DNA from: an uncultured Gemmatimonadaceae bacterium
Lineage (GTDB): Bacteria; Gemmatimonadota; Gemmatimonadetes; Gemmatimonadales; GWC2-71-9
Assembly (NCBI GenBank): GCA_964557115.1
Contig: CAZKYO010000003.1
Coordinates: 64,438 to 128,437 of the forward strand
DNA length: 64,000 nucleotides
Direction: 5' to 3'
Positions within the stretch are counted from its first letter, which is position 1. The number at the start of each line of letters is the position of its first letter. This document shows, piece after piece, positions 1 to 64,000 of the stretch. The notes under the pieces are model-generated. The model was not told where the DNA came from, did no database searches, and saw only the letters and a list, made by a program, of their open reading frames with translations. Position numbers and translations under genes: made by a program.

Positions 1-75
1 CAGCACCAGCCCCGACACGGCCATCGCCACCTTCTTGCCGATGGTGCTCCGCCAGAGGGCGAGGATCCGGGTCAC
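1..75 (-). CDS. succinate dehydrogenase/fumarate reductase cytochrome b subunit (b558 type), first 25 codons only; gene continues beyond left edge
   Basis: My reverse translation from GTG at 75 gives VTRILALWRSTIGKKVAMAVSGLVL. This fits the conserved N-terminal S-x-IGKK-x-x-MA-x-[ST]G motif of Bacteroidetes-type SdhC. It starts 7 nt after the mdh stop. The fragment is very short. Confidence 0.4.
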   Translation of the reverse strand, partial: MTRILALWRSTIGKKVAMAVSGLVL

Positions 76-82
76 CGCGGCC

Positions 83-1108
<1,026 letters not shown>

Positions 1109-1636
1109 TCAGCGACGGCTGCTGCGGCCCCGGCCGTAGCGGATCGGCTTGCCCGGCGGCGGGGTGCCCCGGCGTTCCGCCTCGCGGGCGGCGATCCGCT
1201 CGGCCGCCAGCGCCAGCAGCAGCTCGGCCGAGCGCGCCACGTCCACCTTGCGACGGCGCGGCGGCATCGGGAGGCGGAAGATCCGCTGCGGATACTTCTC
1301 GCGGATCCGGTCCGGCAGCGTCCCGGCCTCGTTGCCGATGACCAGCACGCTGTTGGGCCGGAACGGCGCCTCGGCGGCGTCCACGTCCCCGTCGGCCGCG
1401 AAGTAGATGCAGCGCTCCCGGCTCATCGCGTCGCGGAAGTCGCGCCACCCCGGGTGGATCCACCAGTCCACCCGCGCCCAGTCCGACGGGCCGGCCTTGC
1501 GGAGCGCCTCGTCGTCGGTCGCGAACGGCAACGGCCCGACCAGGTGCAGCGACGCGTCGGCCTCGGCGCACTGCCTGGCGAGGGCACCGACGGCCGGCGC
1601 GGTGGCGGACTCCAGCAGGGCGACGTGCAGGGCCAT
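1109..1636 (-). CDS. SPOUT (SpoU/TrmL-like) methyltransferase-fold protein, divergent
   Basis: 175 aa, collinear with TrmL (LHLVGPLPF..DDEALRKAG.DW, VLVIGNEAGTLP, RLPMPP). The usual SAM-loop motifs are degenerate. It has an Arg/Gly-rich basic C-terminal tail. Confidence 0.6.
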   Translation of the reverse strand: MALHVALLESATAPAVGALARQCAEADASLHLVGPLPFATDDEALRKAGPSDWARVDWWIHPGWRDFRDAMSRERCIYFAADGDVDAAEAPFRPNSVLVIGNEAGTLPDRIREKYPQRIFRLPMPPRRRKVDVARSAELLLALAAERIAAREAERRGTPPPGKPIRYGRGRSSRR

Positions 1637-1682
1637 CCTTGACCTCCCGGGTGTCGTGGGATGACCAATGGATACGTCAAAC

Positions 1683-1716
1683 GGCCCCGCAATGCGAGTG
1701 ACCGCATTGCGGGGCC
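1683..1716 (-). terminator. strong hairpin after the M28 peptidase gene (intrinsic terminator candidate)
   Basis: Perfect 14-bp stem ggccccgcaatgcg / cgcattgcggggcc with a 6-nt loop, 23 nt after the stop at 1739. On the minus strand it is followed by GUUUGAC. Confidence 0.5.
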
Positions 1717-1738
1717 GTCGACGCGACTGCGCGCGGCG

Positions 1739-3508
1739 TTACTGCTGGCAGCGCCCGTTCGGGTCCGGGAGCGGCTGGTCCACCTTCGGCCGGTGGTCGA
1801 GGTTGGCCACCGCCACGGCAAGGTCATGCACGAACTGGTCGACCTGCGCCATGTGCCGGTACTGGATGTACTGCGGCTCGTCGGTCACCTGGTGGTAGTC
1901 GGCATGGCCGCCGGTCGTGAAGAAGATGATCGGGATGCCGTAGCGGGCGTACTCGTAGTGGTCGCTGCGGCAGTAGATGTTCTGCGGATGGCCGTTCGCG
2001 TCGATCGCGTAGTCGAACTTCAGGTTGTGGCCCTTCGCGTTGACCGCCTCGGCCAGGTCGCCGAGCTCGGTCGAGAGGCGCCGCGACCCGACCAGCTGCA
2101 CGTAGCCGTCGCCGCCCTTCAGCAGCCCGCCCTCCTTCGCCTCCCCGGTCACGTCCGTGGCGGCGCCGCGGCCGACCATGTCCATGTTGAGCTCGGTCAC
2201 GATCGACTCGCGCGGCACGGTCGGATGGTCGGTGAAGAACTGCGACCCGAGCAGCCCGGCCTCCTCGCCCGCGTGCCAGATGAAGAGGATCGAACGCTTC
2301 GGCCGGGTGGGCGCCTTGGCGAACGCCTCGGCGATCTCGAGCACCGAGACCGAGCCCGAGCCGTCGTCATCGGCGCCGTTGGAGATCGAGTCCTCGCGCA
2401 CCGGATTGATCGCACGCAGCGAGTCCTTCACCGCGTTGATCCGGGCCCAGGTCGCCTCGTCGGGTTGACCGAGCCCGCGCGAATCGGCGCCCTGCACCTG
2501 GTGGACCATCAGGTAGGCCTTCATCGAGTCGTGCTCGACCGGGCGCCCGGCGCGGAAGCCGATGTGGTCGTTGTGGGCGCCGATCGCGACGTACTCGTTC
2601 TTGAGCTGCGGATCGCTGCCCTCGAGGATCGCGACGACGTTGCGGCCCGGCGCCGGCTCCTGGGTGAACCGCAGGTGCAGCGACGCCGTCCCGCCCGCGG
2701 CACCCTTCGCCATGCCGTCCATCGCGCGGCCGAGGAGCGCCGTGGCCAGCGCGGTCGTGCCGGTGATCGTGGCCGAGGCATTGGCGCCAGCCCGCGGCGG
2801 GAACGGCGGGTTCGGGTCGATGTAGCTGGCCCGGCCGCCGCCGAAGCCGCCCCGGTTTCCCTGGGGCAGCTCGTCGCCGACGATCGTCACCACCGCCGCG
2901 GCGCCCTGCAGCGACCGCGCGTACTCCGCCATCGCCCCGCCGCGATTGAAGCCCGCGCGGCCCCGCCCGCCGGCGGCGGCCTGCGGTGCCGACAGCACGA
3001 CGATCTTGCCCTCGACCGAGCCCGGCGCCATCAGGTTGGTCGTGTCGAAGGCCGTGCCGCCGAAGACCACCTGGACGTTGTCGAGGTCGAGCGCGGTGCC
3101 GGGGATGTTCGCGGTGAAGCCGCTGCCCGGGATGGTCTTCCCCGCCGCGACGATCGACGAGCCCGCCTCGTCGTAGCTCCGGGTGAAGAGCGGCACCTTC
3201 TGGAAGAACGTGCCATTGTCGCCGGCCGGCTTGAGGCCGAGCGTCGCGACCTGGCCGGCGATGTAGTCGGTGCCCTTGTCGTTGTAGATCGTCCCGACCT
3301 GGCGGCCCATCATCGAGTCGTCGGCAAAGATGTAGAGCCGCGTCATCAGGTCGCACGGCGAGATCTGGGCGACGGTCGCCGGGCCGCTGTACTTGAGCGG
3401 CATCTTGGCGCCGGTCGCCGCGGGGCACTGCGCCGCCACCGGGGCGGCGAAGCCGAACGCCGCGAGGAGCAGCGCGATCGGACGGGGATGATTCGAGAGG
3501 TTCGGCAT
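1739..3508 (-). CDS. secreted M28-family zinc aminopeptidase with PA-like insert
   Basis: ORF-track entry 1739..3673 trimmed to the ATG at 3508. This exposes the signal peptide MPNLSNHPRPIALLLAAFGFAAPVAAQ. M28 core: GADDDGSGSVSVLEIAEAF, FIWHAGEEAGLLGS, NMDMVG. Confidence 0.85.
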   Translation of the reverse strand: MPNLSNHPRPIALLLAAFGFAAPVAAQCPAATGAKMPLKYSGPATVAQISPCDLMTRLYIFADDSMMGRQVGTIYNDKGTDYIAGQVATLGLKPAGDNGTFFQKVPLFTRSYDEAGSSIVAAGKTIPGSGFTANIPGTALDLDNVQVVFGGTAFDTTNLMAPGSVEGKIVVLSAPQAAAGGRGRAGFNRGGAMAEYARSLQGAAAVVTIVGDELPQGNRGGFGGGRASYIDPNPPFPPRAGANASATITGTTALATALLGRAMDGMAKGAAGGTASLHLRFTQEPAPGRNVVAILEGSDPQLKNEYVAIGAHNDHIGFRAGRPVEHDSMKAYLMVHQVQGADSRGLGQPDEATWARINAVKDSLRAINPVREDSISNGADDDGSGSVSVLEIAEAFAKAPTRPKRSILFIWHAGEEAGLLGSQFFTDHPTVPRESIVTELNMDMVGRGAATDVTGEAKEGGLLKGGDGYVQLVGSRRLSTELGDLAEAVNAKGHNLKFDYAIDANGHPQNIYCRSDHYEYARYGIPIIFFTTGGHADYHQVTDEPQYIQYRHMAQVDQFVHDLAVAVANLDHRPKVDQPLPDPNGRCQQ

Positions 3509-3584
3509 GGCTCGAGGGCTAAGGGGTGAGGGTCGCCAGGGGGATGGCCACCCCCGATACGCACCGACCGCCCGTTTGGTTGCC

Positions 3585-4610
3585 CTAGCCGCCCCGGACG
3601 TGCATCTCGAGACCTGGATCATCGCGGAGCCGGGTGAGCGGCACGAGCACGCCCCGCTCGGGCAGGGCGGCACGCGCCTCGGCGCCGCGATCGGCGCGGG
3701 CCCGCCAGTGACCGCTGACCAGGCGCTCCAGCTCGGCGTCGCTCGCGCCGGCCCGGAGCGGCCCCGCGAGGTCGGTCCCCTCCTCCGCGTAGAGGCAGCG
3801 GTACCAGCGACCGTCGGCCGTGAGCCGGCTGCGATCGCAGTCGCGGCAGAACGGCGCGGTCGTGGACGTCACCACGCCGACCACGGTGCCGTCGCCGAGG
3901 CGCCAACGCTCGGCGGGGGCGCTCGGGTCGCCCGGGCGACCGATCGGCTCGGCACCGCCGAACGCCGCGGCGAGGCGCGCGACGATCTCGCGCCCGCTGA
4001 TCACCTGATCCGCCCGCCACTCGATCGCACCGCCCACGTCCATGTACTCGATGAAGCGCGGTTCGATCCCCCGCTCCGCCGCGAAGCGGACGATCGCCAC
4101 GAGCTCGTCGTCGTTGACGCCGCGCATGGCGACGGTGTTGAGCTTGACCGACGCGAAGCCGGCCGCGCCCGCGGCGGCGAGGCCGGCGAGGGTGTCGTCG
4201 AGGCGATCGTGCCGCGAGAGCGCGCGCATCCGGTCCCGGTCGAGGGTGTCGAGCGAGACGGTCACCCGTTGGAGCCCCGCCTCGCGCAACGCCCCGGCCT
4301 GGGTCGCGAGCCGGGTGCCGTTGGTGGTGAGCGCGAGATCGTCCACGCCGGGCAGCGCGGCCAGGCGCGCGACGAGCTCGGGGAGATTCGGCCGCAGGAG
4401 CGGCTCGCCCCCGGTGATCCGCAGCTTGGCCACGCCGAGTCGGACGAACACGCCGGCCAGGCGGGTGATCTCGTCGAAGTCGAGCAGCGACGGCGCGGCG
4501 AGGAAGCGGTAGGCGTCCGCCGGCATGCAGTAGCGGCAGCGCAGGTTGCAGCGGTCGGTGACCGAGATCCGCAGCGCGCCGAGCGGGCGGCCGAGCCGAT
4601 CGCGGATCAC
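3585..4610 (-). CDS. moaA: GTP 3',8-cyclase MoaA (radical SAM)
   Basis: CxxxCxxC motif in RCNLRCRYCMP and a C-terminal GG. Start set to GTG 4610, which forms a GTGA overlap with the moaE stop. The ORF-track start at 4646 remains possible. Confidence 0.9.
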   Translation of the reverse strand: MIRDRLGRPLGALRISVTDRCNLRCRYCMPADAYRFLAAPSLLDFDEITRLAGVFVRLGVAKLRITGGEPLLRPNLPELVARLAALPGVDDLALTTNGTRLATQAGALREAGLQRVTVSLDTLDRDRMRALSRHDRLDDTLAGLAAAGAAGFASVKLNTVAMRGVNDDELVAIVRFAAERGIEPRFIEYMDVGGAIEWRADQVISGREIVARLAAAFGGAEPIGRPGDPSAPAERWRLGDGTVVGVVTSTTAPFCRDCDRSRLTADGRWYRCLYAEEGTDLAGPLRAGASDAELERLVSGHWRARADRGAEARAALPERGVLVPLTRLRDDPGLEMHVRGG

Positions 4611-5035
4611 GGTGCTGGATGCGCTGGCGTGGTCGGGTCGACCCATTCCGTCGACCCGTCCACGAACCGCTCGAGCTTCCAGATGGGTACCCGCGCCTTC
4701 ACGGCGTCGATCACCCAGCGGTTGGCCTCGTAGGCCTCGTCGCGGTGGCCACCGCTGGTGACGACGAGCACGGCAGCATCGCCCGGGACCAGGGCGCCGA
4801 GGCGATGCACCAGGACGACCCGCACCGGCCAGCGCGCCTCTGCCTCGTGCACGATGGCGGCCGAGGCGCGCTCCGCCATCGCGTCGTAGGCGGAATACTC
4901 CAGTCCGCTGACGGCCCGACCATGATGGTTGTCGCGGACCCGACCCAGGAACACGACGACGCCCCCGCGGGCAGGATCGGCCGCGGCAGCGAGCGCGCCG
5001 GCAACATCGATCGGCTGGGTGGTGAGGTGGGGCAC
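4607..5035 (-). CDS. moaE: molybdopterin synthase catalytic subunit MoaE
   Basis: 142 aa, GTG start. MoaE pattern: FLGRVRDNHHGR, LEYSAY..MAE, GGHRDEAYEANRWVID..K..VPIWK. Confidence 0.85.
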   Translation of the reverse strand: MPHLTTQPIDVAGALAAAADPARGGVVVFLGRVRDNHHGRAVSGLEYSAYDAMAERASAAIVHEAEARWPVRVVLVHRLGALVPGDAAVLVVTSGGHRDEAYEANRWVIDAVKARVPIWKLERFVDGSTEWVDPTTPAHPAP

Positions 5036-5037
5036 CT

Positions 5038-5283
5038 TCAGCCTCCGGCCAGCGGTGGCAGGAGGGCCAGCTCGTCGTCGGGACCGATCGCCGTGTCGGG
5101 AGGGACCACCGCGAGGTTGATCGCGACGATGGGAGACGGCGGAAGCGAACCGCCCCCCGGCAAGGACCGGAGGGCGGTGATCAGGTCAGCGACGGTCGGC
5201 CGTCCCGCCAGCTCGACCTCCAGCTCGGCGCCACCCAGCAGCTCGGCGTACCGCGCGAAGGTGACGACCCGGTGGCGGCTCAT
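5038..5283 (-). CDS. moaD: molybdopterin synthase sulfur-carrier subunit MoaD
   Basis: 81 aa ThiS/MoaD-size protein ending in diglycine (LPPLAGG). It lies directly upstream of moaE. ATGA overlap with the HU/IHF stop. Confidence 0.75.
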   Translation of the reverse strand: MSRHRVVTFARYAELLGGAELEVELAGRPTVADLITALRSLPGGGSLPPSPIVAINLAVVPPDTAIGPDDELALLPPLAGG

Positions 5284-5603
5284 TCCCCGCCGGACGACAG
5301 CGGCGCATCGTCGTCGGCCACCAGGATCCGCAACTCCTTGCTGGGCTTGAAGACAGGCACCGGCCGTGCGGCCACTTCCACCGGCTCGCCGGTGCGTGGA
5401 TTGCGCGCCATCCGGGTCTTGCGGCGCCGGATCTTGAAGGTGCCGAAGCCGCGGACCTCGATGTTGTGCTGCTCCTTGAGCGCCAGCTTGACCGCATCGA
5501 GGAAGGCGTCCACGACCCGCGCGCAGTCCTTCTTCGAGATCATCGGACCCGAAGTGCGGGCAATCGCAGCGGTGACTTGTTCGACGAGATCGGCCTTGGT
5601 CAT
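5280..5603 (-). CDS. HU/IHF-family DNA-binding protein
   Basis: 107 aa. RGFGTFKIRRRKTRMARNPRTGEPVEVAARPVPVFKPSKEL is the classical HU/IHF beta-arm. Acidic C-terminal tail. Confidence 0.9.
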   Translation of the reverse strand: MTKADLVEQVTAAIARTSGPMISKKDCARVVDAFLDAVKLALKEQHNIEVRGFGTFKIRRRKTRMARNPRTGEPVEVAARPVPVFKPSKELRILVADDDAPLSSGGE

Positions 5604-5658
5604 CGACCCCCCGGGGAGACGACTGCGGGGACCCGGATGCGAGGTCCCCTTCGGCCCT

Positions 5659-5688
5659 TAGTTACGCTCGTTAAGCGTTGCCTGTCAA
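5659..5688 (-). promoter_or_regulatory. candidate sigma-70-type promoter for the HU/IHF gene
   Basis: Minus strand: TTGACA (5688-5683), 18 nt spacer, TAACTA (5664-5659). It lies about 55 nt upstream of the ATG at 5603. The -35 overlaps the carA stop. Confidence 0.35.
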
Positions 5689-6812
5689 GAGCTTGCGTGC
5701 TCTCGGCTGCGGATCGCCTCGAGGAACTCCCCGAAGTGGGGGAAGGCGTCGTGGGGTCCCGGGGCGGCCTCGGGGTGATACTGGACCGCGAAGACGGGGA
5801 GTCGGCGGTGGCGGATCCCTTCCACCGTACCGTCATTGAGGTTGAGGTGGGTCACCTCAAGTTCTGCTGCACCTGCCACCCCATCCGTGCCGCCCTCGAG
5901 CGCGAAACCGTGATTCTGCGTGGTGATGAGGACCTTGCCCGTGGCGAGTTCCTTGACCGGATGGTTACCGCCCCGGTGGCCGTAGGGCATCTTCCGGGTC
6001 CGGCCGCCGAAGGCCAGCCCCAGCAGCTGGTGGCCCAGGCAGATGCCGAAGACCGGCGTGCCGGACTCCGCGAGGGTCCGGATGGTCTCCGGGGCGTACT
6101 CGATCGCGGCAGGGTCACCGGGGCCGTTGGAGAGGAAGATCCCTGCCGGCTTGCGGGCCAGCACGTCCTCGGCCGGCGTGGTGGCGGGCACCACCTCGAC
6201 CCGGAGCCCCTCGGCCTCGAGCATCCGGACGATGTTCCGCTTCATCCCGAAATCGTACGCGACGACCGTCGGCCCCTCGCCCGTGGCATAGGAGGCGTCC
6301 ACCGTGGCGCGCGAGGCGAGGTCGAGGCCGGCCATCGAGGGCGAGGCGGCGAGCCGCTCCCGGATCGCGTCGTCCGGCGCCTCGCCTTCGGCGATCACGC
6401 CGCGCATCGCGCCCCGCTCCCGGATGTGCCGGGTCAGGCGCCGCGTGTCGACATCGGTGAGGATCGGGATGCCGGCCGCCCCGAGCCAGTCGGCCAGCCC
6501 CTGCGTGCCGCGCCAGTTGGACCAGTGCTGGGAGAGTTCGCGGACCACGATGCCGCTCACCTGGGGGCGACCAGACTCGTCGTCGAGCGGAGTGACCCCG
6601 TAGTTGCCGATCATCGGCGCCGTCATCACGACGATCTGGCCGAGGTAGCTGGGATCGGTGAAGGTCTCCTGGTAGCCGGTCAGGTTGGTGGTGAAGACCA
6701 CCTCCCCGAAAGCCGGAGCGCCGGGACCGACGAGGGACCCGGCGAACCAGGCGCCGTCTTCGAGCAGGACGAAGGCCGGCCGTGCGGCGCCGACCGTCGT
6801 GCGCTCGGCCAC
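5685..6812 (-). CDS. carA: carbamoyl-phosphate synthase small (glutaminase) subunit
   Basis: GATase triad context: FGICLGHQLL, QNHGFA, VQYHPEA. Start set to GTG 6812 (VAERTTVGAARPAFVLLEDG), overlapping the secG stop by 1 nt. The track's extension to 7016 is Arg/Ala-rich and overlaps secG. Confidence 0.9.
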   Translation of the reverse strand: MAERTTVGAARPAFVLLEDGAWFAGSLVGPGAPAFGEVVFTTNLTGYQETFTDPSYLGQIVVMTAPMIGNYGVTPLDDESGRPQVSGIVVRELSQHWSNWRGTQGLADWLGAAGIPILTDVDTRRLTRHIRERGAMRGVIAEGEAPDDAIRERLAASPSMAGLDLASRATVDASYATGEGPTVVAYDFGMKRNIVRMLEAEGLRVEVVPATTPAEDVLARKPAGIFLSNGPGDPAAIEYAPETIRTLAESGTPVFGICLGHQLLGLAFGGRTRKMPYGHRGGNHPVKELATGKVLITTQNHGFALEGGTDGVAGAAELEVTHLNLNDGTVEGIRHRRLPVFAVQYHPEAAPGPHDAFPHFGEFLEAIRSREHASS

Positions 6813-7183
6813 TAGGGCGTGGTCCCCGTCGACGTGTCCGACCCGCCCGGGGCCGGCGCGGCCGTCGTGCCGCCCTGCAGCGGGGCGGTCGGCAGCGGCG
6901 CCTGCGGCTGCGCCTGCTGCTGGAGCGCCTTCTGGACGTCGGTCATCGCGGCGCCGGACCGGGTGTGCACCACGCTGAGCAGCAGCGAGAGCCCCATGAA
7001 GATCCCGCCGGTCCACCAGGTCGCCTTGGTCAGCAACGTGGTCGCCCCGCGTCCGCCAAGCACCTGGGCGGTCGTGCCGCCGCCAAGCGAGGCAAGGCCT
7101 CCGCCCTGGCCGGCCTGGAGGAGCACCACGATCGAGAGCAGGATCGCGTCGAGGATGAGCAGCACCAGCAGGAACGCAAACAT
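6812..7183 (-). CDS. secG: preprotein translocase subunit SecG
   Basis: 123 aa from ATG 7183: MFAFLLVLLILDAILLSIVVLLQAGQGGGLASLGGG. Second TM is WWTGGIFMGLSLLL. Q/P/A-rich tail. The track ORF 6812..7555 is over-extended. Confidence 0.8.
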   Translation of the reverse strand: MFAFLLVLLILDAILLSIVVLLQAGQGGGLASLGGGTTAQVLGGRGATTLLTKATWWTGGIFMGLSLLLSVVHTRSGAAMTDVQKALQQQAQPQAPLPTAPLQGGTTAAPAPGGSDTSTGTTP

Positions 7184-7219
7184 CAGGAAACCTCGGAACT
7201 TGGGGGCATGCCTAGCCCT

Positions 7220-7258
7220 GAAATATAGGCGGCCGGCCCTTGCTGGTGAAGGGCGGCC
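7220..7258 (-). promoter_or_regulatory. hairpin plus CCTATATTTC element between tpiA and secG (terminator and/or -10-like promoter element)
   Basis: Minus strand: a 10-bp bulged GC hairpin (7258-7231) is followed immediately by CCTATATTTC (7229-7220), 37 nt upstream of the secG ATG. TTCACC lies 17 nt upstream of TATATT. Confidence 0.3.
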
Positions 7259-7283
7259 ATGCCCCGCTCGGGATGGCTCAGCC

Positions 7284-8033
7284 TCACACCATCGCCTGGC
7301 AGATGGCCAGCCAGCTCTCCGGGTCGAGGGAGGCGCCGCCGACCAGGACGCCATCGATCTCCGGCTGGCCGAGGAGAGCGGCGGCATTGTCCGGCTTGAC
7401 CGACCCGCCGTAGAGGACCCGGGTCGTCCGGGGGAGGCCGAGCCCCGACAGCACCTCGCGCACGGTGCCGTGCACCGCGTTGGCGTCCTCGGGCGTGGCG
7501 TTCCGGCCCGTCCCGATCGCCCAGACCGGCTCATAGGCGATCGCGAGGTCGGCATCGGCCGGCAGTCCCTGGAGCGCCGCGGTCAACTGGCGCGCGACGA
7601 CCGCCTCGGTCTGGCCGGCCTCGCGCTCCTCCAGGGTCTCGCCGACGCAGAGCATGGCGAGCAGGCCGCCCTGCAGCACGGCGCGCACCTTTCGCGCGGT
7701 GTCGGCGTCGGATTCCCCGAAGACATGGCGCCGTTCGGAGTGACCGATCAGCGCGGCGCGTGCCCCCGCACCCTGCGCCAGGTCCACCGAGGTCTGGCCG
7801 GTGAAGGCTCCCTTCGGCTCCCAGAAGACATCCTGCGCGCCGACGAGCACGTCTTCGCGACCGGTCGCCTTCCACGCCACGGCCGCGATGCTGACGGCTG
7901 GGGGGAAGAAGGCGATCGTCCGGCCCGGTGTGGACGGACACGCGGCAAGGAAGCGATCCATGAACGCGATCGCCTCGCGCGGCGCCATGTGCATCTTCCA
8001 GTTGGCGGCGAGCAGCAGCGGCTTCGGGCTCAT
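7284..8033 (-). CDS. tpiA: triosephosphate isomerase
   Basis: 249 aa from ATG 8033, with an ATGA overlap with the pgk stop. Motifs AANWKMH, GHSERR, AYEPVWAIGTG, YGGSV. Confidence 0.95.
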   Translation of the reverse strand: MSPKPLLLAANWKMHMAPREAIAFMDRFLAACPSTPGRTIAFFPPAVSIAAVAWKATGREDVLVGAQDVFWEPKGAFTGQTSVDLAQGAGARAALIGHSERRHVFGESDADTARKVRAVLQGGLLAMLCVGETLEEREAGQTEAVVARQLTAALQGLPADADLAIAYEPVWAIGTGRNATPEDANAVHGTVREVLSGLGLPRTTRVLYGGSVKPDNAAALLGQPEIDGVLVGGASLDPESWLAICQAMV

Positions 8034-9223
8034 GCGTCGTCCAGGGCGGTGACGCCCGGCAGCGGCTTCCCCTCGAGGAACTCGAGCGACGCGCCGCCGC
8101 CAGTGCTCACGTGGGTGACCTGGTCGTCGAGTCCGGCGGCGGTGACCGCGGCCGCCGAATCGCCGCCCCCCACCACCGTGGTGGCACCGGCGGCGGTGGC
8201 CTCGGCGAGGGCGCGCGCGACGCCCAGCGTGCCGCGATCGAACGGGGGCGTCTCGAAGACGCCCATCGGCCCGTTCCACAGCACCGTCTTCGCCGACTGG
8301 ATGATCTCCGCGAAGTGCCGCACGCTGCCGTCGTCGATGTCGAACATCGCCCAGCCGACGGGAATCGCGTCGCGCGCCACCTCGCGCGTCGGCGCCGCCG
8401 AATCGAGTCGCTCCGCGATGAGGGCCCCGGTTGGCAGCACCAGCGTGTCGCCGGCCTTGGCGATCAGCGCCCGCGCCATCTCGACCCGGTCCTCCTCCAC
8501 CAGCGAGTTGCCGACTTCGAGGCCCATCGCCTTGAAGAAGGTGCACGCCATCGCCCCGCCGATCAGGATCCGGTCGACCTTCGGCAGCAGCGCCTCGACG
8601 AGGTCGATCTTGCCGCTGATCTTGGCGCCGCCGAGGATCGCGACGAACGGTCGGGCCGGGTGGTCGACCGCCTCGCCGAGGAACGCGAGTTCCTTCTCCA
8701 TCAGGAACCCGGCGACGGCCGGCTTGAGGCGGTAGGCGATCGCCTCGGTGCTGGCGTGGGCGCGATGCGCCGAGCCGAAGGCGTCGTTCACGTACATGTC
8801 GCCGAGCGCCGCGAAGCGATCGGCGAGGGCCGGGTCGTTCTGCTCCTCGCCCGGGTAGAAGCGGGTGTTCTCTGCGAGCGCGACCCCGCCGCGCGGCAGG
8901 TGCCGCGTGGCCGCGGCCGCGGCCTCGCTGGTCGGGTCGTCCAGGAAGGTGACCGGCGCCCCGAGCTGACGCTCGAGCTCGCGAGCCACGGGCCGCAGCG
9001 AGTACTTCGGATCCGGTGCGCCCTTCGGCCGCCCGAGGTGCGAGAGGAGCACCACCCGTGCGCCGTGCTGCCGCAGGTACTGGATCGTCGGCAGCGAGGC
9101 GCGGATCCGGGTGTCGTCGCTCACCCGTCCGTCGGCGAGCGGCACGTTCATGTCGACGCGCACGACGACCCGCTGGCCGGCCAGGTGCGCCGCGTCGAGG
9201 TCGGCGAGGCGCCGCTTGCTCAC
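8030..9223 (-). CDS. pgk: phosphoglycerate kinase
   Basis: 397 aa from GTG 9223, with a GTGA overlap with the gap stop. Motifs [33 protein letters not shown]. Confidence 0.95.
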
Positions 9224-10233
9224 AGCGCCGCGCCGATGTGGCGAATCATGTCGACGCAGCGCGCCGAGTAGCCCATCTCGTTGTCGTACCACGACGAGAC
9301 GTGGATCATCGTGCCGTCGAGCACCTGGGTCGAGAGCGCGTCCACCGTGCTCGACGCCTGGTTGCCGACGTAGTCCACCGAGACGAGCGGCTCGTCGCTC
9401 ACGGCGAGCACGCCCTTGAGGGCGCCGCCGGCCGCCGCGCGGAAGGCCGCGTTGACCTCGTCGACCGTCACGGCGCGGTCGACGACGCAGGTCAGGTCGA
9501 CCAGCGAGACGTCGGCCGTCGGCACCCGGAGTGCCACGCCGTCGATCTTGCCCTTCACCTCGGGGATCACCAGCGAGGTCGCCTTGGCGGCGCCGGTCGA
9601 GGTGGGGATGATCGAGACCGCGGCCGCACGGGCGCGCCGCAGGTCCTTGTGGGGCAGGTCGAGGATGCTCTGGTCGTTCGTGTAGCTGTGCACCGTGGTC
9701 ATGTAGCCGCGCTGGAAGCCGAACGCCTCGCGGATCACGTGCACCACCGGCACCAGGCAGTTGGTCGTGCAGGAGGCGTTCGAGATCACGTGGTGCTTGG
9801 CGGGATCGTAGTCGAGGTGGTTGACGCCGTAGACGAAGGTCTTGTCCTCGCCCTTGGCCGGGGCCGAGATGATGACCTTCTTCGCGCCGCCCTCGAGGTG
9901 CTTGGCGGCGTCCTCGCGGTTCGTGAACCGGCCGGTCGATTCGAGCACGATGTCGACGCCGAGTTCGCCCCACGGCAGCTTGGCGGGATCGCGCTCCGAG
10001 AGGACCCGCATCTCGTCGCCGCCCACGTCGAGGCCGTTGGCGGAGGGCCGCACCTCGAAGGGGAAGCGCCCGTGCACCGAGTCGTACTTGAGCAGGTGGG
10101 CCAGCGTCGTCGTGTCGGTCAGGTCGTTGACGGCCACGAAGTCGATCTCGGTCACGCCCGCCGCCTTGGCGGCCCGGACCACGTTGCGGCCGATGCGGCC
10201 GAACCCATTGATGCCCACGCGAATCTTCGCCAT
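9220..10233 (-). CDS. gap: glyceraldehyde-3-phosphate dehydrogenase
   Basis: 337 aa. INGFGRIGR, catalytic [14 protein letters not shown]. Confidence 0.95.
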
Positions 10234-11003
10234 CAGGACCTCGAGCTCCCCAGGAAGTCGGTTGTCGAAAGGCGCCGGGCGGCGGCCGCCAGCGGCGGCC
10301 CGGCCCGGGCGAAGGTGACTGCGGCGACCCGATCCACCCCGGCGTCGAGGCAGGCCCTCGCCGCCGAAACTAACGTGGCCCCGGTCGTGAACACATCATC
10401 GACCAGGACGACTGGTCCCGGGAACGGCGCGGCGGTGAAGACCCCGCCGAGGTTGGCCTTGCGATCGGCGGCACCAAGGCTGGTCTGGCTGCCGACCGCC
10501 CGGACCCGCCGGAGCAGGTCGGGACGGCAGGGTCGGCCCGAAAGCGCCCCGAGCGCGAGCGCCAGTTCCTCGGCCTGGTTGTAGCCGCGCTGGCGGCGGC
10601 GTCGGCGGGTCGTCGGGATCGGCACCAGGACCCCCTCGCCGACCTCATCGAGCAGCCGCGGCATCACCCGGGCGAACACCGGCGCCAGGCGCCGCCAGCC
10701 GCCGTACTTGAAGCGATGGAGCAGGCGGCGCGAGCCGTCGTCGAGGAGGACCGCGCTCCGGACCGGGCCGAAGTCGCGTGGCCAGTCGGGACAGAGTCGA
10801 CACTCGAGCCCGAGCACCAGCGGACCGCCGCAGCGAGCGCATCGCGGCGCCGGAACCGGGCGCCAGCGGGTGGTGCAGAGGCCGCAGGCAAGCGGCTCGG
10901 CAGGATCGAGGACCGGATCGCCGCAACCGAGGCACGCAGACGGCAACAGCCACGACTCGATCGCCCGGAGGCGCTCAGCCCACCTCACTCCGGAGGGCCG
11001 CAC
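10233..11003 (-). CDS. comF: ComF-family phosphoribosyltransferase-domain protein
   Basis: N-terminal Cys-rich zinc ribbon (CLGCG...CGLC...CARCG...CRLC) and PRTase motif [13 protein letters not shown]. The start could instead be GTG 10988. Confidence 0.75.
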
Positions 11004-11781
11004 GCATCACCTCTTCCGGAGGCGTGACACCCGGGAACCAGAGTGCCCACGCCGCCATGCCCTGCACCAGGAGCATCTCGCGACCGTCGGCAGCGGCGAG
11101 CCCCGCGGCGCGGGCCGCCGCGACGAGCGCCGTGGTGCCATCTCGCCGATACGTGAGGTCGGCGACGGCGCGAACCGCAGGATAGTCGCGCAGCTGGACC
11201 GGCATCGGGTCATCAGGGGAGAGTCCGATCGGCGTCGCATTGATCACCACCTCGCATTCAGCCGGGTCGGCGACGCCGACTCCGCGCGAGGCGGCCCATT
11301 CCTGGAAGGCGATCTGCCGCGTCGGGGTCCGCGACTGCACCCAGATTCGCGCGCCGCGCCGCTGCGCGACCGCCACCGCGGCCCGGGCGCTGCCGCCGGT
11401 GCCGGCGATCGCCCATGCCTTCGCTCCCGCGTCGAGCCGGTCGAGCAGCGCCTCGAGGCCCGGCACGTCGGTGTTCCCGACCACCAGGGCGCCGTCGCGT
11501 CCGCCGAACACGTTGGCGGCACCGACGACCGTCGCCGCGTCGTCGGCCAGCCCGGCTTGGGCGGCGAGGGCCTTGTGCGGCACCGTCACGTTGCCGCCGC
11601 CCGCAGCGCGCGCAAGGATCCGCATCATCCCGGCGAGGTCCTCACCGACGCAGGGCACCGCGACATAGACCGCATCGAGACCCGCGGCGCGGAACCCGGC
11701 GTTCTGCATCCGTGGCGAGAGCGAGTGCGCGACGGGGTCGCCGAGCAGCGCGAAGACGCGCGTGGTGGCCCCGGGGGTCAT
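10975..11781 (-). CDS. aroE: shikimate dehydrogenase
   Basis: 268 aa. LGDPVAHSLSP, NVTVPHK, GNTD. ATGA overlap with the upstream stop. Confidence 0.85.
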   Translation of the reverse strand: MTPGATTRVFALLGDPVAHSLSPRMQNAGFRAAGLDAVYVAVPCVGEDLAGMMRILARAAGGGNVTVPHKALAAQAGLADDAATVVGAANVFGGRDGALVVGNTDVPGLEALLDRLDAGAKAWAIAGTGGSARAAVAVAQRRGARIWVQSRTPTRQIAFQEWAASRGVGVADPAECEVVINATPIGLSPDDPMPVQLRDYPAVRAVADLTYRRDGTTALVAAARAAGLAAADGREMLLVQGMAAWALWFPGVTPPEEVMRAALRSEVG

Positions 11782-12254
11782 CGGGGCAGGTCGGCGGCGA
11801 GTCGCGCCACGATCGGCACGGCGAGGTCGTCGAGGAGGTCGGCCGTCGCGCGGTAGTCGGCCACGTCGCCGCCGTACGGATCGGCGATCTCCGCAGGGGC
11901 ATCCGGCCGGCCGCCGTAGTCGGCCCAGGTGTGCACCTTCTGCGCGCCGCCCAAGTCGGCGACCCGTCGGGAGTGCCCCTCGGACATGGTCAGGACCAGG
12001 TCGGCGCGCCGCACCATTTCAGGGGTGAGCATCCGGGCGCGATGGGGGCTGAGGTCGAGGCCGCGCTCCAGCGCCACGAGGTAGGAGCCTTCGGAAGCCG
12101 GTGCGCCATCCCAGGCCGACGTGCCGGCGCTGGTGACGTCGATGCGGTCACCGATCCCGGCCCGCTCGAGCTGCGCGGCGAGGAGGGCGGCGGCGAGCGG
12201 CGAGCGACAGGTGTTCCCCGAGCACACGACCAGGATCTCCAGCCGTCCGGTCAT
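11778..12254 (-). CDS. low-molecular-weight protein tyrosine/arginine phosphatase
   Basis: 158 aa from ATG 12254, with an ATGA overlap. P-loop VCSGNTCRS and DPYG motif. The track ORF to 12635 is over-extended. Confidence 0.85.
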   Translation of the reverse strand: MTGRLEILVVCSGNTCRSPLAAALLAAQLERAGIGDRIDVTSAGTSAWDGAPASEGSYLVALERGLDLSPHRARMLTPEMVRRADLVLTMSEGHSRRVADLGGAQKVHTWADYGGRPDAPAEIADPYGGDVADYRATADLLDDLAVPIVARLAADLPR

Positions 12255-12901
12255 GGTGCCATGCTCCCGACCCGACGACGCAGCTCCTCGATCGGGATCG
12301 CCCCTTCCCGGATCAGGCGCGGCAACGGCTGGGTGCAGTCGACGAGCGTGGAGGGCGGCACGTTCCCCAGGACGCCCCCGTCGAGGACGAGGAGCGAGCC
12401 GTCGGCGATCGCCTGGCCGAAGAGCGACGTGATGCCATCCACTCCGGGCGCGGTCGCGCCACCGGGCCGGTTGGCGCTCGTCGAGGTGATCGGGGCCCCG
12501 AGCCCCTCGATGAGCGCCGCCAACGGCCGGTGCGACGTCCAGCGGACCGCGATGCCACCCTCGACGCCGCGCAGGCGCGCCGGGAGCGCGGTGCCGCTCC
12601 CCGGCAGGACGAGGGTGAGCGGACCTGGCCAGCATTCGCGGGCCATGGCGCGCGCGTGCGGCCCGAGTGCCAGTCCGGTCGCCTCCAGCATCGCCATGCC
12701 GCTGATCAGCAGCAGGAAGGGCTTCCGCGGCGGCCGGCCCTTGAGCCGGGCGAGCCCGTCGAGGCCCGCCTCGGTCGCGAAGGAACCGAGGCCGTACACG
12801 GTCTCCGTCGGATAGGCGATCAGGCGGTCGGCGGCGAGGTGGGCGCGGACCTCGCCGGCGATCCGCCGCGCGTCGTCGACCGAGCGGAACGGGAGGCTCA
12901 C
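12251..12901 (-). CDS. tsaC: L-threonylcarbamoyladenylate synthase (TsaC/YrdC/Sua5 family)
   Basis: 216 aa from GTG 12901, with a GTGA overlap with the ispD stop. Motifs YPTETVYGLG, TSTSANRPG. Adjacency to an LMW-PTP mirrors B. subtilis ywlC-ywlE. Confidence 0.85.
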   Translation of the reverse strand: MSLPFRSVDDARRIAGEVRAHLAADRLIAYPTETVYGLGSFATEAGLDGLARLKGRPPRKPFLLLISGMAMLEATGLALGPHARAMARECWPGPLTLVLPGSGTALPARLRGVEGGIAVRWTSHRPLAALIEGLGAPITSTSANRPGGATAPGVDGITSLFGQAIADGSLLVLDGGVLGNVPPSTLVDCTQPLPRLIREGAIPIEELRRRVGSMAP

Positions 12902-13584
12902 GACTGCTCCAGCAGCCAGGCGGCGAGGCGAAGATCGTCGGCGGTGGTCACCTTGAGGTTGCGCGGCGAGCCCGGCAGGAGGTCGACCGTGCCGCCGACG
13001 AGCTCGACGAGCATGGCGTCGTCGGTGGCGGCGCGCTCGATCGCGGCGGACGCGGCGTGGGCGCGGGCGAGCAGCTCCCGCGGAAACGCCTGCGGCGTCT
13101 GGGCGCGCCACAGTCCCTCGCGCGGCACGGTGCAGACGATGCGTCCCTTGCCGTCGCCGCGCTTGATGGTGTCGGCGACCGGCAGCGCCGGCACGGCGCC
13201 GTGCCCGTGACGCGCGGAGGCGATACCGCCATCGATCGCCTCGCGCGGGGGAAAGGGCCGCGCGCCGTCGTGGACGAGCACCACCGTGCAATCGTCCGGC
13301 AGCGCGGCGAGGCCGGCGGCGACCGATTCGCGCCGCGTCGCGCCGCCGGCGACGGCGCGAAGGCCGGCGCCGAGCAGCGGCGCGAGCCAGGTGGGCGGCC
13401 GGTCCACGTCGGCCGCCGGGAGGACCACCACGGTGCAGCCGACCTCCGGATGCGACGTGAACGGTCGGAGGGTGTGCAGCAGCAGTGGCTGTCCGGCGAG
13501 CGGCAGGTACTGCTTCGGCACCTCGCCGCCGACGCGCGTCCCCTTGCCCGCCGCGACGACGACGACGCCGACGTCACGCGGCAA
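12898..13584 (-). CDS. ispD: 2-C-methyl-D-erythritol 4-phosphate cytidylyltransferase
   Basis: VVVAAGKGTRVG, KQYLPL, VLVHDGARPF, AQTPQAF. There is no ATG or GTG near the conserved N-terminus. The best candidate start is TTG 13584 (M-PRDVGVVVVAAGKG), overlapping radA by 11 nt. Confidence 0.8.
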   Translation of the reverse strand: MPRDVGVVVVAAGKGTRVGGEVPKQYLPLAGQPLLLHTLRPFTSHPEVGCTVVVLPAADVDRPPTWLAPLLGAGLRAVAGGATRRESVAAGLAALPDDCTVVLVHDGARPFPPREAIDGGIASARHGHGAVPALPVADTIKRGDGKGRIVCTVPREGLWRAQTPQAFPRELLARAHAASAAIERAATDDAMLVELVGGTVDLLPGSPRNLKVTTADDLRLAAWLLEQS

Positions 13585-14932
13585 GGGTGCGCACCAGTTC
13601 GTCGACGTGCTCCAGGCCGCGGTGGCGCACGCCGGCCACGTCCATCTTGGCACGGTCCGATCCGAACACCTGCGTGAACCCCATCCGTGCGGCCTCGGTG
13701 AGCCGACGCTCGGCGCCCCCGATCGGTCGCACTTCCCCGCCGAGCCCGAGTTCGCCGAGGTAGATCGCGTCGGCGCGGGTCGGCTGGTCCCGGATCGAGG
13801 AGACGAGGGCCGCGGCGACCGCCAGGTCCGCACCGGGCTCGGTCAGCCGCACGCCGCCGGTGACCTGCACGAAGACGTCCGTGGTGCCGAACCCGATGCC
13901 GGCGCGCCGTTCGAGGATCGCGAGGATCACAGCGAGCCGCCGCGGATCGAGGCCGGTGGTCACCCGCTGCGGCGTGCCGTAGCCCGACGGGGCGGCGAGT
14001 GCCTGCACCTCGACCAGCAGCGGCCGGGTGCCCTCGAGCAGCGCCGTCACCGCGCTCCCCGCCGTACCCGCCGCGCGGGCCGCGAGGAAGAGCGCGGACG
14101 GATTCGGCACCGGGATGAGGCCGCGGCCGGTCATCTCGAAGACGCCGAGTTCGTCGACGGAGCCGAACCGGTTCTTCGTGGCGCGCAGCAGCCGATAGTC
14201 GAGCGCGGCCTCGCCCTCGAAGTAGAGCACGGTGTCGACGATGTGCTCGAGCGTCTTGGGGCCCGCGATGCCGCCGCCCTTCGTCACGTGCCCGACGACG
14301 ACGACCGCGATGCCGGTCTCCTTGGCGAACCGCATCAGCAGCCCGGCGCACTCGCGCACCTGGCCGACGTTGCCCGGCGCGCCCTCGAGCGCCTCGGTGT
14401 AGACGGTCTGGATCGAGTCGAGCACCAGCACCGACGCGCCGACCGCGGTGGCCGCGGTGAGCACCGCCTCGAGCCGCGTCTCGCCGAGCACGTGCACCGC
14501 CCCGCTCTCGCCACCGAGCCGGTCGGCGCGGAGCCGCAACTGCTCCGCGCTCTCCTCGCCGGAGGCGTACAGCACCGGACGGCCGCTTGCCTCGAGCAGG
14601 CCGGCGGCCTGGAGCAGCAGCGTGGACTTGCCGATCCCGGGCTCGCCGCCGATCAGCGTCATCGATCCCGGGACGAGGCCGCCGCCGAGGACGAAGTCGA
14701 ACTCCGGCAGGCCGGTGCTCCAGCGCACCAGCCGCTCGGCGGCGACGTCGCGCAGGCGAAGCACCGCCGCCGGCACGGGACCCGCGGCGGCCGTCCGCAC
14801 CCCGCGGCGCGCGGCGACCTCGGGCTCCTCGGCGAGCGTGTTCCACGCACCGCAGCCCTCGCAGCGGCCGGCCCACTTCGGGTGGGCGTGGCCGCATTCC
14901 GCGCAGCGCCAGACCGACTTGGCCCGCGCCAC
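13574..14932 (-). CDS. radA: DNA repair protein RadA/Sms
   Basis: 452 aa. Zinc ribbon CAECGHAHPKWAGRCEGCGAWNT, Walker A GGEPGIGKST, KNRFG motif, Lon-like C-terminal domain. Confidence 0.95.
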   Translation of the reverse strand: MARAKSVWRCAECGHAHPKWAGRCEGCGAWNTLAEEPEVAARRGVRTAAAGPVPAAVLRLRDVAAERLVRWSTGLPEFDFVLGGGLVPGSMTLIGGEPGIGKSTLLLQAAGLLEASGRPVLYASGEESAEQLRLRADRLGGESGAVHVLGETRLEAVLTAATAVGASVLVLDSIQTVYTEALEGAPGNVGQVRECAGLLMRFAKETGIAVVVVGHVTKGGGIAGPKTLEHIVDTVLYFEGEAALDYRLLRATKNRFGSVDELGVFEMTGRGLIPVPNPSALFLAARAAGTAGSAVTALLEGTRPLLVEVQALAAPSGYGTPQRVTTGLDPRRLAVILAILERRAGIGFGTTDVFVQVTGGVRLTEPGADLAVAAALVSSIRDQPTRADAIYLGELGLGGEVRPIGGAERRLTEAARMGFTQVFGSDRAKMDVAGVRHRGLEHVDELVRTLAA

Positions 14933-16294
14933 TCAGGCCTCCCGTTCGGTGCGGTTGTCGAAGCGGGTGAACTGCTTGTGGAAGTAGAGGTCGACGATGC
15001 CGGTCGGACCGTTGCGGTGCTTCGCCAGGATGATGTCGGCCTTCCCCTCGAGGGTGTCGCCGGCCTGCTCCGCCTTCTCGCGCAGGTCGCGATACATCTC
15101 GGGCCGATGGATGAACAGCACGATGTCGGCGTCCTGCTCGATCGCGCCGGAATCGCGCAGGTCGGACAGCAGCGGGTGACGGTCGCCGCCCCGCTGCTCC
15201 GAGGCGCGCGAGAGCTGCGACAGCGCGATCACCGGCACCTCGAGCTCGCGGGCGAGGCCCTTGAGCGAGCGCGAGATGTCGGAGATCTCCTGCACGCGGT
15301 TGTCGGAGTACTCCGGCGACCGCATCAGCTGCAGGTAGTCCACCACGATCATCCGCACGTCGTTCTCGGCGCGGAGCCGGCGGGCCTTGGAGCGCATCTC
15401 GAGCAGCGTCAGGGCCGGCGTGTCGTCGATCCAGATCGGCGCCGTCTGCAGGATGCCCGCGGCGCGCGCCAGCCGGGTGAAGTCCGTGTCGCGCAGCGTG
15501 CCGCGCCGCACCGCCTGCGAGTCCACCCGGGCCTCGGCGCAGAGCATCCGCTGCACCAGCGAGTCCTTCGACATCTCGAGCGAGAACACCGCCACCCCGT
15601 GGCCCTCGATCGCCGCGTGGGTGGCGAGGTTGAGGCAGAACGCCGTCTTCCCCATCGACGGCCGCGCCGCGACGATCACCAGTTCCGAGCGCTGGAAGCC
15701 GGTCGTCATCTCGTCGAGGTCGAGGAAGCCGCTCGGCACCCCGGTCAGTGCCCCGTCGCGGCCCTGGAGCGTCTCGATCCGCTCCATCGTGGGCCAGAGC
15801 ATCTCCTTGATCCGCGTGAAGCCGTCCTCGCGGCGCGACTCCGCGATCCGGAAGATCTTCCCCTCGGCCGCGTCGAGCAGCTCCCCGGCGCTCTGCTTCT
15901 GCTCATAGGTCTCGGTGATGATCTCGGTCGCGGCGGCGATCAGCCGGCGCTGGATCGCCTTGTCGCGCAGGATCTTCGCGTGGTACTCGAGGTTGGCCGC
16001 GGTCGGGACCGAGCCGACCAGTTCGTCGAGGTACTCGACGCCGCCGATCGCCTCCAGCTCGCCCCGGCGGGCCAGCTCGTCGCGCACCGTGACGTAGTCC
16101 ACCACCATCCGCTGCTCGACGAGCGCGCGGAGCGCCCGCCACAGCCGGCGATGCGGCTCGCGGTAGAACGCGCCGTCCTCGAGCAGCTCGGCGCCGCGCA
16201 GTGCGGCGTCGCCGTCGATGAGCATCGCGCCGAGGACCGCCTGCTCGGCCTCGGCGCTCCACGGGACATTGCGTCCCTGGAACGGGTCAGTCAT
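14933..16294 (-). CDS. dnaB: replicative DNA helicase DnaB
   Basis: AEAEQAVLGAML N-terminus and Walker A ARPSMGKTAF. No intein. Start set to ATG 16294 ([13 protein letters not shown]...); the track start at 16330 is also possible. Confidence 0.93.
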   Translation of the reverse strand: MTDPFQGRNVPWSAEAEQAVLGAMLIDGDAALRGAELLEDGAFYREPHRRLWRALRALVEQRMVVDYVTVRDELARRGELEAIGGVEYLDELVGSVPTAANLEYHAKILRDKAIQRRLIAAATEIITETYEQKQSAGELLDAAEGKIFRIAESRREDGFTRIKEMLWPTMERIETLQGRDGALTGVPSGFLDLDEMTTGFQRSELVIVAARPSMGKTAFCLNLATHAAIEGHGVAVFSLEMSKDSLVQRMLCAEARVDSQAVRRGTLRDTDFTRLARAAGILQTAPIWIDDTPALTLLEMRSKARRLRAENDVRMIVVDYLQLMRSPEYSDNRVQEISDISRSLKGLARELEVPVIALSQLSRASEQRGGDRHPLLSDLRDSGAIEQDADIVLFIHRPEMYRDLREKAEQAGDTLEGKADIILAKHRNGPTGIVDLYFHKQFTRFDNRTEREA

Positions 16295-17144
16295 CGACGT
16301 CGAGGAGCTGGCGGGCGATACGGACGTCATCCCAGGCGGGTCGCTTCCAGTTCGGGTTGCGGAGCAGCGCCGCCGGGTGGTACGTCACCACCAGCGGGAT
16401 CCCGTCGAGCCGGTGCACCTTGAGCCGCAGGTCGCCGAGCGGTCGCTTGACCCCCAGGAGCGCCTCGGCCGCGGTGGCACCGAGGGCCAGCAGCACCTTC
16501 GGCTTCACCAGCGCGATCTGCCGATGAAGATACGGCAGGCAGGCGGCGCGCTCGTCCGGAAGCGGCGCCCGGTTCCTGGGCGGGCGGCACTTCACCACGT
16601 TCGCGATGAAGACCTCCGGGCGCGGCAGGTCGATGCTGCCGAGGATCTTGTCGAGCAGTTCCCCGGCACGACCCACGAACGGCCGCCCCGAGAGGTCCTC
16701 CTGCTCCCCAGGCCCCTCGCCGACGACCATGAGTCCGGCGACGGGATTCCCCTCCCCCGGCACCGCCTTGGTGCGCCCCTTGGCCAGCGGGCAGCGGGTG
16801 CAGGCGCACACCGCCTCGGCCACCGCCTCGAGCGACTCGAGGGCCGCGTCACGATCGAGCAGCGCCGGCGCCGGGGTCGGGATCGACAGCCCGGGGCCCG
16901 GGATCGGCGGCGCGCCCTTCAGCCACTCGGGTTCCATCCCGGGAGGATACTGCCTCGGGCGGAAGGCGGGAGCGGCCGGGGCCGCTTCCTCGGCGACCGG
17001 GACGGACGCGGCGGCGCGGGTGGCGTCGGCCGGTGGCGCCGGTGCGGCGAGCGGACGGTCGAAATAGACCTCGTCGCCGCCCAGGTCCCGCTGCAGCTCG
17101 AGCCAGCGGCGGACCGCATCATTCACGGTACGCCTCGATCGCAT
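16287..17144 (-). CDS. family-4 uracil-DNA glycosylase with N-terminal extension
   Basis: [12 protein letters not shown] and [11 protein letters not shown] motifs. About 100 aa of Ala/Pro-rich N-terminal extension. The start may be GTG 17126. Confidence 0.85.
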
Positions 17145-18312
17145 CGAGGATCGCCTCGGCCACGTCGCGCTTGTCGCGCAGCGACACCCGCTGCTCCCCC
17201 CCGTGCACGTCGAGGATCGTCACCGCATTGGTGTCCACCTCGAAGCCGGCGCCGGGCTCGAGCGCGTCGTTCACGACGATCATGTCGAGCTGCTTCCGCA
17301 CCAGCTTCTGGCGTCCCTTCTCGACCGCGCCGCCCGTCTCGAGGGCGAAGCCGACGGTGGTGAGTCGCGGATGGCGCTCATCGAGGGTGCCGAGGAGGAC
17401 GTCGTCGGTCGGCACCAGCTCGAGGGTGAGGGTGCCGTCGCCGCGGGGGAGCTTCCGCTCGCTCGGCTCGCGGACGCGGAAGTCCGCCGGCGCCGCGGCC
17501 ATGACAAGCACGTCGCTGGTCGGCAGGTGGCGGCGCACCGCCTCGGCCATCTCGGCGGTCGACTCAACGTGCAGGACGGTGACGCCGTGCGGGGCGGCCT
17601 CGCCGGTCGGGCCCGAGACCAGCACCACCTCCGCGCCGCGTCGCCATGCCGCCTCGGCAATCCGGAATCCCATCTTGCCACTCGAACGGTTGGTGACGAC
17701 CCGCACCGGGTCGATCGCCTCGCGCGTCGGGCCGGCGGTGACCAGGACCTTGAGGCCGGTCAGGGCGCCCTCGCCCGCGAGGATCCGCTCGCCGACGGCG
17801 ATGATCGCCTCCGGCTCGGCCATCCGTCCGGGACGGTCGCTGGGGCCTTCCGCGAGCGCGCCGACCACCGGCCCGACGGTGTGCCAACCGTTGGCGCGCA
17901 GCAGCCCGAGATTTCGCGTGGTCGCCTGGTCGGCGAACATCTGGTCGTTCATCGCCGGGGCGAGCAGCACCGGCGCTCGGGCGGCGAGGAGGATGGCGGC
18001 GAGCAGGTCGTCGGCGGTGCCGGCGGCGGCACGGGCGATGAGCGACGCCGTCGCCGGCGCCACGATGATCAGGTCGGCCTGCTCACCCAGGGTGACGTGG
18101 TCGAGCGCGGTGTCGGGCTCCCAGAGGGAGCGGCGCACCGGGCGGCGGGTGACGGCCTCGAAGGTGACCGCGCCGATGAATTCGCTCGCGCCGCGCGAAA
18201 GCACCACGTCCACCCTGGCGCCGCGCATGGTGAGCTGGCGCGCAAGGTGGACGCTCTTGTAGGCCGCAATCCCCCCGGTGACCCCGAGGACGACATGGCG
18301 GCCCCGCCACAT
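17119..18312 (-). CDS. coaBC: bifunctional phosphopantothenoylcysteine decarboxylase / phosphopantothenate-cysteine ligase
   Basis: 397 aa. Flavoprotein N-domain (VLGVTGGIAAYK) and CoaB C-domain (VTAGPTREAIDPVRVVTNRSSGKMG). Confidence 0.95.
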   Translation of the reverse strand: MWRGRHVVLGVTGGIAAYKSVHLARQLTMRGARVDVVLSRGASEFIGAVTFEAVTRRPVRRSLWEPDTALDHVTLGEQADLIIVAPATASLIARAAAGTADDLLAAILLAARAPVLLAPAMNDQMFADQATTRNLGLLRANGWHTVGPVVGALAEGPSDRPGRMAEPEAIIAVGERILAGEGALTGLKVLVTAGPTREAIDPVRVVTNRSSGKMGFRIAEAAWRRGAEVVLVSGPTGEAAPHGVTVLHVESTAEMAEAVRRHLPTSDVLVMAAAPADFRVREPSERKLPRGDGTLTLELVPTDDVLLGTLDERHPRLTTVGFALETGGAVEKGRQKLVRKQLDMIVVNDALEPGAGFEVDTNAVTILDVHGGEQRVSLRDKRDVAEAILDAIEAYRE

Positions 18313-18313
18313 C

Positions 18314-18547
18314 TCAGGCCTCGGTGCGGCGCCGGCGGAGTTCGCGGAAGGTCAGCTCGCCGCTGGTCAGCTTCTTCAGCGCCAGCGTGGTGAGCTTCTT
18401 GACGCCCTCGCTCCGCTCGAAGTTCGCGACCGACTCGCGGGGAAACTCGTTGAGGTAGCGCGCGAAACGCGCGGCGACCAGCACCCCGCGGTACTTCGAG
18501 CCGGTGTTGCGAGCCACTTCCTGCGGCGTGAACACTTCCATTGCCAA
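18314..18547 (-). CDS. rpoZ: DNA-directed RNA polymerase omega subunit
   Basis: 77 aa. NTGSKYRGVLVAARFARYL-type omega core. The conserved gmk-rpoZ-coaBC order supports the call. Confidence 0.75.
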   Translation of the reverse strand: MAMEVFTPQEVARNTGSKYRGVLVAARFARYLNEFPRESVANFERSEGVKKLTTLALKKLTSGELTFRELRRRRTEA

Positions 18548-18559
18548 CCTCCAGAGGGT

Positions 18560-19210
18560 CTACTGGGCCTGCGTCGTGCCGCTGGCGATCTCCGCCGCCA
18601 CCTCGGCCTTGAGGCGGTCGAGCAGCATCCTGGTGTTCCTGAGCCGGCTGATCCGGTGCGACTCGACGTCGAGGATCTCGCCGACCTTCCGGACCGCCTC
18701 GTCCAGGTCGTTGTTCACGACCACGAAATCGTACTCCACCGCCGCCGACAACTCCTCGAGCGCCTGCTCGAGCCGGCCGGCCACCGCCGCCTCGTCCTCG
18801 GTGCCGCGGGCGCGGAGCCGCTCGACCAGCACCTTCCCGCTCGGCGGGAGGAGGAAGACGAGCACCGCGTCGGGATGCCGCTCGCGGACCATCCGCGCGC
18901 CGGCCACCTCGATGTCGAGCAGGGCGTGCCGGCCGCCCTGCGTCACCCGCCGCACTTCCTCGAGCAAGGTCCCGTAGCGCTGGCCGTTGTACACGGCGTG
19001 CTCCAGGAACTCCCCCCCCGCCACCTTCTCCTCGAACGCGACCGGCGTGAGGAAATGGTACTCGCGGCCGTCCTGCTCGCCCGGCCGCGGCGTCCTGGTC
19101 GTCGCCGAGATCGAGTAGCCGATGTCGTCGCGCGCCGCGAGGAGGCGGCCGGCGATCGTCGACTTCCCGCCGCCCGACGGCGAGGACAGCACCAGCAGCA
19201 ACGGCGTCAC
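18560..19210 (-). CDS. gmk: guanylate kinase
   Basis: 216 aa from GTG 19210, with a GTGA overlap with the yicC stop. P-loop SSPSGGGKST and ATTRTPRPGE. The track ORF to 19699 is over-extended. Confidence 0.9.
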   Translation of the reverse strand: MTPLLLVLSSPSGGGKSTIAGRLLAARDDIGYSISATTRTPRPGEQDGREYHFLTPVAFEEKVAGGEFLEHAVYNGQRYGTLLEEVRRVTQGGRHALLDIEVAGARMVRERHPDAVLVFLLPPSGKVLVERLRARGTEDEAAVAGRLEQALEELSAAVEYDFVVVNNDLDEAVRKVGEILDVESHRISRLRNTRMLLDRLKAEVAAEIASGTTQAQ

Positions 19211-20073
19211 TCGAGGTTCTCCAGCTGCTCGCGCACCTTCTCGAGTTCCCCCTTCATCGCGATCACCTCGTGCGCGATCGCGGCGTCGTTCGCCTTGCTG
19301 CCGATCGTGTTCACCTCGCGCCCGAGCTCCTGCGCGAGGAAGCCGAGCTGCTTCCCCACCGGGCGGTCGGCCCCGAGGGCCTCCCGTGCAGCCGTCACGT
19401 GGGCGGCGAGGCGCACCAGCTCCTCGGTCACGTCGAGCCGGTCGGCCAGGATTGCGATCTCCTGCGCCAACCGCGCCGGCTCCACCTGCACGCCGTCGGC
19501 GAGCGTCCGCACGTTCTCGCGGAGCCGGCCCGTCTCGCGCGCCAGTCGCTCGGGCGCGAGCGCCGCCACCCGCCGGGCTCCCTCGGCGATCGCCCCGAGA
19601 CGATCCGCGATCTCGGAGCCGAGTGCGGCACCCTCGCGCCGCCGCGCCTCGAGGCACTCGTCGAGCGCCGCCACCACCACCGGGGCGAGCGCCGCCCACT
19701 CGACCGCCGCCGCCTCGCGCTCGCTCCCCAGCACGTCGGGAAACCGGAGCACCTGTTCCGCGGTGATCTCGCCGCCCAGCGCGAGCCGCTCGCGCATCGA
19801 CCGCAGCACCGTCGCGGCCTCGGCCGCCCTATCCCAGTCGATGCGGACGCCAAGTGACGGAGCATCGACCCAGGTGACCGACATCGTCACGTGGCCCCGA
19901 TCGATCCGCTGCTTGAGCGCCTCCCGGACCTCCGCCTCCAACCCGCCGAGGTCCGCCGGCAGGCGAATCGACGCGTGGTGGAAGCGATGGTTGACGGTTC
20001 GGACGTCGACCCGGGCCCGACGCCCTCCGACATCGCCCTCGGCCGACCCGAACCCGGTCATGCTCAGTGCCAC
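19207..20073 (-). CDS. yicC: YicC-family protein
   Basis: 288 aa. N-terminal SMTGFG and the C-terminal DUF1732-type helix (IGSKANDAAIAHEVIAMKGELEKVREQLENLE). Confidence 0.85.
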   Translation of the reverse strand: MALSMTGFGSAEGDVGGRRARVDVRTVNHRFHHASIRLPADLGGLEAEVREALKQRIDRGHVTMSVTWVDAPSLGVRIDWDRAAEAATVLRSMRERLALGGEITAEQVLRFPDVLGSEREAAAVEWAALAPVVVAALDECLEARRREGAALGSEIADRLGAIAEGARRVAALAPERLARETGRLRENVRTLADGVQVEPARLAQEIAILADRLDVTEELVRLAAHVTAAREALGADRPVGKQLGFLAQELGREVNTIGSKANDAAIAHEVIAMKGELEKVREQLENLE

Positions 20074-20178
20074 GTCCAGTGCTCCGGGCCGGGGGTAGCT
20101 GGGAAAGATAGCCCGGATCGGGGCCTGATGGGAGCGTCGGGAGGCCTGGCGCGAGACCGATCCCCGGTCACGCCCGCC

Positions 20179-22023
20179 CTAGTTGTCGAACCGCCAGCGG
20201 ATCCCGTAGCTGCTGCCCAGGGAGAGGATCGGGTAGCCGGGGACCGCCCCCTGACGGGTGGCCTGGAAGTTCACCCGGTCCCAGTAGGCAGTGAACGGCC
20301 CGATCTGGAATTCGATCACCCCCCGCACGAAGGTGAGCCCGGGCAGGGCGATCGCGGCACCGTCCACATCCCGGCCGATCGTCCCCGGGCTCCAGGTCTC
20401 CACCACCCCCTGGACCTGGAGGCGGAAGATCCCGCTTGGGAAGTTGTGCAGGAAGCGCGAGTTGATCGTTGCCGTGGTCCAGGCGTGGTGGGGTGGCACG
20501 CCGTCGGGCAGCTTCCCGCCGAGCGGGTGCTGGTAGTTGGTCGCGAAGGCGAGCCAGGAGAGCGGGGCGAGCCGGGCACGCGCGGTCAGCCACTCGGTCC
20601 GGGGCTGGCGCTCGAACGAGACGACGCGACTGAACTGGCGATACGGCAGCGCGGTCCACGCGTCGGTGCTGAGGAGTCGGCCCTCGGCGGTCAGGAAGCC
20701 GGCATCGATTGCCGCCATCACCTCGTAGTTGCTGAACGAGGCCGGCTGCAGGTCGGCCAGGGCCGGCGCCTCGACGCGTTCGCCGTGGCTCACCGTGCCG
20801 CCCAACCGCAGGCCCACCGGGAGGTGGCGGCCGAGGATGAGGCGACTGCCCTTCGGGACCTCCAGCCCGACGCGCGCCGTGGCCCAAGCCGACCGCCGGT
20901 CGTCTTCGTGCTTCTGGTAGTTCCCCTCGATCGCCGCGGAGAGCGCCGCCGTGGGCGTCCATCCGAACGCGAGGCGGCTCGAGAGCGGCGTCCACTCGGT
21001 GTGGTGCAGCACCTGCAGCTCCGACGACCAGGTCGGGCGCCGGTAGCCGAGGACGGTGCCGAACGTGCCGATCTCCTGTCGCGCGGTGTCGCCGGTCCAG
21101 CCCGACCGGGCCGCCCATGCGTCGGCGCGCAGGCCGAGCGGGCCGGGCCGGTTCCGCCAGGACAACCGCAGCTCGAGGTCGGACCGTCGGCCGTCGAGGC
21201 CGGGATCGAGCGTGTCGGTTGATTCGGCGGCGAGGAGCACGTCGCGCTTGGGTGCCTGGATCAGGTACTGCAGCTGCGCACCGAAGCGCGGCGACGGCAG
21301 CCACGAGAGCTGAGCCCACCCGTTGGTGACGCTCGCCCCGCCGCTGCCGCCCTCGGGCGCATTGACCCCGGTGTAGTCCGCCGCGAGCGACAGGCCGAGT
21401 CCGCTGGCATACCGCTTCTCGAACAGCCCGAAGTACTGCGCCAGGCCGCGGTCGCCGGTGGACACCGCGATGGCGGTGTTCGTGGCGAGCCGGTCGTGGA
21501 TCCGGGTGTAGAGGTAGACGCGGAGCCGGGCCGGCTCCTGCTCGATCTCGACGCGGTCGAAGATCGCCAGCGCCCACGTCGAGGGATCGACCGCGACCGA
21601 ATCGGGCCCGATCGGGAGCCACGGCCGTCCATCGACCAGATACTCGACCGAGGTGGCGCCATGCCCGAGCACGTTGGGCACCTCGGGCCGCACCCGCCAG
21701 CCGCCGCGCCACAGGTAGGCGGGGGCCACGGACCCGATCAGCTCGCCGACGGTGCGCGCCGGCGCCCAGTCGATCGAGTCGCGGGTGAGCACGATGCGAC
21801 TGCCCGCGGGCTGGACGTCGGCGAGGGTGACGCGCGGAAGCGTGTTGAGGAAGACGCGCGCCTGCCCCTCCACGGCGAGCAGTCGTTCGGTCGCGCTGGA
21901 GTCGGTGCTGGTGCTGTCGGCGGACGGCAGCGTGTCGTTCGGATCGCGCACCGGCACCTGCGCCGCCAGCGAGATCGGCAGCGCGAGGCACGCCGCGAGC
22001 GCGAGCCCGCCAAGCCGGGACAT
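20179..22023 (-). CDS. putative outer-membrane beta-barrel protein with TonB-dependent-receptor plug-like N-terminal region
   Basis: Signal peptide MSRLGGLALAACLALPISLAAQ. Plug-like stretch (RIVLTRDSIDWAPARTVGELIG...VEYLVDGRPW...IFDRVEIEQEP), followed by alternating beta-strand-like sequence rich in W/Y/G. No precise family recognised. Confidence 0.55.
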   Translation of the reverse strand: MSRLGGLALAACLALPISLAAQVPVRDPNDTLPSADSTSTDSSATERLLAVEGQARVFLNTLPRVTLADVQPAGSRIVLTRDSIDWAPARTVGELIGSVAPAYLWRGGWRVRPEVPNVLGHGATSVEYLVDGRPWLPIGPDSVAVDPSTWALAIFDRVEIEQEPARLRVYLYTRIHDRLATNTAIAVSTGDRGLAQYFGLFEKRYASGLGLSLAADYTGVNAPEGGSGGASVTNGWAQLSWLPSPRFGAQLQYLIQAPKRDVLLAAESTDTLDPGLDGRRSDLELRLSWRNRPGPLGLRADAWAARSGWTGDTARQEIGTFGTVLGYRRPTWSSELQVLHHTEWTPLSSRLAFGWTPTAALSAAIEGNYQKHEDDRRSAWATARVGLEVPKGSRLILGRHLPVGLRLGGTVSHGERVEAPALADLQPASFSNYEVMAAIDAGFLTAEGRLLSTDAWTALPYRQFSRVVSFERQPRTEWLTARARLAPLSWLAFATNYQHPLGGKLPDGVPPHHAWTTATINSRFLHNFPSGIFRLQVQGVVETWSPGTIGRDVDGAAIALPGLTFVRGVIEFQIGPFTAYWDRVNFQATRQGAVPGYPILSLGSSYGIRWRFDN

Positions 22024-22030
22024 CGGGGAC

Positions 22031-23506
22031 TCAGGTCCCGGCGAGGAGGAACTCCGCGAACAGCCGCATCGGCACGCCGAGCGGACCCCTGCCGTGGGTC
22101 GCCGCTTCGCGATCGGTGTAGGCGGTGCCGGCGATGTCGAGGTGCGCCCAGGGATAGCCCTCGACGAACTCCTTCAGGAACCAGCCGGCGGTGATGCTGC
22201 CGGCGGGCCGCCCGCCGGTGTTCTTCATGTCGGCGATGTCCGACTTGATGAGCTCGCGGTAGTCGTCCCAGAGCGGCAGCTCCCAGAGCCGTTCGCCGGA
22301 CGCCTCGCCCGCGGCGCGCAGCCGGGCGATGAGGGCATCGTCGGTGCCCATCACCGCGCTCGCGGTGTGCCCCAGCCCGATCACCACCGCCCCGGTGAGC
22401 GTCGCGCAATCGACCACCGCCGACGGCTGGTACCGGCGTGCCCACGAGAGCGCATCGGCGAGCAGCAGGCGGCCCTCGGCATCGGTGTTGAGGACCTCGA
22501 TCGTCTTCCCGAAGTGACTGCGGACCACGTCGCCCGGGCGGTAGGCGCTGCCGGAGACCATGTTCTCCGCCGTCGGCACCAGCCCGACGACGTGCAGCGC
22601 GGGCTTGAGCGTGCCGAGCATCTCGAACGTGCCGAGCACCGCGGCGGCGCCCGACATGTCGTACTTCATCTCCTCCATCCCCTGCGCGGGCTTGATCGAG
22701 ATGCCGCCGGAGTCGAAGGTGACGCCCTTCCCCACCAGCACCACCGGCGCGCCCGGCGCGCCGGCATACTCGATGGCAATGAACCGCGGCGCGTTGACGC
22801 TCCCCTTGGCCACGGCGAGCAGCGCGTGCATCCCCTCGGCCTCGAGCGCGGGTCCGTCGAGCACGGTGATCTTCATGCCGTGGCGGTTGGCGAGCTCGGT
22901 CGCGCGCTCGGCGAGGAATGCCGGCGTGCAGGTGTCGGCCGGCAGCACCTGGAGGCCGCGCGTGAACGCCTGCCCCGCCGCGATCGCGGTGCCGCGCGCG
23001 AAGCCCGCCTCGACGGCCGGGTCGATCGCGGGCACCACGATGCTGGCACGCCCGAGGGGCGGCTTCGGGGGATCGGCGGGCCGGCGCAGCTCGGTGTACT
23101 GCCACGCGCCGAACGCCACGCCCTCGGCCGCCGACTGCGCGGCGCGATCGGCGGCGACGCCGGTGGACGGCACCACGAACGCCATCGCCTCCACCCCGAT
23201 CGTGCGGGCGCGCTTGCCCGCGATCATCGCCGCCCGGCGGATCGTGCCGGCCGTCACCTTGTCGGCGTCGCCGATGCCGATGCACAGGATCCGGCGCGCG
23301 GGACCCGTGGAGTAGAAGATCGCCGTCTCGTCGCGCTTGCCGGTGAAGTCGCCGCTCGACCAGGCGCTGCCGATCGCCCCGTTGGTCGCGCCATCGAGGG
23401 CGGCAAGCGCCTCAGGTCGCGCGTCGGCCCGGGCAACCGCGACGGCGACGAGGGGCAGATCAAGGCTGGCGGGATCGGCGGCGTGCAGCGAGAGCTGGAC
23501 GGACAT
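22031..23506 (-). CDS. pepA: leucyl aminopeptidase (M17)
   Basis: 491 aa from ATG 23506. VGKGVTFDSGGISIKP and NTDAEGRLLLADAL motifs. The track ORF to 23695 is over-extended. Confidence 0.9.
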   Translation of the reverse strand: MSVQLSLHAADPASLDLPLVAVAVARADARPEALAALDGATNGAIGSAWSSGDFTGKRDETAIFYSTGPARRILCIGIGDADKVTAGTIRRAAMIAGKRARTIGVEAMAFVVPSTGVAADRAAQSAAEGVAFGAWQYTELRRPADPPKPPLGRASIVVPAIDPAVEAGFARGTAIAAGQAFTRGLQVLPADTCTPAFLAERATELANRHGMKITVLDGPALEAEGMHALLAVAKGSVNAPRFIAIEYAGAPGAPVVLVGKGVTFDSGGISIKPAQGMEEMKYDMSGAAAVLGTFEMLGTLKPALHVVGLVPTAENMVSGSAYRPGDVVRSHFGKTIEVLNTDAEGRLLLADALSWARRYQPSAVVDCATLTGAVVIGLGHTASAVMGTDDALIARLRAAGEASGERLWELPLWDDYRELIKSDIADMKNTGGRPAGSITAGWFLKEFVEGYPWAHLDIAGTAYTDREAATHGRGPLGVPMRLFAEFLLAGT

Positions 23507-23576
23507 GAGCTTCCACGGCTGGAGTGGCGACGGCACCGGCCTGCAGGTGGCCATGAAGATAATGGGGCCTGATCGT

Positions 23577-26015
23577 TCAGGGCGCGCCCGGGTCCGGGTC
23601 GGCAGGAACCGCGGGGCCAAGGCTCTTTCCCACCGCGTGCAGCAGCTCCTCGGTCGTAAACGGCTTGGCGAGGACGCACTCGCCGGGCCGTTCACCGCCG
23701 CGCAGCGCCACCTCGTCCTCGGTGTAGCCGGAGATGTACACGACGGCGATCGCGGGATCGAGTCCCCGCGCGCGGCGGGCCAGCTCGGCCCCGCCCATCC
23801 TCGGCATCACCATGTCGGTGACCAGCAGGCGAAACCCGCCGCGCGAGAGGGCGGCCAGGGCCTCGACGCCGTCGCCCGCCAGCTCCACCTCGCATCCGAT
23901 GCGGCGCAGCAACCGCGACACCACGTCGCGCACCTCCGGGTCGTCATCGACCACGAGCACGGGCCCGCCCACCGGACTGCCCGGCGTCACGAGGCCGCCG
24001 ACGGCTCCCGGGACGCCGTCCAGCTCGGGACGGGCGTGGACCACGGGCAGGTACAGCTGCACCGCGGTGCCGTCCTGCCCGGTCTCGGCCACGAACAGGT
24101 GCCCGCCCGCCTGCCGGACGATGCCATAGGCCGTCGACAGCCCCAGTCCGGAGCCGCGCCCCGTCGGCTTGGTGGTGAAGAAGGGCTCGAACGCGTGCTC
24201 GGCCACCTCGGGCGCCATGCCGGTGCCGCTGTCGCGGACCTCGACCCGCGCCCACGTGCCCGGCGTCACCTCGCCGGTCGGGTGCCGAAGCGGGCGCTGG
24301 AGTTCGAGCACGTCCGTCGTGATGGTCAGCTCGCCGCCCGCGGGCATCGCGTCGCGCGCGTTGAGGACCAGGTTCATCAGCGCCTGCTCGAGCATGAGGC
24401 GGTCACCCTCGACCGTTGCCGGCGTGTCGCCGGCGACGACGCGGGCGACGATGCCGGCCGGCAGCGCGGAGCGGGCGAGCTCGATCACCCCTTCCACCAT
24501 CCGGTCGAGGCGGCAGGGCTCGCGCCGCAACGGTTGGCGCCGCGAGAAGGCGAGCAGCCTCCCCGTGAGCTCGCGGCCGCGCTCGACCGCCTCGCGGATG
24601 GCGTGGAGGTCCCTTGCGTGGCCCAGCCGCACGGCCGGATCGGCGAGCAGCTCGTCGGCGGTGCCGAGCACCACGGTGAGCATGTTGTTGAAGTCATGGG
24701 CCACGCCGCTGGCGAGGCGACCCGCGGCATCGAGCCGCTGCGCGTGCCGCACCTGCTGCTCGAGTTCCCGCGCCTCGGTGACATCGCGCACCGACAGCGC
24801 CACGCCGTCGCCCGCCCGCACCGCCTGCAGACGGATCCACCGGGGGCGGGTGCCCGGCCGCGTCCCCCCGGTGCTGAACTCCTCCTCGAACGGGACGCCG
24901 GTGGCGAGGACCGCGCGGTAGCGATCGAGGAAGCCCATTTCCTGCGCGACCGGGAAGGCGTCGGCGAGCAGTGCCCATTGCAGCACGGCGCGCGGCTGCC
25001 CCGTGAGTCGTTCGGCCTGGCTGTTCACGTCGAGGAGGCGAAAGTCGGCGACGGTGCCGTCGGCGTGGCGCTCCGGGCCGAGGAGGAAGAACGCGTCGAG
25101 CGACCCGTCGCGCGCGGCACGCAGCAGTTCCTCCGAGCGCGACAGCTCTGCCTCCCGGGCGCGCAGCATCGCGTTCGCCTCGCGCAAGGCGGCGCCCGCG
25201 TGGCGCGCCCGTTCGGCGCTCACCAGCGCCACGGCGACGAGCGTCGCGGTGCCGAGCGCGAACAGCACGCCGAGGAGCAGCTGGCCGCCGTTGGAGATCG
25301 GATGCACCGGCGTGCACACCAGGGTGACGAACACGTAGCTGCCGAGCCCGATCCAGCCGGCCAGCACCCACAACTGCATCCCCAGCGGGCGATCCTCGGC
25401 CGGGAGCCGCGACCAGCCGCGATGAATCAGGCCGATCGCGAGCAGCAGGATCGCGGTCCCGGTCGGGACGGCGATGCCGGCGAGGAAGTTCGCGTCCCGG
25501 ATGCCCGACGCCCACACGGTGTAGGCGAACAGGATCGCCCAGCTGATCGCCGCGACTCCCGCCGCCAGCGCGCCCGGCAGCAGGCGACCGGCCCGGGTCG
25601 GTCGATCGAGCCCGAGGAGCGACAGCGCACCGCCCAGGCAGACGAAGCACGTGAGCGTCGTGGTCGCCGGGCGGGCGCCGCTCGTGATGCGGTCCACGTA
25701 CTCCTGCGAGAAGGGATGGAGCCGCAGCACCCCGGTGCTGAAGTGGTAGAAGTGCTCGAGGAGCAGCAGGGCGGCAAGCACCATCACCACCACGCCCAGC
25801 CAGAACGCCACGCGGCGCGAGACGAGCAGCCCGACCGCCACGAAGGCGATCAGGTGGACGGTTGCCGGCACCATCGCCGGGAAGCCGGGGATGATCGTGA
25901 ACAGGGCCTCGCGCTGGAGGGCCCAGCCGAGCGCGACCGCCGCCGCGACAAGCAGCGGTATCAGCGAGTAGAGCGTCAGGCGCCGGGGACTGCGGGGCGC
26001 CGCGCCGTCAGGCAT
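23577..26015 (-). CDS. hybrid sensor histidine kinase / response regulator with multi-TM N-terminal domain
   Basis: 812 aa. About 270 aa with roughly 8 hydrophobic segments, then a PAS-like region. H-box SGVAHDFNNML, HATPase (GSGLGLS), C-terminal receiver (VLVVDDDPE...LLVTDMVMP). Confidence 0.9.
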   Translation of the reverse strand: MPDGAAPRSPRRLTLYSLIPLLVAAAVALGWALQREALFTIIPGFPAMVPATVHLIAFVAVGLLVSRRVAFWLGVVVMVLAALLLLEHFYHFSTGVLRLHPFSQEYVDRITSGARPATTTLTCFVCLGGALSLLGLDRPTRAGRLLPGALAAGVAAISWAILFAYTVWASGIRDANFLAGIAVPTGTAILLLAIGLIHRGWSRLPAEDRPLGMQLWVLAGWIGLGSYVFVTLVCTPVHPISNGGQLLLGVLFALGTATLVAVALVSAERARHAGAALREANAMLRAREAELSRSEELLRAARDGSLDAFFLLGPERHADGTVADFRLLDVNSQAERLTGQPRAVLQWALLADAFPVAQEMGFLDRYRAVLATGVPFEEEFSTGGTRPGTRPRWIRLQAVRAGDGVALSVRDVTEARELEQQVRHAQRLDAAGRLASGVAHDFNNMLTVVLGTADELLADPAVRLGHARDLHAIREAVERGRELTGRLLAFSRRQPLRREPCRLDRMVEGVIELARSALPAGIVARVVAGDTPATVEGDRLMLEQALMNLVLNARDAMPAGGELTITTDVLELQRPLRHPTGEVTPGTWARVEVRDSGTGMAPEVAEHAFEPFFTTKPTGRGSGLGLSTAYGIVRQAGGHLFVAETGQDGTAVQLYLPVVHARPELDGVPGAVGGLVTPGSPVGGPVLVVDDDPEVRDVVSRLLRRIGCEVELAGDGVEALAALSRGGFRLLVTDMVMPRMGGAELARRARGLDPAIAVVYISGYTEDEVALRGGERPGECVLAKPFTTEELLHAVGKSLGPAVPADPDPGAP

Positions 26016-26082
26016 GCCGGGTCCGGGGCTGGGGCCGCGAGGACTCCCGCCGCCGTGGCCGGCGCGCCGGGAGGTGCCACCA

Positions 26083-26165
26083 TGCCCAAGGAGGGAGTCG
26101 AACCCTCACGGGGTTGCCCCCTGCGGATTTTGAGTCCGCTGCGTCTGCCATTCCGCCACTCGGGC
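26083..26165 (-). tRNA. tRNA-Leu (anticodon CAA), 83 nt, CCA not encoded
   Basis: Folded by hand: GCCCGAG TG GCGGAATGGCAGACGC A GCGGA CTCAAAA TCCGC AGGGGGCAACCCCGT GAGGG TTCGACT CCCTC CTTGGGC A. Acceptor 7 bp (one GU), U33-CAA-A37, long variable arm, GTTCGA T-loop. Confidence 0.9.
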
Positions 26166-26209
26166 CTTGCCGAAGGATGCAGGAAGGGCTCGGCGGCGGC
26201 AAGCGGTGA

Positions 26210-26320
26210 GGCGAATGGTGAATGGTGAATGGGGAATGGTGAATGGGGAGCGACGGATCGTCACCACGGGGCTGGCGCCCGATAGCCCTCCCCTTCACCA
26301 TTCACCATTCACCATTCACC
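26210..26320. repeat. heptad hairpin element A: (GGNGAAT)x6 / 37-nt loop / (NTTCACC)x4-5
   Basis: Left arm: GGCGAAT GGTGAAT GGTGAAT GGGGAAT GGTGAAT GGGGAG. Right arm: CTCCC CTTCACC ATTCACC ATTCACC ATTCACC. Hand pairing gives about 33 bp with one bulge and one mismatch (26217-26250 with 26288-26320). Confidence 0.9.
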
Positions 26321-26330
26321 AGGCCCCGCC

Positions 26331-26882
26331 GTGATCTCGCCCCGCCCGTTCCACCCCTGGCACGACATCCCCAGCGGCGCCGAGCCGCCATCGCTGGTCA
26401 CCGCGGTGATCGAGATCCCCGCCAACGAGCGCAACAAGTACGAGCTCGACAAGGACCTCGGCGTCTTCCGGCTCGACCGGCTCCTGCACAGCTCGGTGCA
26501 CTACCCGGGTGACTACGGCTTCATCCCCCGCACCCTCGCCGAGGACCACGACCCGCTCGACGTCCTGGTGATCATGACCGAGCCGGTCTTCACCGGCTGC
26601 CTCGTCGAGGTCCGCCCGCTCGGCGTCTTCAACCTCATCGACCGCGGCGAGAACGACGAGAAGATCATCGCCGTGCCGACCCACGACCCGTTCGCCGAGC
26701 AGATGCGCGGACTGGGCGACATCCCGCGCCACGCCCTGCGGGAGATCGAGCACTTCTTCCAGGTCTACAAGGATCTCGAGGGGACCCGCACCGAGAGCCG
26801 CGGCTTCGACGATCGCGAGGCGGCGGAGCGGTTGATCGTCGCGTGCATGCAGCGCTACGAGGAGGAGTTCGGCAGCAGGTGA
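26331..26882 (+). CDS. ppa: inorganic pyrophosphatase (family I)
   Basis: 183 aa, GTG start. EIPANERNKYELD, YPGDYGFIPRTL, DPLDVLV, DEKIIAV. Confidence 0.95.
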   Translation: MISPRPFHPWHDIPSGAEPPSLVTAVIEIPANERNKYELDKDLGVFRLDRLLHSSVHYPGDYGFIPRTLAEDHDPLDVLVIMTEPVFTGCLVEVRPLGVFNLIDRGENDEKIIAVPTHDPFAEQMRGLGDIPRHALREIEHFFQVYKDLEGTRTESRGFDDREAAERLIVACMQRYEEEFGSR

Positions 26883-26928
26883 AGGTTGGAGGGTGAAGGG
26901 GAACCGCACCGAGCCCGGTTCACCCCTC
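26878..26928. repeat. short heptad hairpin element G between convergent ppa and hypothetical gene (bidirectional terminator candidate)
   Basis: GGTGAAG GTTGGAG GGTGAAG GGGAACC / 11-nt loop / GGTTCACCCCTC. The ppa TGA (26880-26882) lies in the first unit. The opposing gene's TGA (26920-26922) lies in the right arm. Confidence 0.7.
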
Positions 26929-27435
26929 GCCGATCTCCGTTCGCAGGCTCACCGGCGGACGGAGCACTTCGCTCCAGATGAGGGCCTGGCGAAGGCCCGG
27001 ACGCGCCACGGACGACGCCGGCGCGGCGGCCTTCGCCTTCCGGATCTTCGCGTCGAAGGCGGCGTGGTCCGCTGGTCGCCACTCGCGGTTGCGCGCCTCC
27101 GCGAGGTCCACCCGCCGCCGCACCAGCGCCTCGGCCTGGTCGTCGAAGTCCACCGGCGCCTGCGACGGCGCCGGGACCGGCAACGAACGCGTCACCACGA
27201 CCGGCGCCACCTCCACCGATTCGCGCCCCCGCTCGTCCAGGTCGCGGGCCTGCTCCAGCTGGCGCCGCATCTCGGCGAGCAGGTCCTCGTAGCTCCCCGG
27301 CTCGGCGCGCGGCCGCGGCACCGGCAACGGACGCTGCGGCCGGTTGCGCTGCTGCTGCGAGGCCTTCCCCGCCTTGGCGACCAGCGAGCCGATCGCCCAG
27401 ACGACCAGCAGCACGAAGATCGCGCCGGGCTCCAT
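26920..27435 (-). CDS. hypothetical single-pass membrane protein (YqfB-position protein downstream of floA)
   Basis: 171 aa. N-terminal TM MEPGAIFVLLVVWAIGSLV followed by charged/Pro-rich sequence. It starts 6 nt after the floA stop. No family recognised. Confidence 0.6.
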   Translation of the reverse strand: MEPGAIFVLLVVWAIGSLVAKAGKASQQQRNRPQRPLPVPRPRAEPGSYEDLLAEMRRQLEQARDLDERGRESVEVAPVVVTRSLPVPAPSQAPVDFDDQAEALVRRRVDLAEARNREWRPADHAAFDAKIRKAKAAAPASSVARPGLRQALIWSEVLRPPVSLRTEIGEG

Positions 27436-27441
27436 CGCGGC

Positions 27442-28440
27442 TCAGCCCTGCTCGGGTGCGCGCGGCTGCTCGCCCGAAGCGATCGCCTTGCGCATCTCGG
27501 TGTCGGCCTCGACGTTGCGGAACTTCTGGTAGTCCATCACGCCGAGGTTGCCGTCGCGGAACGCCTCGGCCATCGCGAGCGGGATCGCCGCCTCGGCCGC
27601 GATCAGCTTGGCGCGCTGGTTCTGGGCCTCCGCCTTGTACTCCTGCTCCATCGCCACTGCGAGCGCCCGGCGCTCCTCCGCCTTGGCCTGCGCGATCCGC
27701 TTGTCGGCCTCGGCCTGGTCGGTCTGCAGCTCGGCGCCGATGTTCTTGCCGACGTCGACGTCGGCAATGTCGATCGAGAGGATCTCGAATGCCGTGCCGG
27801 CGTCGAGGCCCTTGGCCAGCACCGTCTTGGAGATCATGTCGGGGTTCTCGAGCACCGCCTTGTGGCTCGCCGCGGAGCCGATGGTGCTCACGATCCCCTC
27901 GCCGACGCGCGCCAGGATCGTCTCCTCGCCGGCGCCGCCGACCAGCCGGTCGACGTTGGCGCGCACCGTCACCCGCGCCATCGCGAGCAGCTGGATGCCG
28001 TCCTTCGCCATCGCCGCCACCTTCGGCGTCGTGATCACCTTCGGGTTCACGCTCACCTGCACGGCCTCGAGCACGTCGCGCCCGGCCAGGTCGATCGCGG
28101 TCGCCTGCTTGAACGAGAGCGCGATGCCGGCCTTGTCGGCCGAGATCAGCGAGTTGACCACCCGCGCGACGTTGCCGCCGGACAGGTAGTGCGCCTCGAG
28201 GTCGTTGATCCGCAGCATCAGCCCCGCCTTGGTGGCGGTGATGAGCGGGTCGACGATGCGGGCCGGGTTGACCTTCCGGAGCCGCATCCCCATGAGCGTG
28301 ATGAACGAGACGCGCACGCCGCTCGCGGCCGCGCGGATCCAGAGGCCGATCGGGATGAACCGGAAGAAGAGCATCCCGAAGAGGAGGATGAGGAAGCCCA
28401 GCACGAGCAGCGTGGCGAGCGGGGCGGTGTCCTGGTTCAT
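27442..28440 (-). CDS. floA: flotillin-like protein FloA (YqfA/UPF0365)
   Basis: 332 aa, N-terminal TM. Diagnostic stretches: [54 protein letters not shown]. Confidence 0.9.
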
Positions 28441-28456
28441 GACGGTTCCGGCTCCT

Positions 28457-29815
28457 TCAGTCCGTTGTCGGTGGCACGGGGCGCGCAGCGCGCACCACGT
28501 GACGATAGCCCTCGGCGCGGAGCACCACGACGGCGGCGCCGGCCTTCACGAATTCGCCCTCGGTGACCACGTCCACCCGCTCGCCCTCCACCTCGGCGGT
28601 GCCCGAGGGACGCAGGTCGGTGAGCGCGGTGCCGCCCTTCCCCACCAGCTCGTCGCGTGACGGCGCCGAGAGGTAGCCCTCGCCGCGGTGCACGCTGTCG
28701 CGCAGCAGCAGGCCGCTCCAGCGGGTGCTGTTCGGCAGGTGCCGGATCCAGGCGAAGAACACCGCGCCGGTGATCACCAGCGACGCCCCGAGGATGCCCA
28801 TCGCGGTGGCGACGTCGCCGCCGGTCGGCGCCGATCCCAGCAGCGCCATCACCATCGACCCTCCGATCAGCAGCAGGCCGACGATCCCCGCCACGCCGAA
28901 GCCCGGCAGCACGAGCACCTCGACCGCGAGCGCGATCACGCCGAGACCGAGCATGAGCACTTCCTCCCAGCCGGCGAGGCCGAGCAAGAACGAGGAGCCG
29001 AAGAAGAGACCCAGTGACGCGAGCGAGACCAACCCGCCGATCCCGAACGCCCCCGCCTTGATCTCGAAGAGCAGGCCGAGGAGGCCGATCGAGAGGAGCA
29101 GCGGCGCGACGACCGGGTTGGTGACGAACCGCACCACGAGCTCGGCCCAGTTCGGCGAGATTGAGCGCACCGTCGCCCCGGGGAGTCCCGACACCGACAG
29201 CAGCGCATCGAGCGAGCCGGCCTCGCCGTCGGCGATGCCGTTGGCGATCGCCTGGGACGCCGTGAGCGACAGCAGCTTGCCCGCCGGGGCAAGTGCCGGG
29301 ATGTCGATCGACTCGTCCACCATCGCCTCGGCGAGTGCCGGGTTGCGGCCGCGCAGCTCCGCCAGCGAGCGGAATTCCGCGCGCATCGCGCTGACCATCT
29401 TCTCGGAGGCCTTGGTGCCGCTGCCATCCACCGGGGTGGCGGCGCCGATCGCGCCGCCGGGGGCCACGTAGATCTTCTCCGCCGAGAGGGCGATCATCGC
29501 CCCGGCGCTCCAGGCGCGCGGATTGACCCAGGCCACCACCGGCACCCGCGAGGCGCGCACCGCGTCGGTGATCCGCTCGGCGGCGTCGATGCGCCCGCCG
29601 GGGGTGTCGATGTCGAGGATGACGAGCGCGGCCCCGCGCTCGGCGGCCTGCAAGAGGGCGCGCTCGACGTAGGGCGCCAGGCCGTTCTCAATCGTGCCGC
29701 TCACCGCGACGCGCACGACCTCCTGGGCCCGCGCGGCCACGGGCACCGCGACGAGCAGGGCGGCAAGGAACACGGGGAGCCGCCAGGACCTCGACCGCAC
29801 CGGGACGTTTTCCAT
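28457..29815 (-). CDS. NfeD-family membrane-bound ClpP-class serine protease
   Basis: 452 aa. Signal peptide, ClpP-like domain ([16 protein letters not shown]...SAGAMIAL), about 5 TM segments, and a C-terminal NfeD OB-fold ([28 protein letters not shown]). Confidence 0.85.
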
Positions 29816-29852
29816 CCCGGAAATCTAGCGGGAGCGGCCCCCAGCCGCCGGA

Positions 29853-30344
29853 TTACGGCCGACGCGCCCCGACCGGCGGGCCGTCGCGGCGCTGGTCCTG
29901 CAGGTCGCGCACCCGCTGCAACAGGTTGTCGCGCAAGCGGAGGAACTGGGCACGCTGCACCGGGGTGAGGATCGGTGTCAGGTCACGCATCTCGGACTGG
30001 AACGACTGCGCGTAGGCCACCCGGTTCTGCAACAGCCCATCGACCAGGCGCGTCAGCGAGTCGCTGTCGGCGGCGACGCCGGGACGCAGCTGGCCCTCGA
30101 GGGCCCGGCGGAAGTCGCGCTCCTGGTCCTCGAGCTCGCGTCGCTTGCCGCCCCAGTCGGTCAGCACGCCACCGACCTTGTCCGCCTGCTCCGCCGAGAG
30201 GCCAAGGTCCTGGCGCAGGCGCGTCATGAACACCTGCTCGATCCGCTCGCGGACCGGCGCTGGCCGGCCGGCAACCTGGGCCACGAGCAGCGACGGGGCA
30301 CTGAGCAGTGCGGCCAGCAGCACCGCGCGCGACGTGGTCTTCAT
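29853..30344 (-). CDS. periplasmic Spy/CpxP-family (LTXXQ-motif) protein
   Basis: 163 aa. Signal peptide ending AQ. Two LTXXQ-type motifs (LSAEQ, LTPVQ) in a helical, charged protein. Confidence 0.7.
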   Translation of the reverse strand: MKTTSRAVLLAALLSAPSLLVAQVAGRPAPVRERIEQVFMTRLRQDLGLSAEQADKVGGVLTDWGGKRRELEDQERDFRRALEGQLRPGVAADSDSLTRLVDGLLQNRVAYAQSFQSEMRDLTPILTPVQRAQFLRLRDNLLQRVRDLQDQRRDGPPVGARRP

Positions 30345-30862
30345 GATTCCTCCACTGATTGCAGCAGCTGTTCGAGTTCCGTGTCGGTCAGGTCGCCGAG
30401 CCGCGGCACCGAGCCCAGCGGCTCGACCTCGTCCGGCGCGATCGAGGCAAGCACCACCTCGAGTTCCGAGTCCAGCAGGGCGTCGAGTTCCGGCAGCATC
30501 GTCGGTGCACGCGCGGTCCCCACCGCAACCGCCTCCGGTGCACTCCCTGGCCGCCAGACGATCGCCGTCACCACGACGGCCGCCGCGGCGGCGAGGCCGA
30601 CCACCCAGCGCATCACTGTGCCTCGCCGGGAGGCGATCGGGACGACCCTCACTTCGTCGCGCAGCCGCGCCAGCACCACGGAGGCGATGCGCTCGACGTC
30701 GAGCCCCGACGCTCCCGCCGCACGGGCCAGCACATCCCCCACCAGCGCCAGCTCGCGACGGCAGTCGTCACAGGTGGCCAGGTGACCCTGTTCCTCGGCG
30801 GTCCAGGTGCCGGCGCCGTGCGCGACGTCGGGGATCCGATCGGTGAGATGTCCGTCCATCAT
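30341..30862 (-). CDS. zinc-binding anti-sigma factor (ZAS-type), single-pass membrane
   Basis: 173 aa from ATG 30862, with an ATGA overlap with the sigma stop. HxxxCxxC in GHLATCDDCRREL. TM segment WVVGLAAAAAVVVTAIVW. The track ORF to 31174 is over-extended. Confidence 0.7.
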   Translation of the reverse strand: MMDGHLTDRIPDVAHGAGTWTAEEQGHLATCDDCRRELALVGDVLARAAGASGLDVERIASVVLARLRDEVRVVPIASRRGTVMRWVVGLAAAAAVVVTAIVWRPGSAPEAVAVGTARAPTMLPELDALLDSELEVVLASIAPDEVEPLGSVPRLGDLTDTELEQLLQSVEES

Positions 30863-31398
30863 TCGAGTCGCTCCCGCAGTCGCCGGACTGCGTGGTGGTA
30901 GTGCACCCGTGCCGCACCCTCGGTCGTCTCCAGGGCCGCCGCGACCTCGCGGTAGTCGAGCCCCTGCTCCACCCGGAGGAGGAAGACCTCCCGCTGCATC
31001 GGGGAGAGCGCCGCCAGCCCCTCCCGGATCCTGCCGGCGGTCTCGTCCGCGATCACCTCGGCGGCGGGATCGGCATGGTCCACCCGGTCGCCGGGGCCCA
31101 ATTCGACGTAGACCCGACCACCACCCCGCCGGTACCGGTCGCGCACGAGGTTCATCGCGATCCGGAACAGCCACCCTCGAAACGGGGCGTCGCCGCGCCA
31201 GCCGTCGAGCCCACGAAACGCCCGGAAAAACGTCTCCTGCACCAGGTCGTCACAGTCCGAGATTGCCCCGCGAGACACCAGGAACCGCCCCAGGGGCACC
31301 GCATGCCGCCGCACGAGGGCGGCGGCGGCGGCTTCGTCGCCGCCCCGCCACGCAGCCACGAGCTGCGCGTCGGTCGGATGGTCCGCGGCGACGGTCAT
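30859..31398 (-). CDS. ECF (group IV) RNA polymerase sigma factor
   Basis: 179 aa. Region 2 (DDLVQETFFRAFRGL) and region 4 HTH (QREVFLLRVEQGLDYREVAAAL). Confidence 0.9.
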   Translation of the reverse strand: MTVAADHPTDAQLVAAWRGGDEAAAAALVRRHAVPLGRFLVSRGAISDCDDLVQETFFRAFRGLDGWRGDAPFRGWLFRIAMNLVRDRYRRGGGRVYVELGPGDRVDHADPAAEVIADETAGRIREGLAALSPMQREVFLLRVEQGLDYREVAAALETTEGAARVHYHHAVRRLRERLE

Positions 31399-31437
31399 CG
31401 ATGCAGAGGACGGGGCATGGGCAGATATGTTAAAGCC

Positions 31438-31547
31438 GGAGAACGGAGAACAGAGAACGGAGAACCGAGGGCTGGGCGTTGAATACCGGACGACACCACG
31501 ATCGCCGTTCCCCTCCTCGGTTCTCTGTCCTCAGTTCTCCGTTCTCG
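31438..31547. repeat. heptad hairpin element D: (GGAGAAC)x4 / 44-nt loop / (GTTCTCN)x4
   Basis: Left arm: GGAGAAC GGAGAAC AGAGAAC GGAGAAC CGAGG. Right arm: CCTCG GTTCTCT GTCCTCA GTTCTCC GTTCTCG. Hand pairing gives about 30 of 33 bp (31439-31470 with 31515-31546). Confidence 0.9.
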
Positions 31548-31548
31548 G

Positions 31549-31666
31549 ATTGTTGTTAACAATTCCCACAACACATCGTCTACATTGGTGATAAGACGTG
31601 TGATTTCAGGTGAATTCTGAGTAGTTCACATGGTTTCCACAGCCGCTTCCACCGGACTTTCAACGC
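31549..31666 (+). promoter_or_regulatory. AT-rich island upstream of the GDPD gene with palindromes (probable promoter/operator region)
   Basis: Visibly AT-rich relative to its surroundings. Perfect palindrome TTGTTAACAA (31553-31562). Inverted repeat GTGAA-N10-TTCAC (31610-31629), which contains one GGTGAAT unit, 38 nt upstream of the ATG. Confidence 0.4.
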
Positions 31667-32326
31667 ATGTCGACGACCCAGCTCATCGCCCACCGCGGGG
31701 TAACCAGCCGTGGCATCGAGAATTCCCTCCCCGCCTTCCGGGCGGCTGTGGAAAACACCGCGATCCCGATCGACGGGGTTGAGCTCGATGTCCACACGAC
31801 CGCGGATGGAAAAACCGTCGTTCACCACGACCCGACCCTGCCCTCCGGTCGGAGGATCAATGAGACGGACCTCCAGGGCGTCCGCCAGGAGCGGCTCGCC
31901 GACGGGTCGATGCTCCCGACGCTCCGCGAGGCGCTCGAGGCGATGCCGGGGCTCCGGGTGTACGTGGAGGCGAAGGGCATCACCCCTGCCGGCGACCGCG
32001 ACCTGCTGGGCTCGCTGACCGACCGTCGCTGGCTGCCGCACGTCCAGGTCCACGGGTTCGACCACCGGGTCGTCGCCCGGCTCCTCGCGCAGGCCCCGGG
32101 ACTCCGTGGCGGCGTGTTGTCGAGCAGCTATCCGGTCGATCCGATCGCCCAGGTCACCGCGGCCGGTGCGAGCACCCTCTGGCAGGAAGTCGGGATGGTC
32201 GACGCGGAGCTGGTCCGGCGCTGCCGGGAGGCGGGGATTGCGTTGATCGCCTGGACCGTGAGGACCGCTGACGAGCGGGACCGGTTGGTGGAGCTGGGGG
32301 TGGATGGGGTCTGCGCGGACCTCTAG
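31667..32326 (+). CDS. glycerophosphodiester phosphodiesterase family protein
   Basis: 219 aa. LIAHRG, GVELDVHTTADGKTVVHHD, and a C-terminal GVDGVCAD-type motif. Confidence 0.85.
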   Translation: MSTTQLIAHRGVTSRGIENSLPAFRAAVENTAIPIDGVELDVHTTADGKTVVHHDPTLPSGRRINETDLQGVRQERLADGSMLPTLREALEAMPGLRVYVEAKGITPAGDRDLLGSLTDRRWLPHVQVHGFDHRVVARLLAQAPGLRGGVLSSSYPVDPIAQVTAAGASTLWQEVGMVDAELVRRCREAGIALIAWTVRTADERDRLVELGVDGVCADL

Positions 32327-32417
32327 AGGGTCGCGAATCGAGACCCGAGCTTCGGGGAAGCAGAAAGGGCCGACCCTGATCGGATCGGCCCCCTCGATTC
32401 GCGAATCTCCAGTCTCG
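32326..32417. repeat. heptad-type element F with nested hairpin between convergent GDPD and rpmA (bidirectional terminator candidate)
   Basis: Outer inverted repeat cgcgaatcgag (32332-32342) / ctcgattcgcg (32393-32403). Right arm periodic: CCCCTCG ATTCGCG AATCTCC AGTCTCG. Inner 7-bp hairpin gggccga / tcggccc (32367-32391). Confidence 0.7.
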
Positions 32418-32431
32418 ATCCTTGCCCGCCG

Positions 32432-32686
32432 TCAGGCGGGGTACACCGAGACCTTCATCCGGTTCTTGTCCTTGTGCTCGAACTTCACGACCCCGTCGAT
32501 GTGGGCGTGGAGCGAGTCGTCCTTGGCCAGGAAGACGTTCTTGCCGGGATGGAACTTGGTCCCGCGCTGCTTGACGAGGATCGCGCCCGCGGTCACCCGC
32601 TCGCCGCCGAAGTGCTTGACGCCGAGGTACTGCGGATTGGAATCGCGACCGTTGCGGCTGGAGCCGACGCCCTTCTTGTGTGCCAT
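32432..32686 (-). CDS. rpmA: 50S ribosomal protein L27
   Basis: 84 aa. [24 protein letters not shown]. Confidence 0.97.
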
Positions 32687-32695
32687 GTCTCTACC

Positions 32696-33013
32696 TCACC
32701 CGACCACGACGTCGGTGATCTTGACCTCGGTGTGCTTCTGCCGATGGCCGGTCTTGCGGCGGTAGTTCTTCCGCCGCTTGAACTTGAACACGTAGATCTT
32801 GTCGTCCTTGCCGTGGCCGACCACCTCGGCGGTGACCTTGGCGCCGGCGACGTTGGGCGTCCCCGCGGTGATCGTGTCGCCGCTGGACGTCAGCAGGACC
32901 TCGTCGAAGGTCAGGGCGTCGCCCGCCTGCTTCCCCTCCATGTAGGGGAGCTGCAGGGTGACGCCCTTCTCCGCGCGGAACTGCTTGCCGAGGGCCTTGA
33001 AGATCGCGTACAT
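32696..33013 (-). CDS. rplU: 50S ribosomal protein L21
   Basis: 105 aa. MYAIFKALGKQFRAEKG...FKFKRRKNYRRKTGHRQ. Confidence 0.97.
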   Translation of the reverse strand: MYAIFKALGKQFRAEKGVTLQLPYMEGKQAGDALTFDEVLLTSSGDTITAGTPNVAGAKVTAEVVGHGKDDKIYVFKFKRRKNYRRKTGHRQKHTEVKITDVVVG

Positions 33014-33054
33014 GTCTCTCTCGCCTCTTGACCGTAATACGGAACCGTAGCCCC

Positions 33055-33062
33055 CAAAAATA
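33055..33062 (-). promoter_or_regulatory. TATTTTTG: Bacteroidetes-type -7 promoter motif (TAnnTTTG) upstream of rplU
   Basis: Minus strand: cTTGcc, 20 nt, TATTTTTG, ending 42 nt upstream of the rplU ATG. This matches the TTTG-N19-21-TAnnTTTG architecture described for Bacteroidetes sigma-A promoters. Confidence 0.4.
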
Positions 33063-33098
33063 GGCAGGGAGCCGATTTAGGGCAAGCCGGGGAAGATC

Positions 33099-33181
33099 GG
33101 AGACTAGCGATTGGAGAATGGCGAGTCGAGGGGACCAGCTGGGCCTGTTCTCGATTCTCCAATCTCGATTCGCCAACCTCG
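33099..33181. repeat. heptad hairpin element E (variant unit GGAGAAT/ATTCTCC) between rng and rplU
   Basis: Left arm: GGAGACT AGCGATT GGAGAAT GGCGAGT CGAGGGG. Loop 13 nt. Right arm: GTTCTCG ATTCTCC AATCTCG ATTCGCC AACCTCG. Pairing is imperfect; the 7-nt periodicity is clear. Confidence 0.7.
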
Positions 33182-33185
33182 GCCC

Positions 33186-34814
33186 CTAGGCTACCGCGTA
33201 CAGCTCCGTCACGTCCCGCCCTGCCGGCCTGGAGACCAGCCGGAACTCGTCGAGCCGAAGCATCGGGTCGTCCCGGAGTTCCAGCTCGACCTCGGCCTCC
33301 CGGCCCAGCGCCTTGACCAGCTTCGGCTCTTCCTCGAGGAGGTAGATCGCCACCTCGGGATGGATCCGGACCGCCAGCTTCCGCTCCTTCTTCTCCAGCC
33401 CCATCCGGCGCAACGCCCGCTCCAGCCTCCGGGTGACCACCTCGGGGGAGAAAACCCGGCCGGTGCCGTGGCAGGTGGGGCAGTCCCGGGTCATCGAGGC
33501 CCAGAGTGACGCCCGGACACGCTGCCGGGTCATTTCCACGAGTCCCAGCTCGGAGACGGCGAAGGCCCGGGTCCGGGCCCGGTCGCGACCCAGATGGGTG
33601 CGCAGTTCCTGGAGGACCCGCTCGCGGTTGCCGCGGGACTCCATGTCGATGAAGTCCACGACGATGATGCCGCCGACATCGCGCAGCCGCACTTGCCGGG
33701 CGATCTCGCGCGCCGCCTCGATGTTGGTCCGGAGGATCGTCTTCTCGGGGTCGCGCTTGCCGGTGTAGCGGCCGGTGTTGACGTCGACCGACACCAGCGC
33801 CTCGGTGGGCTGGATGATGACGTAGCCGCCGGTCGGCAGGTCGACGCGCTGCTTGAAGAGGTCACGGATCTCCGCCTCGATCTTGAAGTGATCGAAGAGC
33901 GGCTGGTCGTCCTCGTAGAAGTGCACCCGGGAGAGCAGCTCGGGGTCGATCTGCTCGAGGTACTGGGTGATCTCGTTCAGGACCTCGCGGGAGTCGACCC
34001 AGAGGCCGTCCACCTTGGCGCTGAAGACGTCGCGGACCAGCGCCCGGGTGAGCGAGGCCTCGCGATGGAGCAGCGCCGGCGCCTTGCGGACGTAGTGCTG
34101 CTTGCGCTTGACCTTGCGCCAGATGGCGAGCAGCGACTCGACCTCCCGGCGGAAGTGCTCCTCGGTGACGCCCTCGGCGACGGTGCGGACGATCATCCCG
34201 CCGGCGTCCGCCGGCAGGTGCTTCGCCACCATCTCGCGGAGCTTCGCGCGCTGCTCGCGGTTCTCGATCTTGCGGGAGACGCCGACCTTGGAGGCGTACG
34301 GCATGTACACCAGGAAACGCCCGGCCAGCGAGATCTGCGCGGTGACCCGCGAGCCCTTGGTGGAGATCGGCTCCTTGGTCACCTGCACCGGCAGCGTCTG
34401 GCCCTTCTTGAGCAGCTCGCCGATGTCGGGCACCGCCCGGCGGGCACCGACCTCGCGCCGGCCACCCTCGCCGCGGCGCTTCGAGGCCGCAGGCGCCTGC
34501 GCCGGTGTGGCGCCTTCCTCCCCCTCGTCGTCGCCTTCTGGCGCATCGGGGATGTCGGCCGGCTCCTCCGGCTCCTCCTCGTCCTCGGGCTCGAGGAGGT
34601 CGGAGGCGTGCAGGAAGGCGGACTTCTCGAGCCCGATGTCGACGAACGCGGCCTGGATCCCGGGGAGGACCGCGTCCACCCGGCCCAGGTAGATGTCGCC
34701 TACGCTACGGCGATTGTCGGGGCGATCGACGAGCAGCTCGACCAGGCGGTCGTCCTCGAGGATCGCGACCCGCGTCTCGCGCGGGGTGCTGGAGATCAGG
34801 ATTTCGCGCTTCAC
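33186..34814 (-). CDS. rng: ribonuclease E/G family endoribonuclease (RNase G-size)
   Basis: 542 aa, GTG start. S1 domain (GDIYLGRVDAVLPGIQAAFVDIG) and catalytic core (GGIIVVDFIDM). An acidic insert is present. Confidence 0.9.
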   Translation of the reverse strand: MKREILISSTPRETRVAILEDDRLVELLVDRPDNRRSVGDIYLGRVDAVLPGIQAAFVDIGLEKSAFLHASDLLEPEDEEEPEEPADIPDAPEGDDEGEEGATPAQAPAASKRRGEGGRREVGARRAVPDIGELLKKGQTLPVQVTKEPISTKGSRVTAQISLAGRFLVYMPYASKVGVSRKIENREQRAKLREMVAKHLPADAGGMIVRTVAEGVTEEHFRREVESLLAIWRKVKRKQHYVRKAPALLHREASLTRALVRDVFSAKVDGLWVDSREVLNEITQYLEQIDPELLSRVHFYEDDQPLFDHFKIEAEIRDLFKQRVDLPTGGYVIIQPTEALVSVDVNTGRYTGKRDPEKTILRTNIEAAREIARQVRLRDVGGIIVVDFIDMESRGNRERVLQELRTHLGRDRARTRAFAVSELGLVEMTRQRVRASLWASMTRDCPTCHGTGRVFSPEVVTRRLERALRRMGLEKKERKLAVRIHPEVAIYLLEEEPKLVKALGREAEVELELRDDPMLRLDEFRLVSRPAGRDVTELYAVA

Positions 34815-35275
34815 GGAGGATCCGAACGGGCGTCAACCCTGGGAAGGGTCTCGGGCCCGATGGCAGGAGGGTTCTGGGTCGCCGCCGAACGGTCGGGGCG
34901 ATTGGCCGCTGCCGGGGGACTCCAGCGCCCGTCCTCGGACGGGCTGGCCTCGCCGACGAGAGCGCCGTCGATCCGGGAACGGGCCGGTCGGCACGGGGCG
35001 CGCGCAAGCACTCGGTGCTGCGCGGGTCCGATGACGAGCCGGGGTTGGCCGGACGATGGGGCTGTCGAGCGGAAATGGGGCGAGGCGAACCGGAGCGGGT
35101 CCCGAAGCGGCAGGGAACCTGCTTTAGGAACGATGCCACCGGCCGGGAGGCTTGGATCCTCCCGACGACACGGCCTGCAATCACCAGCACGACTCCGGGT
35201 GGCATGGTGGAAAGCTATGATCCAAGTGGACTTACGGCAATGTCACCGGACCGATACCGATCCGGGCCAGCTTCC

Positions 35276-35283
35276 TATATTTC
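35276..35283 (+). promoter_or_regulatory. TATATTTC: TAnnTTT-type -10/-7-like motif upstream of the lipoprotein gene
   Basis: CCTATATTTC (35274-35283) is identical to the 10-mer upstream of secG. It lies 32 nt upstream of GTG 35315. Confidence 0.3.
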
Positions 35284-35314
35284 CCGGCAACCCCTCCTCG
35301 CGGAGTCCCCGTCG

Positions 35315-37147
35315 GTGCTGAACCTCCCTGCCCCCAGGCGCCGCCTCGCGTCGCTGCTTCCGGTGCTTTTCGCCGCCCTCGCGGTGGCCTGCGGCAAGGA
35401 CACCGGCACCGAACCGCCGGGACCGCCGAATTCCCTGACGATCGCCGCCGGCAACAACCAGCAGGTCACCGTCGGTGCGGCCGCCCCGGTCGCCCCCAGC
35501 GTCCGGGTGACCGATGCCAACGGCCGCGGCGTGCCGGGGATCTCGGTCCGGTTCGACGTCATGTCCGGCGGCGGCAGCGTCACCGGCGACTCGGTAGTGA
35601 CCGGCTCCGACGGGAGCGCCACGGTCACCGAGTGGCGAATGGGACCCACCCCCGGCGCCAACCAGCTGCGGGCGCAGGCGCTCGGCTACTCGCTGTTCCA
35701 GACCGTCACGGCCACGGCGAAGCCCGGGGCGCCCTCGTCGCTCCAGATCGTCAGCGGCGGCGCCAACCTCAACGCCGTCGTCTCCCAGGAAGTCATCCCG
35801 CGTCCCTCCGTCCGGGTCCGCGACGCCTTCGGCAACCCGGTCCCGGATGCGATCGTGACCTGGTCGGTGACCTCCGGTGGCGGCGCGATCGTCGGCGCGA
35901 ACCAGTCCACGACCGACGCCGAGGGACGCGCGACGATCGGTGGCTGGAAGCTCGGCGATGACCAGGGGACGAACACGCTGCAGGCGAGGACCGCCAACGG
36001 CCTGGCGACCACCTTCACCGGGATGGCGATCGGCACGCCGAGTTCCGTGGCGGCGATCTCGCCGACCACCCAGACCGGCTACATCTCGTTCGCGGTGCCG
36101 AAGACCGCTCGGGTCCGCGTCCTCGGCGCCGACAACGGCCCGGTGGTCGGCCTGCCGGTGATCTTTCGCAAGGTGAGCGGTGGCGGCACGATCACCGGCG
36201 ACACCACCACGACCGACATCAACGGCGACGCGGCGCTGGGCGACTGGCGGCTCGGCGTCGACGGCGCTTCCACGATCGAGGCGATCGTCCCGGGCTATCC
36301 CGGCGGCGCGGTCCAGTTCTCCGCGACCGGGACGGCCACGCCGTTCACGATCGACGTGCGCTTCCTGACCGAGACGCCGGCCGACCTGCGCGACGCCTTC
36401 ATCACCGCGGCACTCCGATGGATGACGGTGATCACCGGCGACCTGCCGAACCAGCCGCTGATCCTCGCCGCAGGCGCCTGCCAGACCGGGCTCTCGCCGG
36501 CGCTCAACGAGACGATCGACGACATGGTCATCTGGGCGTCGATCATCCCGATCGACGGCGTCGGCAACATCCTCGGCCAGGCCGGTCCGTGCGTCGAGCG
36601 GACCGGCAGCGAACTCACTGCCGTCGGCGTCATGCAGTTCGACATCGCCGACGCGCTCAACCTGAGCCAGCATTCGCAATTCAAGGATGTCGTGCTCCAC
36701 GAGATGGGCCACGTCCTCGGCTTCCTCTCGCGACGATTCCAGGACAAGGCGATCGCGACGGGAATCGGCACCAACGATCCCGTCTACACCGGCGCCCAGG
36801 CCGTCGCGGCCTGGCCCTCGCTCGGCATCGCCTACGGCGGCATGCCGATCCCGCTGGAAAACCTCTACGGACAGGGCACACGCGACAGTCACTGGCGCGA
36901 GAGCGTCCTCGGCAACGAGCTGATGACCGGGATCATCGCCTCCGCCGGCGTCACGATGCCCCTCAGCGTGATCTCCGTCGCCGCGATGGCCGACCTGGGC
37001 TACACGGTCAACATGGCCTCCGCCGATCCGTGGATCCCCGCGCTGCTCGCCGCCGCCCCGCAGGCCGGCGCGACACCGATCAACGAGGACGTCCGCGAGG
37101 CGAGGTTCCAGGTGCTTCCGAACGGGACGGTCGTGCCGAAGCCGTAG
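35315..37147 (+). CDS. lipoprotein with three bacterial Ig-like (Big) repeats and a C-terminal leishmanolysin-like (M8) zinc metallopeptidase domain
   Basis: Lipobox LLPVLFAALAVAC-GKD. Three repeats of about 90 aa (..SVRVTDANGRGVPG..V.F.V.SGGGS..G; ..SVRVRDAFGNPVPD..; ..RVRVLGADNGPVVG..). HEMGHVLGF plus downstream DSHWRESVLGNELMTG, typical of M8. The track ORF from 34505 is over-extended; ATG 35240 is an alternative start. Confidence 0.8.
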   Translation: MLNLPAPRRRLASLLPVLFAALAVACGKDTGTEPPGPPNSLTIAAGNNQQVTVGAAAPVAPSVRVTDANGRGVPGISVRFDVMSGGGSVTGDSVVTGSDGSATVTEWRMGPTPGANQLRAQALGYSLFQTVTATAKPGAPSSLQIVSGGANLNAVVSQEVIPRPSVRVRDAFGNPVPDAIVTWSVTSGGGAIVGANQSTTDAEGRATIGGWKLGDDQGTNTLQARTANGLATTFTGMAIGTPSSVAAISPTTQTGYISFAVPKTARVRVLGADNGPVVGLPVIFRKVSGGGTITGDTTTTDINGDAALGDWRLGVDGASTIEAIVPGYPGGAVQFSATGTATPFTIDVRFLTETPADLRDAFITAALRWMTVITGDLPNQPLILAAGACQTGLSPALNETIDDMVIWASIIPIDGVGNILGQAGPCVERTGSELTAVGVMQFDIADALNLSQHSQFKDVVLHEMGHVLGFLSRRFQDKAIATGIGTNDPVYTGAQAVAAWPSLGIAYGGMPIPLENLYGQGTRDSHWRESVLGNELMTGIIASAGVTMPLSVISVAAMADLGYTVNMASADPWIPALLAAAPQAGATPINEDVREARFQVLPNGTVVPKP

Positions 37148-37176
37148 CCCCGCCCTCCCGCGAAGCGGGAGCGGCG
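37148..37176. repeat. 29-nt GC-rich hairpin repeat, copy R1 (between convergent lipoprotein gene and recQ)
   Basis: ccccgccctcccgcgaagcgggagcggcg is identical to 38692-38720. It contains the stem ctcccgc/gcgggag with a GAA loop and begins 1 nt after the TAG at 37145-37147. Confidence 0.85.
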
Positions 37177-37291
37177 CCTGCCCTGAGCGGAGTCGCAGGG
37201 GGGCCTCCGCGGTCGCCTCCGCGCCGACCATGGTCAGGCAGGGCGAGCGAGGAGATCCCGCCACCCTCGTGCGGCGCACTCGGGGGCGGGA

Positions 37292-38641
37292 CTATGGCCC
37301 GCACACGTCGCACCCCCCGCACCGCCGGACCTTCTCCCCGAACCATTCGAGCAGCGTCGCCCGCCGACATCGGCGGGCGCTCGCGTAGCGGACGATCGCC
37401 GCGAGCCGCCGCTCCGCCTCGCGCCGGCGACGTCGCACCGGCGTCCAGTCCACCGTGCCGCGATCGGGACGCAGCTCGGCCTCGAGGCGATCCGCCGCGG
37501 CGAGTACCGCCTCCGGCTGCCGGATGCGCAGCGACGCGTCGCGCCAGATCGCCTCGACCTGGCGCTCCGGCGGGAAGGTGGTGTCGATCTGCCGCCTCGG
37601 GTGGCGTTCGTCGGTCGGATGGTGAAACAGGATGCAGCGCGCCGGCGCACCATCGCGTCCCCCGCGGCCCGCCTCCTGGTAATACGACTCGGGCGTCGCC
37701 GGCGTCGCCCAGTGGGCAACCAGTCGCACGTCGGGCTTGTCGATCCCCATCCCGAACGCGCAGGTCGCCACCACCACGCGCACCCGATCGGCAATGAACG
37801 CGTCGAGCACGCCTCGCCGCTCGTCGGGCTGCATCCCGGCGTGGTAGGGCGCGGCCACCACGCCGCCCTCGACCAGCATCTTCGCGAGTCCTTCCACCAG
37901 CCCGCGCGTCGGCGCGTACACGACGGCCGGGCCGCGGGTGGTGCGCACCAGCACGAGCATCCGCGCCAGCCGATCCTCGGCGCCGTGCACCCGCTGCACC
38001 TCGAAGCGCAGGTTGGGTCGGTCGAACGAGCCGACCACTTCGACCGCACCGGGAGGAAACCCGAGCCCTTCGCGGATCGCCGCGCGGACCGCCGGCGTGG
38101 CGCTCGCCGTGAGCGCGACGCACGGCGGCCGGCCAAGCGCCACGCGCACCGCATGGAGCCGGCGGTAACTCGGCCGGAAATCGTGCCCCCATTCGACGAT
38201 GCAATGCGCCTCGTCCACCGCCAGCCGGTTGATCCGCACACCGAGCATCGCCAGTCGCTCGGCGACCCTCGGCAGGCGCTCGGGGGAGACGTAGAGCAAC
38301 CGCATCCGCCCGCGCGCCGCCTCGCCCAGGAGCGCCGCCTGCTCGGCGCGATCGACCTCGCCGCTGAGGGTCGCGGCCGGGATCCCGCGGCCCCGAAGCC
38401 GCGCCACCTGGTCCTGCATCAGCGCGATCAGCGGCGAGACGACGAGGGTCACTCCCTCGCCATGGAGGGCCGGCACCTGGAAGCAGAGCGACTTGCCGCC
38501 TCCGGTGGGCAGGACGGCGAGGACGTCCTTGCCGGCGAGGACCGGCTCGATCACCCGGCGCTGGAGCGGCCGGAACTCGGCGAGGCCGAAGGAGCGCTGG
38601 AGGAGACGGGTGGCGGCGGCGAGCATGGGGGAGCTTCGCAT
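37292..38641 (-). CDS. recQ: RecQ-family ATP-dependent DNA helicase (short form, no HRDC)
   Basis: Walker A LPTGGGKSLCF, DEAH box VDEAHCIVEWGHDFRPSY, C-terminal zinc cluster CRRATLLEWFGEKVRRCGGCDVC. Start set to ATG 38641 (or 38626); the track start at 38776 reads through repeat R2. Confidence 0.9.
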   Translation of the reverse strand: MRSSPMLAAATRLLQRSFGLAEFRPLQRRVIEPVLAGKDVLAVLPTGGGKSLCFQVPALHGEGVTLVVSPLIALMQDQVARLRGRGIPAATLSGEVDRAEQAALLGEAARGRMRLLYVSPERLPRVAERLAMLGVRINRLAVDEAHCIVEWGHDFRPSYRRLHAVRVALGRPPCVALTASATPAVRAAIREGLGFPPGAVEVVGSFDRPNLRFEVQRVHGAEDRLARMLVLVRTTRGPAVVYAPTRGLVEGLAKMLVEGGVVAAPYHAGMQPDERRGVLDAFIADRVRVVVATCAFGMGIDKPDVRLVAHWATPATPESYYQEAGRGGRDGAPARCILFHHPTDERHPRRQIDTTFPPERQVEAIWRDASLRIRQPEAVLAAADRLEAELRPDRGTVDWTPVRRRRREAERRLAAIVRYASARRCRRATLLEWFGEKVRRCGGCDVCGP

Positions 38642-38691
38642 CGCCGGGTGCGGGGCCGAGGGCGAAACCGATGCGATGGGGAGCGGATTCA

Positions 38692-38720
38692 CCCCGCCCT
38701 CCCGCGAAGCGGGAGCGGCG
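38692..38720. repeat. 29-nt GC-rich hairpin repeat, copy R2 (upstream of recQ)
   Basis: Identical 29-mer in the same orientation as R1. Here the stem extends to about 15 bp (accccgccctcccgc gaa gcgggagcggcggggt). Confidence 0.85.
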
Positions 38721-38838
38721 GGGTCTCCGAGGTCGACACGCTCCGACCGGTGCCCAGCAAGCGTCGGGGCGATCACAACCTCGGAGGCCCCGCCGCCCGC
38801 GCGCTGCGCGCGCAGGGGCGGGGACAGCAGTCGGCGGG

Positions 38839-39015
38839 CTACGGGCTCGCGGGCGGGGGATCTCCCCCTCGCCGCTCGATCACCCGCATTGCCAGCGCGA
38901 TCGCAAGCACGGCGATCGCCACCCAGTTGAGGAGGCGGTTGTCGAGCGACACCGCGAGCACCGCGAGGACGATCCCGGTCGCCGCGAAGGCGAGCTTCAG
39001 GCGGCGGATCCTCAC
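38839..39015 (-). CDS. small hypothetical two-TM membrane protein (58 aa), absent from the ORF track
   Basis: My translation from GTG 39015: VRIRRLKLAFAATGIVLAVLAVSLDNRLLNWVAIAVLAIALAMRVIERRGGDPPPASP, stop TAG 38839-38841. The start makes a GTGA overlap with the enoyl-CoA hydratase stop, as at many confirmed junctions here. Confidence 0.4.
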   Translation of the reverse strand: MRIRRLKLAFAATGIVLAVLAVSLDNRLLNWVAIAVLAIALAMRVIERRGGDPPPASP

Positions 39016-39770
39016 TTGTCGAGGAACTGGCCCACGGCCCGCTTGAAGTCCTCGGTCGCGCGGGACAGCGCGTTCACCCGGGCGCCGAGGAGGATCCCCT
39101 CCCCGAAGCTGCGGTCGTCGAGCTCGGTGAAGAGCTGCTTGGTGAGTGCGAACGCGGTGCCCGAGCGCCGCGCGAGGTCGAGCAGGAAGTCGGTCGAGTC
39201 GCGCTCGAGCAGCGCGTCGTCCATGACGCGACTCACCAGCCCGATGGCGTGTGCCTCCTCGGCTCCCACGACCCGGCCGGTCGCCACCAGCTCGAAGGCG
39301 CGCTTCTCGCCCACCGATCGGCGCAGCATCGTCATCACCATCGCCGGCACGAAGCCGCGCTGGATCTCGGGGTAGCCGAACTGGGCCGATCGCCCCGCCA
39401 GGACGATGTCGCAGGCCGAGGCGAGCCCGGCACCGCCGGCCAGCGCCCGCCCGTGCACGACCGCGACCACCGGCTTGGGCAGCCGGCGCATCGCCAGGAA
39501 GACCTCACCCAAGTGCAGGGCGCTGCGCTCGTTCTCGTCGAGCGGCCGGGCGACCGACGCCAGCAGCTCGGCCAGGTCGGCGCCGGCGCAGAAGTCCTTC
39601 CCCGCCCCGCGGATCGCCACCACCCGCACCTCGCTCTCCAGCTCGGCGCGCGCCATCGCCTCGGCGAGCCCGCCGATCATCGCGTCGGAGAGGGCGTTGC
39701 GCTTGTCGGCTCGATCGAGGGTGACGGTGAGCAGTCCCTCCTCGAGCGTCGTCACGAGACTCCCGCTCAT
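39012..39770 (-). CDS. enoyl-CoA hydratase/isomerase (crotonase) family protein
   Basis: 252 aa. Crotonase oxyanion-hole region (GAGKDFCAGADL ... VHGRALAGGAGLA). Confidence 0.9.
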   Translation of the reverse strand: MSGSLVTTLEEGLLTVTLDRADKRNALSDAMIGGLAEAMARAELESEVRVVAIRGAGKDFCAGADLAELLASVARPLDENERSALHLGEVFLAMRRLPKPVVAVVHGRALAGGAGLASACDIVLAGRSAQFGYPEIQRGFVPAMVMTMLRRSVGEKRAFELVATGRVVGAEEAHAIGLVSRVMDDALLERDSTDFLLDLARRSGTAFALTKQLFTELDDRSFGEGILLGARVNALSRATEDFKRAVGQFLDK

Positions 39771-40123
39771 CGGGTCGCCTCCTTCACCCGCCTGGCCAGC
39801 TTGCGCGGCACCTCGATCTCCATCCGGAGCAGCGCGGTCGAGAAGACCTTCCCCTGCGCGTCGGTCTTGAGGGACATCGTGCCGCCCCCGTCGAGCGCGC
39901 CGTGGAGCATGAAGTTCAGCGCGTGCAGGTTGGGCAGTTCGTAGCGGTCGACCGAACTGACCATGCCGCGGAAATGCCGCGCGACCCGCTTCGCGGTCAC
40001 CTCGCGGCGGAGCAGCTCGTAGTGCTCGGGGTCGAGCGCGATCAGGCCGACGTTGGCGGCGTCGCCCTTGTCGCCGCTGCGGGCGTGGGCGAGCCAGCGG
40101 AGCTGGATCGGGGTGGTCGCCAT
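39767..40123 (-). CDS. small AtuA-associated protein (corresponds to the C-terminal domain of long AtuA; DUF4387-like)
   Basis: 118 aa. AHARSGDKGD.ANVGLIA motif. 1-nt TGATG overlap with the DUF1446 gene and ATGA overlap with the next gene. Assignment rests on context and remembered family features. Confidence 0.55.
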   Translation of the reverse strand: MATTPIQLRWLAHARSGDKGDAANVGLIALDPEHYELLRREVTAKRVARHFRGMVSSVDRYELPNLHALNFMLHGALDGGGTMSLKTDAQGKVFSTALLRMEIEVPRKLARRVKEATR

Positions 40124-41493
40124 CAGAGCATCTCCACGGTCACGTGCGGTTCGATCAGCTCGCGCGCCACCAGCGCGGGCCAGTACGCCACGATCTCCTC
40201 CACCTGCGGTCGCCCGCCGGCGAAGCCGGTCACGCTCGGCGGCCCGGTGAGCACCAGCGGCGCGATCTCGCGGGTGAACCGCTCCACCGCCGCGCGATCG
40301 CGGCTCCGGACACCCACCCGCAGCATCACCTCGGCGATCTCGGGATCCGGCTCGCCGGCCAGCCGGCCGTGGGTCGCATCGACACCCACGAACTCGGTCA
40401 GCACCTGGTCATACTCCAGGCCGAGGGCCTTGAGCCGCTTGCGGAGGATCCGGTCGGCGGCCTTCGCCTTGTCGAGCGCCTCCGGCCAGGCATACACGAG
40501 CGTGCCCACCGCCTTCCATCCCCACGCATAGGCGATCGAGACCTTGAGCATCGGCGTGCGCGGGCGGCCGCCGATTCCCGAGACCCGCACCTTGTCGCGG
40601 CCGGTCTGGTCGAGCCGGATGGTCGTGAAATCCGCGATCCCGTCCGGGGTGATGTACTCCTTGGGGTCGCCCATCTCGTACACGAGCTGCTCGGTGACCG
40701 ACGCGACACTGACCACGCCGCCGGTGCCGGGGTGCTTGGTGACGGTGAAGCTGCCGTCGGCCTCGGCGACGACGATCGGGAAGCCGACATCCTCGAGCTT
40801 GCGGACCTTGCGCCAGTCGCGCAGCAGGTTGCCGCCGGAGCTCTGGGCGCCGCACTCCAGGATGTGGCCCGCCACCGTCCCCGCCGCGATCCGGTACCAG
40901 TCGTCGTCCGACCAGCCGAACTCGTGCATCAGCGGCCCGAGGGTGAGCCCGGTGTCGGTCACTCGGCCGGTGATGACGATGTTGGCGCCCCGATCGAGCG
41001 CCTCGACCACCGGCTTCATGCCGAGGTAGGCGTTGGCGGAGCGCACCTCGGTCCGGATGTCGGTGAGCGGCCGCCCCGTGTCCATGTTGGCGAGCGCCTG
41101 GCCCGCGTCGAGCAGCTCGTCGAGCCGCGGCAGCAGGTCGTCGCCGTGCACCAGCGCGATACGGATCCGGTCGCCGAATCCTGCCTTGTCGGCGGCGGCG
41201 CGCACCGCCTCCGCGCAGGCGCGCGGATTGACGCCGCCGGCGTTGGAGACGACGCGCACACCGCCGGCGATCTCGGGCAGGATCCGCTCGACCTGGGTGA
41301 CGAAGTCGCGGGCGTAGCCGAGCGAGGGATCGCGCGATCGCTGCTTCTGCAGGATCGACATCGTCACCTCGGCGAGGTAGTCCATCACGAGGTAGTCGAT
41401 CGGGCCGCCCTTGGCCTGGCGGATCGGCGCCTCGAGCCAGTCGCCCCAGAACCCCTGGCCACTGGCGATGCGAACGGTCTTCTTCTGCTTCAC
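40123..41493 (-). CDS. acyclic terpene utilisation AtuA-family protein (DUF1446)
   Basis: 456 aa from GTG 41493, with a GTGA overlap with the S8 stop. N-terminus [13 protein letters not shown]...[17 protein letters not shown] is typical of DUF1446. The track ORF to 41733 is over-extended. Confidence 0.8.
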
Positions 41494-44321
41494 GGCGTTC
41501 CCCTGGACGGCTCGATGAGCGGCAGCTCGCGGGTCCACACCGCGGCGTCGCCCTCGAGGGCTATCAGCGTGACGAGCGGACGCCAGCCGGTCGGGACCTC
41601 GACCGGCAGCGCCTCGAACGGAAAGCGCACCTGTCGGCTGACGCCGGGTGCGTTGGTCGTGCGCGGCGTGCCGCCATGGTCGATCGCGATCGGTTGCGCC
41701 GCCTGGAAGCGGGCCGCGGCGATCACCTCCCACGGCGTGGCCGGCGTGCTCACCGCGGCGGCCGGCGAGAGCACCAGGAGCAGCGTGTCGCCGCGAACAT
41801 CCTCGGGCAGGTCGACCCGCATCCGGCCGAAGGCGTAGTTGAGCGGCGACTCGGCGACCATCCGTCCGTCGAGGCGCCGCAGCGAGACGCCGAAGTCAGT
41901 GAAGCGCGACCAGCTCGCCTCCGGCATCGTGACGTCGAGCACGAGCGAGGCGGCCCAGGTCGGGACCGGGAGCCGTTCCACATGCACCGCCGACGAATCG
42001 CCGGTGAGGTGCCGCTGCCACTCCGCACCGGTGAGCGCGGCGCGCAGGCGGAACTCCAGTGGCCGGGCGGTCAGGTTCGCCGCGTCAACCACCAGCGCGC
42101 TCGGTTCCAGTCGGGCCGAGAGCCGCACCGGACTGCGGTGGATCGTCACCCGGGCCGCGACGCCGGAACTGGGCGGCGCGAGGACGTCCACCTCGTACCA
42201 GCCGGCCTGTGCGTCTTCGGCGTCGACCTCGAGCAGCCCCGCCCCGTCGCCGTGGCCGGCCGGGGTCATCGGCACGTCGCGGAACGGCTGGCCGCCGGGC
42301 TCGTGCAGCGCGACGAGCGCCAGTCCGTCGGCGGCCAGGGTACCGACCTCGACGCGGAAGCCGCGTCCCTCCTCGCCGCGGAAGAAGAAGCGACTCACGC
42401 CACCGGAGTGCACCTGGGCCACACCGGAGGCGCCGTCGCCGTCGGCCAGGGGCACCCGGATCGTGACCGGGATCCGTGTGAGCACGCCGAGGGCCTCGTT
42501 GTCGGCATCCTCGAGCGACACGGCACCGATGTAGACGCCCGGGGCCGCGACGAGCTTCTGGTCGATCTGCAGGTAGAGTGCGACGCCATCGGGCGAGAGG
42601 TTGCGGAGCGTCGGCCCCTCCACCGACAACCACGGCACGTTGGTGCGCACCCGCAGCCGCGCGATCGGCGCGCCGCCGACCCGCTGCACCCGGAGCTTGG
42701 CTCCGGTCGGCGCCGGGCCGACCGAGAACCAGATCGCGTTGTGGGTCGGCTGGCCGTCCACCACCACGCCGAGGCGCGGGACGTCGGACTGGTTCTGGAG
42801 CCAGCGTGCCGCCGCGATCACATCCGGCACGCCGGCGCCCTGGTCGAGCACCGTCGCCTCGCTGACGGCGCGTGCCGTGGCGGTGAGCGCCTGGTTGACC
42901 ATGGCGCGCGGCGGCGGCGCGCCGTTCCGGGGCAGCGAGAGCAGCCGCGCGGCCAGCCCGGCGACGTGCGGCGACGCCATCGAGGTGCCGCTCTTCTCCT
43001 CGTTGCCGGTGTCGAAGCGCGGCACGCTGGACCACGCCGTCCCCGGGGCGATCACCTCCGGGCCGGCGCGCTCGCCGCCGCGGCTCGAGAAGAGCGCCAC
43101 CGGATCGGGCGTCGGGTCGTTGGGCGAGTAGCCATTGAACACCAGCGGCTGGGTGGCACCCACCGACAGCACCCGCGTGGCACTCGCCGGAAAGCCCAGG
43201 GTGCTGAGTCCGGGGCCGTCGTTGGAGGCCGAGACGGTCATCACCACGTCGGGATGCTCGGCCAGGATCGAGTCGACCACGGCATCGATCCGCGCGGTGC
43301 CCTCGAGCTGGTTGCCGACGCCGAAGGAGAGGTTGATCACCAACGGCATCCGCCGCGACTCGGCGAAGGCGATCGCGTACGCCATCGCCCGTTCCATCGA
43401 GCCGGTGGTCGTCACGCCACCGTCGGCATTGTCGGCGATCTTGAGGCCGAGGACCCGGGCCCCGGGTGCCACGCCGTCGAAGCCCTTCACCCCGAAAAGG
43501 TCGTGACCGGCGGCGATCCCGGCCACGTGGGTGCCGTGGCCGCCGTTGTCGAAGACGAGGTCGAGCCGGGGCACGCCGGCCGAGTCGTCGATGTTGGCCG
43601 CGACGCCGATCGTCGGCGAGCCCGCGGCCGACCAGCCGAACGACTCGCGGGCCACATGATAGTCCCGCACCGGACGGTCATCGGCGAGCGAGCCGTCGCG
43701 GTTGCGGTCGGTGAAGACGAGCCAGTCGGGCGCGCCGCGCGCGACGATCACGAGGAGCGTGTCACCGAGCCGGCCGTTGGCGTCGAGGTCTGCGCCGGGC
43801 GCCTCGCCGTAGCGCACCTCCGGCACCAGTCCGCCGAAGACCGGCCCCGCCGCCATCGCGAGGATCCGGCCCGCGCCCGCCAGGTGCCGATCGCCGACCC
43901 ATACGGTGTCGCGATCGATCCGCGCCGGGCGGAGCGCGATGGCGCCCTCGCCGCTGAAGTCCCGGAGATCGAGCAACTTCGGAGCGCCGTCGCTGGTGGT
44001 GCCGAGCCCCTCGGCCGTCGGGTCGATGCCGCTGTCGAGGATCGCGATCAGCACCCCGCGGCCGTCGGCCTCGGGCTGCAGCTGCGCGAACTCGTCGACG
44101 TGGGTGGCGTGCAGCGGCATCAGCCCAGACCGATAGGCGGCGATCGCCGCCTCGTGGCGGTCGGGCACTTGTCCGGGCGAGAGGCCCGCGCTGCCGCCGA
44201 GGGTAACCACCGGCGCCGCCGCGACGCCTGGCGTGCGCGAGGTCGGCCGCGGCACCGCTTCCGGGGCGGGTGGCGCGCCGCACGCGGCCGCCAGCAGGAG
44301 GAGCGGCAGCGCCCTGCGCAT
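41490..44321 (-). CDS. secreted/lipoprotein S8 subtilase, tripeptidyl-peptidase-II-like
   Basis: 943 aa from ATG 44321. Lipobox-type signal [15 protein letters not shown]. Catalytic D (AILDSGID), H (GGHGTHVAG) about 160 aa later (a TPPII-like insertion), and S ([11 protein letters not shown]). About 500-aa C-terminal extension. The track's 1376-aa ORF is an out-of-frame read-through artefact. Confidence 0.85.
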
Positions 44322-45937
44322 CACCTGATTCGGTCGAGGACGAACGGGCCGAGGTGGGGGCCGTCGTGGTGCGACGTGACCCGGAGCAGGAAGGCGAGCA
44401 CGTCTCGCGTCTCCTCGGGCGCGATGATCGCGTCCACGAAGCCGCGCGCGCCGGCGAACTCCGCGCTCAGCTGGTGCTCGTAATCCGCCCGCATCGCCTC
44501 CACCGCCGCCGACAGCTCGGGATCGAGCGGCCGCCGCTCGGCCTGCGCCTTCTGGATCGCCGGGCCGTGCACGGCCATGACGGCGCTCTCTCCTTCCATC
44601 ACCGCCATCCGGCCGGTGGGCCAGGAGACGATGAAGTCGGGATCGAATCCCTGCCCCGCCATGGCGTAGTAGCCGGCGCCCGAGGCGTGATTCACGGTGA
44701 GCACCAGCTTCGGCACCGTGGCCGTCGCCATCGCCTCGACGAAGTGCGCGCCGGCCCGGATGATCCCCTCGTGCTCGGCCTCGGGACCGACCATGAACCC
44801 CGACACGTCCTGCACGAAGAGGATCGGCAGCCGCTCGCGATTGGCGGTCTCGATGAAGTAGGCCACCTTCTCCGCGCTCTCGGCGTAGACGATGCCGCCG
44901 AAGCGGGGGCGCTCGCCCGGGTGTCCCTTGATGATGCCACGCTGGTTGGCGATCAGCGCGACCGGCATCCCGTCGATCCGGGCGTGGCCGCAGAGCATCT
45001 CGCGGGCGCGGTCGGGCTGGAACTCGTCGAGCTTGCCCCCGTCGATGAACGTCTCCAGCACGTGCCGCATGTCGTACGAGAGGCGATGGTCGTGCGGAAG
45101 CAGGTCGTAGAGCTCGGCGGGACCGCGGGTCGGCGCCGTCCCCCGGACCCCGCCCTCCGCCTGTCGCGGCAGCCGTCCCACATACTCGCGGATCCGCTCG
45201 AGGCATTCGGCGTCGGTCTTCGCGGTGTAGTGCGCGACGCCGCTCGTCTCGGTGTGGGTCCTGGCCCCACCGAGCGTCTCGCTGTCGACGGTCTGGCCGG
45301 TGGCACCCTTGACGAGGTTGGGGCCACCGAGGCCCATGAACGACGTCCCCTCGACCATGAAGATCACGTCGGAGAGCGCGGGGAGGTACGCGCCACCGGC
45401 GATGCAGCTCCCCATCACCGCGGCGACCTGCGGCACCTGCAGGTAGCGGCGCATGAGCGAGTTGTAGTAGAAGATCCGCGCGGCGCCGTACTGTCCCGGG
45501 AACACCCCGCCCTGGTAGGGGAGGTTCACGCCGGCGGAGTCGACCAGGTAGACGATCGGGATGCGCTGCCGCATCGCGACCTCCTGGGCGCGGAGGATCT
45601 TGGTGATCGTCTCGGGCCACCAGGCGCCCGCCTTCACCGTCGCGTCGTTGGCGACGATCACCGCGTCATGGCCGCTCACCACGCCGACGCCGGTGAGGAC
45701 GCCGGCCGCCGGCGCCTCGCCGTCGTACCGGTCGTGCGCCACGAGCAGGCCGATCTCGAACCACGGCGTGCCGGGGTCGCGCAGCCGCTCCACGCGCTCG
45801 CGAGGCGACAGCTGCCCCTTGCCGTGCATCTTGGCGACCCGCTTGGCGCCGCCGCCCTGGCGGAGCCGATCGGTCAGCTCGCGCCAGGCGTCGGTGAGTT
45901 CGCGCAGCCGGCCGGCGTCCTTCTTCGCTGGAGGCAT
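44321..45937 (-). CDS. acyl-CoA carboxylase carboxyltransferase (beta) subunit (PccB/MccB/AtuC family)
   Basis: 538 aa, two crotonase-like CT halves (VVANDATVKAGAWWPETI, SCIAGGAYLPALSD, GIIRAGAHFVEAM). Substrate not assignable by eye. Confidence 0.9.
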   Translation of the reverse strand: MPPAKKDAGRLRELTDAWRELTDRLRQGGGAKRVAKMHGKGQLSPRERVERLRDPGTPWFEIGLLVAHDRYDGEAPAAGVLTGVGVVSGHDAVIVANDATVKAGAWWPETITKILRAQEVAMRQRIPIVYLVDSAGVNLPYQGGVFPGQYGAARIFYYNSLMRRYLQVPQVAAVMGSCIAGGAYLPALSDVIFMVEGTSFMGLGGPNLVKGATGQTVDSETLGGARTHTETSGVAHYTAKTDAECLERIREYVGRLPRQAEGGVRGTAPTRGPAELYDLLPHDHRLSYDMRHVLETFIDGGKLDEFQPDRAREMLCGHARIDGMPVALIANQRGIIKGHPGERPRFGGIVYAESAEKVAYFIETANRERLPILFVQDVSGFMVGPEAEHEGIIRAGAHFVEAMATATVPKLVLTVNHASGAGYYAMAGQGFDPDFIVSWPTGRMAVMEGESAVMAVHGPAIQKAQAERRPLDPELSAAVEAMRADYEHQLSAEFAGARGFVDAIIAPEETRDVLAFLLRVTSHHDGPHLGPFVLDRIR

Positions 45938-45944
45938 CGGCCGG

Positions 45945-46379
45945 TCAGGGACGCAGGTGGCTGCGGGCCCACTCGTTGATGTACTCGACCAGCTCCCCGG
46001 TCGGGGTGCCCGGGCCGAAGAGCCGGCCGATCCCGCCGGAGGTCAGCGTCCCCATGTCGTCCTCGGGGATGATGCCGCCGCCGGTGACCAGGATGTCGGG
46101 GCGCCCCTGCTCCACCAGCAGTGCGCGGACCCGCGGGAAGAGGGTCATGTGGGCGCCCGACAGGATCGAGAGCCCCACCACGTCGACGTCCTCCTGGATC
46201 GCGGCGGACGCGATCATCTCGGGCGTCTGGTGGAGGCCGGTGTAGATCACCTCCATCCCGGCGTCGCGCAGCGCGGCGGCCACGACCTTGGCCCCGCGGT
46301 CGTGTCCGTCGAGTCCGGGCTTGGCCACCAGCACGCGCACGGGGCGCGGCAGCGGCGGGGCATCGGCGGCAGCCATCAT
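45945..46379 (-). CDS. B12-binding small subunit/domain of a split methylmalonyl-CoA-mutase-family enzyme
   Basis: 144 aa. DxHxxG cobalamin motif in [10 protein letters not shown], and SILSGAH. Confidence 0.9.
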
Positions 46380-46395
46380 CGGGCGTCTCCTCCGG

Positions 46396-47547
46396 TCACT
46401 TGAAGCGCAGCAGTGCCGCCAGGCCGTCGATCCCGGCCCGCGCGTCCTCGTCGTACACCACGTCGAGCGCGACCCGCTGGCGGAGCGCCTCCTCGATCGC
46501 GTCGTCGATCACGTCCAGGGTGGCCACGACCTCGCCGTCGGTCTTGAGGTCCATCGCCGCGGCGGCCAGCCTACCGGTGGCCAGCGAGCGGAAGCCGCGC
46601 CGGCTGGCATCGCCGTCCACCAGCAGGGTGCGCACCTGCCCGTTGCCGAGCGCGCGCAGCGTGTCCTTGAGGCCGTTGACGGCCCAGCCGGTGCCGAGGC
46701 CCTCGGTGAGCTCCTCGAGGTGGCGGTGTTCCGAGGCGCGCGCATGCGCCTCGCGCACGTCCATCGTCAGCTCGTGCACGGCGTTCGGCGTCGCGTCCTT
46801 CGGCGTCATCCGCGCCACGCCGATCAGCCGGTCCGCCACGTAGTTGTGGAGGAACGGCTCCAGCGCGCTGGCATCGCTGCCGGCGCCCGCCAGCACGATC
46901 TGGTGCCCCGGCGAGCGGCGGTCCATCTCGAAGAGCGCCCGGGCCACCGCCTCGAGGTGCCGCTTCTTCTCGTTCTGGATCCGGTTCTGGTAGGTGTGCT
47001 CGCCGGTCAGGTTGCTGCGCGCCTCGGCGTGGAAGCGGCCGCCACGGGTCACCTCGGTCTCGACCTTGCGGACCATCTTCGCCTCGAACGCGGTGACCTC
47101 CCAGATCAGCGCGGTGGCGCGGTCGAGCACCACCGTGAACATCCGCCCGAACTCCTCCTCGCTGGCGGCGAGCTCGCGCACCAGCGGGGTGCGATCGACC
47201 ACCAGGCGCGAGCGGTGCACCCGCGGCAGCGGCCGCACCTCGAACAGCTTCTGGCCCTTCGAGGCGAAGATCGCCACGCCCTGCGACGACGGCAGCCGGT
47301 CGGCGTCGCCGAGCCAGGTGAGGATCCGCTTGAAGTCGTCCTTGATCTGGGTCTCGTGCTTCTTGTCCCACCCGAGCGACGGCAGGGCGTACTCCATCTC
47401 CTTGACGCGATTCTTGGCCTTGGTGAGGTACTTCCGCCGGGCGCGGTCGCGCGGCTCGATCTTGAGGTAGCAGGTGACGACCGGATCGTCCCCCGGCTTC
47501 ATGCCGAGGAGCTGGCGGTCGGTGGCGGCGGTGCGTGCGGCAGGCAT
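46396..47547 (-). CDS. bacterial eRF1/Pelota/Vms1-like (baeRF1 superfamily) protein
   Basis: 383 aa. The layout matches my memory of bacterial 'Vms1/Ankzf1-family / eRF1-like' proteins. N-terminal [12 protein letters not shown], central TRGGRFHAE...[14 protein letters not shown]-terminal [24 protein letters not shown], terminal AALLRFK. Confidence 0.65.
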
Positions 47548-47568
47548 GAGACGATTCCCTCGTGCGTG

Positions 47569-49263
47569 CTAGAAGAAGATTGGCTCGCGGTACGATCCCC
47601 AGACCTCCTCGAGGACGTGCCGGATCTCGTACAGCGTGCAATAGGCGCGGGCGCAGTCGAGCATCGCGGGGATGACGTTGCGACCCGCCTCGGCGTCGGC
47701 GCGCAGGGTCGCCAGGCGCCCGGTGACCAGCGCGTCGTCGCGCCGGTCGCGGAGGGCCGCCATCCGCTCGCGCTGGGCGCGCTCGGCGGCCTCCTCCACC
47801 TTCAGGATCTCGATCGGCTCCTCGCTGTCCTCGACGAACGCGTTGACGCCGACCACCAGCTTGCGGCCCGCCTCGACCTCGGCCTGGAAGCGCGAGGCGG
47901 CCCCCGCGATCTCGCGCTGGAACCAGCCGGCCTCGATCGAGGGCACCACGCCGCCCTGCTCCTCCACCCGGGCGAAGATCGCCTCCGCCTCGGCCTCCAG
48001 CTGGTCGGTGAGCGCCTCGACATACCACGAGCCGCCCAGCGGGTCGGCGACGTTGGCGACGCCGGTCTCGTGGGCGAGGATCTGCTGGGTGCGGAGCGCC
48101 ACCCGCACCGACGTCTCGGTCGGCAGCGCCAGCGTCTCGTCGAGCGCGTTGGTGTGCAGCGACTGGGTGCCGCCCAGCACCGCGGCCATCGCCTGGTAGG
48201 CCACCCGGGCGACGTTGTTGAGCGGCTGCTGCGCGGTGAGCGACACCCCCGCCGTCTGGCAGTGGAAGCGCATCTTGAGCGACCGCTCGTCCCTGGCGCC
48301 GTAGCGCTCCTTGAGGTGGCGCGCCCAGATCCGCCGCGCCGCCCGCATCTTCGCGATCTCCTCGAAGAAGTCGTTGTGCACGTCCCAGAAGAACGAGAGC
48401 CTCGGCGCGAAGTCGTCCACGTCGAGGCCCCTGGCGATGCCGCGCTCCACGTAGGTGAAGCCGTTGAGGAGCGTGAAGGCGAGCTCCTGCACCGCGGTCG
48501 CGCCGGCCTCGCGGATGTGGTAGCCCGAGATCGAGATCGTGTTCCACTTGGGGGTGTGCTCCCCAGCCCACTCGAACATGTCCACGATCAACCGCAGCGA
48601 CGGCTCCACCGGGAAGATCCAGGCGTGCTGGGCGACGAACTCCTTCAGGATGTCGTTCTGGATCGTCCCCTGCAGCTTCGCGATCGGCACGCCCTGCTTC
48701 TCGGCCGCGGCGACGAAGAAGCAGAAGAGCATCGCGGCCGGCCCGTTGATCGTCATCGAGACCGACACCTGGTCGAGCGGGATGCCGTCGAACAGCGTCT
48801 CCATGTCGGCCAGCGACGCGATCGCGACGCCGCACTTGCCGACCTCGCCCTCGGAGCGCGGATGGTCGCTGTCGTAGCCCATCAGCGTCGGGAAGTCGAA
48901 CGCGACGCTGAGCCCGGTCTGGCCGCGCTCCAGCAGGAACTTGTAGCGCTTGTTGGTGTCCTCGGCGGTCCCGAAGCCGGCGAACTGCCGCATCGTCCAG
49001 AGCCGGCCGCGATACATCGTGGGGTGGATGCCGCGCGTGAACGGGTAGTCGCCCGGCATCTCGGGCGCGCCCGCGGCGTCCGCGGCGGTGTAGACCGGCT
49101 CCAGGTCGCGACCCGAGAGCGAGGTGAAGTCGCTGTCATCGCGATGCGGCAGGCGCGCCATGCGGGCGCGCCACTCGGCGACCTCGCGGCGCAGCTGGGC
49201 GAGTTCCGCCTCGCGGGCCGCGAGGCGGTCCTCCAGCAGGTCGCGATCGGTGATGGAGCTCAT
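47569..49263 (-). CDS. methylmalonyl-CoA mutase family, large catalytic (TIM-barrel) subunit
   Basis: 564 aa. [43 protein letters not shown]. It lacks the B12 domain, which is encoded separately. Confidence 0.95.
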
Positions 49264-50288
49264 ACCGGGGTCTCCTCCCGAAGCATCGCCACCACCTCGG
49301 CGGCAACATCGTAGGGTGAGGTGCTGCCGTCCGCGATCCGGTCCAGTCGCGCGGCGACCAGCGCCTGCACCGGACCGTCACTCCACATCCAGCGATCCAC
49401 CGCCCGGCTCACCACGGCGCGGGTCCGCTCCAGCAGCCGGGCCCGCCGCCGTTCCGCCAGGGCACCGCTCGCCGAGGTAAGGTCCCAGTGGCGGTCGAGT
49501 GCCTCGAGGATCGCGTCGATTCCTTCGTCCTTCAGCGCGATCGCCTCGAGCACCGGCGGGCGCCAACCCTCCGGCGGCTCCGCCGCCGCCTTGGCCGCAC
49601 CCTTCAGCGCGCCGTGGTGCGCCGGGATGTTGCGGAGCGCCTTGCCCGCGCGAAGGTCAAGCGCCAGCTCGATCTCGCGTCGCATCTTCGGCGCGCCCGG
49701 CCGGTCCGCCTTGTTGACGACGAAGCAGTCCGCCGCCTCCATCACACCCGACTTGAGCGCCTGGATCCCGTCGCCGGATTCGGGCACCAGCACCAGCACG
49801 GTCGAGTCGGTCATCCGCGCCACGTCGAGCTCCGACTGCCCGACGCCGACGGTCTCCACCAGGATTCGGTCGAAGCCCGCCGCGTCGAGGACGTCGGCCA
49901 CCTCGCGGGTCGCCGTGGCCAGGCCACCCAGCGAGCCGCGCGTCGCCATCGACCGGATATACACCCCGGGGTCGAGGGCGACCTTCTCCATCCGGATCCG
50001 GTCGCCCAGCAGCGCACCACCGGTGAACGGCGAGGTGGGATCGACCGCCACGACGGCGACCTTGAGCCCGGCCTTCCGCCACCCGGCCACCAGCCGCTCG
50101 CTCAGGGTGGACTTCCCCGCCCCGGGCGGCCCGGTGATCCCGATCCGGCGCGCCCGCCCGAGCCGGGGATGGATGGCGCTGAGCAGCGCCTCGAACCCCG
50201 GCCGGGCGTTCTCCACCAGGGAGACGGCACGGGCGACCGCCGGCACGGAGCCGACGATGAGCCCATCGAGAACAGGGTCCGAGGCCAT
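49260..50288 (-). CDS. meaB: methylmalonyl-CoA mutase-associated G3E GTPase MeaB/ArgK
   Basis: 342 aa. P-loop [29 protein letters not shown] overlap with the mutase start. Confidence 0.9.
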
Positions 50289-50292
50289 GGGA

Positions 50293-50300
50293 TAAAGCTA
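50293..50300 (-). promoter_or_regulatory. TAGCTTTA (TAnnTTT-type motif) 4 nt upstream of the meaB ATG; possible leaderless-transcript promoter
   Basis: Minus strand: aatTAGCTTTAtcc-ATG. It shares the TAnnTTT core seen upstream of rplU, secG and the lipoprotein gene. Confidence 0.25.
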
Positions 50301-50398
50301 ATTGCTGACGTCGCTTAGCGGAGGCGCCGGCTGCCTCCCCAGGGGGCCCTGACGGACCGATCGCCGTTGTCGCGATATTCCGGCCGACTCCGCATCCA

Positions 50399-51295
50399 GT
50401 GATGCCGGACGTTCCGCCGGCACCGGAGGCCGACCCCGTGATCCGCACGACCATCCTGGCCACGACAACCGAGCTCTCGGTGGGCCGGTTCGACCATCCG
50501 CCCGGCGAGCCGCACCACGACCCCGACCTCGAACATGGCGCGGGATGGGGCATCGCCTTTGTCCGGGCCGGACGGTTCGATGTCTCGGTTAGGGGGGACC
50601 GGCTGCAGCTGGAACCGGGCAGCGTGCTCCTCAGCCACCCCGGACTGGCGTTCCGCTGCCATCACCACGAGCGCTGTCCCGATGATGTCTGCCTGGCGAT
50701 CGAGTTCGACGAGGCAGCCGTGGCGGGCCTCGAGGATGCCTGGACGCGAAGCGGCCGGAACGCGCGGGTGCACGCGTCGCCTCGCCTTGCGCTGGCGCAG
50801 CACCGGCTCGCCCGGGCGGCCGCCGCACGCGACGCCTTCAACCTCGAGCGGTGGGCGCTGGCCGCACTCGACGCCCTCGTGAGCGAAGGGGCCGTCACCG
50901 GAAGGCGGGGGCCCTACGCCCGCTCTCCCCGGGACCTCGAGGCGGTGCTCGTCACCTGTCGGGCGATCGAGGCGGATCCCGCGGCACAGATCCGCATTGC
51001 CGATCGTGCCCGGCAGGTCGGCATGACCGCGGCGCGGCTCACCCATGCGTTCCGGCGCTACCTGGGTGCGTCACCCCACCAGTTCGTTCTCGCCCAGCGC
51101 CTGGCCTTCGCCGCGCGCCGTCTGCAGGGTGGTGCCTCCGTCAGTGCCACGTCGCTCGACTCGGGGTTCGACAACCTCAGCCATTTCTGCCGCACCTTCC
51201 AGCGTGCCCTCGGCGCGCGGCCCTCGGCATGGCGCAGACTTCCCGCCGGCGAATCCCGACGAAAAGTGCAATCGCTGCTGCGAGGTGCCCGGTAG
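50399..51295 (+). CDS. AraC-family transcriptional regulator
   Basis: 298 aa. C-terminal double HTH (IADRARQVGMTAARLTHAFRRYLGASPHQF...SGFDNLSHFCRTFQRALGARP). Divergent from meaB. Confidence 0.85.
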   Translation: MMPDVPPAPEADPVIRTTILATTTELSVGRFDHPPGEPHHDPDLEHGAGWGIAFVRAGRFDVSVRGDRLQLEPGSVLLSHPGLAFRCHHHERCPDDVCLAIEFDEAAVAGLEDAWTRSGRNARVHASPRLALAQHRLARAAAARDAFNLERWALAALDALVSEGAVTGRRGPYARSPRDLEAVLVTCRAIEADPAAQIRIADRARQVGMTAARLTHAFRRYLGASPHQFVLAQRLAFAARRLQGGASVSATSLDSGFDNLSHFCRTFQRALGARPSAWRRLPAGESRRKVQSLLRGAR

Positions 51296-51323
51296 CCTTC
51301 CGCCAACCTCAACGGAGCTGCCG

Positions 51324-51797
51324 ATGCACGTCCCCTTGCTTGCCCTTGCGATGACCGCCCTCGCCCTGCCGCTCACCGCCCAATCGGCGCCGCGCGCCAC
51401 GACGACGCTCCCGGCGGCCGAATTCGAGAAGTTGCAGCGGCTGCGGGAGGACGTCTGGCTGGCGTGGTTCTCTGGCAATCTCCCCCGTCTCCGCGAACTG
51501 CTCGGCCCGGAACTCGTCGCCGTCTCGCCCGACTCGGAACGATGGCAGTCGCTGGAGGAGACCCTCTCCGGCTCGGCGGCCTTCCGGGAACGCGGCAACC
51601 GTCTCCAGACACTCTCTTTCGAGCACACCATCACGCATCAGTTCGATCGTGTCGTGGTGATGTTCTCGCAGTACGCCCTTGAATGGTCAGACGCCGTCGG
51701 CGCACGGACGACCCAGCGCGGCCGGGCGACGGAGGTGTTCGTCCGGGTCGGCTCGCGCTGGGTCCACACGTCGTGGCATCTCGACGTGCCGGGCTGA
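51324..51797 (+). CDS. secreted NTF2-like (SnoaL/DUF4440-type) protein
   Basis: 157 aa from ATG 51324. Signal MHVPLLALAMTALALPLTAQ. C-terminal RATEVFVRVGSRWVHTSWH, typical of NTF2-like folds. The track ORF from 51045 is over-extended. Confidence 0.6.
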   Translation: MHVPLLALAMTALALPLTAQSAPRATTTLPAAEFEKLQRLREDVWLAWFSGNLPRLRELLGPELVAVSPDSERWQSLEETLSGSAAFRERGNRLQTLSFEHTITHQFDRVVVMFSQYALEWSDAVGARTTQRGRATEVFVRVGSRWVHTSWHLDVPG

Positions 51798-51803
51798 GTC
51801 GTT

Positions 51804-53075
51804 CTACTCGACGCCGCCCGCCTCCTCGATCAGCCGGAGGGCGGGTTCGCTCACGAAGATCGGGTCGTGGAACCGCCGCCCATAGGACAGCGGGGTCACG
51901 TCGCGGTAGTCGCGTCGGATCGGCTCGCCGTGCCCCGGATGGAGCCGCTTCCAGATCGAGGCGCGGAGGTTCGGATCGGCCCCGCGTTCCAGCAGCAGCC
52001 GGGTGACCGGCGCCTCGAACGGTCCCCGGCGATTGTAGTTCATCCAGAAGTTCGGCTGCGAGACGACGGTGCTGAAGAGCGGCGTGTAGCCGCCGAAGCC
52101 ACTCGATCCGACCCTGGCTCGGGCGTTCACGTCGGCGCCCTTCGCGAGCAGCCACTCGAGGATCTCCGGCTCGTCGAACTCGATCGCCATGTGGAGCAGC
52201 GTGGTGCCGTCGAGCGGCGTGCCGACCGTGGCGTCCAGCGGGTCCCCGCACCCCATCTCCGCCGGATAGATCTCCCGGTGGCTGAAGGTGCGCGACAACA
52301 GGTGCGGATCCGCCGCGAGATGACGTTCGAGCAAATCGATCCGGCCACGATGCAACGCCATCGGGGCAGTGTCGGGGTACTCGAGCCCGTGTTGCTCGTA
52401 CAAGGCAAGGATGCCGTGCTTCGCCTCGCGACGACGCGAGTCGGTCTGGAGCACCACGTCCACCGGGGCGAGTCGTCGTCCCGCATCGTCCACCGCGCGG
52501 GCGCCGAGCTCGAGCATCACCGCCGTGCCGGCGAGGTTGAGCGTGTAGGCCGGGCCGCCGAGGGCACCCTCCGGCACCGGTGGCCTGCCGACCAGGCCAT
52601 GCAGCAGGTGGACGGTGCCTACCTTCCCCTGCAACGCCGCGCGACCGATCGCGTGCTCGTGGTCGGTCGCGCCGATGTCGTGGAGCCAGCGGATGATCCG
52701 GTCGCGGCCGACGTTTGCGGCATAGCTCATCGGCGGACCCCAGTTGCTGTCGGTCCGGATCAGGACGTGCTCGTCGCGGAGGCGCGGGTTGCGGGTGAGG
52801 AGCGCCTGCACGCGTTCGAGGTCGTCGGCCCAGATCGCGTGGACCAGTTCGACCGCCTCGACCAGGCGGGGCCAGCCCGTGGCCTGGTACTTCCTCGCGA
52901 TGACGAGCTGCGCGTCGGCGAGCTGGGCCGCCTCGGGGCCGGGAGGCCGGGGATGAAACTCCGCGAACTCGGCAGCGGCCGCCGCTTCGCCGCGGCGAAG
53001 GTCGCGCAGCAGTTCCTTCGCCTGGCGGCGAAGTTGGTCGAGATCGGGATAGACGGGGAGCTTGGCGACGGGCAT
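51804..53075 (-). CDS. ankyrin-repeat protein
   Basis: 423 aa from ATG 53075, with GGAGG 6 nt upstream. Helical N-terminal domain (PDLDQLRRQAKELLRDLRRGE...LADAQLVIARKY), then several ANK-like repeats (G.TLLHMAIEFDEPEILEWLLAKGADVNAR). Confidence 0.75.
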   Translation of the reverse strand: MPVAKLPVYPDLDQLRRQAKELLRDLRRGEAAAAAEFAEFHPRPPGPEAAQLADAQLVIARKYQATGWPRLVEAVELVHAIWADDLERVQALLTRNPRLRDEHVLIRTDSNWGPPMSYAANVGRDRIIRWLHDIGATDHEHAIGRAALQGKVGTVHLLHGLVGRPPVPEGALGGPAYTLNLAGTAVMLELGARAVDDAGRRLAPVDVVLQTDSRRREAKHGILALYEQHGLEYPDTAPMALHRGRIDLLERHLAADPHLLSRTFSHREIYPAEMGCGDPLDATVGTPLDGTTLLHMAIEFDEPEILEWLLAKGADVNARARVGSSGFGGYTPLFSTVVSQPNFWMNYNRRGPFEAPVTRLLLERGADPNLRASIWKRLHPGHGEPIRRDYRDVTPLSYGRRFHDPIFVSEPALRLIEEAGGVE

Positions 53076-53194
53076 GACGAGCCTCCAGGAATCGTCCCGA
53101 GGTCCGCGAGCGCCGGGCAAGGAGGTTCGTGTTGTGTGCTGCTGGGGCACTGCACAGGTGGACGCAGTCCTGCCCGCGGACGGGGGGCGCCCTG

Positions 53195-53223
53195 CGCGCC
53201 CGTACCATGACGATACGGGCGCG
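53195..53223 (-). terminator. GC hairpin downstream of the CsgG-like gene
   Basis: 10-bp stem cgcgcccgta / tacgggcgcg with a 9-nt loop, 28 nt after the stop at 53251. No U-tract. Confidence 0.3.
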
Positions 53224-53250
53224 TGGCGCGGCGGGCAATGGCGGGAGCGA

Positions 53251-54207
53251 CTACTTCTTGACCAGCACCTTCTTGACCCAGCCGTCGCCGCCGGACCCCT
53301 GGACGTTGACGTAGCCGTCCTGCTCCTTGCCGAGGTAGATCAGCTGCTCGCTGGCCCCGAGGGTGGCGACCACCTTGGCGCCGTCCTTCGGCTCGGCCAG
53401 CAGCTTCACGTTGCCGATCTTGGTTGTCACCACGTCGCCCTCGGCGAACGCGCCGGCCACCACCTGGTCGCCCTCGAGCCCCTCGGGCTTGAAGCGCTCG
53501 GCACGCGCCATCATCCGCGCATCGGCCTTGAGGGCCGTGACGACGTTGTTGTAGTTGTCGAGGTAGCTCATCGCGATGACCTTCCCCTCGGCGGTGTTGC
53601 TGTAGCCGCCGCCGGCCACCGCGCCGCCACCCATCCACGCGAAGCCGCCGACCGCGAAGTCGGTCTTCTTGGCCTTCCCCTCCGCCGCCGCGACCTGGAT
53701 GGAGGTGCGCGCGTCGGCCACCAGCATGCTCGTCTGCGCCTCCTTGAACTTGAGGCCGCCCGCCACGGCACCGACCCGTCGGCCGAGGAGGCCGCCCACC
53801 GCGCCGCCGACGCCACCGGCGTTCGGATTGTCGAAGACGACGGCGGGGGTGAGGATGAAGTCGGCCGCCTTCATCTGCCCCTTCCCCATGTTCTCGCCTT
53901 CCTGCATCTCGCCCGAGCCGGCCAGGGCGCGCTCCTGCATCATGTTCTGCATCGCGACGCCGCGCTCGACCACGAGGAAGCAGTTGGACTGCTGCACCAT
54001 CATCCGGATGATCCCGGACGGCGAGCCGAGGCCGTAGCGCTGGAACGCGGCCATGTACTGCTGCTGCGGCTCGACGACGGCAAGGGTGCCGATCGGCTTG
54101 TCGCACTTCTGGACCTGGTCCTTGTCCTTGTCCTGGGCAGCCAGCGGCGCGGCGGCGCCGAGCGCCAGGATGCCGACGAGGACCCGGGTCGGGGCGGGAA
54201 TGGGCAT
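53251..54207 (-). CDS. CsgG/HfaB-family periplasmic/OM protein fused to a C-terminal SH3-like domain
   Basis: 318 aa from ATG 54207. Signal MPIPAPTRVLVGILALGAAAPLAAQ. CsgG-like pattern (GTLAVVEP...CFLVVERG...MQERAL...ADFILTPAVV...GGVGG). C-terminus GDVVTTKIGNVKLLAEPKDGAKVVATLGASEQLIYLGKEQDGYVNVQ...GWV is SH3b-like. Confidence 0.6.
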   Translation of the reverse strand: MPIPAPTRVLVGILALGAAAPLAAQDKDKDQVQKCDKPIGTLAVVEPQQQYMAAFQRYGLGSPSGIIRMMVQQSNCFLVVERGVAMQNMMQERALAGSGEMQEGENMGKGQMKAADFILTPAVVFDNPNAGGVGGAVGGLLGRRVGAVAGGLKFKEAQTSMLVADARTSIQVAAAEGKAKKTDFAVGGFAWMGGGAVAGGGYSNTAEGKVIAMSYLDNYNNVVTALKADARMMARAERFKPEGLEGDQVVAGAFAEGDVVTTKIGNVKLLAEPKDGAKVVATLGASEQLIYLGKEQDGYVNVQGSGGDGWVKKVLVKK

Positions 54208-54296
54208 CGGGACTACCTCGAGTTCGGGGCGGGACCTGCGAATCGGGATGATGCTGTCGTTCGTCCCGACCTTGCGCAAGATCCCCCCCGGGGCCG

Positions 54297-55481
54297 TCAC
54301 CCGGCCGTGACGGGCGGCCCCGGTCGCGGATCGGGGCCGTGGGGCCGGAGGACGAGCTTTCCCGCCACGAGGCCGGCCATCGCCACGCCACTGACGAGGA
54401 CCGGCTCGCCGGTCCACGGCGCCCCGACCAGGACGAGGAGGGCGCCGAGCGTCAGTGCCGCGTTTCCGTCGTACCCGCCCGTCAGCAGGCTAAGGAGCCA
54501 GAGGGTGCTGAGGAAGACGGCGGCGGGATAGGCGACCAGCGCGCCGGCCAGCCACGACGAGACCGCCGCGTGATCGGTCGCCAGGTCGGCCGAGACTGCG
54601 ATCCCGGCACCGACCGCCGCCCCGGCGCAGAGGATGAAGATGTGGCCATATCCGAACCACCACGCCCCCGGGAGTCGGTCCAGCAGCGTCACCGGGGCGC
54701 CGTCGAAGTAGATCCACCACATCGCGAAGAGGACGAGGAGGCCCCCGGCGACCGTGGGGAGCAGGGCGAGGTCGAATCCGGTCGTGCTGGTGATCGCCTC
54801 GATGGCGAGCGAAGCCGACAGCACCGACTCGCCGAGGACGATGATGACGAAGAGGCCGTAGCGTTCGGCGATGTGCCCCGGGTGCCAGGGCGTCCCGCCG
54901 GCCCGCTCGGCGATCAGGGGCATGAGCATCTCCGCGCCCGCGAGGAGGAAGAAGACCGACATGCGCACCGTCTCGGGCATCCAGATCGTCGCGACCCAGA
55001 GCGACTGCAGGACCGTGATCCCGACCACATAGCGCAGCGCCGTGGCGCGATGCCCCGGATCCTGGTGCGACACGCGGAGCCACTGGCCGATCAGGGCCAC
55101 CCGCATGATCACGTAGCCGAACACCCCGACCGGGTACGCCTGGCCGACGAATCGCTCGCCCACCGCGGCGGCGAAGATCAGGGCGCCGACGAGCTGCAGG
55201 AACGCCAGCAGGCGATACGGGACGTCGTCGGTGTCGTATGCCGAGGCAAACCACGTGAAGTTCATCCACGCCCAGAAGATCCCGAAGAACGCCATCGCGA
55301 ACAGCAGCAGCCCGTCGGCGAGGTGGCCGGCCGACACGGCGTGATGCAACGCGGCCGCCGCGCGGGCGAGCGCGACGACGAAGACGAGGTCGAAGAACAG
55401 CTCCAGCGGAGTGGCGGCGCGGTGGGGCTCGGTCGGCGACCGCCCGGTCATCGGCAGGTGGAGCCGGCTCCGGAGTGCCAT
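54297..55481 (-). CDS. ltrA: low-temperature-requirement LtrA-family membrane protein
   Basis: 394 aa, about 10 TM. N-terminal signature ATPLELFFDLVFVVAL and WAWMNFTWFASAYDTDD. The start could be ATG 55451. Confidence 0.85.
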   Translation of the reverse strand: MALRSRLHLPMTGRSPTEPHRAATPLELFFDLVFVVALARAAAALHHAVSAGHLADGLLLFAMAFFGIFWAWMNFTWFASAYDTDDVPYRLLAFLQLVGALIFAAAVGERFVGQAYPVGVFGYVIMRVALIGQWLRVSHQDPGHRATALRYVVGITVLQSLWVATIWMPETVRMSVFFLLAGAEMLMPLIAERAGGTPWHPGHIAERYGLFVIIVLGESVLSASLAIEAITSTTGFDLALLPTVAGGLLVLFAMWWIYFDGAPVTLLDRLPGAWWFGYGHIFILCAGAAVGAGIAVSADLATDHAAVSSWLAGALVAYPAAVFLSTLWLLSLLTGGYDGNAALTLGALLVLVGAPWTGEPVLVSGVAMAGLVAGKLVLRPHGPDPRPGPPVTAG

Positions 55482-55490
55482 GGAGAGCGC

Positions 55491-55682
55491 CTACCCGACC
55501 CGGCCGTCGCCATCGAGGTCGGCGCCCAGATGGCGCTCGAGGCGGCTGATCACCTCGATCAGCACCTCGCGGGTCTGGCGAAGCTCGGTCTCGAGATAGT
55601 CCACGCGTGCCTCGAGTCCGTTGGCGCGCTGGTTGTGCTCGCTGAGCTGGTTCTGCTGGATGAGGTCCCAGAAGAGTCCCAC
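55491..55682 (-). CDS. small hypothetical coiled-coil protein (63 aa)
   Basis: GTG 55682: VGLFWDLIQQNQLSEHNQRANGLEARVDYLETELRQTREVLIEVISRLERHLGADLDGDGRVG. It ends 9 nt before ltrA, with GGGAG about 8 nt upstream. The remainder of track ORF 55491..56123 is antisense to the amidohydrolase gene. Confidence 0.35.
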   Translation of the reverse strand: MGLFWDLIQQNQLSEHNQRANGLEARVDYLETELRQTREVLIEVISRLERHLGADLDGDGRVG

Positions 55683-55833
55683 GGCATGCTCCCGATCGGA
55701 GGAAGGGATGAGGGTCCTGATCGGGAATCTACGGGAAACCGGGCGATCGGTTGCGGTCCCTCGCGCAATGCCCACGCCGGCGCTACCCTCAGGCGTTCCC
55801 CAAGTCCTCCCCTCCCCGCGCACCGAGTCGACC

Positions 55834-57060
55834 ATGCCCCGCCTGCGTGCCGTCATGCTCCTGCTCGTCCTTCCCCTTGCGCCAATCGGCGCCCAGGTGA
55901 CCGCCATTCGTGCCGGCGCCGTCGTCGATCCCGACGCCGGGACCGTCGCCCGCAACCAGGTGATCCTGGTCGAGCGCGGCCGCATCTCGGCGATCGGCGC
56001 CGGCGTGGCGATCCCCGCGGGCGCCACGGTGATCGACCTGTCCGGCTCGACCGTCTCGCCCGGGCTGGTGGACGCGCACACCCACCTCTGCATGGCGGTG
56101 CAGCCGCTGCGCGACCACGGCAACTATTACGTCACCACCCTCTACGACCCCGACGCGCTCCGTGCCGTCGAGGGCGTCGTCAACGCCAAGACGATGCTCG
56201 AGGCCGGTTTCACCGCCGTGCGCGACGTCGGCAACGAGGGGAACTACGACTGCGTGCAGGTGCGTCGGGCGATCCTGCAGGGCTGGATCCCCGGCCCGAC
56301 GATGCTCACCGCCGGCCGGATCATCGCGGCCTATGGCGGGCAGTTCCATCTGCAGCCGAACAAGCAGGAGCTGGCGGAGCCGGAGTACTTCTTCGCCGAC
56401 ACCCGCGACGAGATGCTCAAGGCGGTGCGCGAGAACATCCACTATGGCGCCAGCGTGATCAAGATCGTGGTGGACGACCAGCGCTACATCTACTCGGCCG
56501 ACGACATCCGCTTCATCAAGGACGAGGCGGCCAGGGCCGGCCTCAAGCTGGCCGCCCACGCCTGGACCGGCCCCGGGGCGCACAACGCCGCCGAGGCGGG
56601 GGTCAACTCGATCGAGCACGGCTACACGATGAGCGACGCCGACCTGGAGCTGGCGAAGAAGAACGACGTGGTGCTGGTCGGGACCGAGTACCTCGCCAAC
56701 GACGATACCGGCGCGGCGCACGAGAAGTGGGTGGACCGGTTGCGGCGGGCCTACAAGATCGGCGTCAAGCTGGTCTACGGCACCGACGCGATCGCGATGA
56801 AGCCCGACACCACCCGCGGCCAGGACGCGCTCACCGGCATCGACCCTTGGGTCGAAGCGGGGATCCCCGCCCCGGCGATACTGAAGGCGATGACGACCGA
56901 TGCGCACCGGCTGCTGGGGCTCGACGCCCAGCGCGGCTTCCTCAAGGTCGGCATGGCGGCCGACCTGATTGCGATGCCCGGCAACCCGCTGGACGACATC
57001 AATGCGCTGAAGCGGGTGAGCTTCGTGATGAAAGACGGGAAAGTCATTCGATCCGAATGA
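55834..57060 (+). CDS. secreted metal-dependent amidohydrolase (imidazolonepropionase/prolidase-like subfamily)
   Basis: 408 aa from ATG 55834. Signal MPRLRAVMLLLVLPLAPIGAQ. GLVDAHTHL, IKIVVDD, SIEHG, YGTDA. Confidence 0.85.
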   Translation: MPRLRAVMLLLVLPLAPIGAQVTAIRAGAVVDPDAGTVARNQVILVERGRISAIGAGVAIPAGATVIDLSGSTVSPGLVDAHTHLCMAVQPLRDHGNYYVTTLYDPDALRAVEGVVNAKTMLEAGFTAVRDVGNEGNYDCVQVRRAILQGWIPGPTMLTAGRIIAAYGGQFHLQPNKQELAEPEYFFADTRDEMLKAVRENIHYGASVIKIVVDDQRYIYSADDIRFIKDEAARAGLKLAAHAWTGPGAHNAAEAGVNSIEHGYTMSDADLELAKKNDVVLVGTEYLANDDTGAAHEKWVDRLRRAYKIGVKLVYGTDAIAMKPDTTRGQDALTGIDPWVEAGIPAPAILKAMTTDAHRLLGLDAQRGFLKVGMAADLIAMPGNPLDDINALKRVSFVMKDGKVIRSE

Positions 57061-57076
57061 CCTGCCTTCCAACCAA

Positions 57077-57149
57077 GGGGAATGGTGAATGGTGAATGGG
57101 AGCGGCGCATCGAGACCCCCCATTCACCATTCACGATTCACGATTCACC
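57077..57149. repeat. heptad hairpin element B: (GGTGAAT)x3 / 18-nt loop / (ATTCACS)x4, filling a convergent intergenic gap
   Basis: Left arm: GGGGAAT GGTGAAT GGTGAAT GGG. Right arm: CCCCCC ATTCACC ATTCACG ATTCACG ATTCACC. 16 contiguous bp, about 21 of 24 paired by hand. Confidence 0.9.
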
Positions 57150-57155
57150 AAGACT

Positions 57156-57974
57156 TTACGGCACGTACGCGATGATCCGCAGCGGCCCGCCGCTGCCGTC
57201 CTTGATCTTCATCGGCAGCGCCACCACGAAACTCCCGGTGGCCGGCAGCGCCTCGAGGTTGGCGACGTTCTCGAAGCCCGGGATGTTGGCTCCGTAGAGG
57301 ATCACGTGGGTGCCGAAGTCGGTCGACTGGCCGCGATCGACGCTGGGCGTGTCGAGCCCGAACGCCCTCGGGTGGCCGTTGTCCACCAGCCACTTGGCGG
57401 CTTCCGGAGAGAGCCCGGGGAAGTGGAGCAGCGGCACCGCGTCTGCCCCGGTGGCGGACGTGCCGAGGTAGGCAGTGCGGTTCGTGTAGCGGAGGCCCCA
57501 GCCGGTGCGCAGCAGCACGATGGCCCCGTCGGGGATCGCACCGTGCTCGGCCTCCCAGGCCGTGAAGTCTGCCACGGTCGCGTTGTAGTCGGAGTCGGCC
57601 TTGGCCGAGACGTCGATCACCACGGCCGGTCCGATCAGCGACGCGAGCGGGATCCGGTCGGCGGTCTCCTTCCCCTCCGCGAAGTGCGACGGCGCGTCCA
57701 GGTGGGTGCCGCCATGCTCGTTGGCGCCGTAGCGGAACGAGGAGTAGAACCAGCCGCCGGGCGTCACGCCGTAGGCCATCGTGTCGTGCGTGAAGCCGAG
57801 GGTGTCGGTGGGCCAGTAGATGGTCGAGTCGGAGAAGGCCCAGGTCAGGTCGACCCACTTCCCCGCCCCGCCGCCGAAGACCGCCGCGAGGTCGGCGCCG
57901 GCATCACCGGCACGGGAGCCCTCGCAGGCGGCGAGCAGGACGAACGCGAGCAGCAAGCTGGTGGGCCGGCGCAT
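57156..57974 (-). CDS. cyclase-family protein (kynurenine formamidase-like)
   Basis: 272 aa from ATG 57974. Lipobox-like signal MRRPTSLLLAFVLLAAC. HxGTHxDxPxH motif in NEHGGTHLDAPSHF. The track ORF to 58544 is over-extended. Confidence 0.85.
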   Translation of the reverse strand: MRRPTSLLLAFVLLAACEGSRAGDAGADLAAVFGGGAGKWVDLTWAFSDSTIYWPTDTLGFTHDTMAYGVTPGGWFYSSFRYGANEHGGTHLDAPSHFAEGKETADRIPLASLIGPAVVIDVSAKADSDYNATVADFTAWEAEHGAIPDGAIVLLRTGWGLRYTNRTAYLGTSATGADAVPLLHFPGLSPEAAKWLVDNGHPRAFGLDTPSVDRGQSTDFGTHVILYGANIPGFENVANLEALPATGSFVVALPMKIKDGSGGPLRIIAYVP

Positions 57975-58040
57975 GATCGATCCTTGGGTGGCGAGAGACC
58001 TAAGGGGTACTGCGAGATCCGCGATCTTGCCAGCCTTGGG

Positions 58041-58176
58041 GGTGAGCGGTGAATGGTGAAGGGTGAAGGGGATGGCAGATCCTTCGACCACGCGCCCTTC
58101 GGGCGCTCCGCTCAGGATGAGGAGCCGTGCAGGGCGACCCCCTTCACCGTTCACCCTTCCCCCTTCACCCTTTACC
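58041..58176. repeat. heptad hairpin element C: (GGTGAAN)x4 / 67-nt structured loop / (CTTCACC-like)x5
   Basis: Left arm: GGTGAGC GGTGAAT GGTGAAG GGTGAAG GGG. Right arm: CCCC CTTCACC GTTCACC CTTCCCC CTTCACC CTTTACC. About 26 of 31 bp paired. The last unit overlaps the TAA stop (58172-58174) of the beta-lactamase-family gene. Confidence 0.85.
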
Positions 58177-59371
58177 GCTTGTCGGCCAGCTCCACCGCCA
58201 ACCGCACGAACTGCGTGTCCATCGCGACCGATGGCGCCGAGGCGGGGCTGCGGCCCACATGCATCGTGCCGACGTTGCTCACCACGGCCACCACCACGTC
58301 GGTCCCCTCGACCCAGTAGAGCGCCCCGGTGAAGCCGAGCACGCTGCCGGTGTGCTCGATGAGGACCGGCTGGTCGGCGCGGGCGAGGCGGAAGAAGTTG
58401 TGACCCACCGCCAGCACGTTGTTGATCGGGAACCAGTCGGTGAAGATCGCCATCGCACGTGGCGAGAGCAGCCGCCCGTCGCGGAGCGCCGCGCCGTAGC
58501 GCGCCAGGTCGCGCGCCGTGGCGACCATCCCGCCGGCCGTCCACTCGACCGAGAGGTTCGAGCCGGTGGCGTCGAAGAGGTCGGGCCGCACGGTGCGGAA
58601 CGCCGCGTTGATGCCCGCCGTCTTCCGGAACGTCTCGGTGTCCCAGTGGTAACGCCGCGCCACCCGCGCCTCCGGCACCGGCTCGAATCCCTCCAGCCGG
58701 ATGTCCTTGAGCCCGAGCGGGTCGAGCACCCGCTTGTGGATCTCCGCCACGGCACTGTGCCCGGTGACCTTCTCGATCACCATGCCGAGGAGGGTGTAGT
58801 TGGTGTTGGCGTAGCTGTACTTCTCGCCCGGAGACGCGAGCGGCTCGTGCCCCCGGATGTACTTGAGCGTCTCGTCCTTGCCCCAGAGGTGCCTCACGTC
58901 GAGCGCATCACCCCGCCCCTCCCGGATCCAGACCGGGTCGTCTTCCCAGCTCGGCACGCCGCCGGTGTGGTTGAGGAGCTGGAGCAGCGTGGCCTTGTCG
59001 GCGTTGGGCACACCGTCCACCGCGTCCCCGAGGATCTCGGCGGCGGTGGCGTGGAGGTCGAGCCTTCCCTCGTCGGCGAGCTGGAGGATCACGACCGTCG
59101 AGAACGACTTGGTGATGCTGCCGATGCCGAAGAGGTGGTCGGGACGGACGGGGGTGCCCGCTTGGAGATCGGCCATCCCGGCGGTCCCCGTCCAGATCAC
59201 CCCGGAGCGGTTGGCCACCGCGGCCGAGATGCCGGGGATCCCCTTGGCGACGCCGGCGTCAAGCAGCGCCTGGAGTCCGGCGGCTGCCGGATTCCTGACC
59301 GGAGCGGCCGCCGGCTGCGGATGCGCGCAGCCGGCGACGAGTACCAGGGCCGCGGCGGCGAGCGACCTCAG
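58172..59371 (-). CDS. serine hydrolase of the beta-lactamase / penicillin-binding (class C-like) family, lipoprotein
   Basis: SxxK (GSITKSF) and YxN (YANTNY). Lipobox LVLVAGC. There is no in-frame ATG, GTG or TTG near the signal peptide. The proposed start is CTG 59371 (M-RSLAAAALVLVAGC), preceded by AAGGAAGG and overlapping the upstream stop as CTGA. Confidence 0.75.
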   Translation of the reverse strand: MRSLAAAALVLVAGCAHPQPAAAPVRNPAAAGLQALLDAGVAKGIPGISAAVANRSGVIWTGTAGMADLQAGTPVRPDHLFGIGSITKSFSTVVILQLADEGRLDLHATAAEILGDAVDGVPNADKATLLQLLNHTGGVPSWEDDPVWIREGRGDALDVRHLWGKDETLKYIRGHEPLASPGEKYSYANTNYTLLGMVIEKVTGHSAVAEIHKRVLDPLGLKDIRLEGFEPVPEARVARRYHWDTETFRKTAGINAAFRTVRPDLFDATGSNLSVEWTAGGMVATARDLARYGAALRDGRLLSPRAMAIFTDWFPINNVLAVGHNFFRLARADQPVLIEHTGSVLGFTGALYWVEGTDVVVAVVSNVGTMHVGRSPASAPSVAMDTQFVRLAVELADKR

Positions 59372-59775
59372 CTGATCCAGCCTTCCTTCTTGGCGCGCCG
59401 GCCCAGCACGAACAGCGCAATCGCGATCACCAGCACCAGTCCCTGCATCACGATGCCCGACTCCAGCGCCCCCATCTGGTTGAGCGCCATGTCCTGCACG
59501 ATCACGCCACCGAGCGACGCGCCGAGGAGCGGGGCGGCCCACTTCTTCCCCATCACGAGCGCGAGCGAGCCGAGCGCGCCACACCAGACGCCGAACGCCA
59601 TGCCCATCACGCCCCACGTCGGGAAGTTGTTGTACATCGCCTGCTGCTCGGCGGGCAGCGTCGCGAGCTTCTCGGGCGACATCGTCACCTGCATCAGGTA
59701 GACGGCACAACCGAGCAGGTTCCAGATCAGCGCCACGATCGCGACCGGCTTGAACCACTTCGGAGCGGGAGTCAT
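59368..59775 (-). CDS. hypothetical 4-TM membrane protein
   Basis: 135 aa with four hydrophobic segments (VAIVALIWNLLGCAVYL, GVMGMAFGVWCGALGSLALV, LLGASLGGVIV, GLVLVIAIALFVL). No family recognised. Confidence 0.6.
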   Translation of the reverse strand: MTPAPKWFKPVAIVALIWNLLGCAVYLMQVTMSPEKLATLPAEQQAMYNNFPTWGVMGMAFGVWCGALGSLALVMGKKWAAPLLGASLGGVIVQDMALNQMGALESGIVMQGLVLVIAIALFVLGRRAKKEGWIS

Positions 59776-59884
59776 TGGACCTCACTGGCGAGGGGTGGTG
59801 ACGGGTCACGCGTTACGGGTCACGGATTCCTGCAGAAGCTACCGGCAAACCGGGGTGGCGATAGTCGCTGCCGCATCGCCGGAC

Positions 59885-60421
59885 TCAGGGACTGGCGCGC
59901 ACAAGCATGGTCCGGGCGAATGCACTCCGTTCCCCCTTGGCATCGACATTGTCGATCACCATCTGCCAGTGATCGCTTGCGGCGTCGTAGCTGAAGGTGT
60001 TGACGATGCCGGTGCCGTCGGCCAGGCGCCAGACAAACGGGACCGAGTCACCGGCAGCCATGCCGTGCCCGAAGCCGTCGGCCACCAGCCCGCCGTCGCC
60101 CGTGACGTCGAGCCACATCGCGACCAGGCCGCCGGAAACCCCGGGATCGCGGCCGAACGTGACGATCGCCTCGTACGCCGGCGCCCCGGTGGAGTCCCGC
60201 TCGCGCGCCACCTCGTGCCACTCCAGATACTGGCGCTGGAGCACCCAACGGACCGTCACGTCATGCGTGGCCGACCCGCCCGCGATCGTCCCGGTCATCA
60301 CCCACTTCCCCTCGAGATGGCGGAGGGGCGAGGCACGGAGCCCGCCATCCTGCGCGGAAAGCGGCGTCGCCAGGAGGAGCATCCAGCCGAGGCTCCACGC
60401 ACCGCTCCACTGTGGACGCAC
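59885..60421 (-). CDS. secreted DUF1579-like protein
   Basis: 178 aa from GTG 60421, 2 nt after the TPR gene stop. Signal ...WSLGWMLLLATPLSAQ. LEGKWVMTGTI...W.M core reminiscent of DUF1579. The track ORF to 61063 is over-extended. Confidence 0.55.
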   Translation of the reverse strand: MRPQWSGAWSLGWMLLLATPLSAQDGGLRASPLRHLEGKWVMTGTIAGGSATHDVTVRWVLQRQYLEWHEVARERDSTGAPAYEAIVTFGRDPGVSGGLVAMWLDVTGDGGLVADGFGHGMAAGDSVPFVWRLADGTGIVNTFSYDAASDHWQMVIDNVDAKGERSAFARTMLVRASP

Positions 60422-60423
60422 GA

Positions 60424-61278
60424 TCAGTCGATTCCCAGCTTGTGCCGCGCCAGCGGCTTCGCGAAGGCCGCCGGCGGGTTGTGCGACGTGGCCAGGTCGT
60501 ACGCCTGCTGCCACTCCGCCCGCGCCAGGTCGGTCTTGCCCTGGTTCTGATAGATCACCGCGCGCATGGCGCGGAAGAACGGATCCCGCCCGCCGCCCTG
60601 CGCGTCGATCGCCTTGGTGAACTCCGCCTCGGCCTTGTCGAGTTCGCCGGTGAAGAAGGCGACGTAGCCGACGAGGTACGGGAAGAATCGCTCCTGTGCC
60701 CCCGCCATCGCCGGGTCGCCATCCAGCGCTGCCCGGGCGGCCGCGATCTGCCGCCAGGCTTCGTCCCGCTGGCCGCGTCGCGCCGCGATCCGCCCCAGCG
60801 CATGGGCCAGCCGGTAGTCCCACAGGCTCGCCGGATGGGTTCGCGGTGCCGGCTCCCGATTCCCCATCTCGAAGCCGAGGCGGTAGTAGCGCTCGGCCGT
60901 GTCGAGGTCGCCGGCGTCGATGCAGACCCTGGCGCCCTCGTTGGCCATCTCGCCCTGCTGGTAGAAGGCGTTCTGCGGCTCCTCCGCCTCGCGCGTCTTC
61001 CAGTAGGCGATGACAAGCTCCTCGTACTTGATCGTGTTGGCGCAGTCGCCGTCGAACGCCCACGACATCGCCATCGCGCGCTGGGCCGCGGCGCGGTCGG
61101 CCGGCGTCGGGGCGTCGTCGATCAGGTGCTGGAAGAGGACCCGGGCCTCCTCCGTCTTGCCGGCAAGATCGAGGGCGACCGCGTCACGCATGGCGGTGGT
61201 GCGGTTGTCCTGCCCGCCGAGCGGCAGGGTGACGATCATCGCGGCGCCGAGGGCGCCGAGGAGGGAGTGCCTGGTCAT
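60424..61278 (-). CDS. secreted TPR-repeat protein
   Basis: 284 aa from ATG 61278. Signal MTRHSLLGALGAAMIVTLPLGGQ. Several TPR-like helix pairs (GDLDTAERYYRLGFEM, GELDKAEAEFTKAID, GKTDLARAEWQQAYDL). Confidence 0.7.
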   Translation of the reverse strand: MTRHSLLGALGAAMIVTLPLGGQDNRTTAMRDAVALDLAGKTEEARVLFQHLIDDAPTPADRAAAQRAMAMSWAFDGDCANTIKYEELVIAYWKTREAEEPQNAFYQQGEMANEGARVCIDAGDLDTAERYYRLGFEMGNREPAPRTHPASLWDYRLAHALGRIAARRGQRDEAWRQIAAARAALDGDPAMAGAQERFFPYLVGYVAFFTGELDKAEAEFTKAIDAQGGGRDPFFRAMRAVIYQNQGKTDLARAEWQQAYDLATSHNPPAAFAKPLARHKLGID

Positions 61279-61351
61279 GACGTCCTCGCGATTGCTCGTG
61301 GGGCGTGGGATGTCGGATCGGGGTCCCACAATGTACTGCGAATCCTCGGGG

Positions 61352-62899
61352 CTAGCCCCACTCGGGGCCGAGCATTCGGAATCCCGTCTCAAGGTCCTCG
61401 CGGGGGTCGCGACAGAGCCAGATGGTGACGTCCTGCTCCTCGTCCACGCCCCAGCGGTTCCGCACGTGTGTGGCCGCAACCACGGAGCCGAAGAACTTCC
61501 CGAGCGATGCGGAATCACCCCCGACCACGATCAAGACGTCGCCGCGCTTGCCGCCGGTGCCCCAGAACCAGAAGTCGCCGTTGCGGGAGATCGGGTACGG
61601 CAGCCCGAACTCGCGGCCGAAGAGCGCCACCGCGCCGGTACGACCGTAGTTGGTGCCCAGGATGGCGACCTCCCGCTGCTCGTCGGGCGAAAGCGTGCGA
61701 TAGACGCCGGCCACCGCCTCGACCTGCTCGCGCCAGCCGGTCATGTCGGCGTAATCCTGCGGCAGCGGCAACTGGCCGCCGTAGTTGGTGCGGTTGCCCG
61801 TCTCGCCGAACCACGCGGCGTATCGCGCCATCGACGCTGGCGGCAGGATCGGCGAGCCGAGGGGATAGAGGGCGACGTTGTCGAAGATGCAGGCGAGGAT
61901 CACGAGCGCCAGCCACCCCCGGCGACCCGGGCGGTCGAGCCAGCGCACCAGCATGATCGTCGCGGCCGCCACCAGCAGCGGCAACACCGGGCCGAAGTAG
62001 TAGGCCTTGCCGCCGGCGAGCATGAGCAGCGCGAAGATCGTGAACGCGGCGACGCCGAGCGCGCGGAATGGCCGGAGCGCCCCGGCGAACAGCAGCGCGC
62101 CGAAGCCGATCAACCAGAATGGGGCGGAGAGCCCGAGCAAGGGGAACTGCCCGGTGAGGAAGCCGAGCCGGCTGAAGTGCTGCAGCTGGTCGGCCTTGAG
62201 TTCGCGAGCCTGGGCCAGGAACGGCCAATCGTGACTCAGCTGTCCGAGGATGCTCGGCGTCGCGAGCAGTGCCGCGACAAGGACGGCCAGCCAGGGCCAC
62301 CGCGTGCGCAGGTCCCGCCGGAGCGGCGAGGCGACGACCGCGACCAACACCCCAACCCCGAGGAACGCGACGCTGAACTTGGTGAGCACGCCGAGGCCGA
62401 GGGCGAGGCCGAGCAGGAGCCACCAGCGGCGATCGCGGCCGGCGAGGAGCGCGGCGAGTGCCAGGAAGGAAAGCGTCCACCAGATCTGCTCGAACACCAC
62501 CGGCTGGAAGAGTGTCCCGGCGCGGACAAAGAGTGGCGCGAGCAGCACGGCCAAGGTCGCGAGCGCCTGGGCGAGGCGGTTGCCGCCGAGCTCGCGAACG
62601 AGCAGGGCGGCGAGGATGCCGGTGGCCGCGGCGGCCAGGGCGGCGAGGAGCCGTATGGCGGCGAGCAGGTCGATCGGCAGCGCGCGGGCCAACTGCGCGA
62701 GCGCTGCGATCATCGGTGGAAACGCCATGTCGAGCGGCCGCAGGTGGTCGCCCATGGCGAGGTAGAGCAGTTCGTCGCGATGGAAACCGTAGCCCGGCGT
62801 CGGCAGCAGGTGGGCCGCGACCGCGAGGCCCGCGATCAGCCAGACCCAGCGGGTGAGGGGCGGGCGGGGGTCGGCGCCGCGGAATGAAGTGATGCTCAT
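61352..62899 (-). CDS. GT-C glycosyltransferase (family 39/83, ArnT/PMT-like)
   Basis: 515 aa, more than 10 TM. Conserved first-loop acidic motif (GFHRDELLYLAMG). Soluble C-terminal domain. Confidence 0.85.
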   Translation of the reverse strand: MSITSFRGADPRPPLTRWVWLIAGLAVAAHLLPTPGYGFHRDELLYLAMGDHLRPLDMAFPPMIAALAQLARALPIDLLAAIRLLAALAAAATGILAALLVRELGGNRLAQALATLAVLLAPLFVRAGTLFQPVVFEQIWWTLSFLALAALLAGRDRRWWLLLGLALGLGVLTKFSVAFLGVGVLVAVVASPLRRDLRTRWPWLAVLVAALLATPSILGQLSHDWPFLAQARELKADQLQHFSRLGFLTGQFPLLGLSAPFWLIGFGALLFAGALRPFRALGVAAFTIFALLMLAGGKAYYFGPVLPLLVAAATIMLVRWLDRPGRRGWLALVILACIFDNVALYPLGSPILPPASMARYAAWFGETGNRTNYGGQLPLPQDYADMTGWREQVEAVAGVYRTLSPDEQREVAILGTNYGRTGAVALFGREFGLPYPISRNGDFWFWGTGGKRGDVLIVVGGDSASLGKFFGSVVAATHVRNRWGVDEEQDVTIWLCRDPREDLETGFRMLGPEWG

Positions 62900-64000
62900 G
62901 CTCCCGGGTCGCCTGATGAGGCGACCTGTCGATGAGGATCTGGCGACCCTCCATCAGCGCCGGCAGCATCGGGCTCCAGCTCCACGCGGAAATACTCGTG
63001 GAGGCGATCCGCATTGACCCGCTCCACGAGCAGCGTGCTGCCTCGCGCCCACCGGATCCGGTCGCCACGGGGGAGCGAGAATTCCTGATGTGCACCGCCC
63101 GTCTCAGTCACGCGCCACACATGCTGCACAGGTTCCTGAACGGAAGCATGCGTGGCATCCACAGGGCGTCGTCGACGTCCACGTATCCCCTCCCCCATCT
63201 GGGCATCGAGTCGGCGCGCGGCATTCCGCGGACAGCGTCTTCCTGCGCAGCCGTTCGCCCGGGTGCCACCCCCTTGAGGTAGTTGCTATCGAGCAATGCG
63301 TCCATGTCACGATCCGTGATGTGGCGCCCCCTGGAGGTGTCGCGAAGCAGGGTCCACCCGTTCTCAGCAGCCCGTGTGCAGGCAACATCGGCGGCACCGG
63401 TCCAGACGAAGCACAGTCGCCGCGATCCAGCCAGGAAATCTCCCGTCCTGGCGAAAGGTGGAGTGAACATCGCGATGCTGCGGCCCCTCCCGCCCGGACC
63501 AACCAGGTTCTGCAGGTGGCGCTCCGAGAATGGGGCGTCCACCAGCAGCCGCTCGGCCGGCTCGCCCTGGACGTTGATCCAGCGGATGTCGGCCTGATTG
63601 ATGTGGACCCCGTCCCGAGTCGGATATCCTCCATGAATCCTGGCGATCACACCTCCGTCCTCGGTGACGGCAAGCGGGAACACCCTGCGCCCATCCGGAG
63701 CCGACAGCTCGACTCGCTGCGCTCCCTGGAAGCCGGAATCCGCCCGATACCAGGACAACCGGAGGAGTTGCCCGTCCCATACGGCGATCCGCCCGTCCGC
63801 CAGGACCTTCATCCATTCGGGGCCCGCCAACTCCCCCGGCCCTTCGCCTGGGCGGGCGAGCAGGCGGGGGACGCCGGTTGAGTCGAGGAGAAGCAGGTAG
63901 CCCTTCGCGCCGAGGATGAGGACGCGGCCATCGGGGAGAAGCTGTGCGTCTCGACCGCCACCGATCATGGCGTCGAGGGAATCCTGCTCGCGCATCGGGA
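62896..64000 (-). pseudogene. 6-bladed beta-propeller (GxGPGE-motif) protein, 5' end outside the window, apparent frameshift near 63140-63160
   Basis: Frame 1 (63108..63995+) carries GEGPGEL and propeller-like repeats and ends ...YVDVDDALWMPRMLPFRNLCSMCGA. A second frame (62896..63198) continues with a typical family C-terminus (QHVWRVTETGGAHQEFSLPRGDRIRWARGSTLLVERVNADRLHEYFRVELEP). Its TGA forms an ATGA overlap with the GT39 start. Confidence 0.55.

Follow-up and report, generated by a model that had tools for sequence, protein, structure and literature searches.

How do inverted arrays of a 7-nt unit arise in a bacterial genome, what is conserved in them, and what might they do? These questions are raised by seven elements in a 64-kb stretch of Gemmatimonadales DNA, called the window below whenever the whole stretch is meant. 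The elements are intergenic stem-loops whose arms consist of tandem copies of a 7-nt unit and of its reverse complement, with loops of 16–71 nt and stems of 16–33 bp or more, and are referred to here as heptad hairpins. An earlier note had described seven such loci (A to G). All of them were found, at the coordinates given below (the elements carry no strand assignment), although only four (A, B, C and D) are statistically convincing when taken alone.

Element A (26210-26320) lies between the divergent genes for tRNA-Leu (26083-26165, minus strand) and ppa (26331-26882, plus strand), and the GTG start codon of ppa is 10 nt past its end, as the note had placed it. Its left arm (approximately 26210-26251) comprises 5–6 units, GGCGAAT GGTGAAT GGTGAAT GGGGAAT GGTGAAT GGGGAGC, followed by a loop (approximately 26252-26289) and a right arm of four units, (ATTCACC)n, at 26290-26320. 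The minimum free energy of the RNA fold is −80 kcal/mol (z −7.9), and none of 200 shuffled sequences folds as well. Three registers of the two arms, 7 nt apart, are each 90–94% complementary, which bears out the suggestion that pairing can shift by 7 nt. Element D (31438-31547) is situated between the divergent genes for an ECF sigma factor (30859-31398, minus strand) and GDPD (31667-32326, plus strand), with (GGAGAAC)n at 31438-31470 and (GTTCTCC)n at 31515-31547 (z −7.2; 0 out of 200 shuffles as good). Element B (57077-57149) is found between the convergent stops of an amidohydrolase gene (to 57060, plus strand) and a cyclase-family gene (57156-57974, minus strand) and reads (GGNGAAT)3, a 20-nt loop and (ATTCACC/ATTCACG)4 (z −4.6; 0 out of 200). 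Element C (58041-58176) overlaps the stop of a beta-lactamase-family gene (58172 onward, minus strand) and precedes the cyclase start (57974) by about 67 nt. Here GGTGAGC GGTGAAT GGTGAAG GGTGAAG and CTTCACC GTTCACC CTTCCCC CTTCACC CTTTACC enclose a loop of about 70 nt (z −5.0; 0 out of 200). With z values of −4.6 to −7.9, elements A, B, C and D are real heptad hairpins.

Element E (33099-33181), located 5 nt after the stop of the RNase G gene (33186-34814, minus strand) and 86 nt upstream of rplU (32696-33013, minus strand), is a degenerate heptad hairpin (GGAGACT AGCGATT GGAGAAT GGCGAGT ... TTCTCGA TTCTCCA ATCTCGA TTCGCCA) with a weak fold (z −1.5), to which Tandem Repeats Finder assigned a period of 14. 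Element F (32326-32417), which separates the stop of the GDPD gene from that of the convergent rpmA (32432-32686, minus strand), has degenerate heptads (GCGAATC GAGACCC ... TCGATTC GCGAATC TCCAGTC) on both sides of a plain, GC-rich core hairpin at 32367-32392 (GGGCCGACC...GGTCGGCCC; no strand assigned); its fold is also weak (z −2.9). Element G (26878-26928), between the convergent stops of ppa and a gene for a 171-aa protein (26920-27435, minus strand), is a degenerate and mostly one-sided array (GGTGAAG GTTGGAG GGTGAAG GGGAACC ... GGTTCAC CCCTCGC) whose fold, taken alone, is not significant (z −0.06). Because clear heptad hairpins occupy the sites of E, F and G in relatives, E and F count as degenerate members of the group, and G as a probable decayed remnant.

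The 7-nt period stands out strongly from background. Tandem Repeats Finder returned period-7 arrays at A, B, C and D; the window contains seven such arrays versus 0.3 in shuffled sequence, and none with periods of 8–12. In hairpin-bearing relatives there were 17 period-7 arrays versus 0.4 in shuffles, and two relatives gave none. Allowing at most one mismatch, GGNGAAYGGNGAAY matches the window 23 times (1.1 expected), a number reached by 0 of 100 shuffles. The enrichment over shuffles is thus real, and tandem head-to-tail copies of a 7-nt unit, at least three in number, occur in the window far above chance, as in heptanucleotide simple sequence repeats. An assembly artefact is excluded: nine sequencing runs, each assembled independently, gave contigs with identical copies of B and C, and E and F recur without a difference in three further contigs. 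The polymorphism in unit number for which the note had proposed to look was absent among the nine samples of the strain, whose consensus assemblies are 100% identical overall, and a hypermutable contingency locus is therefore unsupported at the consensus level.

In syntenic relatives (L numbers below), heptad hairpins built of other units occupy these intergenic sites as well, and the orthologous elements fold stably (z −4.1 to −9.4); some relatives have no heptads there. The units at site D are GGAGAAC in the window, CGAGGAC in L122 and GGAGGAC, in seven copies, in L125. Both arms have changed, the flanks are ~90–95% identical between genomes with different units, and the outer-left GGAGAAC unit is common to four genomes. 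At site F a terminator-like core is conserved, the hairpin of F being orthologous to GGGCCGGC...GCCGGCCC in every relative read, and the units flanking it are of three unrelated types (GAATCGA-, GGGCGAA- and GGTCGAT-type). The L126 ortholog of this core is a bare hairpin with a T-rich TTCTTTCTT tail that resembles a classical bidirectional terminator. A clear (GAGTCCT)n...(AGGACTC)n hairpin surrounds a GC-rich core at site G in L125 (z −7.4), and at site E in L128 the arms are of unequal length, (GGGGCGA)9 versus about four complementary units. Site A has heptad hairpins with unrelated units in L129 and L269 and none in L125 or L126; at sites D and E, no heptads were seen in L126, L129 or L130. 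A metagenome scan with ppa returned relatives of at most 71% identity, with heptads in 6 of 80 loci, and provided little orthologous information beyond L269. Units in the relatives thus include GGGGCGA, GGAGGAC, GGTCGAT, GAGTCCT, GACGATA, GAAGTCG and GCTATCG, and the number as well as the sequence of units differs at the same sites between related species.

The presence of different units at orthologous sites argues for simple-sequence-repeat hairpins growing in place, not for copies of a mobile element. The earlier note had proposed that period and inverted symmetry are retained and not the sequence, and this holds, since orthologous sites have new units in both arms but an unaltered 7-nt period and preserved complementarity. 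Its formula GGNGAAY fits the units of A to D loosely; it does not describe E or F and fails in relatives, whose unrelated units rule it out as a family consensus. GGNGAAY is only a local trend, and it is hairpin and period that are conserved, rather than the unit or a potential for G-quadruplex formation. No element is essential, given the absences at orthologous sites of close relatives (L126, L130, and site A in L125).

Mobilisation of a non-autonomous element (a MITE or a REP/BIME-like sequence) into intergenic hairpins by a RAYT or other transposase would explain why there are multiple copies in 64 kb, why one unit recurs at several sites of a genome (GGTGAAT at A, B, C and G of the window; GGGGCGA at E, F and D of L128) and why the arms are inverted like terminal inverted repeats. 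It was rejected because A, B and C align in their arms only, neither loops nor flanks being alike, and direct reading showed no target-site duplications. Moreover, the heptads at F lie outside a conserved orthologous core hairpin and flank it on both sides, which a single insertion could not produce, and the units differ at orthologous sites. The copies have no GTAG or CGTC head, and no transposase was present among the genes scanned next to them in the window. In the Rfam search suggested by the note, only tRNA passed the gathering score; in E-value mode both regions gave only generic miRNA-hairpin models, far below threshold. We consider mobilisation very improbable.

G-quadruplex elements, as proposed for the GGGAATC repeats of Xanthomonas and the GGGGAYT repeats of Nostoc, are scarcely credible as an explanation here. 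The left arms are G-rich, arrays such as GGGGCGA of L128 could form G-quadruplexes, and GGGAATC oligonucleotides do so in vitro (PMC4692102). Against this, the window units (GGTGAAT, GGAGAAC) have GG and not GGG, no arm was found on direct reading to contain four G-runs of at least three, units of relatives such as GAGTCCT, GACGATA and GCTATCG make the structure impossible, and a fully complementary arm competes for pairing.

The position of the elements relative to genes bears on their possible role. As the note had observed, they are intergenic and abut start or stop codons, to the point that C overlaps a stop and the first GGTGAAG unit of G contains the TGA of ppa. Five of the seven start 0–17 nt from a stop codon; of these, G, F and B lie between convergent genes, thereby occupying all three clear convergent junctions of the window, and E and C follow an upstream gene in tandem. 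Elements A and D, together with L269:1049-1122, are found between divergent genes, near likely promoters, with architecture and polarity unchanged. A survey of 189 arrays in other phyla, built on crude ORF-based gene maps and hence giving rough context counts only, placed arrays that are G-rich on the sense strand at a median of 2 nt past the upstream stop; arrays that are C-rich on the sense strand adjoined the downstream start (45 out of 54), and convergent sites outnumbered divergent ones (45 versus 28).

These hairpins are not intrinsic terminators of the usual kind, in which a GC-rich stem is followed by a U-tract. Direct reading revealed no T-run after the stems of A to E, a terminator scan gave none at these sites, and only the F-core ortholog of L126 has a T-rich tail. 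Between 24 and 40 kb of the window canonical U-tract terminators are not enriched (6 versus 3.8). The lack of a U-tract behind the stems speaks against termination, and the copies between divergent genes (A, D and L269:1049-1122) mean that a role as terminator or 3'-stabiliser cannot cover every copy.

The elements are heptanucleotide simple-sequence-repeat hairpins. The account that we favour, and hold to be probable if only modestly so, is that they arise and turn over in place and act as RNA stem-loops at gene ends, as terminators or stabilisers. Each arm would gain and lose units of 7 nt independently of the other, and arrays would often grow from the foot of a hairpin already present, for example the core of a bidirectional terminator. 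New unit variants would spread through both arms, so that complementarity is kept. Since both arms are periodic, any register pairs, and expansion of either arm can lengthen the stem. Transcription from the upstream gene would then yield a long RNA stem-loop directly behind the stop codon; its 5' arm would be rich in purines and G, its 3' arm rich in pyrimidines. Where a genome lacks U-tract terminators, such a stem-loop might terminate the transcript, protect its 3' end or keep cistrons apart; putative terminators or transcript stabilisers lacking a U-tract are our best reading of an RNA role. Given the near-universal polarity, the C-rich arm would never be left as free single-stranded RNA on which Rho could load, and the 3' arm would coincide with a weak pyrimidine-RNA:DNA hybrid.

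The arrays could instead be read at the level of DNA, either as 7-nt phased sites for a protein stepping 6–7 nt (a cold-shock-domain or nucleoid protein) or as slipped or cruciform DNA that insulates promoters. A fixed period with a variable sequence suggests a ruler, and A, D and L269:1049-1122 are directly upstream of divergent core promoters. CspB is known to bind heptamer repeats with one protein per heptamer (PMC4679880), and deletion of heptamer repeats altered the action of NtcA and LexA at the recO promoter of Nostoc (bioRxiv 10.1101/2022.06.06.494920). Nevertheless, we regard this as improbable. The units differ between sites and genomes and share no motif, which makes sequence-specific binding unlikely; most copies are at gene 3' ends rather than at promoters; cruciform extrusion is disfavoured by loops of 16–71 nt; and no candidate protein was identified in this analysis.

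The orientation of the arms is nearly universal. In A, B, C and D a G-rich array precedes the loop and a C-rich array follows it, the G-rich arm is the 5' arm in every Gemmatimonadales pair, and the same architecture was found in many phyla and in viral contigs. Overall, the G-rich arm comes first in ~100 out of 104 scored pairs. At cross-phylum loci this was the case in 42 of 43 pairs, including 10 out of 10 with units unrelated to the query; these 43 were scored among 309 arrays, many of which have no detected partner (partners in 33 of 119 loci). In viral contigs it held for 58 of 61. One rule of polarity therefore extends from Gemmatimonadota, through Mesorhizobium, Bacteroidota, Acidobacteriota and Planctomycetota, to phages.

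Two simple causes of the polarity were considered. Stop codons in all three frames were rejected, as many units of the 5' arm (GGAGAAC, GGAGGAC, GGGGCGA, GGGAATC) contain no stop triplet. An origin as 'fused telomeres' of break repair is disfavoured, given that the arrays at F flank a conserved core hairpin and no junction. Mimicry of Shine-Dalgarno or anti-Shine-Dalgarno sequences (GGUGA versus UCACC) is not general across units. Nor is GGTGAAT special: among exact three-unit arrays in viral contigs it is common (39) yet not unique, next to GAGTGAT (44), GTGGAAT (11), GGAGAAC (8), GGTAGAT (3) and GGGAATC (3). Units containing GTGA look favoured in viral contigs, six units being too few to establish this.

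The polarity also bears on whether the hairpins have any function. They could be a neutral or selfish by-product of a bias for 7-nt slippage combined with palindrome-correcting template switching, growing until coding or promoter constraints intervene. Such functionless growth would agree with the patchy presence among close relatives and the fast turnover of units, with the use of all intergenic contexts including divergent promoter regions, with arrays that fill the spacer up to start and stop codons, with unequal arm lengths and with the decayed copies (G, E and F). No gene-regulatory role was found for the heptamer arrays of Xanthomonas either (Rehm et al., 2015; PMC4692102). Even so, we regard it as rather unlikely. 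Symmetric models of slippage and template switching do not predict that the G-rich arm should be 5' in nearly all scored pairs; convergent sites are over-represented in the survey and are fully occupied in the window; and both arms change together. For this last point, arm-to-arm copying could, rather than selection, be the keeper of complementarity.

Polarity that is universal on both strands, with the purine- and G-rich arm always 5', would imply a conserved machine that reads or shapes heptad hairpins. This may be RNA polymerase with Rho at terminators lacking a U-tract, or else a protein whose footprint spans 7 nt. Extending this thought, heptad hairpins might all belong to one class of intergenic structure, very widespread in bacteria and phages and hardly studied so far, built in place by a conserved process with a 7-nt step, in which period and universal polarity, and not the sequence, constitute a functional code. 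We put this forward as a speculation and think it doubtful. More immediately, the locus and its relatives show hairpins growing in place, some of them around old terminator cores, which is relevant to the annotation of GC-rich genomes without classical terminators. Heptad repeats are thereby turned from a vague curiosity into a source of testable predictions, for instance by arm swapping and by mapping of RNA 3' ends.

Among known systems, intrinsic bidirectional terminators share with heptad hairpins the GC-rich stems between convergent genes and the G-rich side in 5' position. Heptad stems differ from them by lacking a U-tract, by being much longer (16–33 bp or more) with large loops, and by lying in some cases between divergent genes. 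The STRR units of cyanobacteria are CCCCAGT, TTGGTCA and CAACAGT; units and host differ from those described here, and only the 7-nt period is shared. REP and BIME elements are credited with mRNA 3' stabilisation and modulation of termination in enterobacteria. Like their counterparts in enterobacteria and pseudomonads, heptad hairpins are extragenic stem-loops that occur in abundance, frequently as inverted pairs, between cistrons and at gene 3' ends, and the role is shared only as proposed. The analogy drawn in the earlier note breaks down with respect to membership. REPs are described in PMC3733652 as conserved imperfect palindromes of 20–40 nt with a GTAG or CGTC head that are mobilised by RAYT transposases, whereas heptad hairpins have neither a conserved sequence nor a head, are internally periodic in their arms, share only this period between copies and arise in place.

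The TAACTGA repeats of Beggiatoaceae, cyanobacteria and Bacteroidetes (MacGregor, 2015; PMC4679880) are likewise intergenic 7-nt tandem arrays that abut start codons and show a scattered phylogeny, and a post-transcriptional action has been proposed for them. In contrast to heptad hairpins, they consist of one fixed unit in forward orientation upstream of start codons, with 169 direct sets versus one indirect, and form no hairpins. More generally, the long simple sequence repeats of prokaryotes most often have heptanucleotide units, according to Mrazek et al. (2007, PNAS; cited through PMC4679880 and PMC4692102). Tandem 7-nt units, intergenic location and sporadic occurrence across genomes agree with the elements described here, and 7-nt polymerase slippage was proposed as the origin. 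As cited there, these reports concern direct arrays, and inverted pairing, polarity and conservation of the hairpin are not treated in them.

The closest match is found in Xanthomonas. The earlier note knew of no inverted heptad-array family; one had been reported by Rehm et al. (2015; PMC4692102), who found 70 and 75 pairs of GGGAATC arrays 'in convergent orientation' per genome and noted their potential to form stem-loops. Those genomes contain ~185 arrays each, most of them paired and typically of about four units. About 90% are intergenic, at a mean of 28 nt after the upstream ORF, and most are transcribed; arrays between divergent genes are rarer (7–8%), and related species differ in array length and sequence at shared intergenic sites. 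The architecture was thus known before and is now seen in a Gemmatimonadales genome, where it evolves fast in place. Elements A, B, C and D have units of the same length (7 nt) and the same (G-rich)n ... (C-rich)n order on one strand as the Xanthomonas pairs, the location is intergenic and in most cases near an upstream stop, A and D being the divergent cases, and the units GAGAATC and GCGAATC of window elements E and F are one base off GGGAATC. The differences are that the host belongs to the Gemmatimonadota and not to the Gammaproteobacteria, that a genome has several unrelated units where Xanthomonas has one that dominates, and that the G3 tracts of GGGAATC or GGGANTN are missing, so that the G-quadruplex framing is inapplicable. 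Unlike the Xanthomonas pairs, some copies surround a terminator-like core that is conserved, and what is new with respect to those pairs is that the hairpin itself is a conserved property here, via compensatory replacement of units at orthologous sites.

The seven intergenic inverted arrays of 7-nt units (heptad hairpins, elements A to G) listed in the earlier note were all found at their places in the window. Tandem Repeats Finder returned period-7 arrays for A (26213–26246 and 26294–26321), D (31437–31469 and 31505–31546), B (57080–57099 and 57120–57150) and C (58040–58070 and 58140–58176), and period-14 arrays for E. RNA fold energies were compared with dinucleotide-preserving shuffles, and none of 200 shuffles matched the native stability of A (z −7.9; minimum free energy −80 kcal/mol), D (z −7.2), C (z −5.0) or B (z −4.6). 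F is marginal (z −2.9), E weak (z −1.5) and G no different from chance (z −0.06). The count of seven copies therefore stands for A to D, which are solid, and was too high beyond them, E and F being degenerate and G alone not significant. The motif GGNGAAYGGNGAAY, at up to one mismatch, occurs 23 times in the window against 1.1 expected, and a scan over periods gave seven period-7 arrays against 0.3 in shuffles and none of periods 8–12 in the window. The expected enrichment over shuffled controls is thus present within the window, and the excess of arrays is specific to period 7. The proposed pairing in registers shifted by 7 nt was likewise borne out, as the arms of A are 90–94% complementary in three registers, each offset by 7 nt.

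Nine contigs, independently assembled from nine sequencing runs, are all 100% identical to the window across the B and C regions, and three further contigs are identical across E and F. The elements are therefore not assembly artefacts, and that reading is essentially excluded. One independently assembled contig (L123, window 32761–31441) stops exactly at the outer edge of D (31441), which suggests that heptad arrays tend to be breakpoints in short-read assemblies.

Gene contexts were assigned from Pfam matches and ORFs; RNase G homologues at 80–82% identity are Gemmatimonadales by NCBI naming, which places the window in an uncultured member of that order. Five of the seven elements start within 17 nt of a stop codon (0–17 nt). 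Three of these occupy convergent junctions, where the stops of two genes face each other: G between ppa and a 171-aa gene, with the ppa TGA within its first GGTGAAG unit; F between a glycerophosphodiester phosphodiesterase (GDPD) gene and rpmA; and B between an amidohydrolase and a cyclase-family gene. E begins 5 nt past the RNase G stop, 86 nt ahead of rplU, and C, upstream of the same cyclase gene, overlaps a beta-lactamase-family gene at its stop. The other two lie in divergent promoter regions, A between a tRNA-Leu gene and ppa and D between an ECF sigma gene and the GDPD gene. Stem-plus-U-tract terminators were not enriched in window 24000–40000 (6 against 3.8 in shuffles); none stands at an element, those detected sit within coding regions, and the genome seems to be without canonical intrinsic terminators.

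Upstream of rplU, a block at 33014–33098 (minus strand; GGCTTGCCCTAAATCGGCTCCCTGCCTATTTTTGGGGGCTACGGTTCCG...) is kept in relatives even without E. It looks like a putative TTGCC-N17-TATTTT promoter with an rplU leader, and gave no match to an L21 leader in Rfam. Upstream of the GDPD gene, an AT-rich block (31548–31666), unusual given the 71% G+C of the window, contains a TTGTTAACAA palindrome and ATCACCAATGTAGAC, is largely conserved in the relatives L122, L125 and L128, and is a possible operator or promoter. Several start codons carry a TTTAAC-, GTTAAC- or TTTAGC-like hexamer 7–12 nt upstream, without a Shine-Dalgarno sequence (window 31399–31420, ECF sigma gene; L126:16775–16790 and L269:1120–1141, both ppa). 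The pattern points to leaderless mRNAs carrying a −10-like element, in which case heptad arms at divergent sites would cover the −35 and upstream region.

The same intergenic sites were compared in six related genomes with syntenic loci, obtained from exact-protein look-ups: L122 (about 90% nucleotide identity to the window), L128 and L125 (RNase G 90% and 89% identical), L126 (85%), and L129 and L130 (both 82%). At site D, (GGAGAAC)n...(GTTCTCC)n in the window corresponds to (CGAGGAC)n...(GTCCTCG)n in L122 and (GGAGGAC)7...(GTCCTCC)n in L125. Each time the change is carried by both arms, the flanks are still about 90–95% identical, and the outermost left GGAGAAC unit is common to four genomes. 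Heptads are absent from site D in L126, L129 and L130. In L128 (13330–13440) the inner heptads are replaced by another long palindrome, TGTCACCCCGAG...CTCGGGGTGACA, which encloses a GC-rich hairpin of its own and is flanked by remnants of the heptad arms. At site F, an orthologous core hairpin, GGGCCGGC...GCCGGCCC, is found in all genomes read except L130, where the spacer is 30 nt. In L126 the core has no heptads around it but a TTCTTTCTT tail, and resembles a classical bidirectional terminator; in other genomes heptads lie on both sides of it, with unrelated unit types (GAATCGA-like units in the window and L122, GGGCGAA/TTCGCCC in L128, GGTCGAT/ATCGACC in L125). The units in L129 are AGTAGTC-like.

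At site E, L128 has nine left GGGGCGA units against about four complementary right units, and three relatives have no heptads. In L125 alone a 131-aa gene with a lipoprotein-like signal start (11749–12144), between RNase G and rplU, interrupts the array. At site G, a clear hairpin, (GAGTCCT)n...(AGGACTC)n, encloses a GC-rich core in L125, and G of the window therefore looks like a decayed remnant. No heptad hairpin was found at site A in L125 or L126; in L129 there is (GAAGTCG-like)5, whose partner array is weak, and the more distant L269 has (GCTATCG)4...(CGATAGC)3 at the same position upstream of ppa. Heptad elements at orthologous sites fold strongly (z −4.1 to −9.4).

From this cross-site comparison, the heptad hairpins evidently originate, expand and degenerate where they stand, in some cases around terminator-like hairpins that were already there, as at F, where the arrays have apparently grown around the conserved core. 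The replacement of units is, on the same comparison, evidently compensatory, and the copy number of each arm appears to change independently. What is retained is the hairpin and the 7-nt period rather than the sequence, as first supposed and now supported by the comparison of genomes. The GGNGAAY family consensus did not hold, since relatives use unrelated units, and it is a local trend. Units tend to be reused within one genome (GGTGAAT at A, B, C and G of the window; GGGGCGA at three sites of L128). A, B and C have unrelated loops and flanks, and no target-site duplications were found at them; a mobile-element origin is essentially excluded.

An exact (GGTGAAT)3 scan, with one genome per species, gave at least 119 loci. 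The matches listed come from Acidobacteriota, Bacteroidota (Chitinophagaceae, Saprospiraceae), Mesorhizobium, Planctomycetota, Gemmatimonadales, Verrucomicrobiota, Chloroflexota, Geobacter, Campylobacterales, cyanobacteria and others, and among them 33 of 119 loci have a complementary array within 300 nt. Read directly, the paired loci have the same architecture, often occupying the entire stop-to-start spacer, and some are nested arrays of two unit types. In nested hairpins of Chitinophagaceae and Thiotrichaceae (L014:3127–3305, L088:5630–5778, L072:7138–7340), outer (GTGAGAC)n or (GGTGACT)n and inner (AGTGAAT/GGTGAAT)n are mirrored on the opposite side, which implies stepwise growth with unit mutation. 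Viral contigs carry the same hairpins, sometimes three to five per contig, in some phage contigs within 7–14 kb. Exact three-unit arrays in viral contigs (L140–L246) number 44 for GAGTGAT, 39 for GGTGAAT, 11 for GTGGAAT and 3 for GGTAGAT, a 15-fold spread among heptads of equal base composition, and GTGA-containing units seem to be favoured there. Only 6 of 80 more distant ppa loci have period-7 arrays; heptad richness is therefore strongly genome-specific, matching earlier surveys of long simple repeats. Three heptad elements lie within 2.5 kb of L269 sequence (ppa 60% identical; positions 64–169 and 2450–2476 among them), and (GGGGGAC)n...(GTCCCTC)n is one of the three, whereas the ppa scan gave none at most of its other 79 loci.

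Inverted pairs were also scored for polarity, reading (G-rich)n...(C-rich)n or the reverse. Among the matches listed, the G-rich, purine-rich arm is 5′ in 42 of 43 pairs from cross-phylum loci, among them all ten pairs whose units are unrelated to the query. It is 5′ in 47/49, 10/11 and 1/1 pairs of viral contigs and in every pair of Gemmatimonadales. A rough ORF-based analysis of the context of 189 arrays is in agreement: those with the G-rich unit on the sense strand lie a median of 2 nt past the upstream stop, those with the C-rich unit on the sense strand adjoin the downstream start in 45 of 54, and convergent sites (45) outnumber divergent ones (28). No statement of this polarity as a general rule was found in the literature; Xanthomonas heptamer pairs have the same ‘convergent orientation’ (Rehm et al. 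2015, PMC4692102). The main rival explanation, in which a mutational bias yields the hairpins as a tolerated by-product, is less likely than the reading given below. Symmetric slippage or template-switch models fail to predict the polarity. A DNA-level or protein-ruler role ranks after it and is distinctly improbable.

We hold it somewhat probable that the hairpins grow in place by slippage and have a putative RNA stem-loop role at gene ends. Arrays would expand by 7-nt slippage and, both arms being periodic, any register would pair, so that each expansion could lengthen the stem; complementarity of the arms would be preserved by selection or by arm-to-arm copying. On RNA, a long stem-loop straight after the stop codon might end or protect the transcript 3′ end, or separate cistrons, in a genome without U-tract terminators, an action likened to that of REP/BIME. 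Transcription of the G-rich arm first would let the C-rich arm pair once synthesised and deny Rho a loading site, and the 3′ arm would carry a weak pyrimidine-RNA:DNA hybrid. The functional part, which we infer, is far less secure than the descriptive and evolutionary part. The chief weakness is posed by A, D and L269:1049–1122, which share this form and polarity although divergent genes flank them.

No Rfam family matches the heptad hairpins. The closest analogues named in the earlier note, STRR and REP/BIME, both fail on defining features, as do MITEs and intrinsic terminators. Its suggestion that inverted heptad arrays were undescribed fell, as the same architecture is known from Xanthomonas, where GGGAATC heptamer arrays (186 in X. 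campestris, 183 in X. axonopodis) form 70 and 75 convergent pairs with stem-loop potential (Rehm et al. 2015, PMC4692102). About 90% of those arrays are intergenic, at a mean of 28 nt past the upstream ORF and seldom between divergent genes; their length and sequence differ between the two species at the same sites, the majority are transcribed, no function was identified, and the repeats were interpreted as G-quadruplex formers (PMC4692102). G-quadruplexes cannot be the common denominator, because the window units have no G3 tracts and such units as GAGTCCT and GACGATA occur in relatives; as a reading of the window elements they are essentially excluded. Both the dominance of heptanucleotide units among long simple repeats and the hypothesis of 7-nt slippage go back to Mrazek et al. 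2007, as relayed in PMC4679880 and PMC4692102. The TAACTGA heptamers of Beggiatoaceae (PMC4679880) and TTTTGAA heptamers of Nostoc (bioRxiv 10.1101/2022.06.06.494920) are direct arrays, unlike the hairpins here. Two observations here are new and testable, and bear on an old open question: the growth of arrays in place around terminator cores, and a polarity rule shared across phyla. The window elements belong to the inverted heptanucleotide-repeat hairpins first noted in Xanthomonas, a widespread class that is met here in another phylum and with units that do not form G-quadruplexes.

Follow-up and report, generated by a model that had tools for sequence, protein, structure and literature searches.

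A divergent relative of Balon hibernation factors encoded between the subunit genes of a split acyl-CoA mutase in Gemmatimonadales

A 383-aa protein with the three-domain aeRF1 fold is encoded between the large- and small-subunit genes of a split acyl-CoA mutase in an uncultured Gemmatimonadaceae bacterium. The window analyzed here is a whole 64,000-nucleotide stretch of contig CAZKYO010000003.1, and positions are given within it. The protein belongs to the bacterial eRF1-like (baeRF) families and lacks the GGQ motif. In our assessment, with a probability of about 0.62, it is a divergent, non-catalytic binder of the ribosomal A site, that is, a hibernation factor of the Balon type, whose gene is a passenger co-transcribed with a catabolic operon.

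By analogy with Balon, the baeRF protein would bind the A site during translation shutdown. Its basic N-terminal domain would be placed at the decoding center, its middle domain would position the long GGR loop and an Arg/His-rich helix beside the peptidyl-transferase center without hydrolyzing peptidyl-tRNA, and its acidic C-terminal domain, with a conserved two-strand insert, would face EF-Tu. The gene would have been inserted once between the mutase subunit genes, in the ancestor of two Gemmatimonadales families, and inherited since. The link to the mutase would therefore consist of co-transcription with the genes for MeaB, the mutase, a carboxyltransferase, an S8 protease, AtuA and a hydratase, and not of a physical partnership. 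If this proposal is correct, uncultured soil Gemmatimonadales possess a divergent Balon-type hibernation factor, and a family described only in 2024 gains a subfamily that the curated equivalog models of NCBI miss.

The baeRF gene and its putative operon

The reading frame of the baeRF gene (P0002) runs from ATG to TGA on the minus strand (46396–47547), and its Balon-like character was recognized from the translation by Pfam, AlphaFold2 and Foldseek. All motifs quoted in the original prediction, including the terminal AALLRFK, are present in the translation; the strand is an addition made here. A sequence search recovers more than 2000 homologs with E ≤ 1e-3, including orthologs that match over the full length at 55 to 83% identity, and thus the frame is, by comparative evidence, a real gene. 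The plus-strand frame across the same positions also is free of stops, but it has an odd composition and was rejected in favor of the minus strand.

The run of genes, all on the minus strand, opens with the gene for the G-protein chaperone MeaB (49260–50288; Pfam MeaB, E = 8e-94; TIGR00750 above its cut-off), which overlaps by 4 nt with that of the large, substrate-binding subunit of the acyl-CoA mutase (564 aa; 47569–49263; Pfam MM_CoA_mutase, E = 3e-226). The stop codon of the large subunit is separated from the ATG of the baeRF gene by a 21-nt spacer (47548–47568; cacgcacgagggaatcgtctc) that contains a Shine-Dalgarno-like GAGGGA, 9 nt ahead of this ATG. A second spacer of 16 nt (46380–46395; ccggaggagacgcccg), which includes the Shine-Dalgarno-like purine run GGAGGAG, lies between the TGA of the baeRF gene and the ATG of the B12-binding small subunit (144 aa; 45945–46379; Pfam B12-binding, E = 2e-26; TIGR00640, 170 bits). 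Both spacers have exactly the lengths originally reported. The gene for an acyl-CoA carboxyltransferase (44321–45937; Pfam Carboxyl_trans, E = 3e-130) begins 7 nt after that of the B12 subunit, and the rest of the run (39012–44321) encodes an S8 peptidase, AtuA, a 118-aa ORF and an enoyl-CoA hydratase (Pfam AtuA and ECH_1). Peptidase_S8 is annotated in orthologous loci, and the gene order of the run recurs in relatives.

A scan of the run for promoters and terminators returned no site above shuffled expectation, a result that neither backs nor refutes an internal promoter. Given the Shine-Dalgarno-like runs in both spacers and the lack of a terminator- or promoter-like site in the run, the baeRF gene is likely co-transcribed with the mutase genes and MeaB, and the packing, as originally proposed, is tight enough for such an arrangement. 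A genome search found this to be the genome's sole baeRF gene. The genome also has a short HPF/RaiA gene, located on another contig.

At two positions occupied by Tyr and Arg in methylmalonyl-CoA mutase, the large subunit of this mutase instead has Phe (RQFAGF) and Gln (EFVAQHAW). We take this Phe/Gln pair to be a signature of the isobutyryl-CoA mutase type. The closest solved relative of the large subunit is that of 2-hydroxyisobutyryl-CoA mutase (4r3u), and the enzyme is probably isobutyryl-CoA-mutase-like or hydroxyisobutyryl-CoA-mutase-like, not a methylmalonyl-CoA mutase. A second mutase homolog is encoded elsewhere in the genome. Because the mutase is joined by the carboxyltransferase, AtuA and the hydratase, the operon looks like a catabolic module for branched-chain or terpenoid acyl-CoA compounds. 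The S8 peptidase gene of this cytoplasmic operon is a large subtilase gene (41490–44321, minus strand); it is flanked by the genes for the carboxyltransferase and AtuA and is kept in most orthologous loci.

Family, fold and motifs of the baeRF protein

The protein scores 43.4 bits on the Pfam model baeRF_family10, against a gathering cut-off of 27.1, with a match that covers residues 121 to 265; baeRF_family3 and baeRF_family2 likewise exceed their gathering cut-offs. The NCBIfam 'ribosome hibernation factor' equivalog models named for Rv2629, AOC03_06830 (Balon) and MSMEG_1130 give 60.8, 51.9 and 45.0 bits, respectively. These scores are far under the cut-offs of 320, 330 and 480, and therefore the protein qualifies as an equivalog in none of these hibernation-factor subfamilies.

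An AlphaFold2 model based on an alignment of 32 orthologs (mean pLDDT 82.8) has three domains, and comparison by Foldseek identifies these as the aeRF1 architecture, composed of an N domain, an RNase-H-like middle domain and a Pelota-like C domain. The solved Balon structures are those of Msmeg1130 from M. smegmatis (8v9j and 8v9l), Rv2629 from M. tuberculosis (8v9k) and Balon from P. urativorans (8rd8, 8rdv and 8rdw). When the model was compared with the PDB, Msmeg1130 ranked first (8v9j, E = 5e-18), Rv2629 and P. urativorans Balon followed at about 1e-13, interleaved with aRF1/eRF1, and Pelota/Dom34 came last (E = 6e-7 and weaker). The alignments to Balon, aRF1 and eRF1 span 362 to 403 columns. 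Membership in the eRF1 superfamily, as originally proposed, is thus borne out by both the Pfam profile and the predicted structure.

Searches of PDB sequences with the single sequence or a narrow profile gave marginal matches (E = 2e-3 to Rv2629), and an hhalign comparison between the clade profile and Msmeg1130 as a lone sequence was uninformative (probability 1.5%). With a broader profile of 63 family sequences, the match to Msmeg1130 is full-length (E = 1e-33), and aRF1 (2e-26), Rv2629 (1e-20) and Balon (8rd8, 1e-12) follow. The Msmeg1130 sequence, as read from the profile alignment, scores 124.6 bits on baeRF_family10, which makes the 383-aa protein a divergent member of a family that includes a ribosome-bound hibernation factor. 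Profiles and predicted fold together place it in the bacterial aeRF1 clade as a divergent member that shares its Pfam family with Msmeg1130.

The N-terminal domain (residues 1–130; 47158–47547, minus strand), delimited by model secondary structure, conservation and charge, is basic (pI 10.05) and carries the sequence YLKIEPRDR. No NIKS motif is present in the 383-aa sequence. The RNase-H-like middle domain (residues 131–265; 46753–47157, minus strand) includes most of the Pfam match and aligns with domain 2 of aRF1/eRF1. Its loop at the GGQ position (residues 164–183; 46999–47058, minus strand) is modeled with low pLDDT values of 53 to 68. Here GGR replaces GGQ (TRGGRFH), and a basic helix follows. 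Both the GG (TRGMR, SRGSR, TR-GR and TQNVR) and the length of the loop vary among orthologs, the Arg residues of the loop and the basic helix are conserved, and the alignment of clade orthologs has no conserved Gln in the loop. Distant relatives in the same Pfam family have GGWSQ or GGW.GY at this position. The original prediction correctly noted that the Gln expected after GG is not evident (GGRFH), and to this can be added that Arg takes its place and that the GG itself is not invariant. With no Gln after a variable GG, the baeRF protein of the mutase operon is expected to be non-catalytic.

The C-terminal domain (residues 266–383; 46399–46752, minus strand) corresponds to Pelota/eRF1 domain 3, as it aligns with Rv2629 Balon and with domain 3 of aRF1. 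It is acidic (pI 4.99), and its last residues are LLRFK. A two-strand insert (residues 312–345; 46513–46614, minus strand; model strands 318–321 and 325–326) occupies the zinc-ribbon site of aRF1. Residues G318, F319, R320, G325 and R326 of this insert are invariant in the clade, and G318 occupies one of just two invariant columns in the 63-sequence family alignment. Its position suggests, in light of published comparisons (PMC6514570; PMC10901736), that the insert may be equivalent to the EF-Tu hairpin of Balon. Two cysteines of the insert (GFRC...EC), vestiges of the zinc ribbon of aRF1, are present in most relatives, and in the genus of the window both are replaced (GFRS...DL).

Balon-type hibernation factors of baeRF_family10 were described in 2024 (PMC10901736). 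They bind the A site without GGQ or NIKS; an HP motif, a lasso loop and a bL27 trap are among their features, as is a C-domain hairpin that binds EF-Tu (PMC10901736). Among their gene neighbors are RtcB and the BON-domain protein OsmY (PMC10901736). Contrary to the original prediction, a translational role for the 383-aa protein would thus not be new. The Balon factors are its best structural matches and share with it the three-domain aeRF1 fold, the absence of GGQ and NIKS, a terminal ..LLR[FYW] and a two-strand C-domain insert that may be equivalent, and Msmeg1130 also is a fellow member of baeRF_family10. They differ from it in sequence, with 16 to 19% identity to the solved Balons in the Foldseek alignments and equivalog scores well short of the cut-offs, and the loop of the 383-aa protein is longer and distinct (TRGGRFH...GEH.YHNRI). 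The Msmeg1130 sequence FIHPL, a candidate HP motif, aligns in the 383-aa protein with LVREL, a segment that is devoid of the His-Pro pair. Balon genes are reported beside RaiA, Hsp20, RtcB and others, whereas the present gene resides inside an acyl-CoA catabolic operon. Balon homologs have been seen bound to ribosomes.

With aRF1/eRF1 the protein has in common the overall fold, the order of domains, a GG-containing loop at the same position and an LRF/LRY motif at the C terminus. In contrast with these factors, the 383-aa protein has neither the Gln of GGQ nor the NIKS stop-codon motif, and the zinc ribbon is reduced to a degenerate two-strand insert. The bacterium's own release-factor system is RF1/RF2. 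Pelota/Dom34 shares the fold and the absence of a catalytic Gln, but its structural matches are much weaker, and no Pelota-specific sequence match was found. The Vms1/ANKZF1 (VLRF1) hydrolases are of the same superfamily, but the 383-aa protein matches no VLRF1 or acVLRF1 model in Pfam or NCBIfam and has no GxxQ. The label 'Vms1/peptidyl-tRNA hydrolase', which the original prediction had attached to the protein, is therefore not supported, as both the Gln and a VLRF1 model match are missing.

Gene order across the phylum

In a survey of 201 genomes sampled across the phylum, the baeRF protein was matched in 107 and the split mutase in 187. All orthologs from the family of the window (f1) and from a second Gemmatimonadales family (f3), which are 37 to 83% identical to the 383-aa protein, are encoded between the large- and small-subunit genes, with MeaB upstream and the carboxyltransferase downstream. 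When 80 GTDB species loci are considered, the order large subunit, baeRF, small subunit is present in 68, nine are cut by contig ends and three are exceptions; that is, the order holds in 68 of the 71 loci with enough flanking sequence to judge. The position between the split subunits, first noticed in a single genome, is thus recurrent in related genomes.

Nine copies are unlinked to the mutase and are located at unrelated loci. In the tree they form one clade (99/100), which lies inside a 100/100 clade that also holds all linked copies. This topology is compatible with a single origin of the linkage, and the conserved order looks like one ancestral insertion, vertically inherited, in two Gemmatimonadales families. 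If so, its recurrence reflects inheritance and not repeated selection. Family-wide motifs kept in linked and unlinked copies alike include R168, the GE.. helix (R189, E193 and R196), GQ.R, G318, R320 and the LRF end. Conservation of the N-terminal YLK[LI]EPRDR is much higher among linked copies than among unlinked ones. The neighbors of unlinked copies include Usp, BON and RtcB, as identified with a crude, GC3-based gene caller that supports family counts only; this tally, which fits the Balon context, is consequently just suggestive.

In three species an intact baeRF gene is kept at a locus that lacks mutase genes (G153, L122 and L113). The G153 locus (L094/L099) is from the same genus as the window and sits midway along a contig of 143 kb. 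There, an MgtE-like gene is followed, after a spacer of 110 nt, by the genes for baeRF, carboxyltransferase, S8, AtuA and hydratase, with no gene for MeaB or for either mutase subunit. L122 resembles it, in that the baeRF gene is directly upstream of the carboxyltransferase gene and the MeaB, large-subunit and small-subunit genes are absent. The L113 locus (2957–5594) consists of MeaB, truncated at its 3′ end, baeRF and the B12 small subunit; either the large-subunit gene was truly deleted, so that the B12 subunit is now an orphan, or the contig was misassembled. To compare these copies with the rest, 78 copies were ranked by the share of 132 clade-conserved positions that each retains. The G153 copy retains 98.5%, which is the median, and the copies from L113 (93%) and L122 (92%), both intact, are eighth and second from the bottom.

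The converse arrangement also is found. At least 10 genomes of family f1 have about 20 nt, and no baeRF gene, separating the large- and small-subunit genes, and the sister family likewise has adjacent mutase genes without baeRF. In one genus the sole baeRF copy is unlinked and the mutase genes are adjacent. Thus, baeRF persists at loci that lack mutase genes, and the mutase likewise persists in the absence of baeRF, a pattern that departs from the co-occurrence expected of a mutase accessory protein. Other genes occupy the large/small junction in sister families that lack baeRF (L074, 5700–6513; L078, 3185–5954; L082, 5733–7846), and they encode a SAM-methyltransferase-like protein, a CNNM/CorC-type protein and a putative periplasmic protein. 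The presence of such unrelated genes suggests that the junction is a permissive and recurrent insertion site in the phylum.

From these distributions, the position of the gene probably implies no role in mutase function. The original prediction had entertained a chaperone or assembly factor for the split mutase, an idea disfavored by the baeRF genes without mutase genes, the mutase genes without baeRF, the unlinked paralogs and the other genes found at the junction. Its statement that no link between eRF1-like proteins and B12 mutases was known still holds, since we found no literature that links baeRF, Balon or eRF1 proteins to an acyl-CoA mutase or to MeaB. The case calls for caution in guilt-by-association annotation, because a gene can lie between the subunit genes of an enzyme throughout a lineage, yet show no dependence on that enzyme in the genomic evidence. 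However, the order of the baeRF and mutase genes, with intergenic distances of tens of bases, has persisted among orthologs that are as little as 37% identical, and this persistence makes some functional connection with the operon conceivable.

Candidate functions and further features of the loci

The proposed role as a Balon-type hibernation factor must be weighed against three other functions. According to Burroughs and Aravind, the Gln is missing from most baeRF-1 families, which are probably non-catalytic at the A site and are often encoded beside HPF genes, and relief of stalled ribosomes without catalysis is one of the activities put forward for them (PMC6514570). The 383-aa protein might accordingly resemble Pelota/Dom34 in function, and rescue or split stalled ribosomes, perhaps together with a GTPase, rather than store idle ones. 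We regard this as unlikely, even though the fold is common to both and one unlinked relative adjoins RtcB, because the Pelota matches (E = 6e-7 and weaker) fall far behind that of the Balon homolog Msmeg1130 (5e-18), and because hibernation factors are the only experimentally characterized members of baeRF_family10. An active peptidyl-tRNA hydrolase, serving in release or rescue with a residue other than Gln, is the least probable of the candidates. Pfam family 10 was singled out for a conserved, possibly catalytic Gln (PMC6514570), distant relatives have GGWSQ, and the GG is kept in the 383-aa protein itself. These points are outweighed by the Arg that follows GG in the clade, by a loop that varies in length and in its GG and has no conserved Gln, and by the fact that Msmeg1130, from the same Pfam family, binds ribosomes without GGQ (PMC10901736).

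It is also improbable, though less so than hydrolysis, that the protein is an accessory or moonlighting factor of the split mutase, acting either as a helper in assembly or cofactor loading or as a sensor that silences ribosomes in response to acyl-CoA or B12 status. Its gene does sit exactly between the subunit genes in nearly all species loci that can be judged, across two families; YLK[LI]EPRDR is conserved specifically in the linked clade; and the acidic C domain could offer a new interface. Nevertheless, the baeRF gene stays intact where mutase genes are absent from the locus, adjacent mutase genes do without it in the same family and in the sister family, a paralog clade nested among the linked copies is found at unrelated loci, the junction accepts unrelated genes in other lineages, the order apparently stems from one insertion and so recurs by inheritance, and no baeRF–mutase fusion was found. 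A related idea is that a Balon-type protein has gained a second function tied to the operon, for which YLK[LI]EPRDR would be the new interface. Contact with MeaB or with the B12 subunit is one option; another is that production of the protein in a fixed ratio to a starvation-induced catabolic module would couple ribosome silencing to the breakdown of branched-chain or terpenoid acyl-CoA compounds. We keep such an operon-linked role as a reading, albeit a doubtful one, because the gene order is long-lived, the N-terminal motif is much better conserved in the linked clade, and, of the three copies whose loci are depleted of mutase genes, those of L113 and L122 are relatively divergent.

The comparisons above show the family, the predicted fold, the loss of GGQ and the gene order with its distribution; ribosome binding, the timing of expression and co-transcription are predictions. 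The position of the gene would hard-wire production of the factor to the catabolic operon, which offers a hypothesis on when the ribosomes are silenced.

Several features of the loci are of separate interest. Open frames of 908 to 971 aa that appeared to represent MeaB–mutase or mutase–baeRF fusions were rejected as high-GC artifacts, since the genes are in different frames and have intact stops. About half of the loci from L096 to L175 have an extra gene of approximately 700 nt (gap of 680 to 900 nt) after the baeRF gene. Where annotated, it encodes a HAD hydrolase, as at 7215–7910 of L002, ahead of the B12 subunit gene; the genus of the window has no HAD hydrolase gene at the mutase junction. 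Lastly, 79 of the 80 GTDB species loci are labeled as Gemmatimonadota MAGs, mostly Gemmatimonadales, and one carries a Bacillota label. The latter (L156; JBLMWC010000099.1) is a typical Gemmatimonadales MeaB–mutase–baeRF locus in a MAG named 'Bacillota bacterium', and the label is probably a binning or labeling error.
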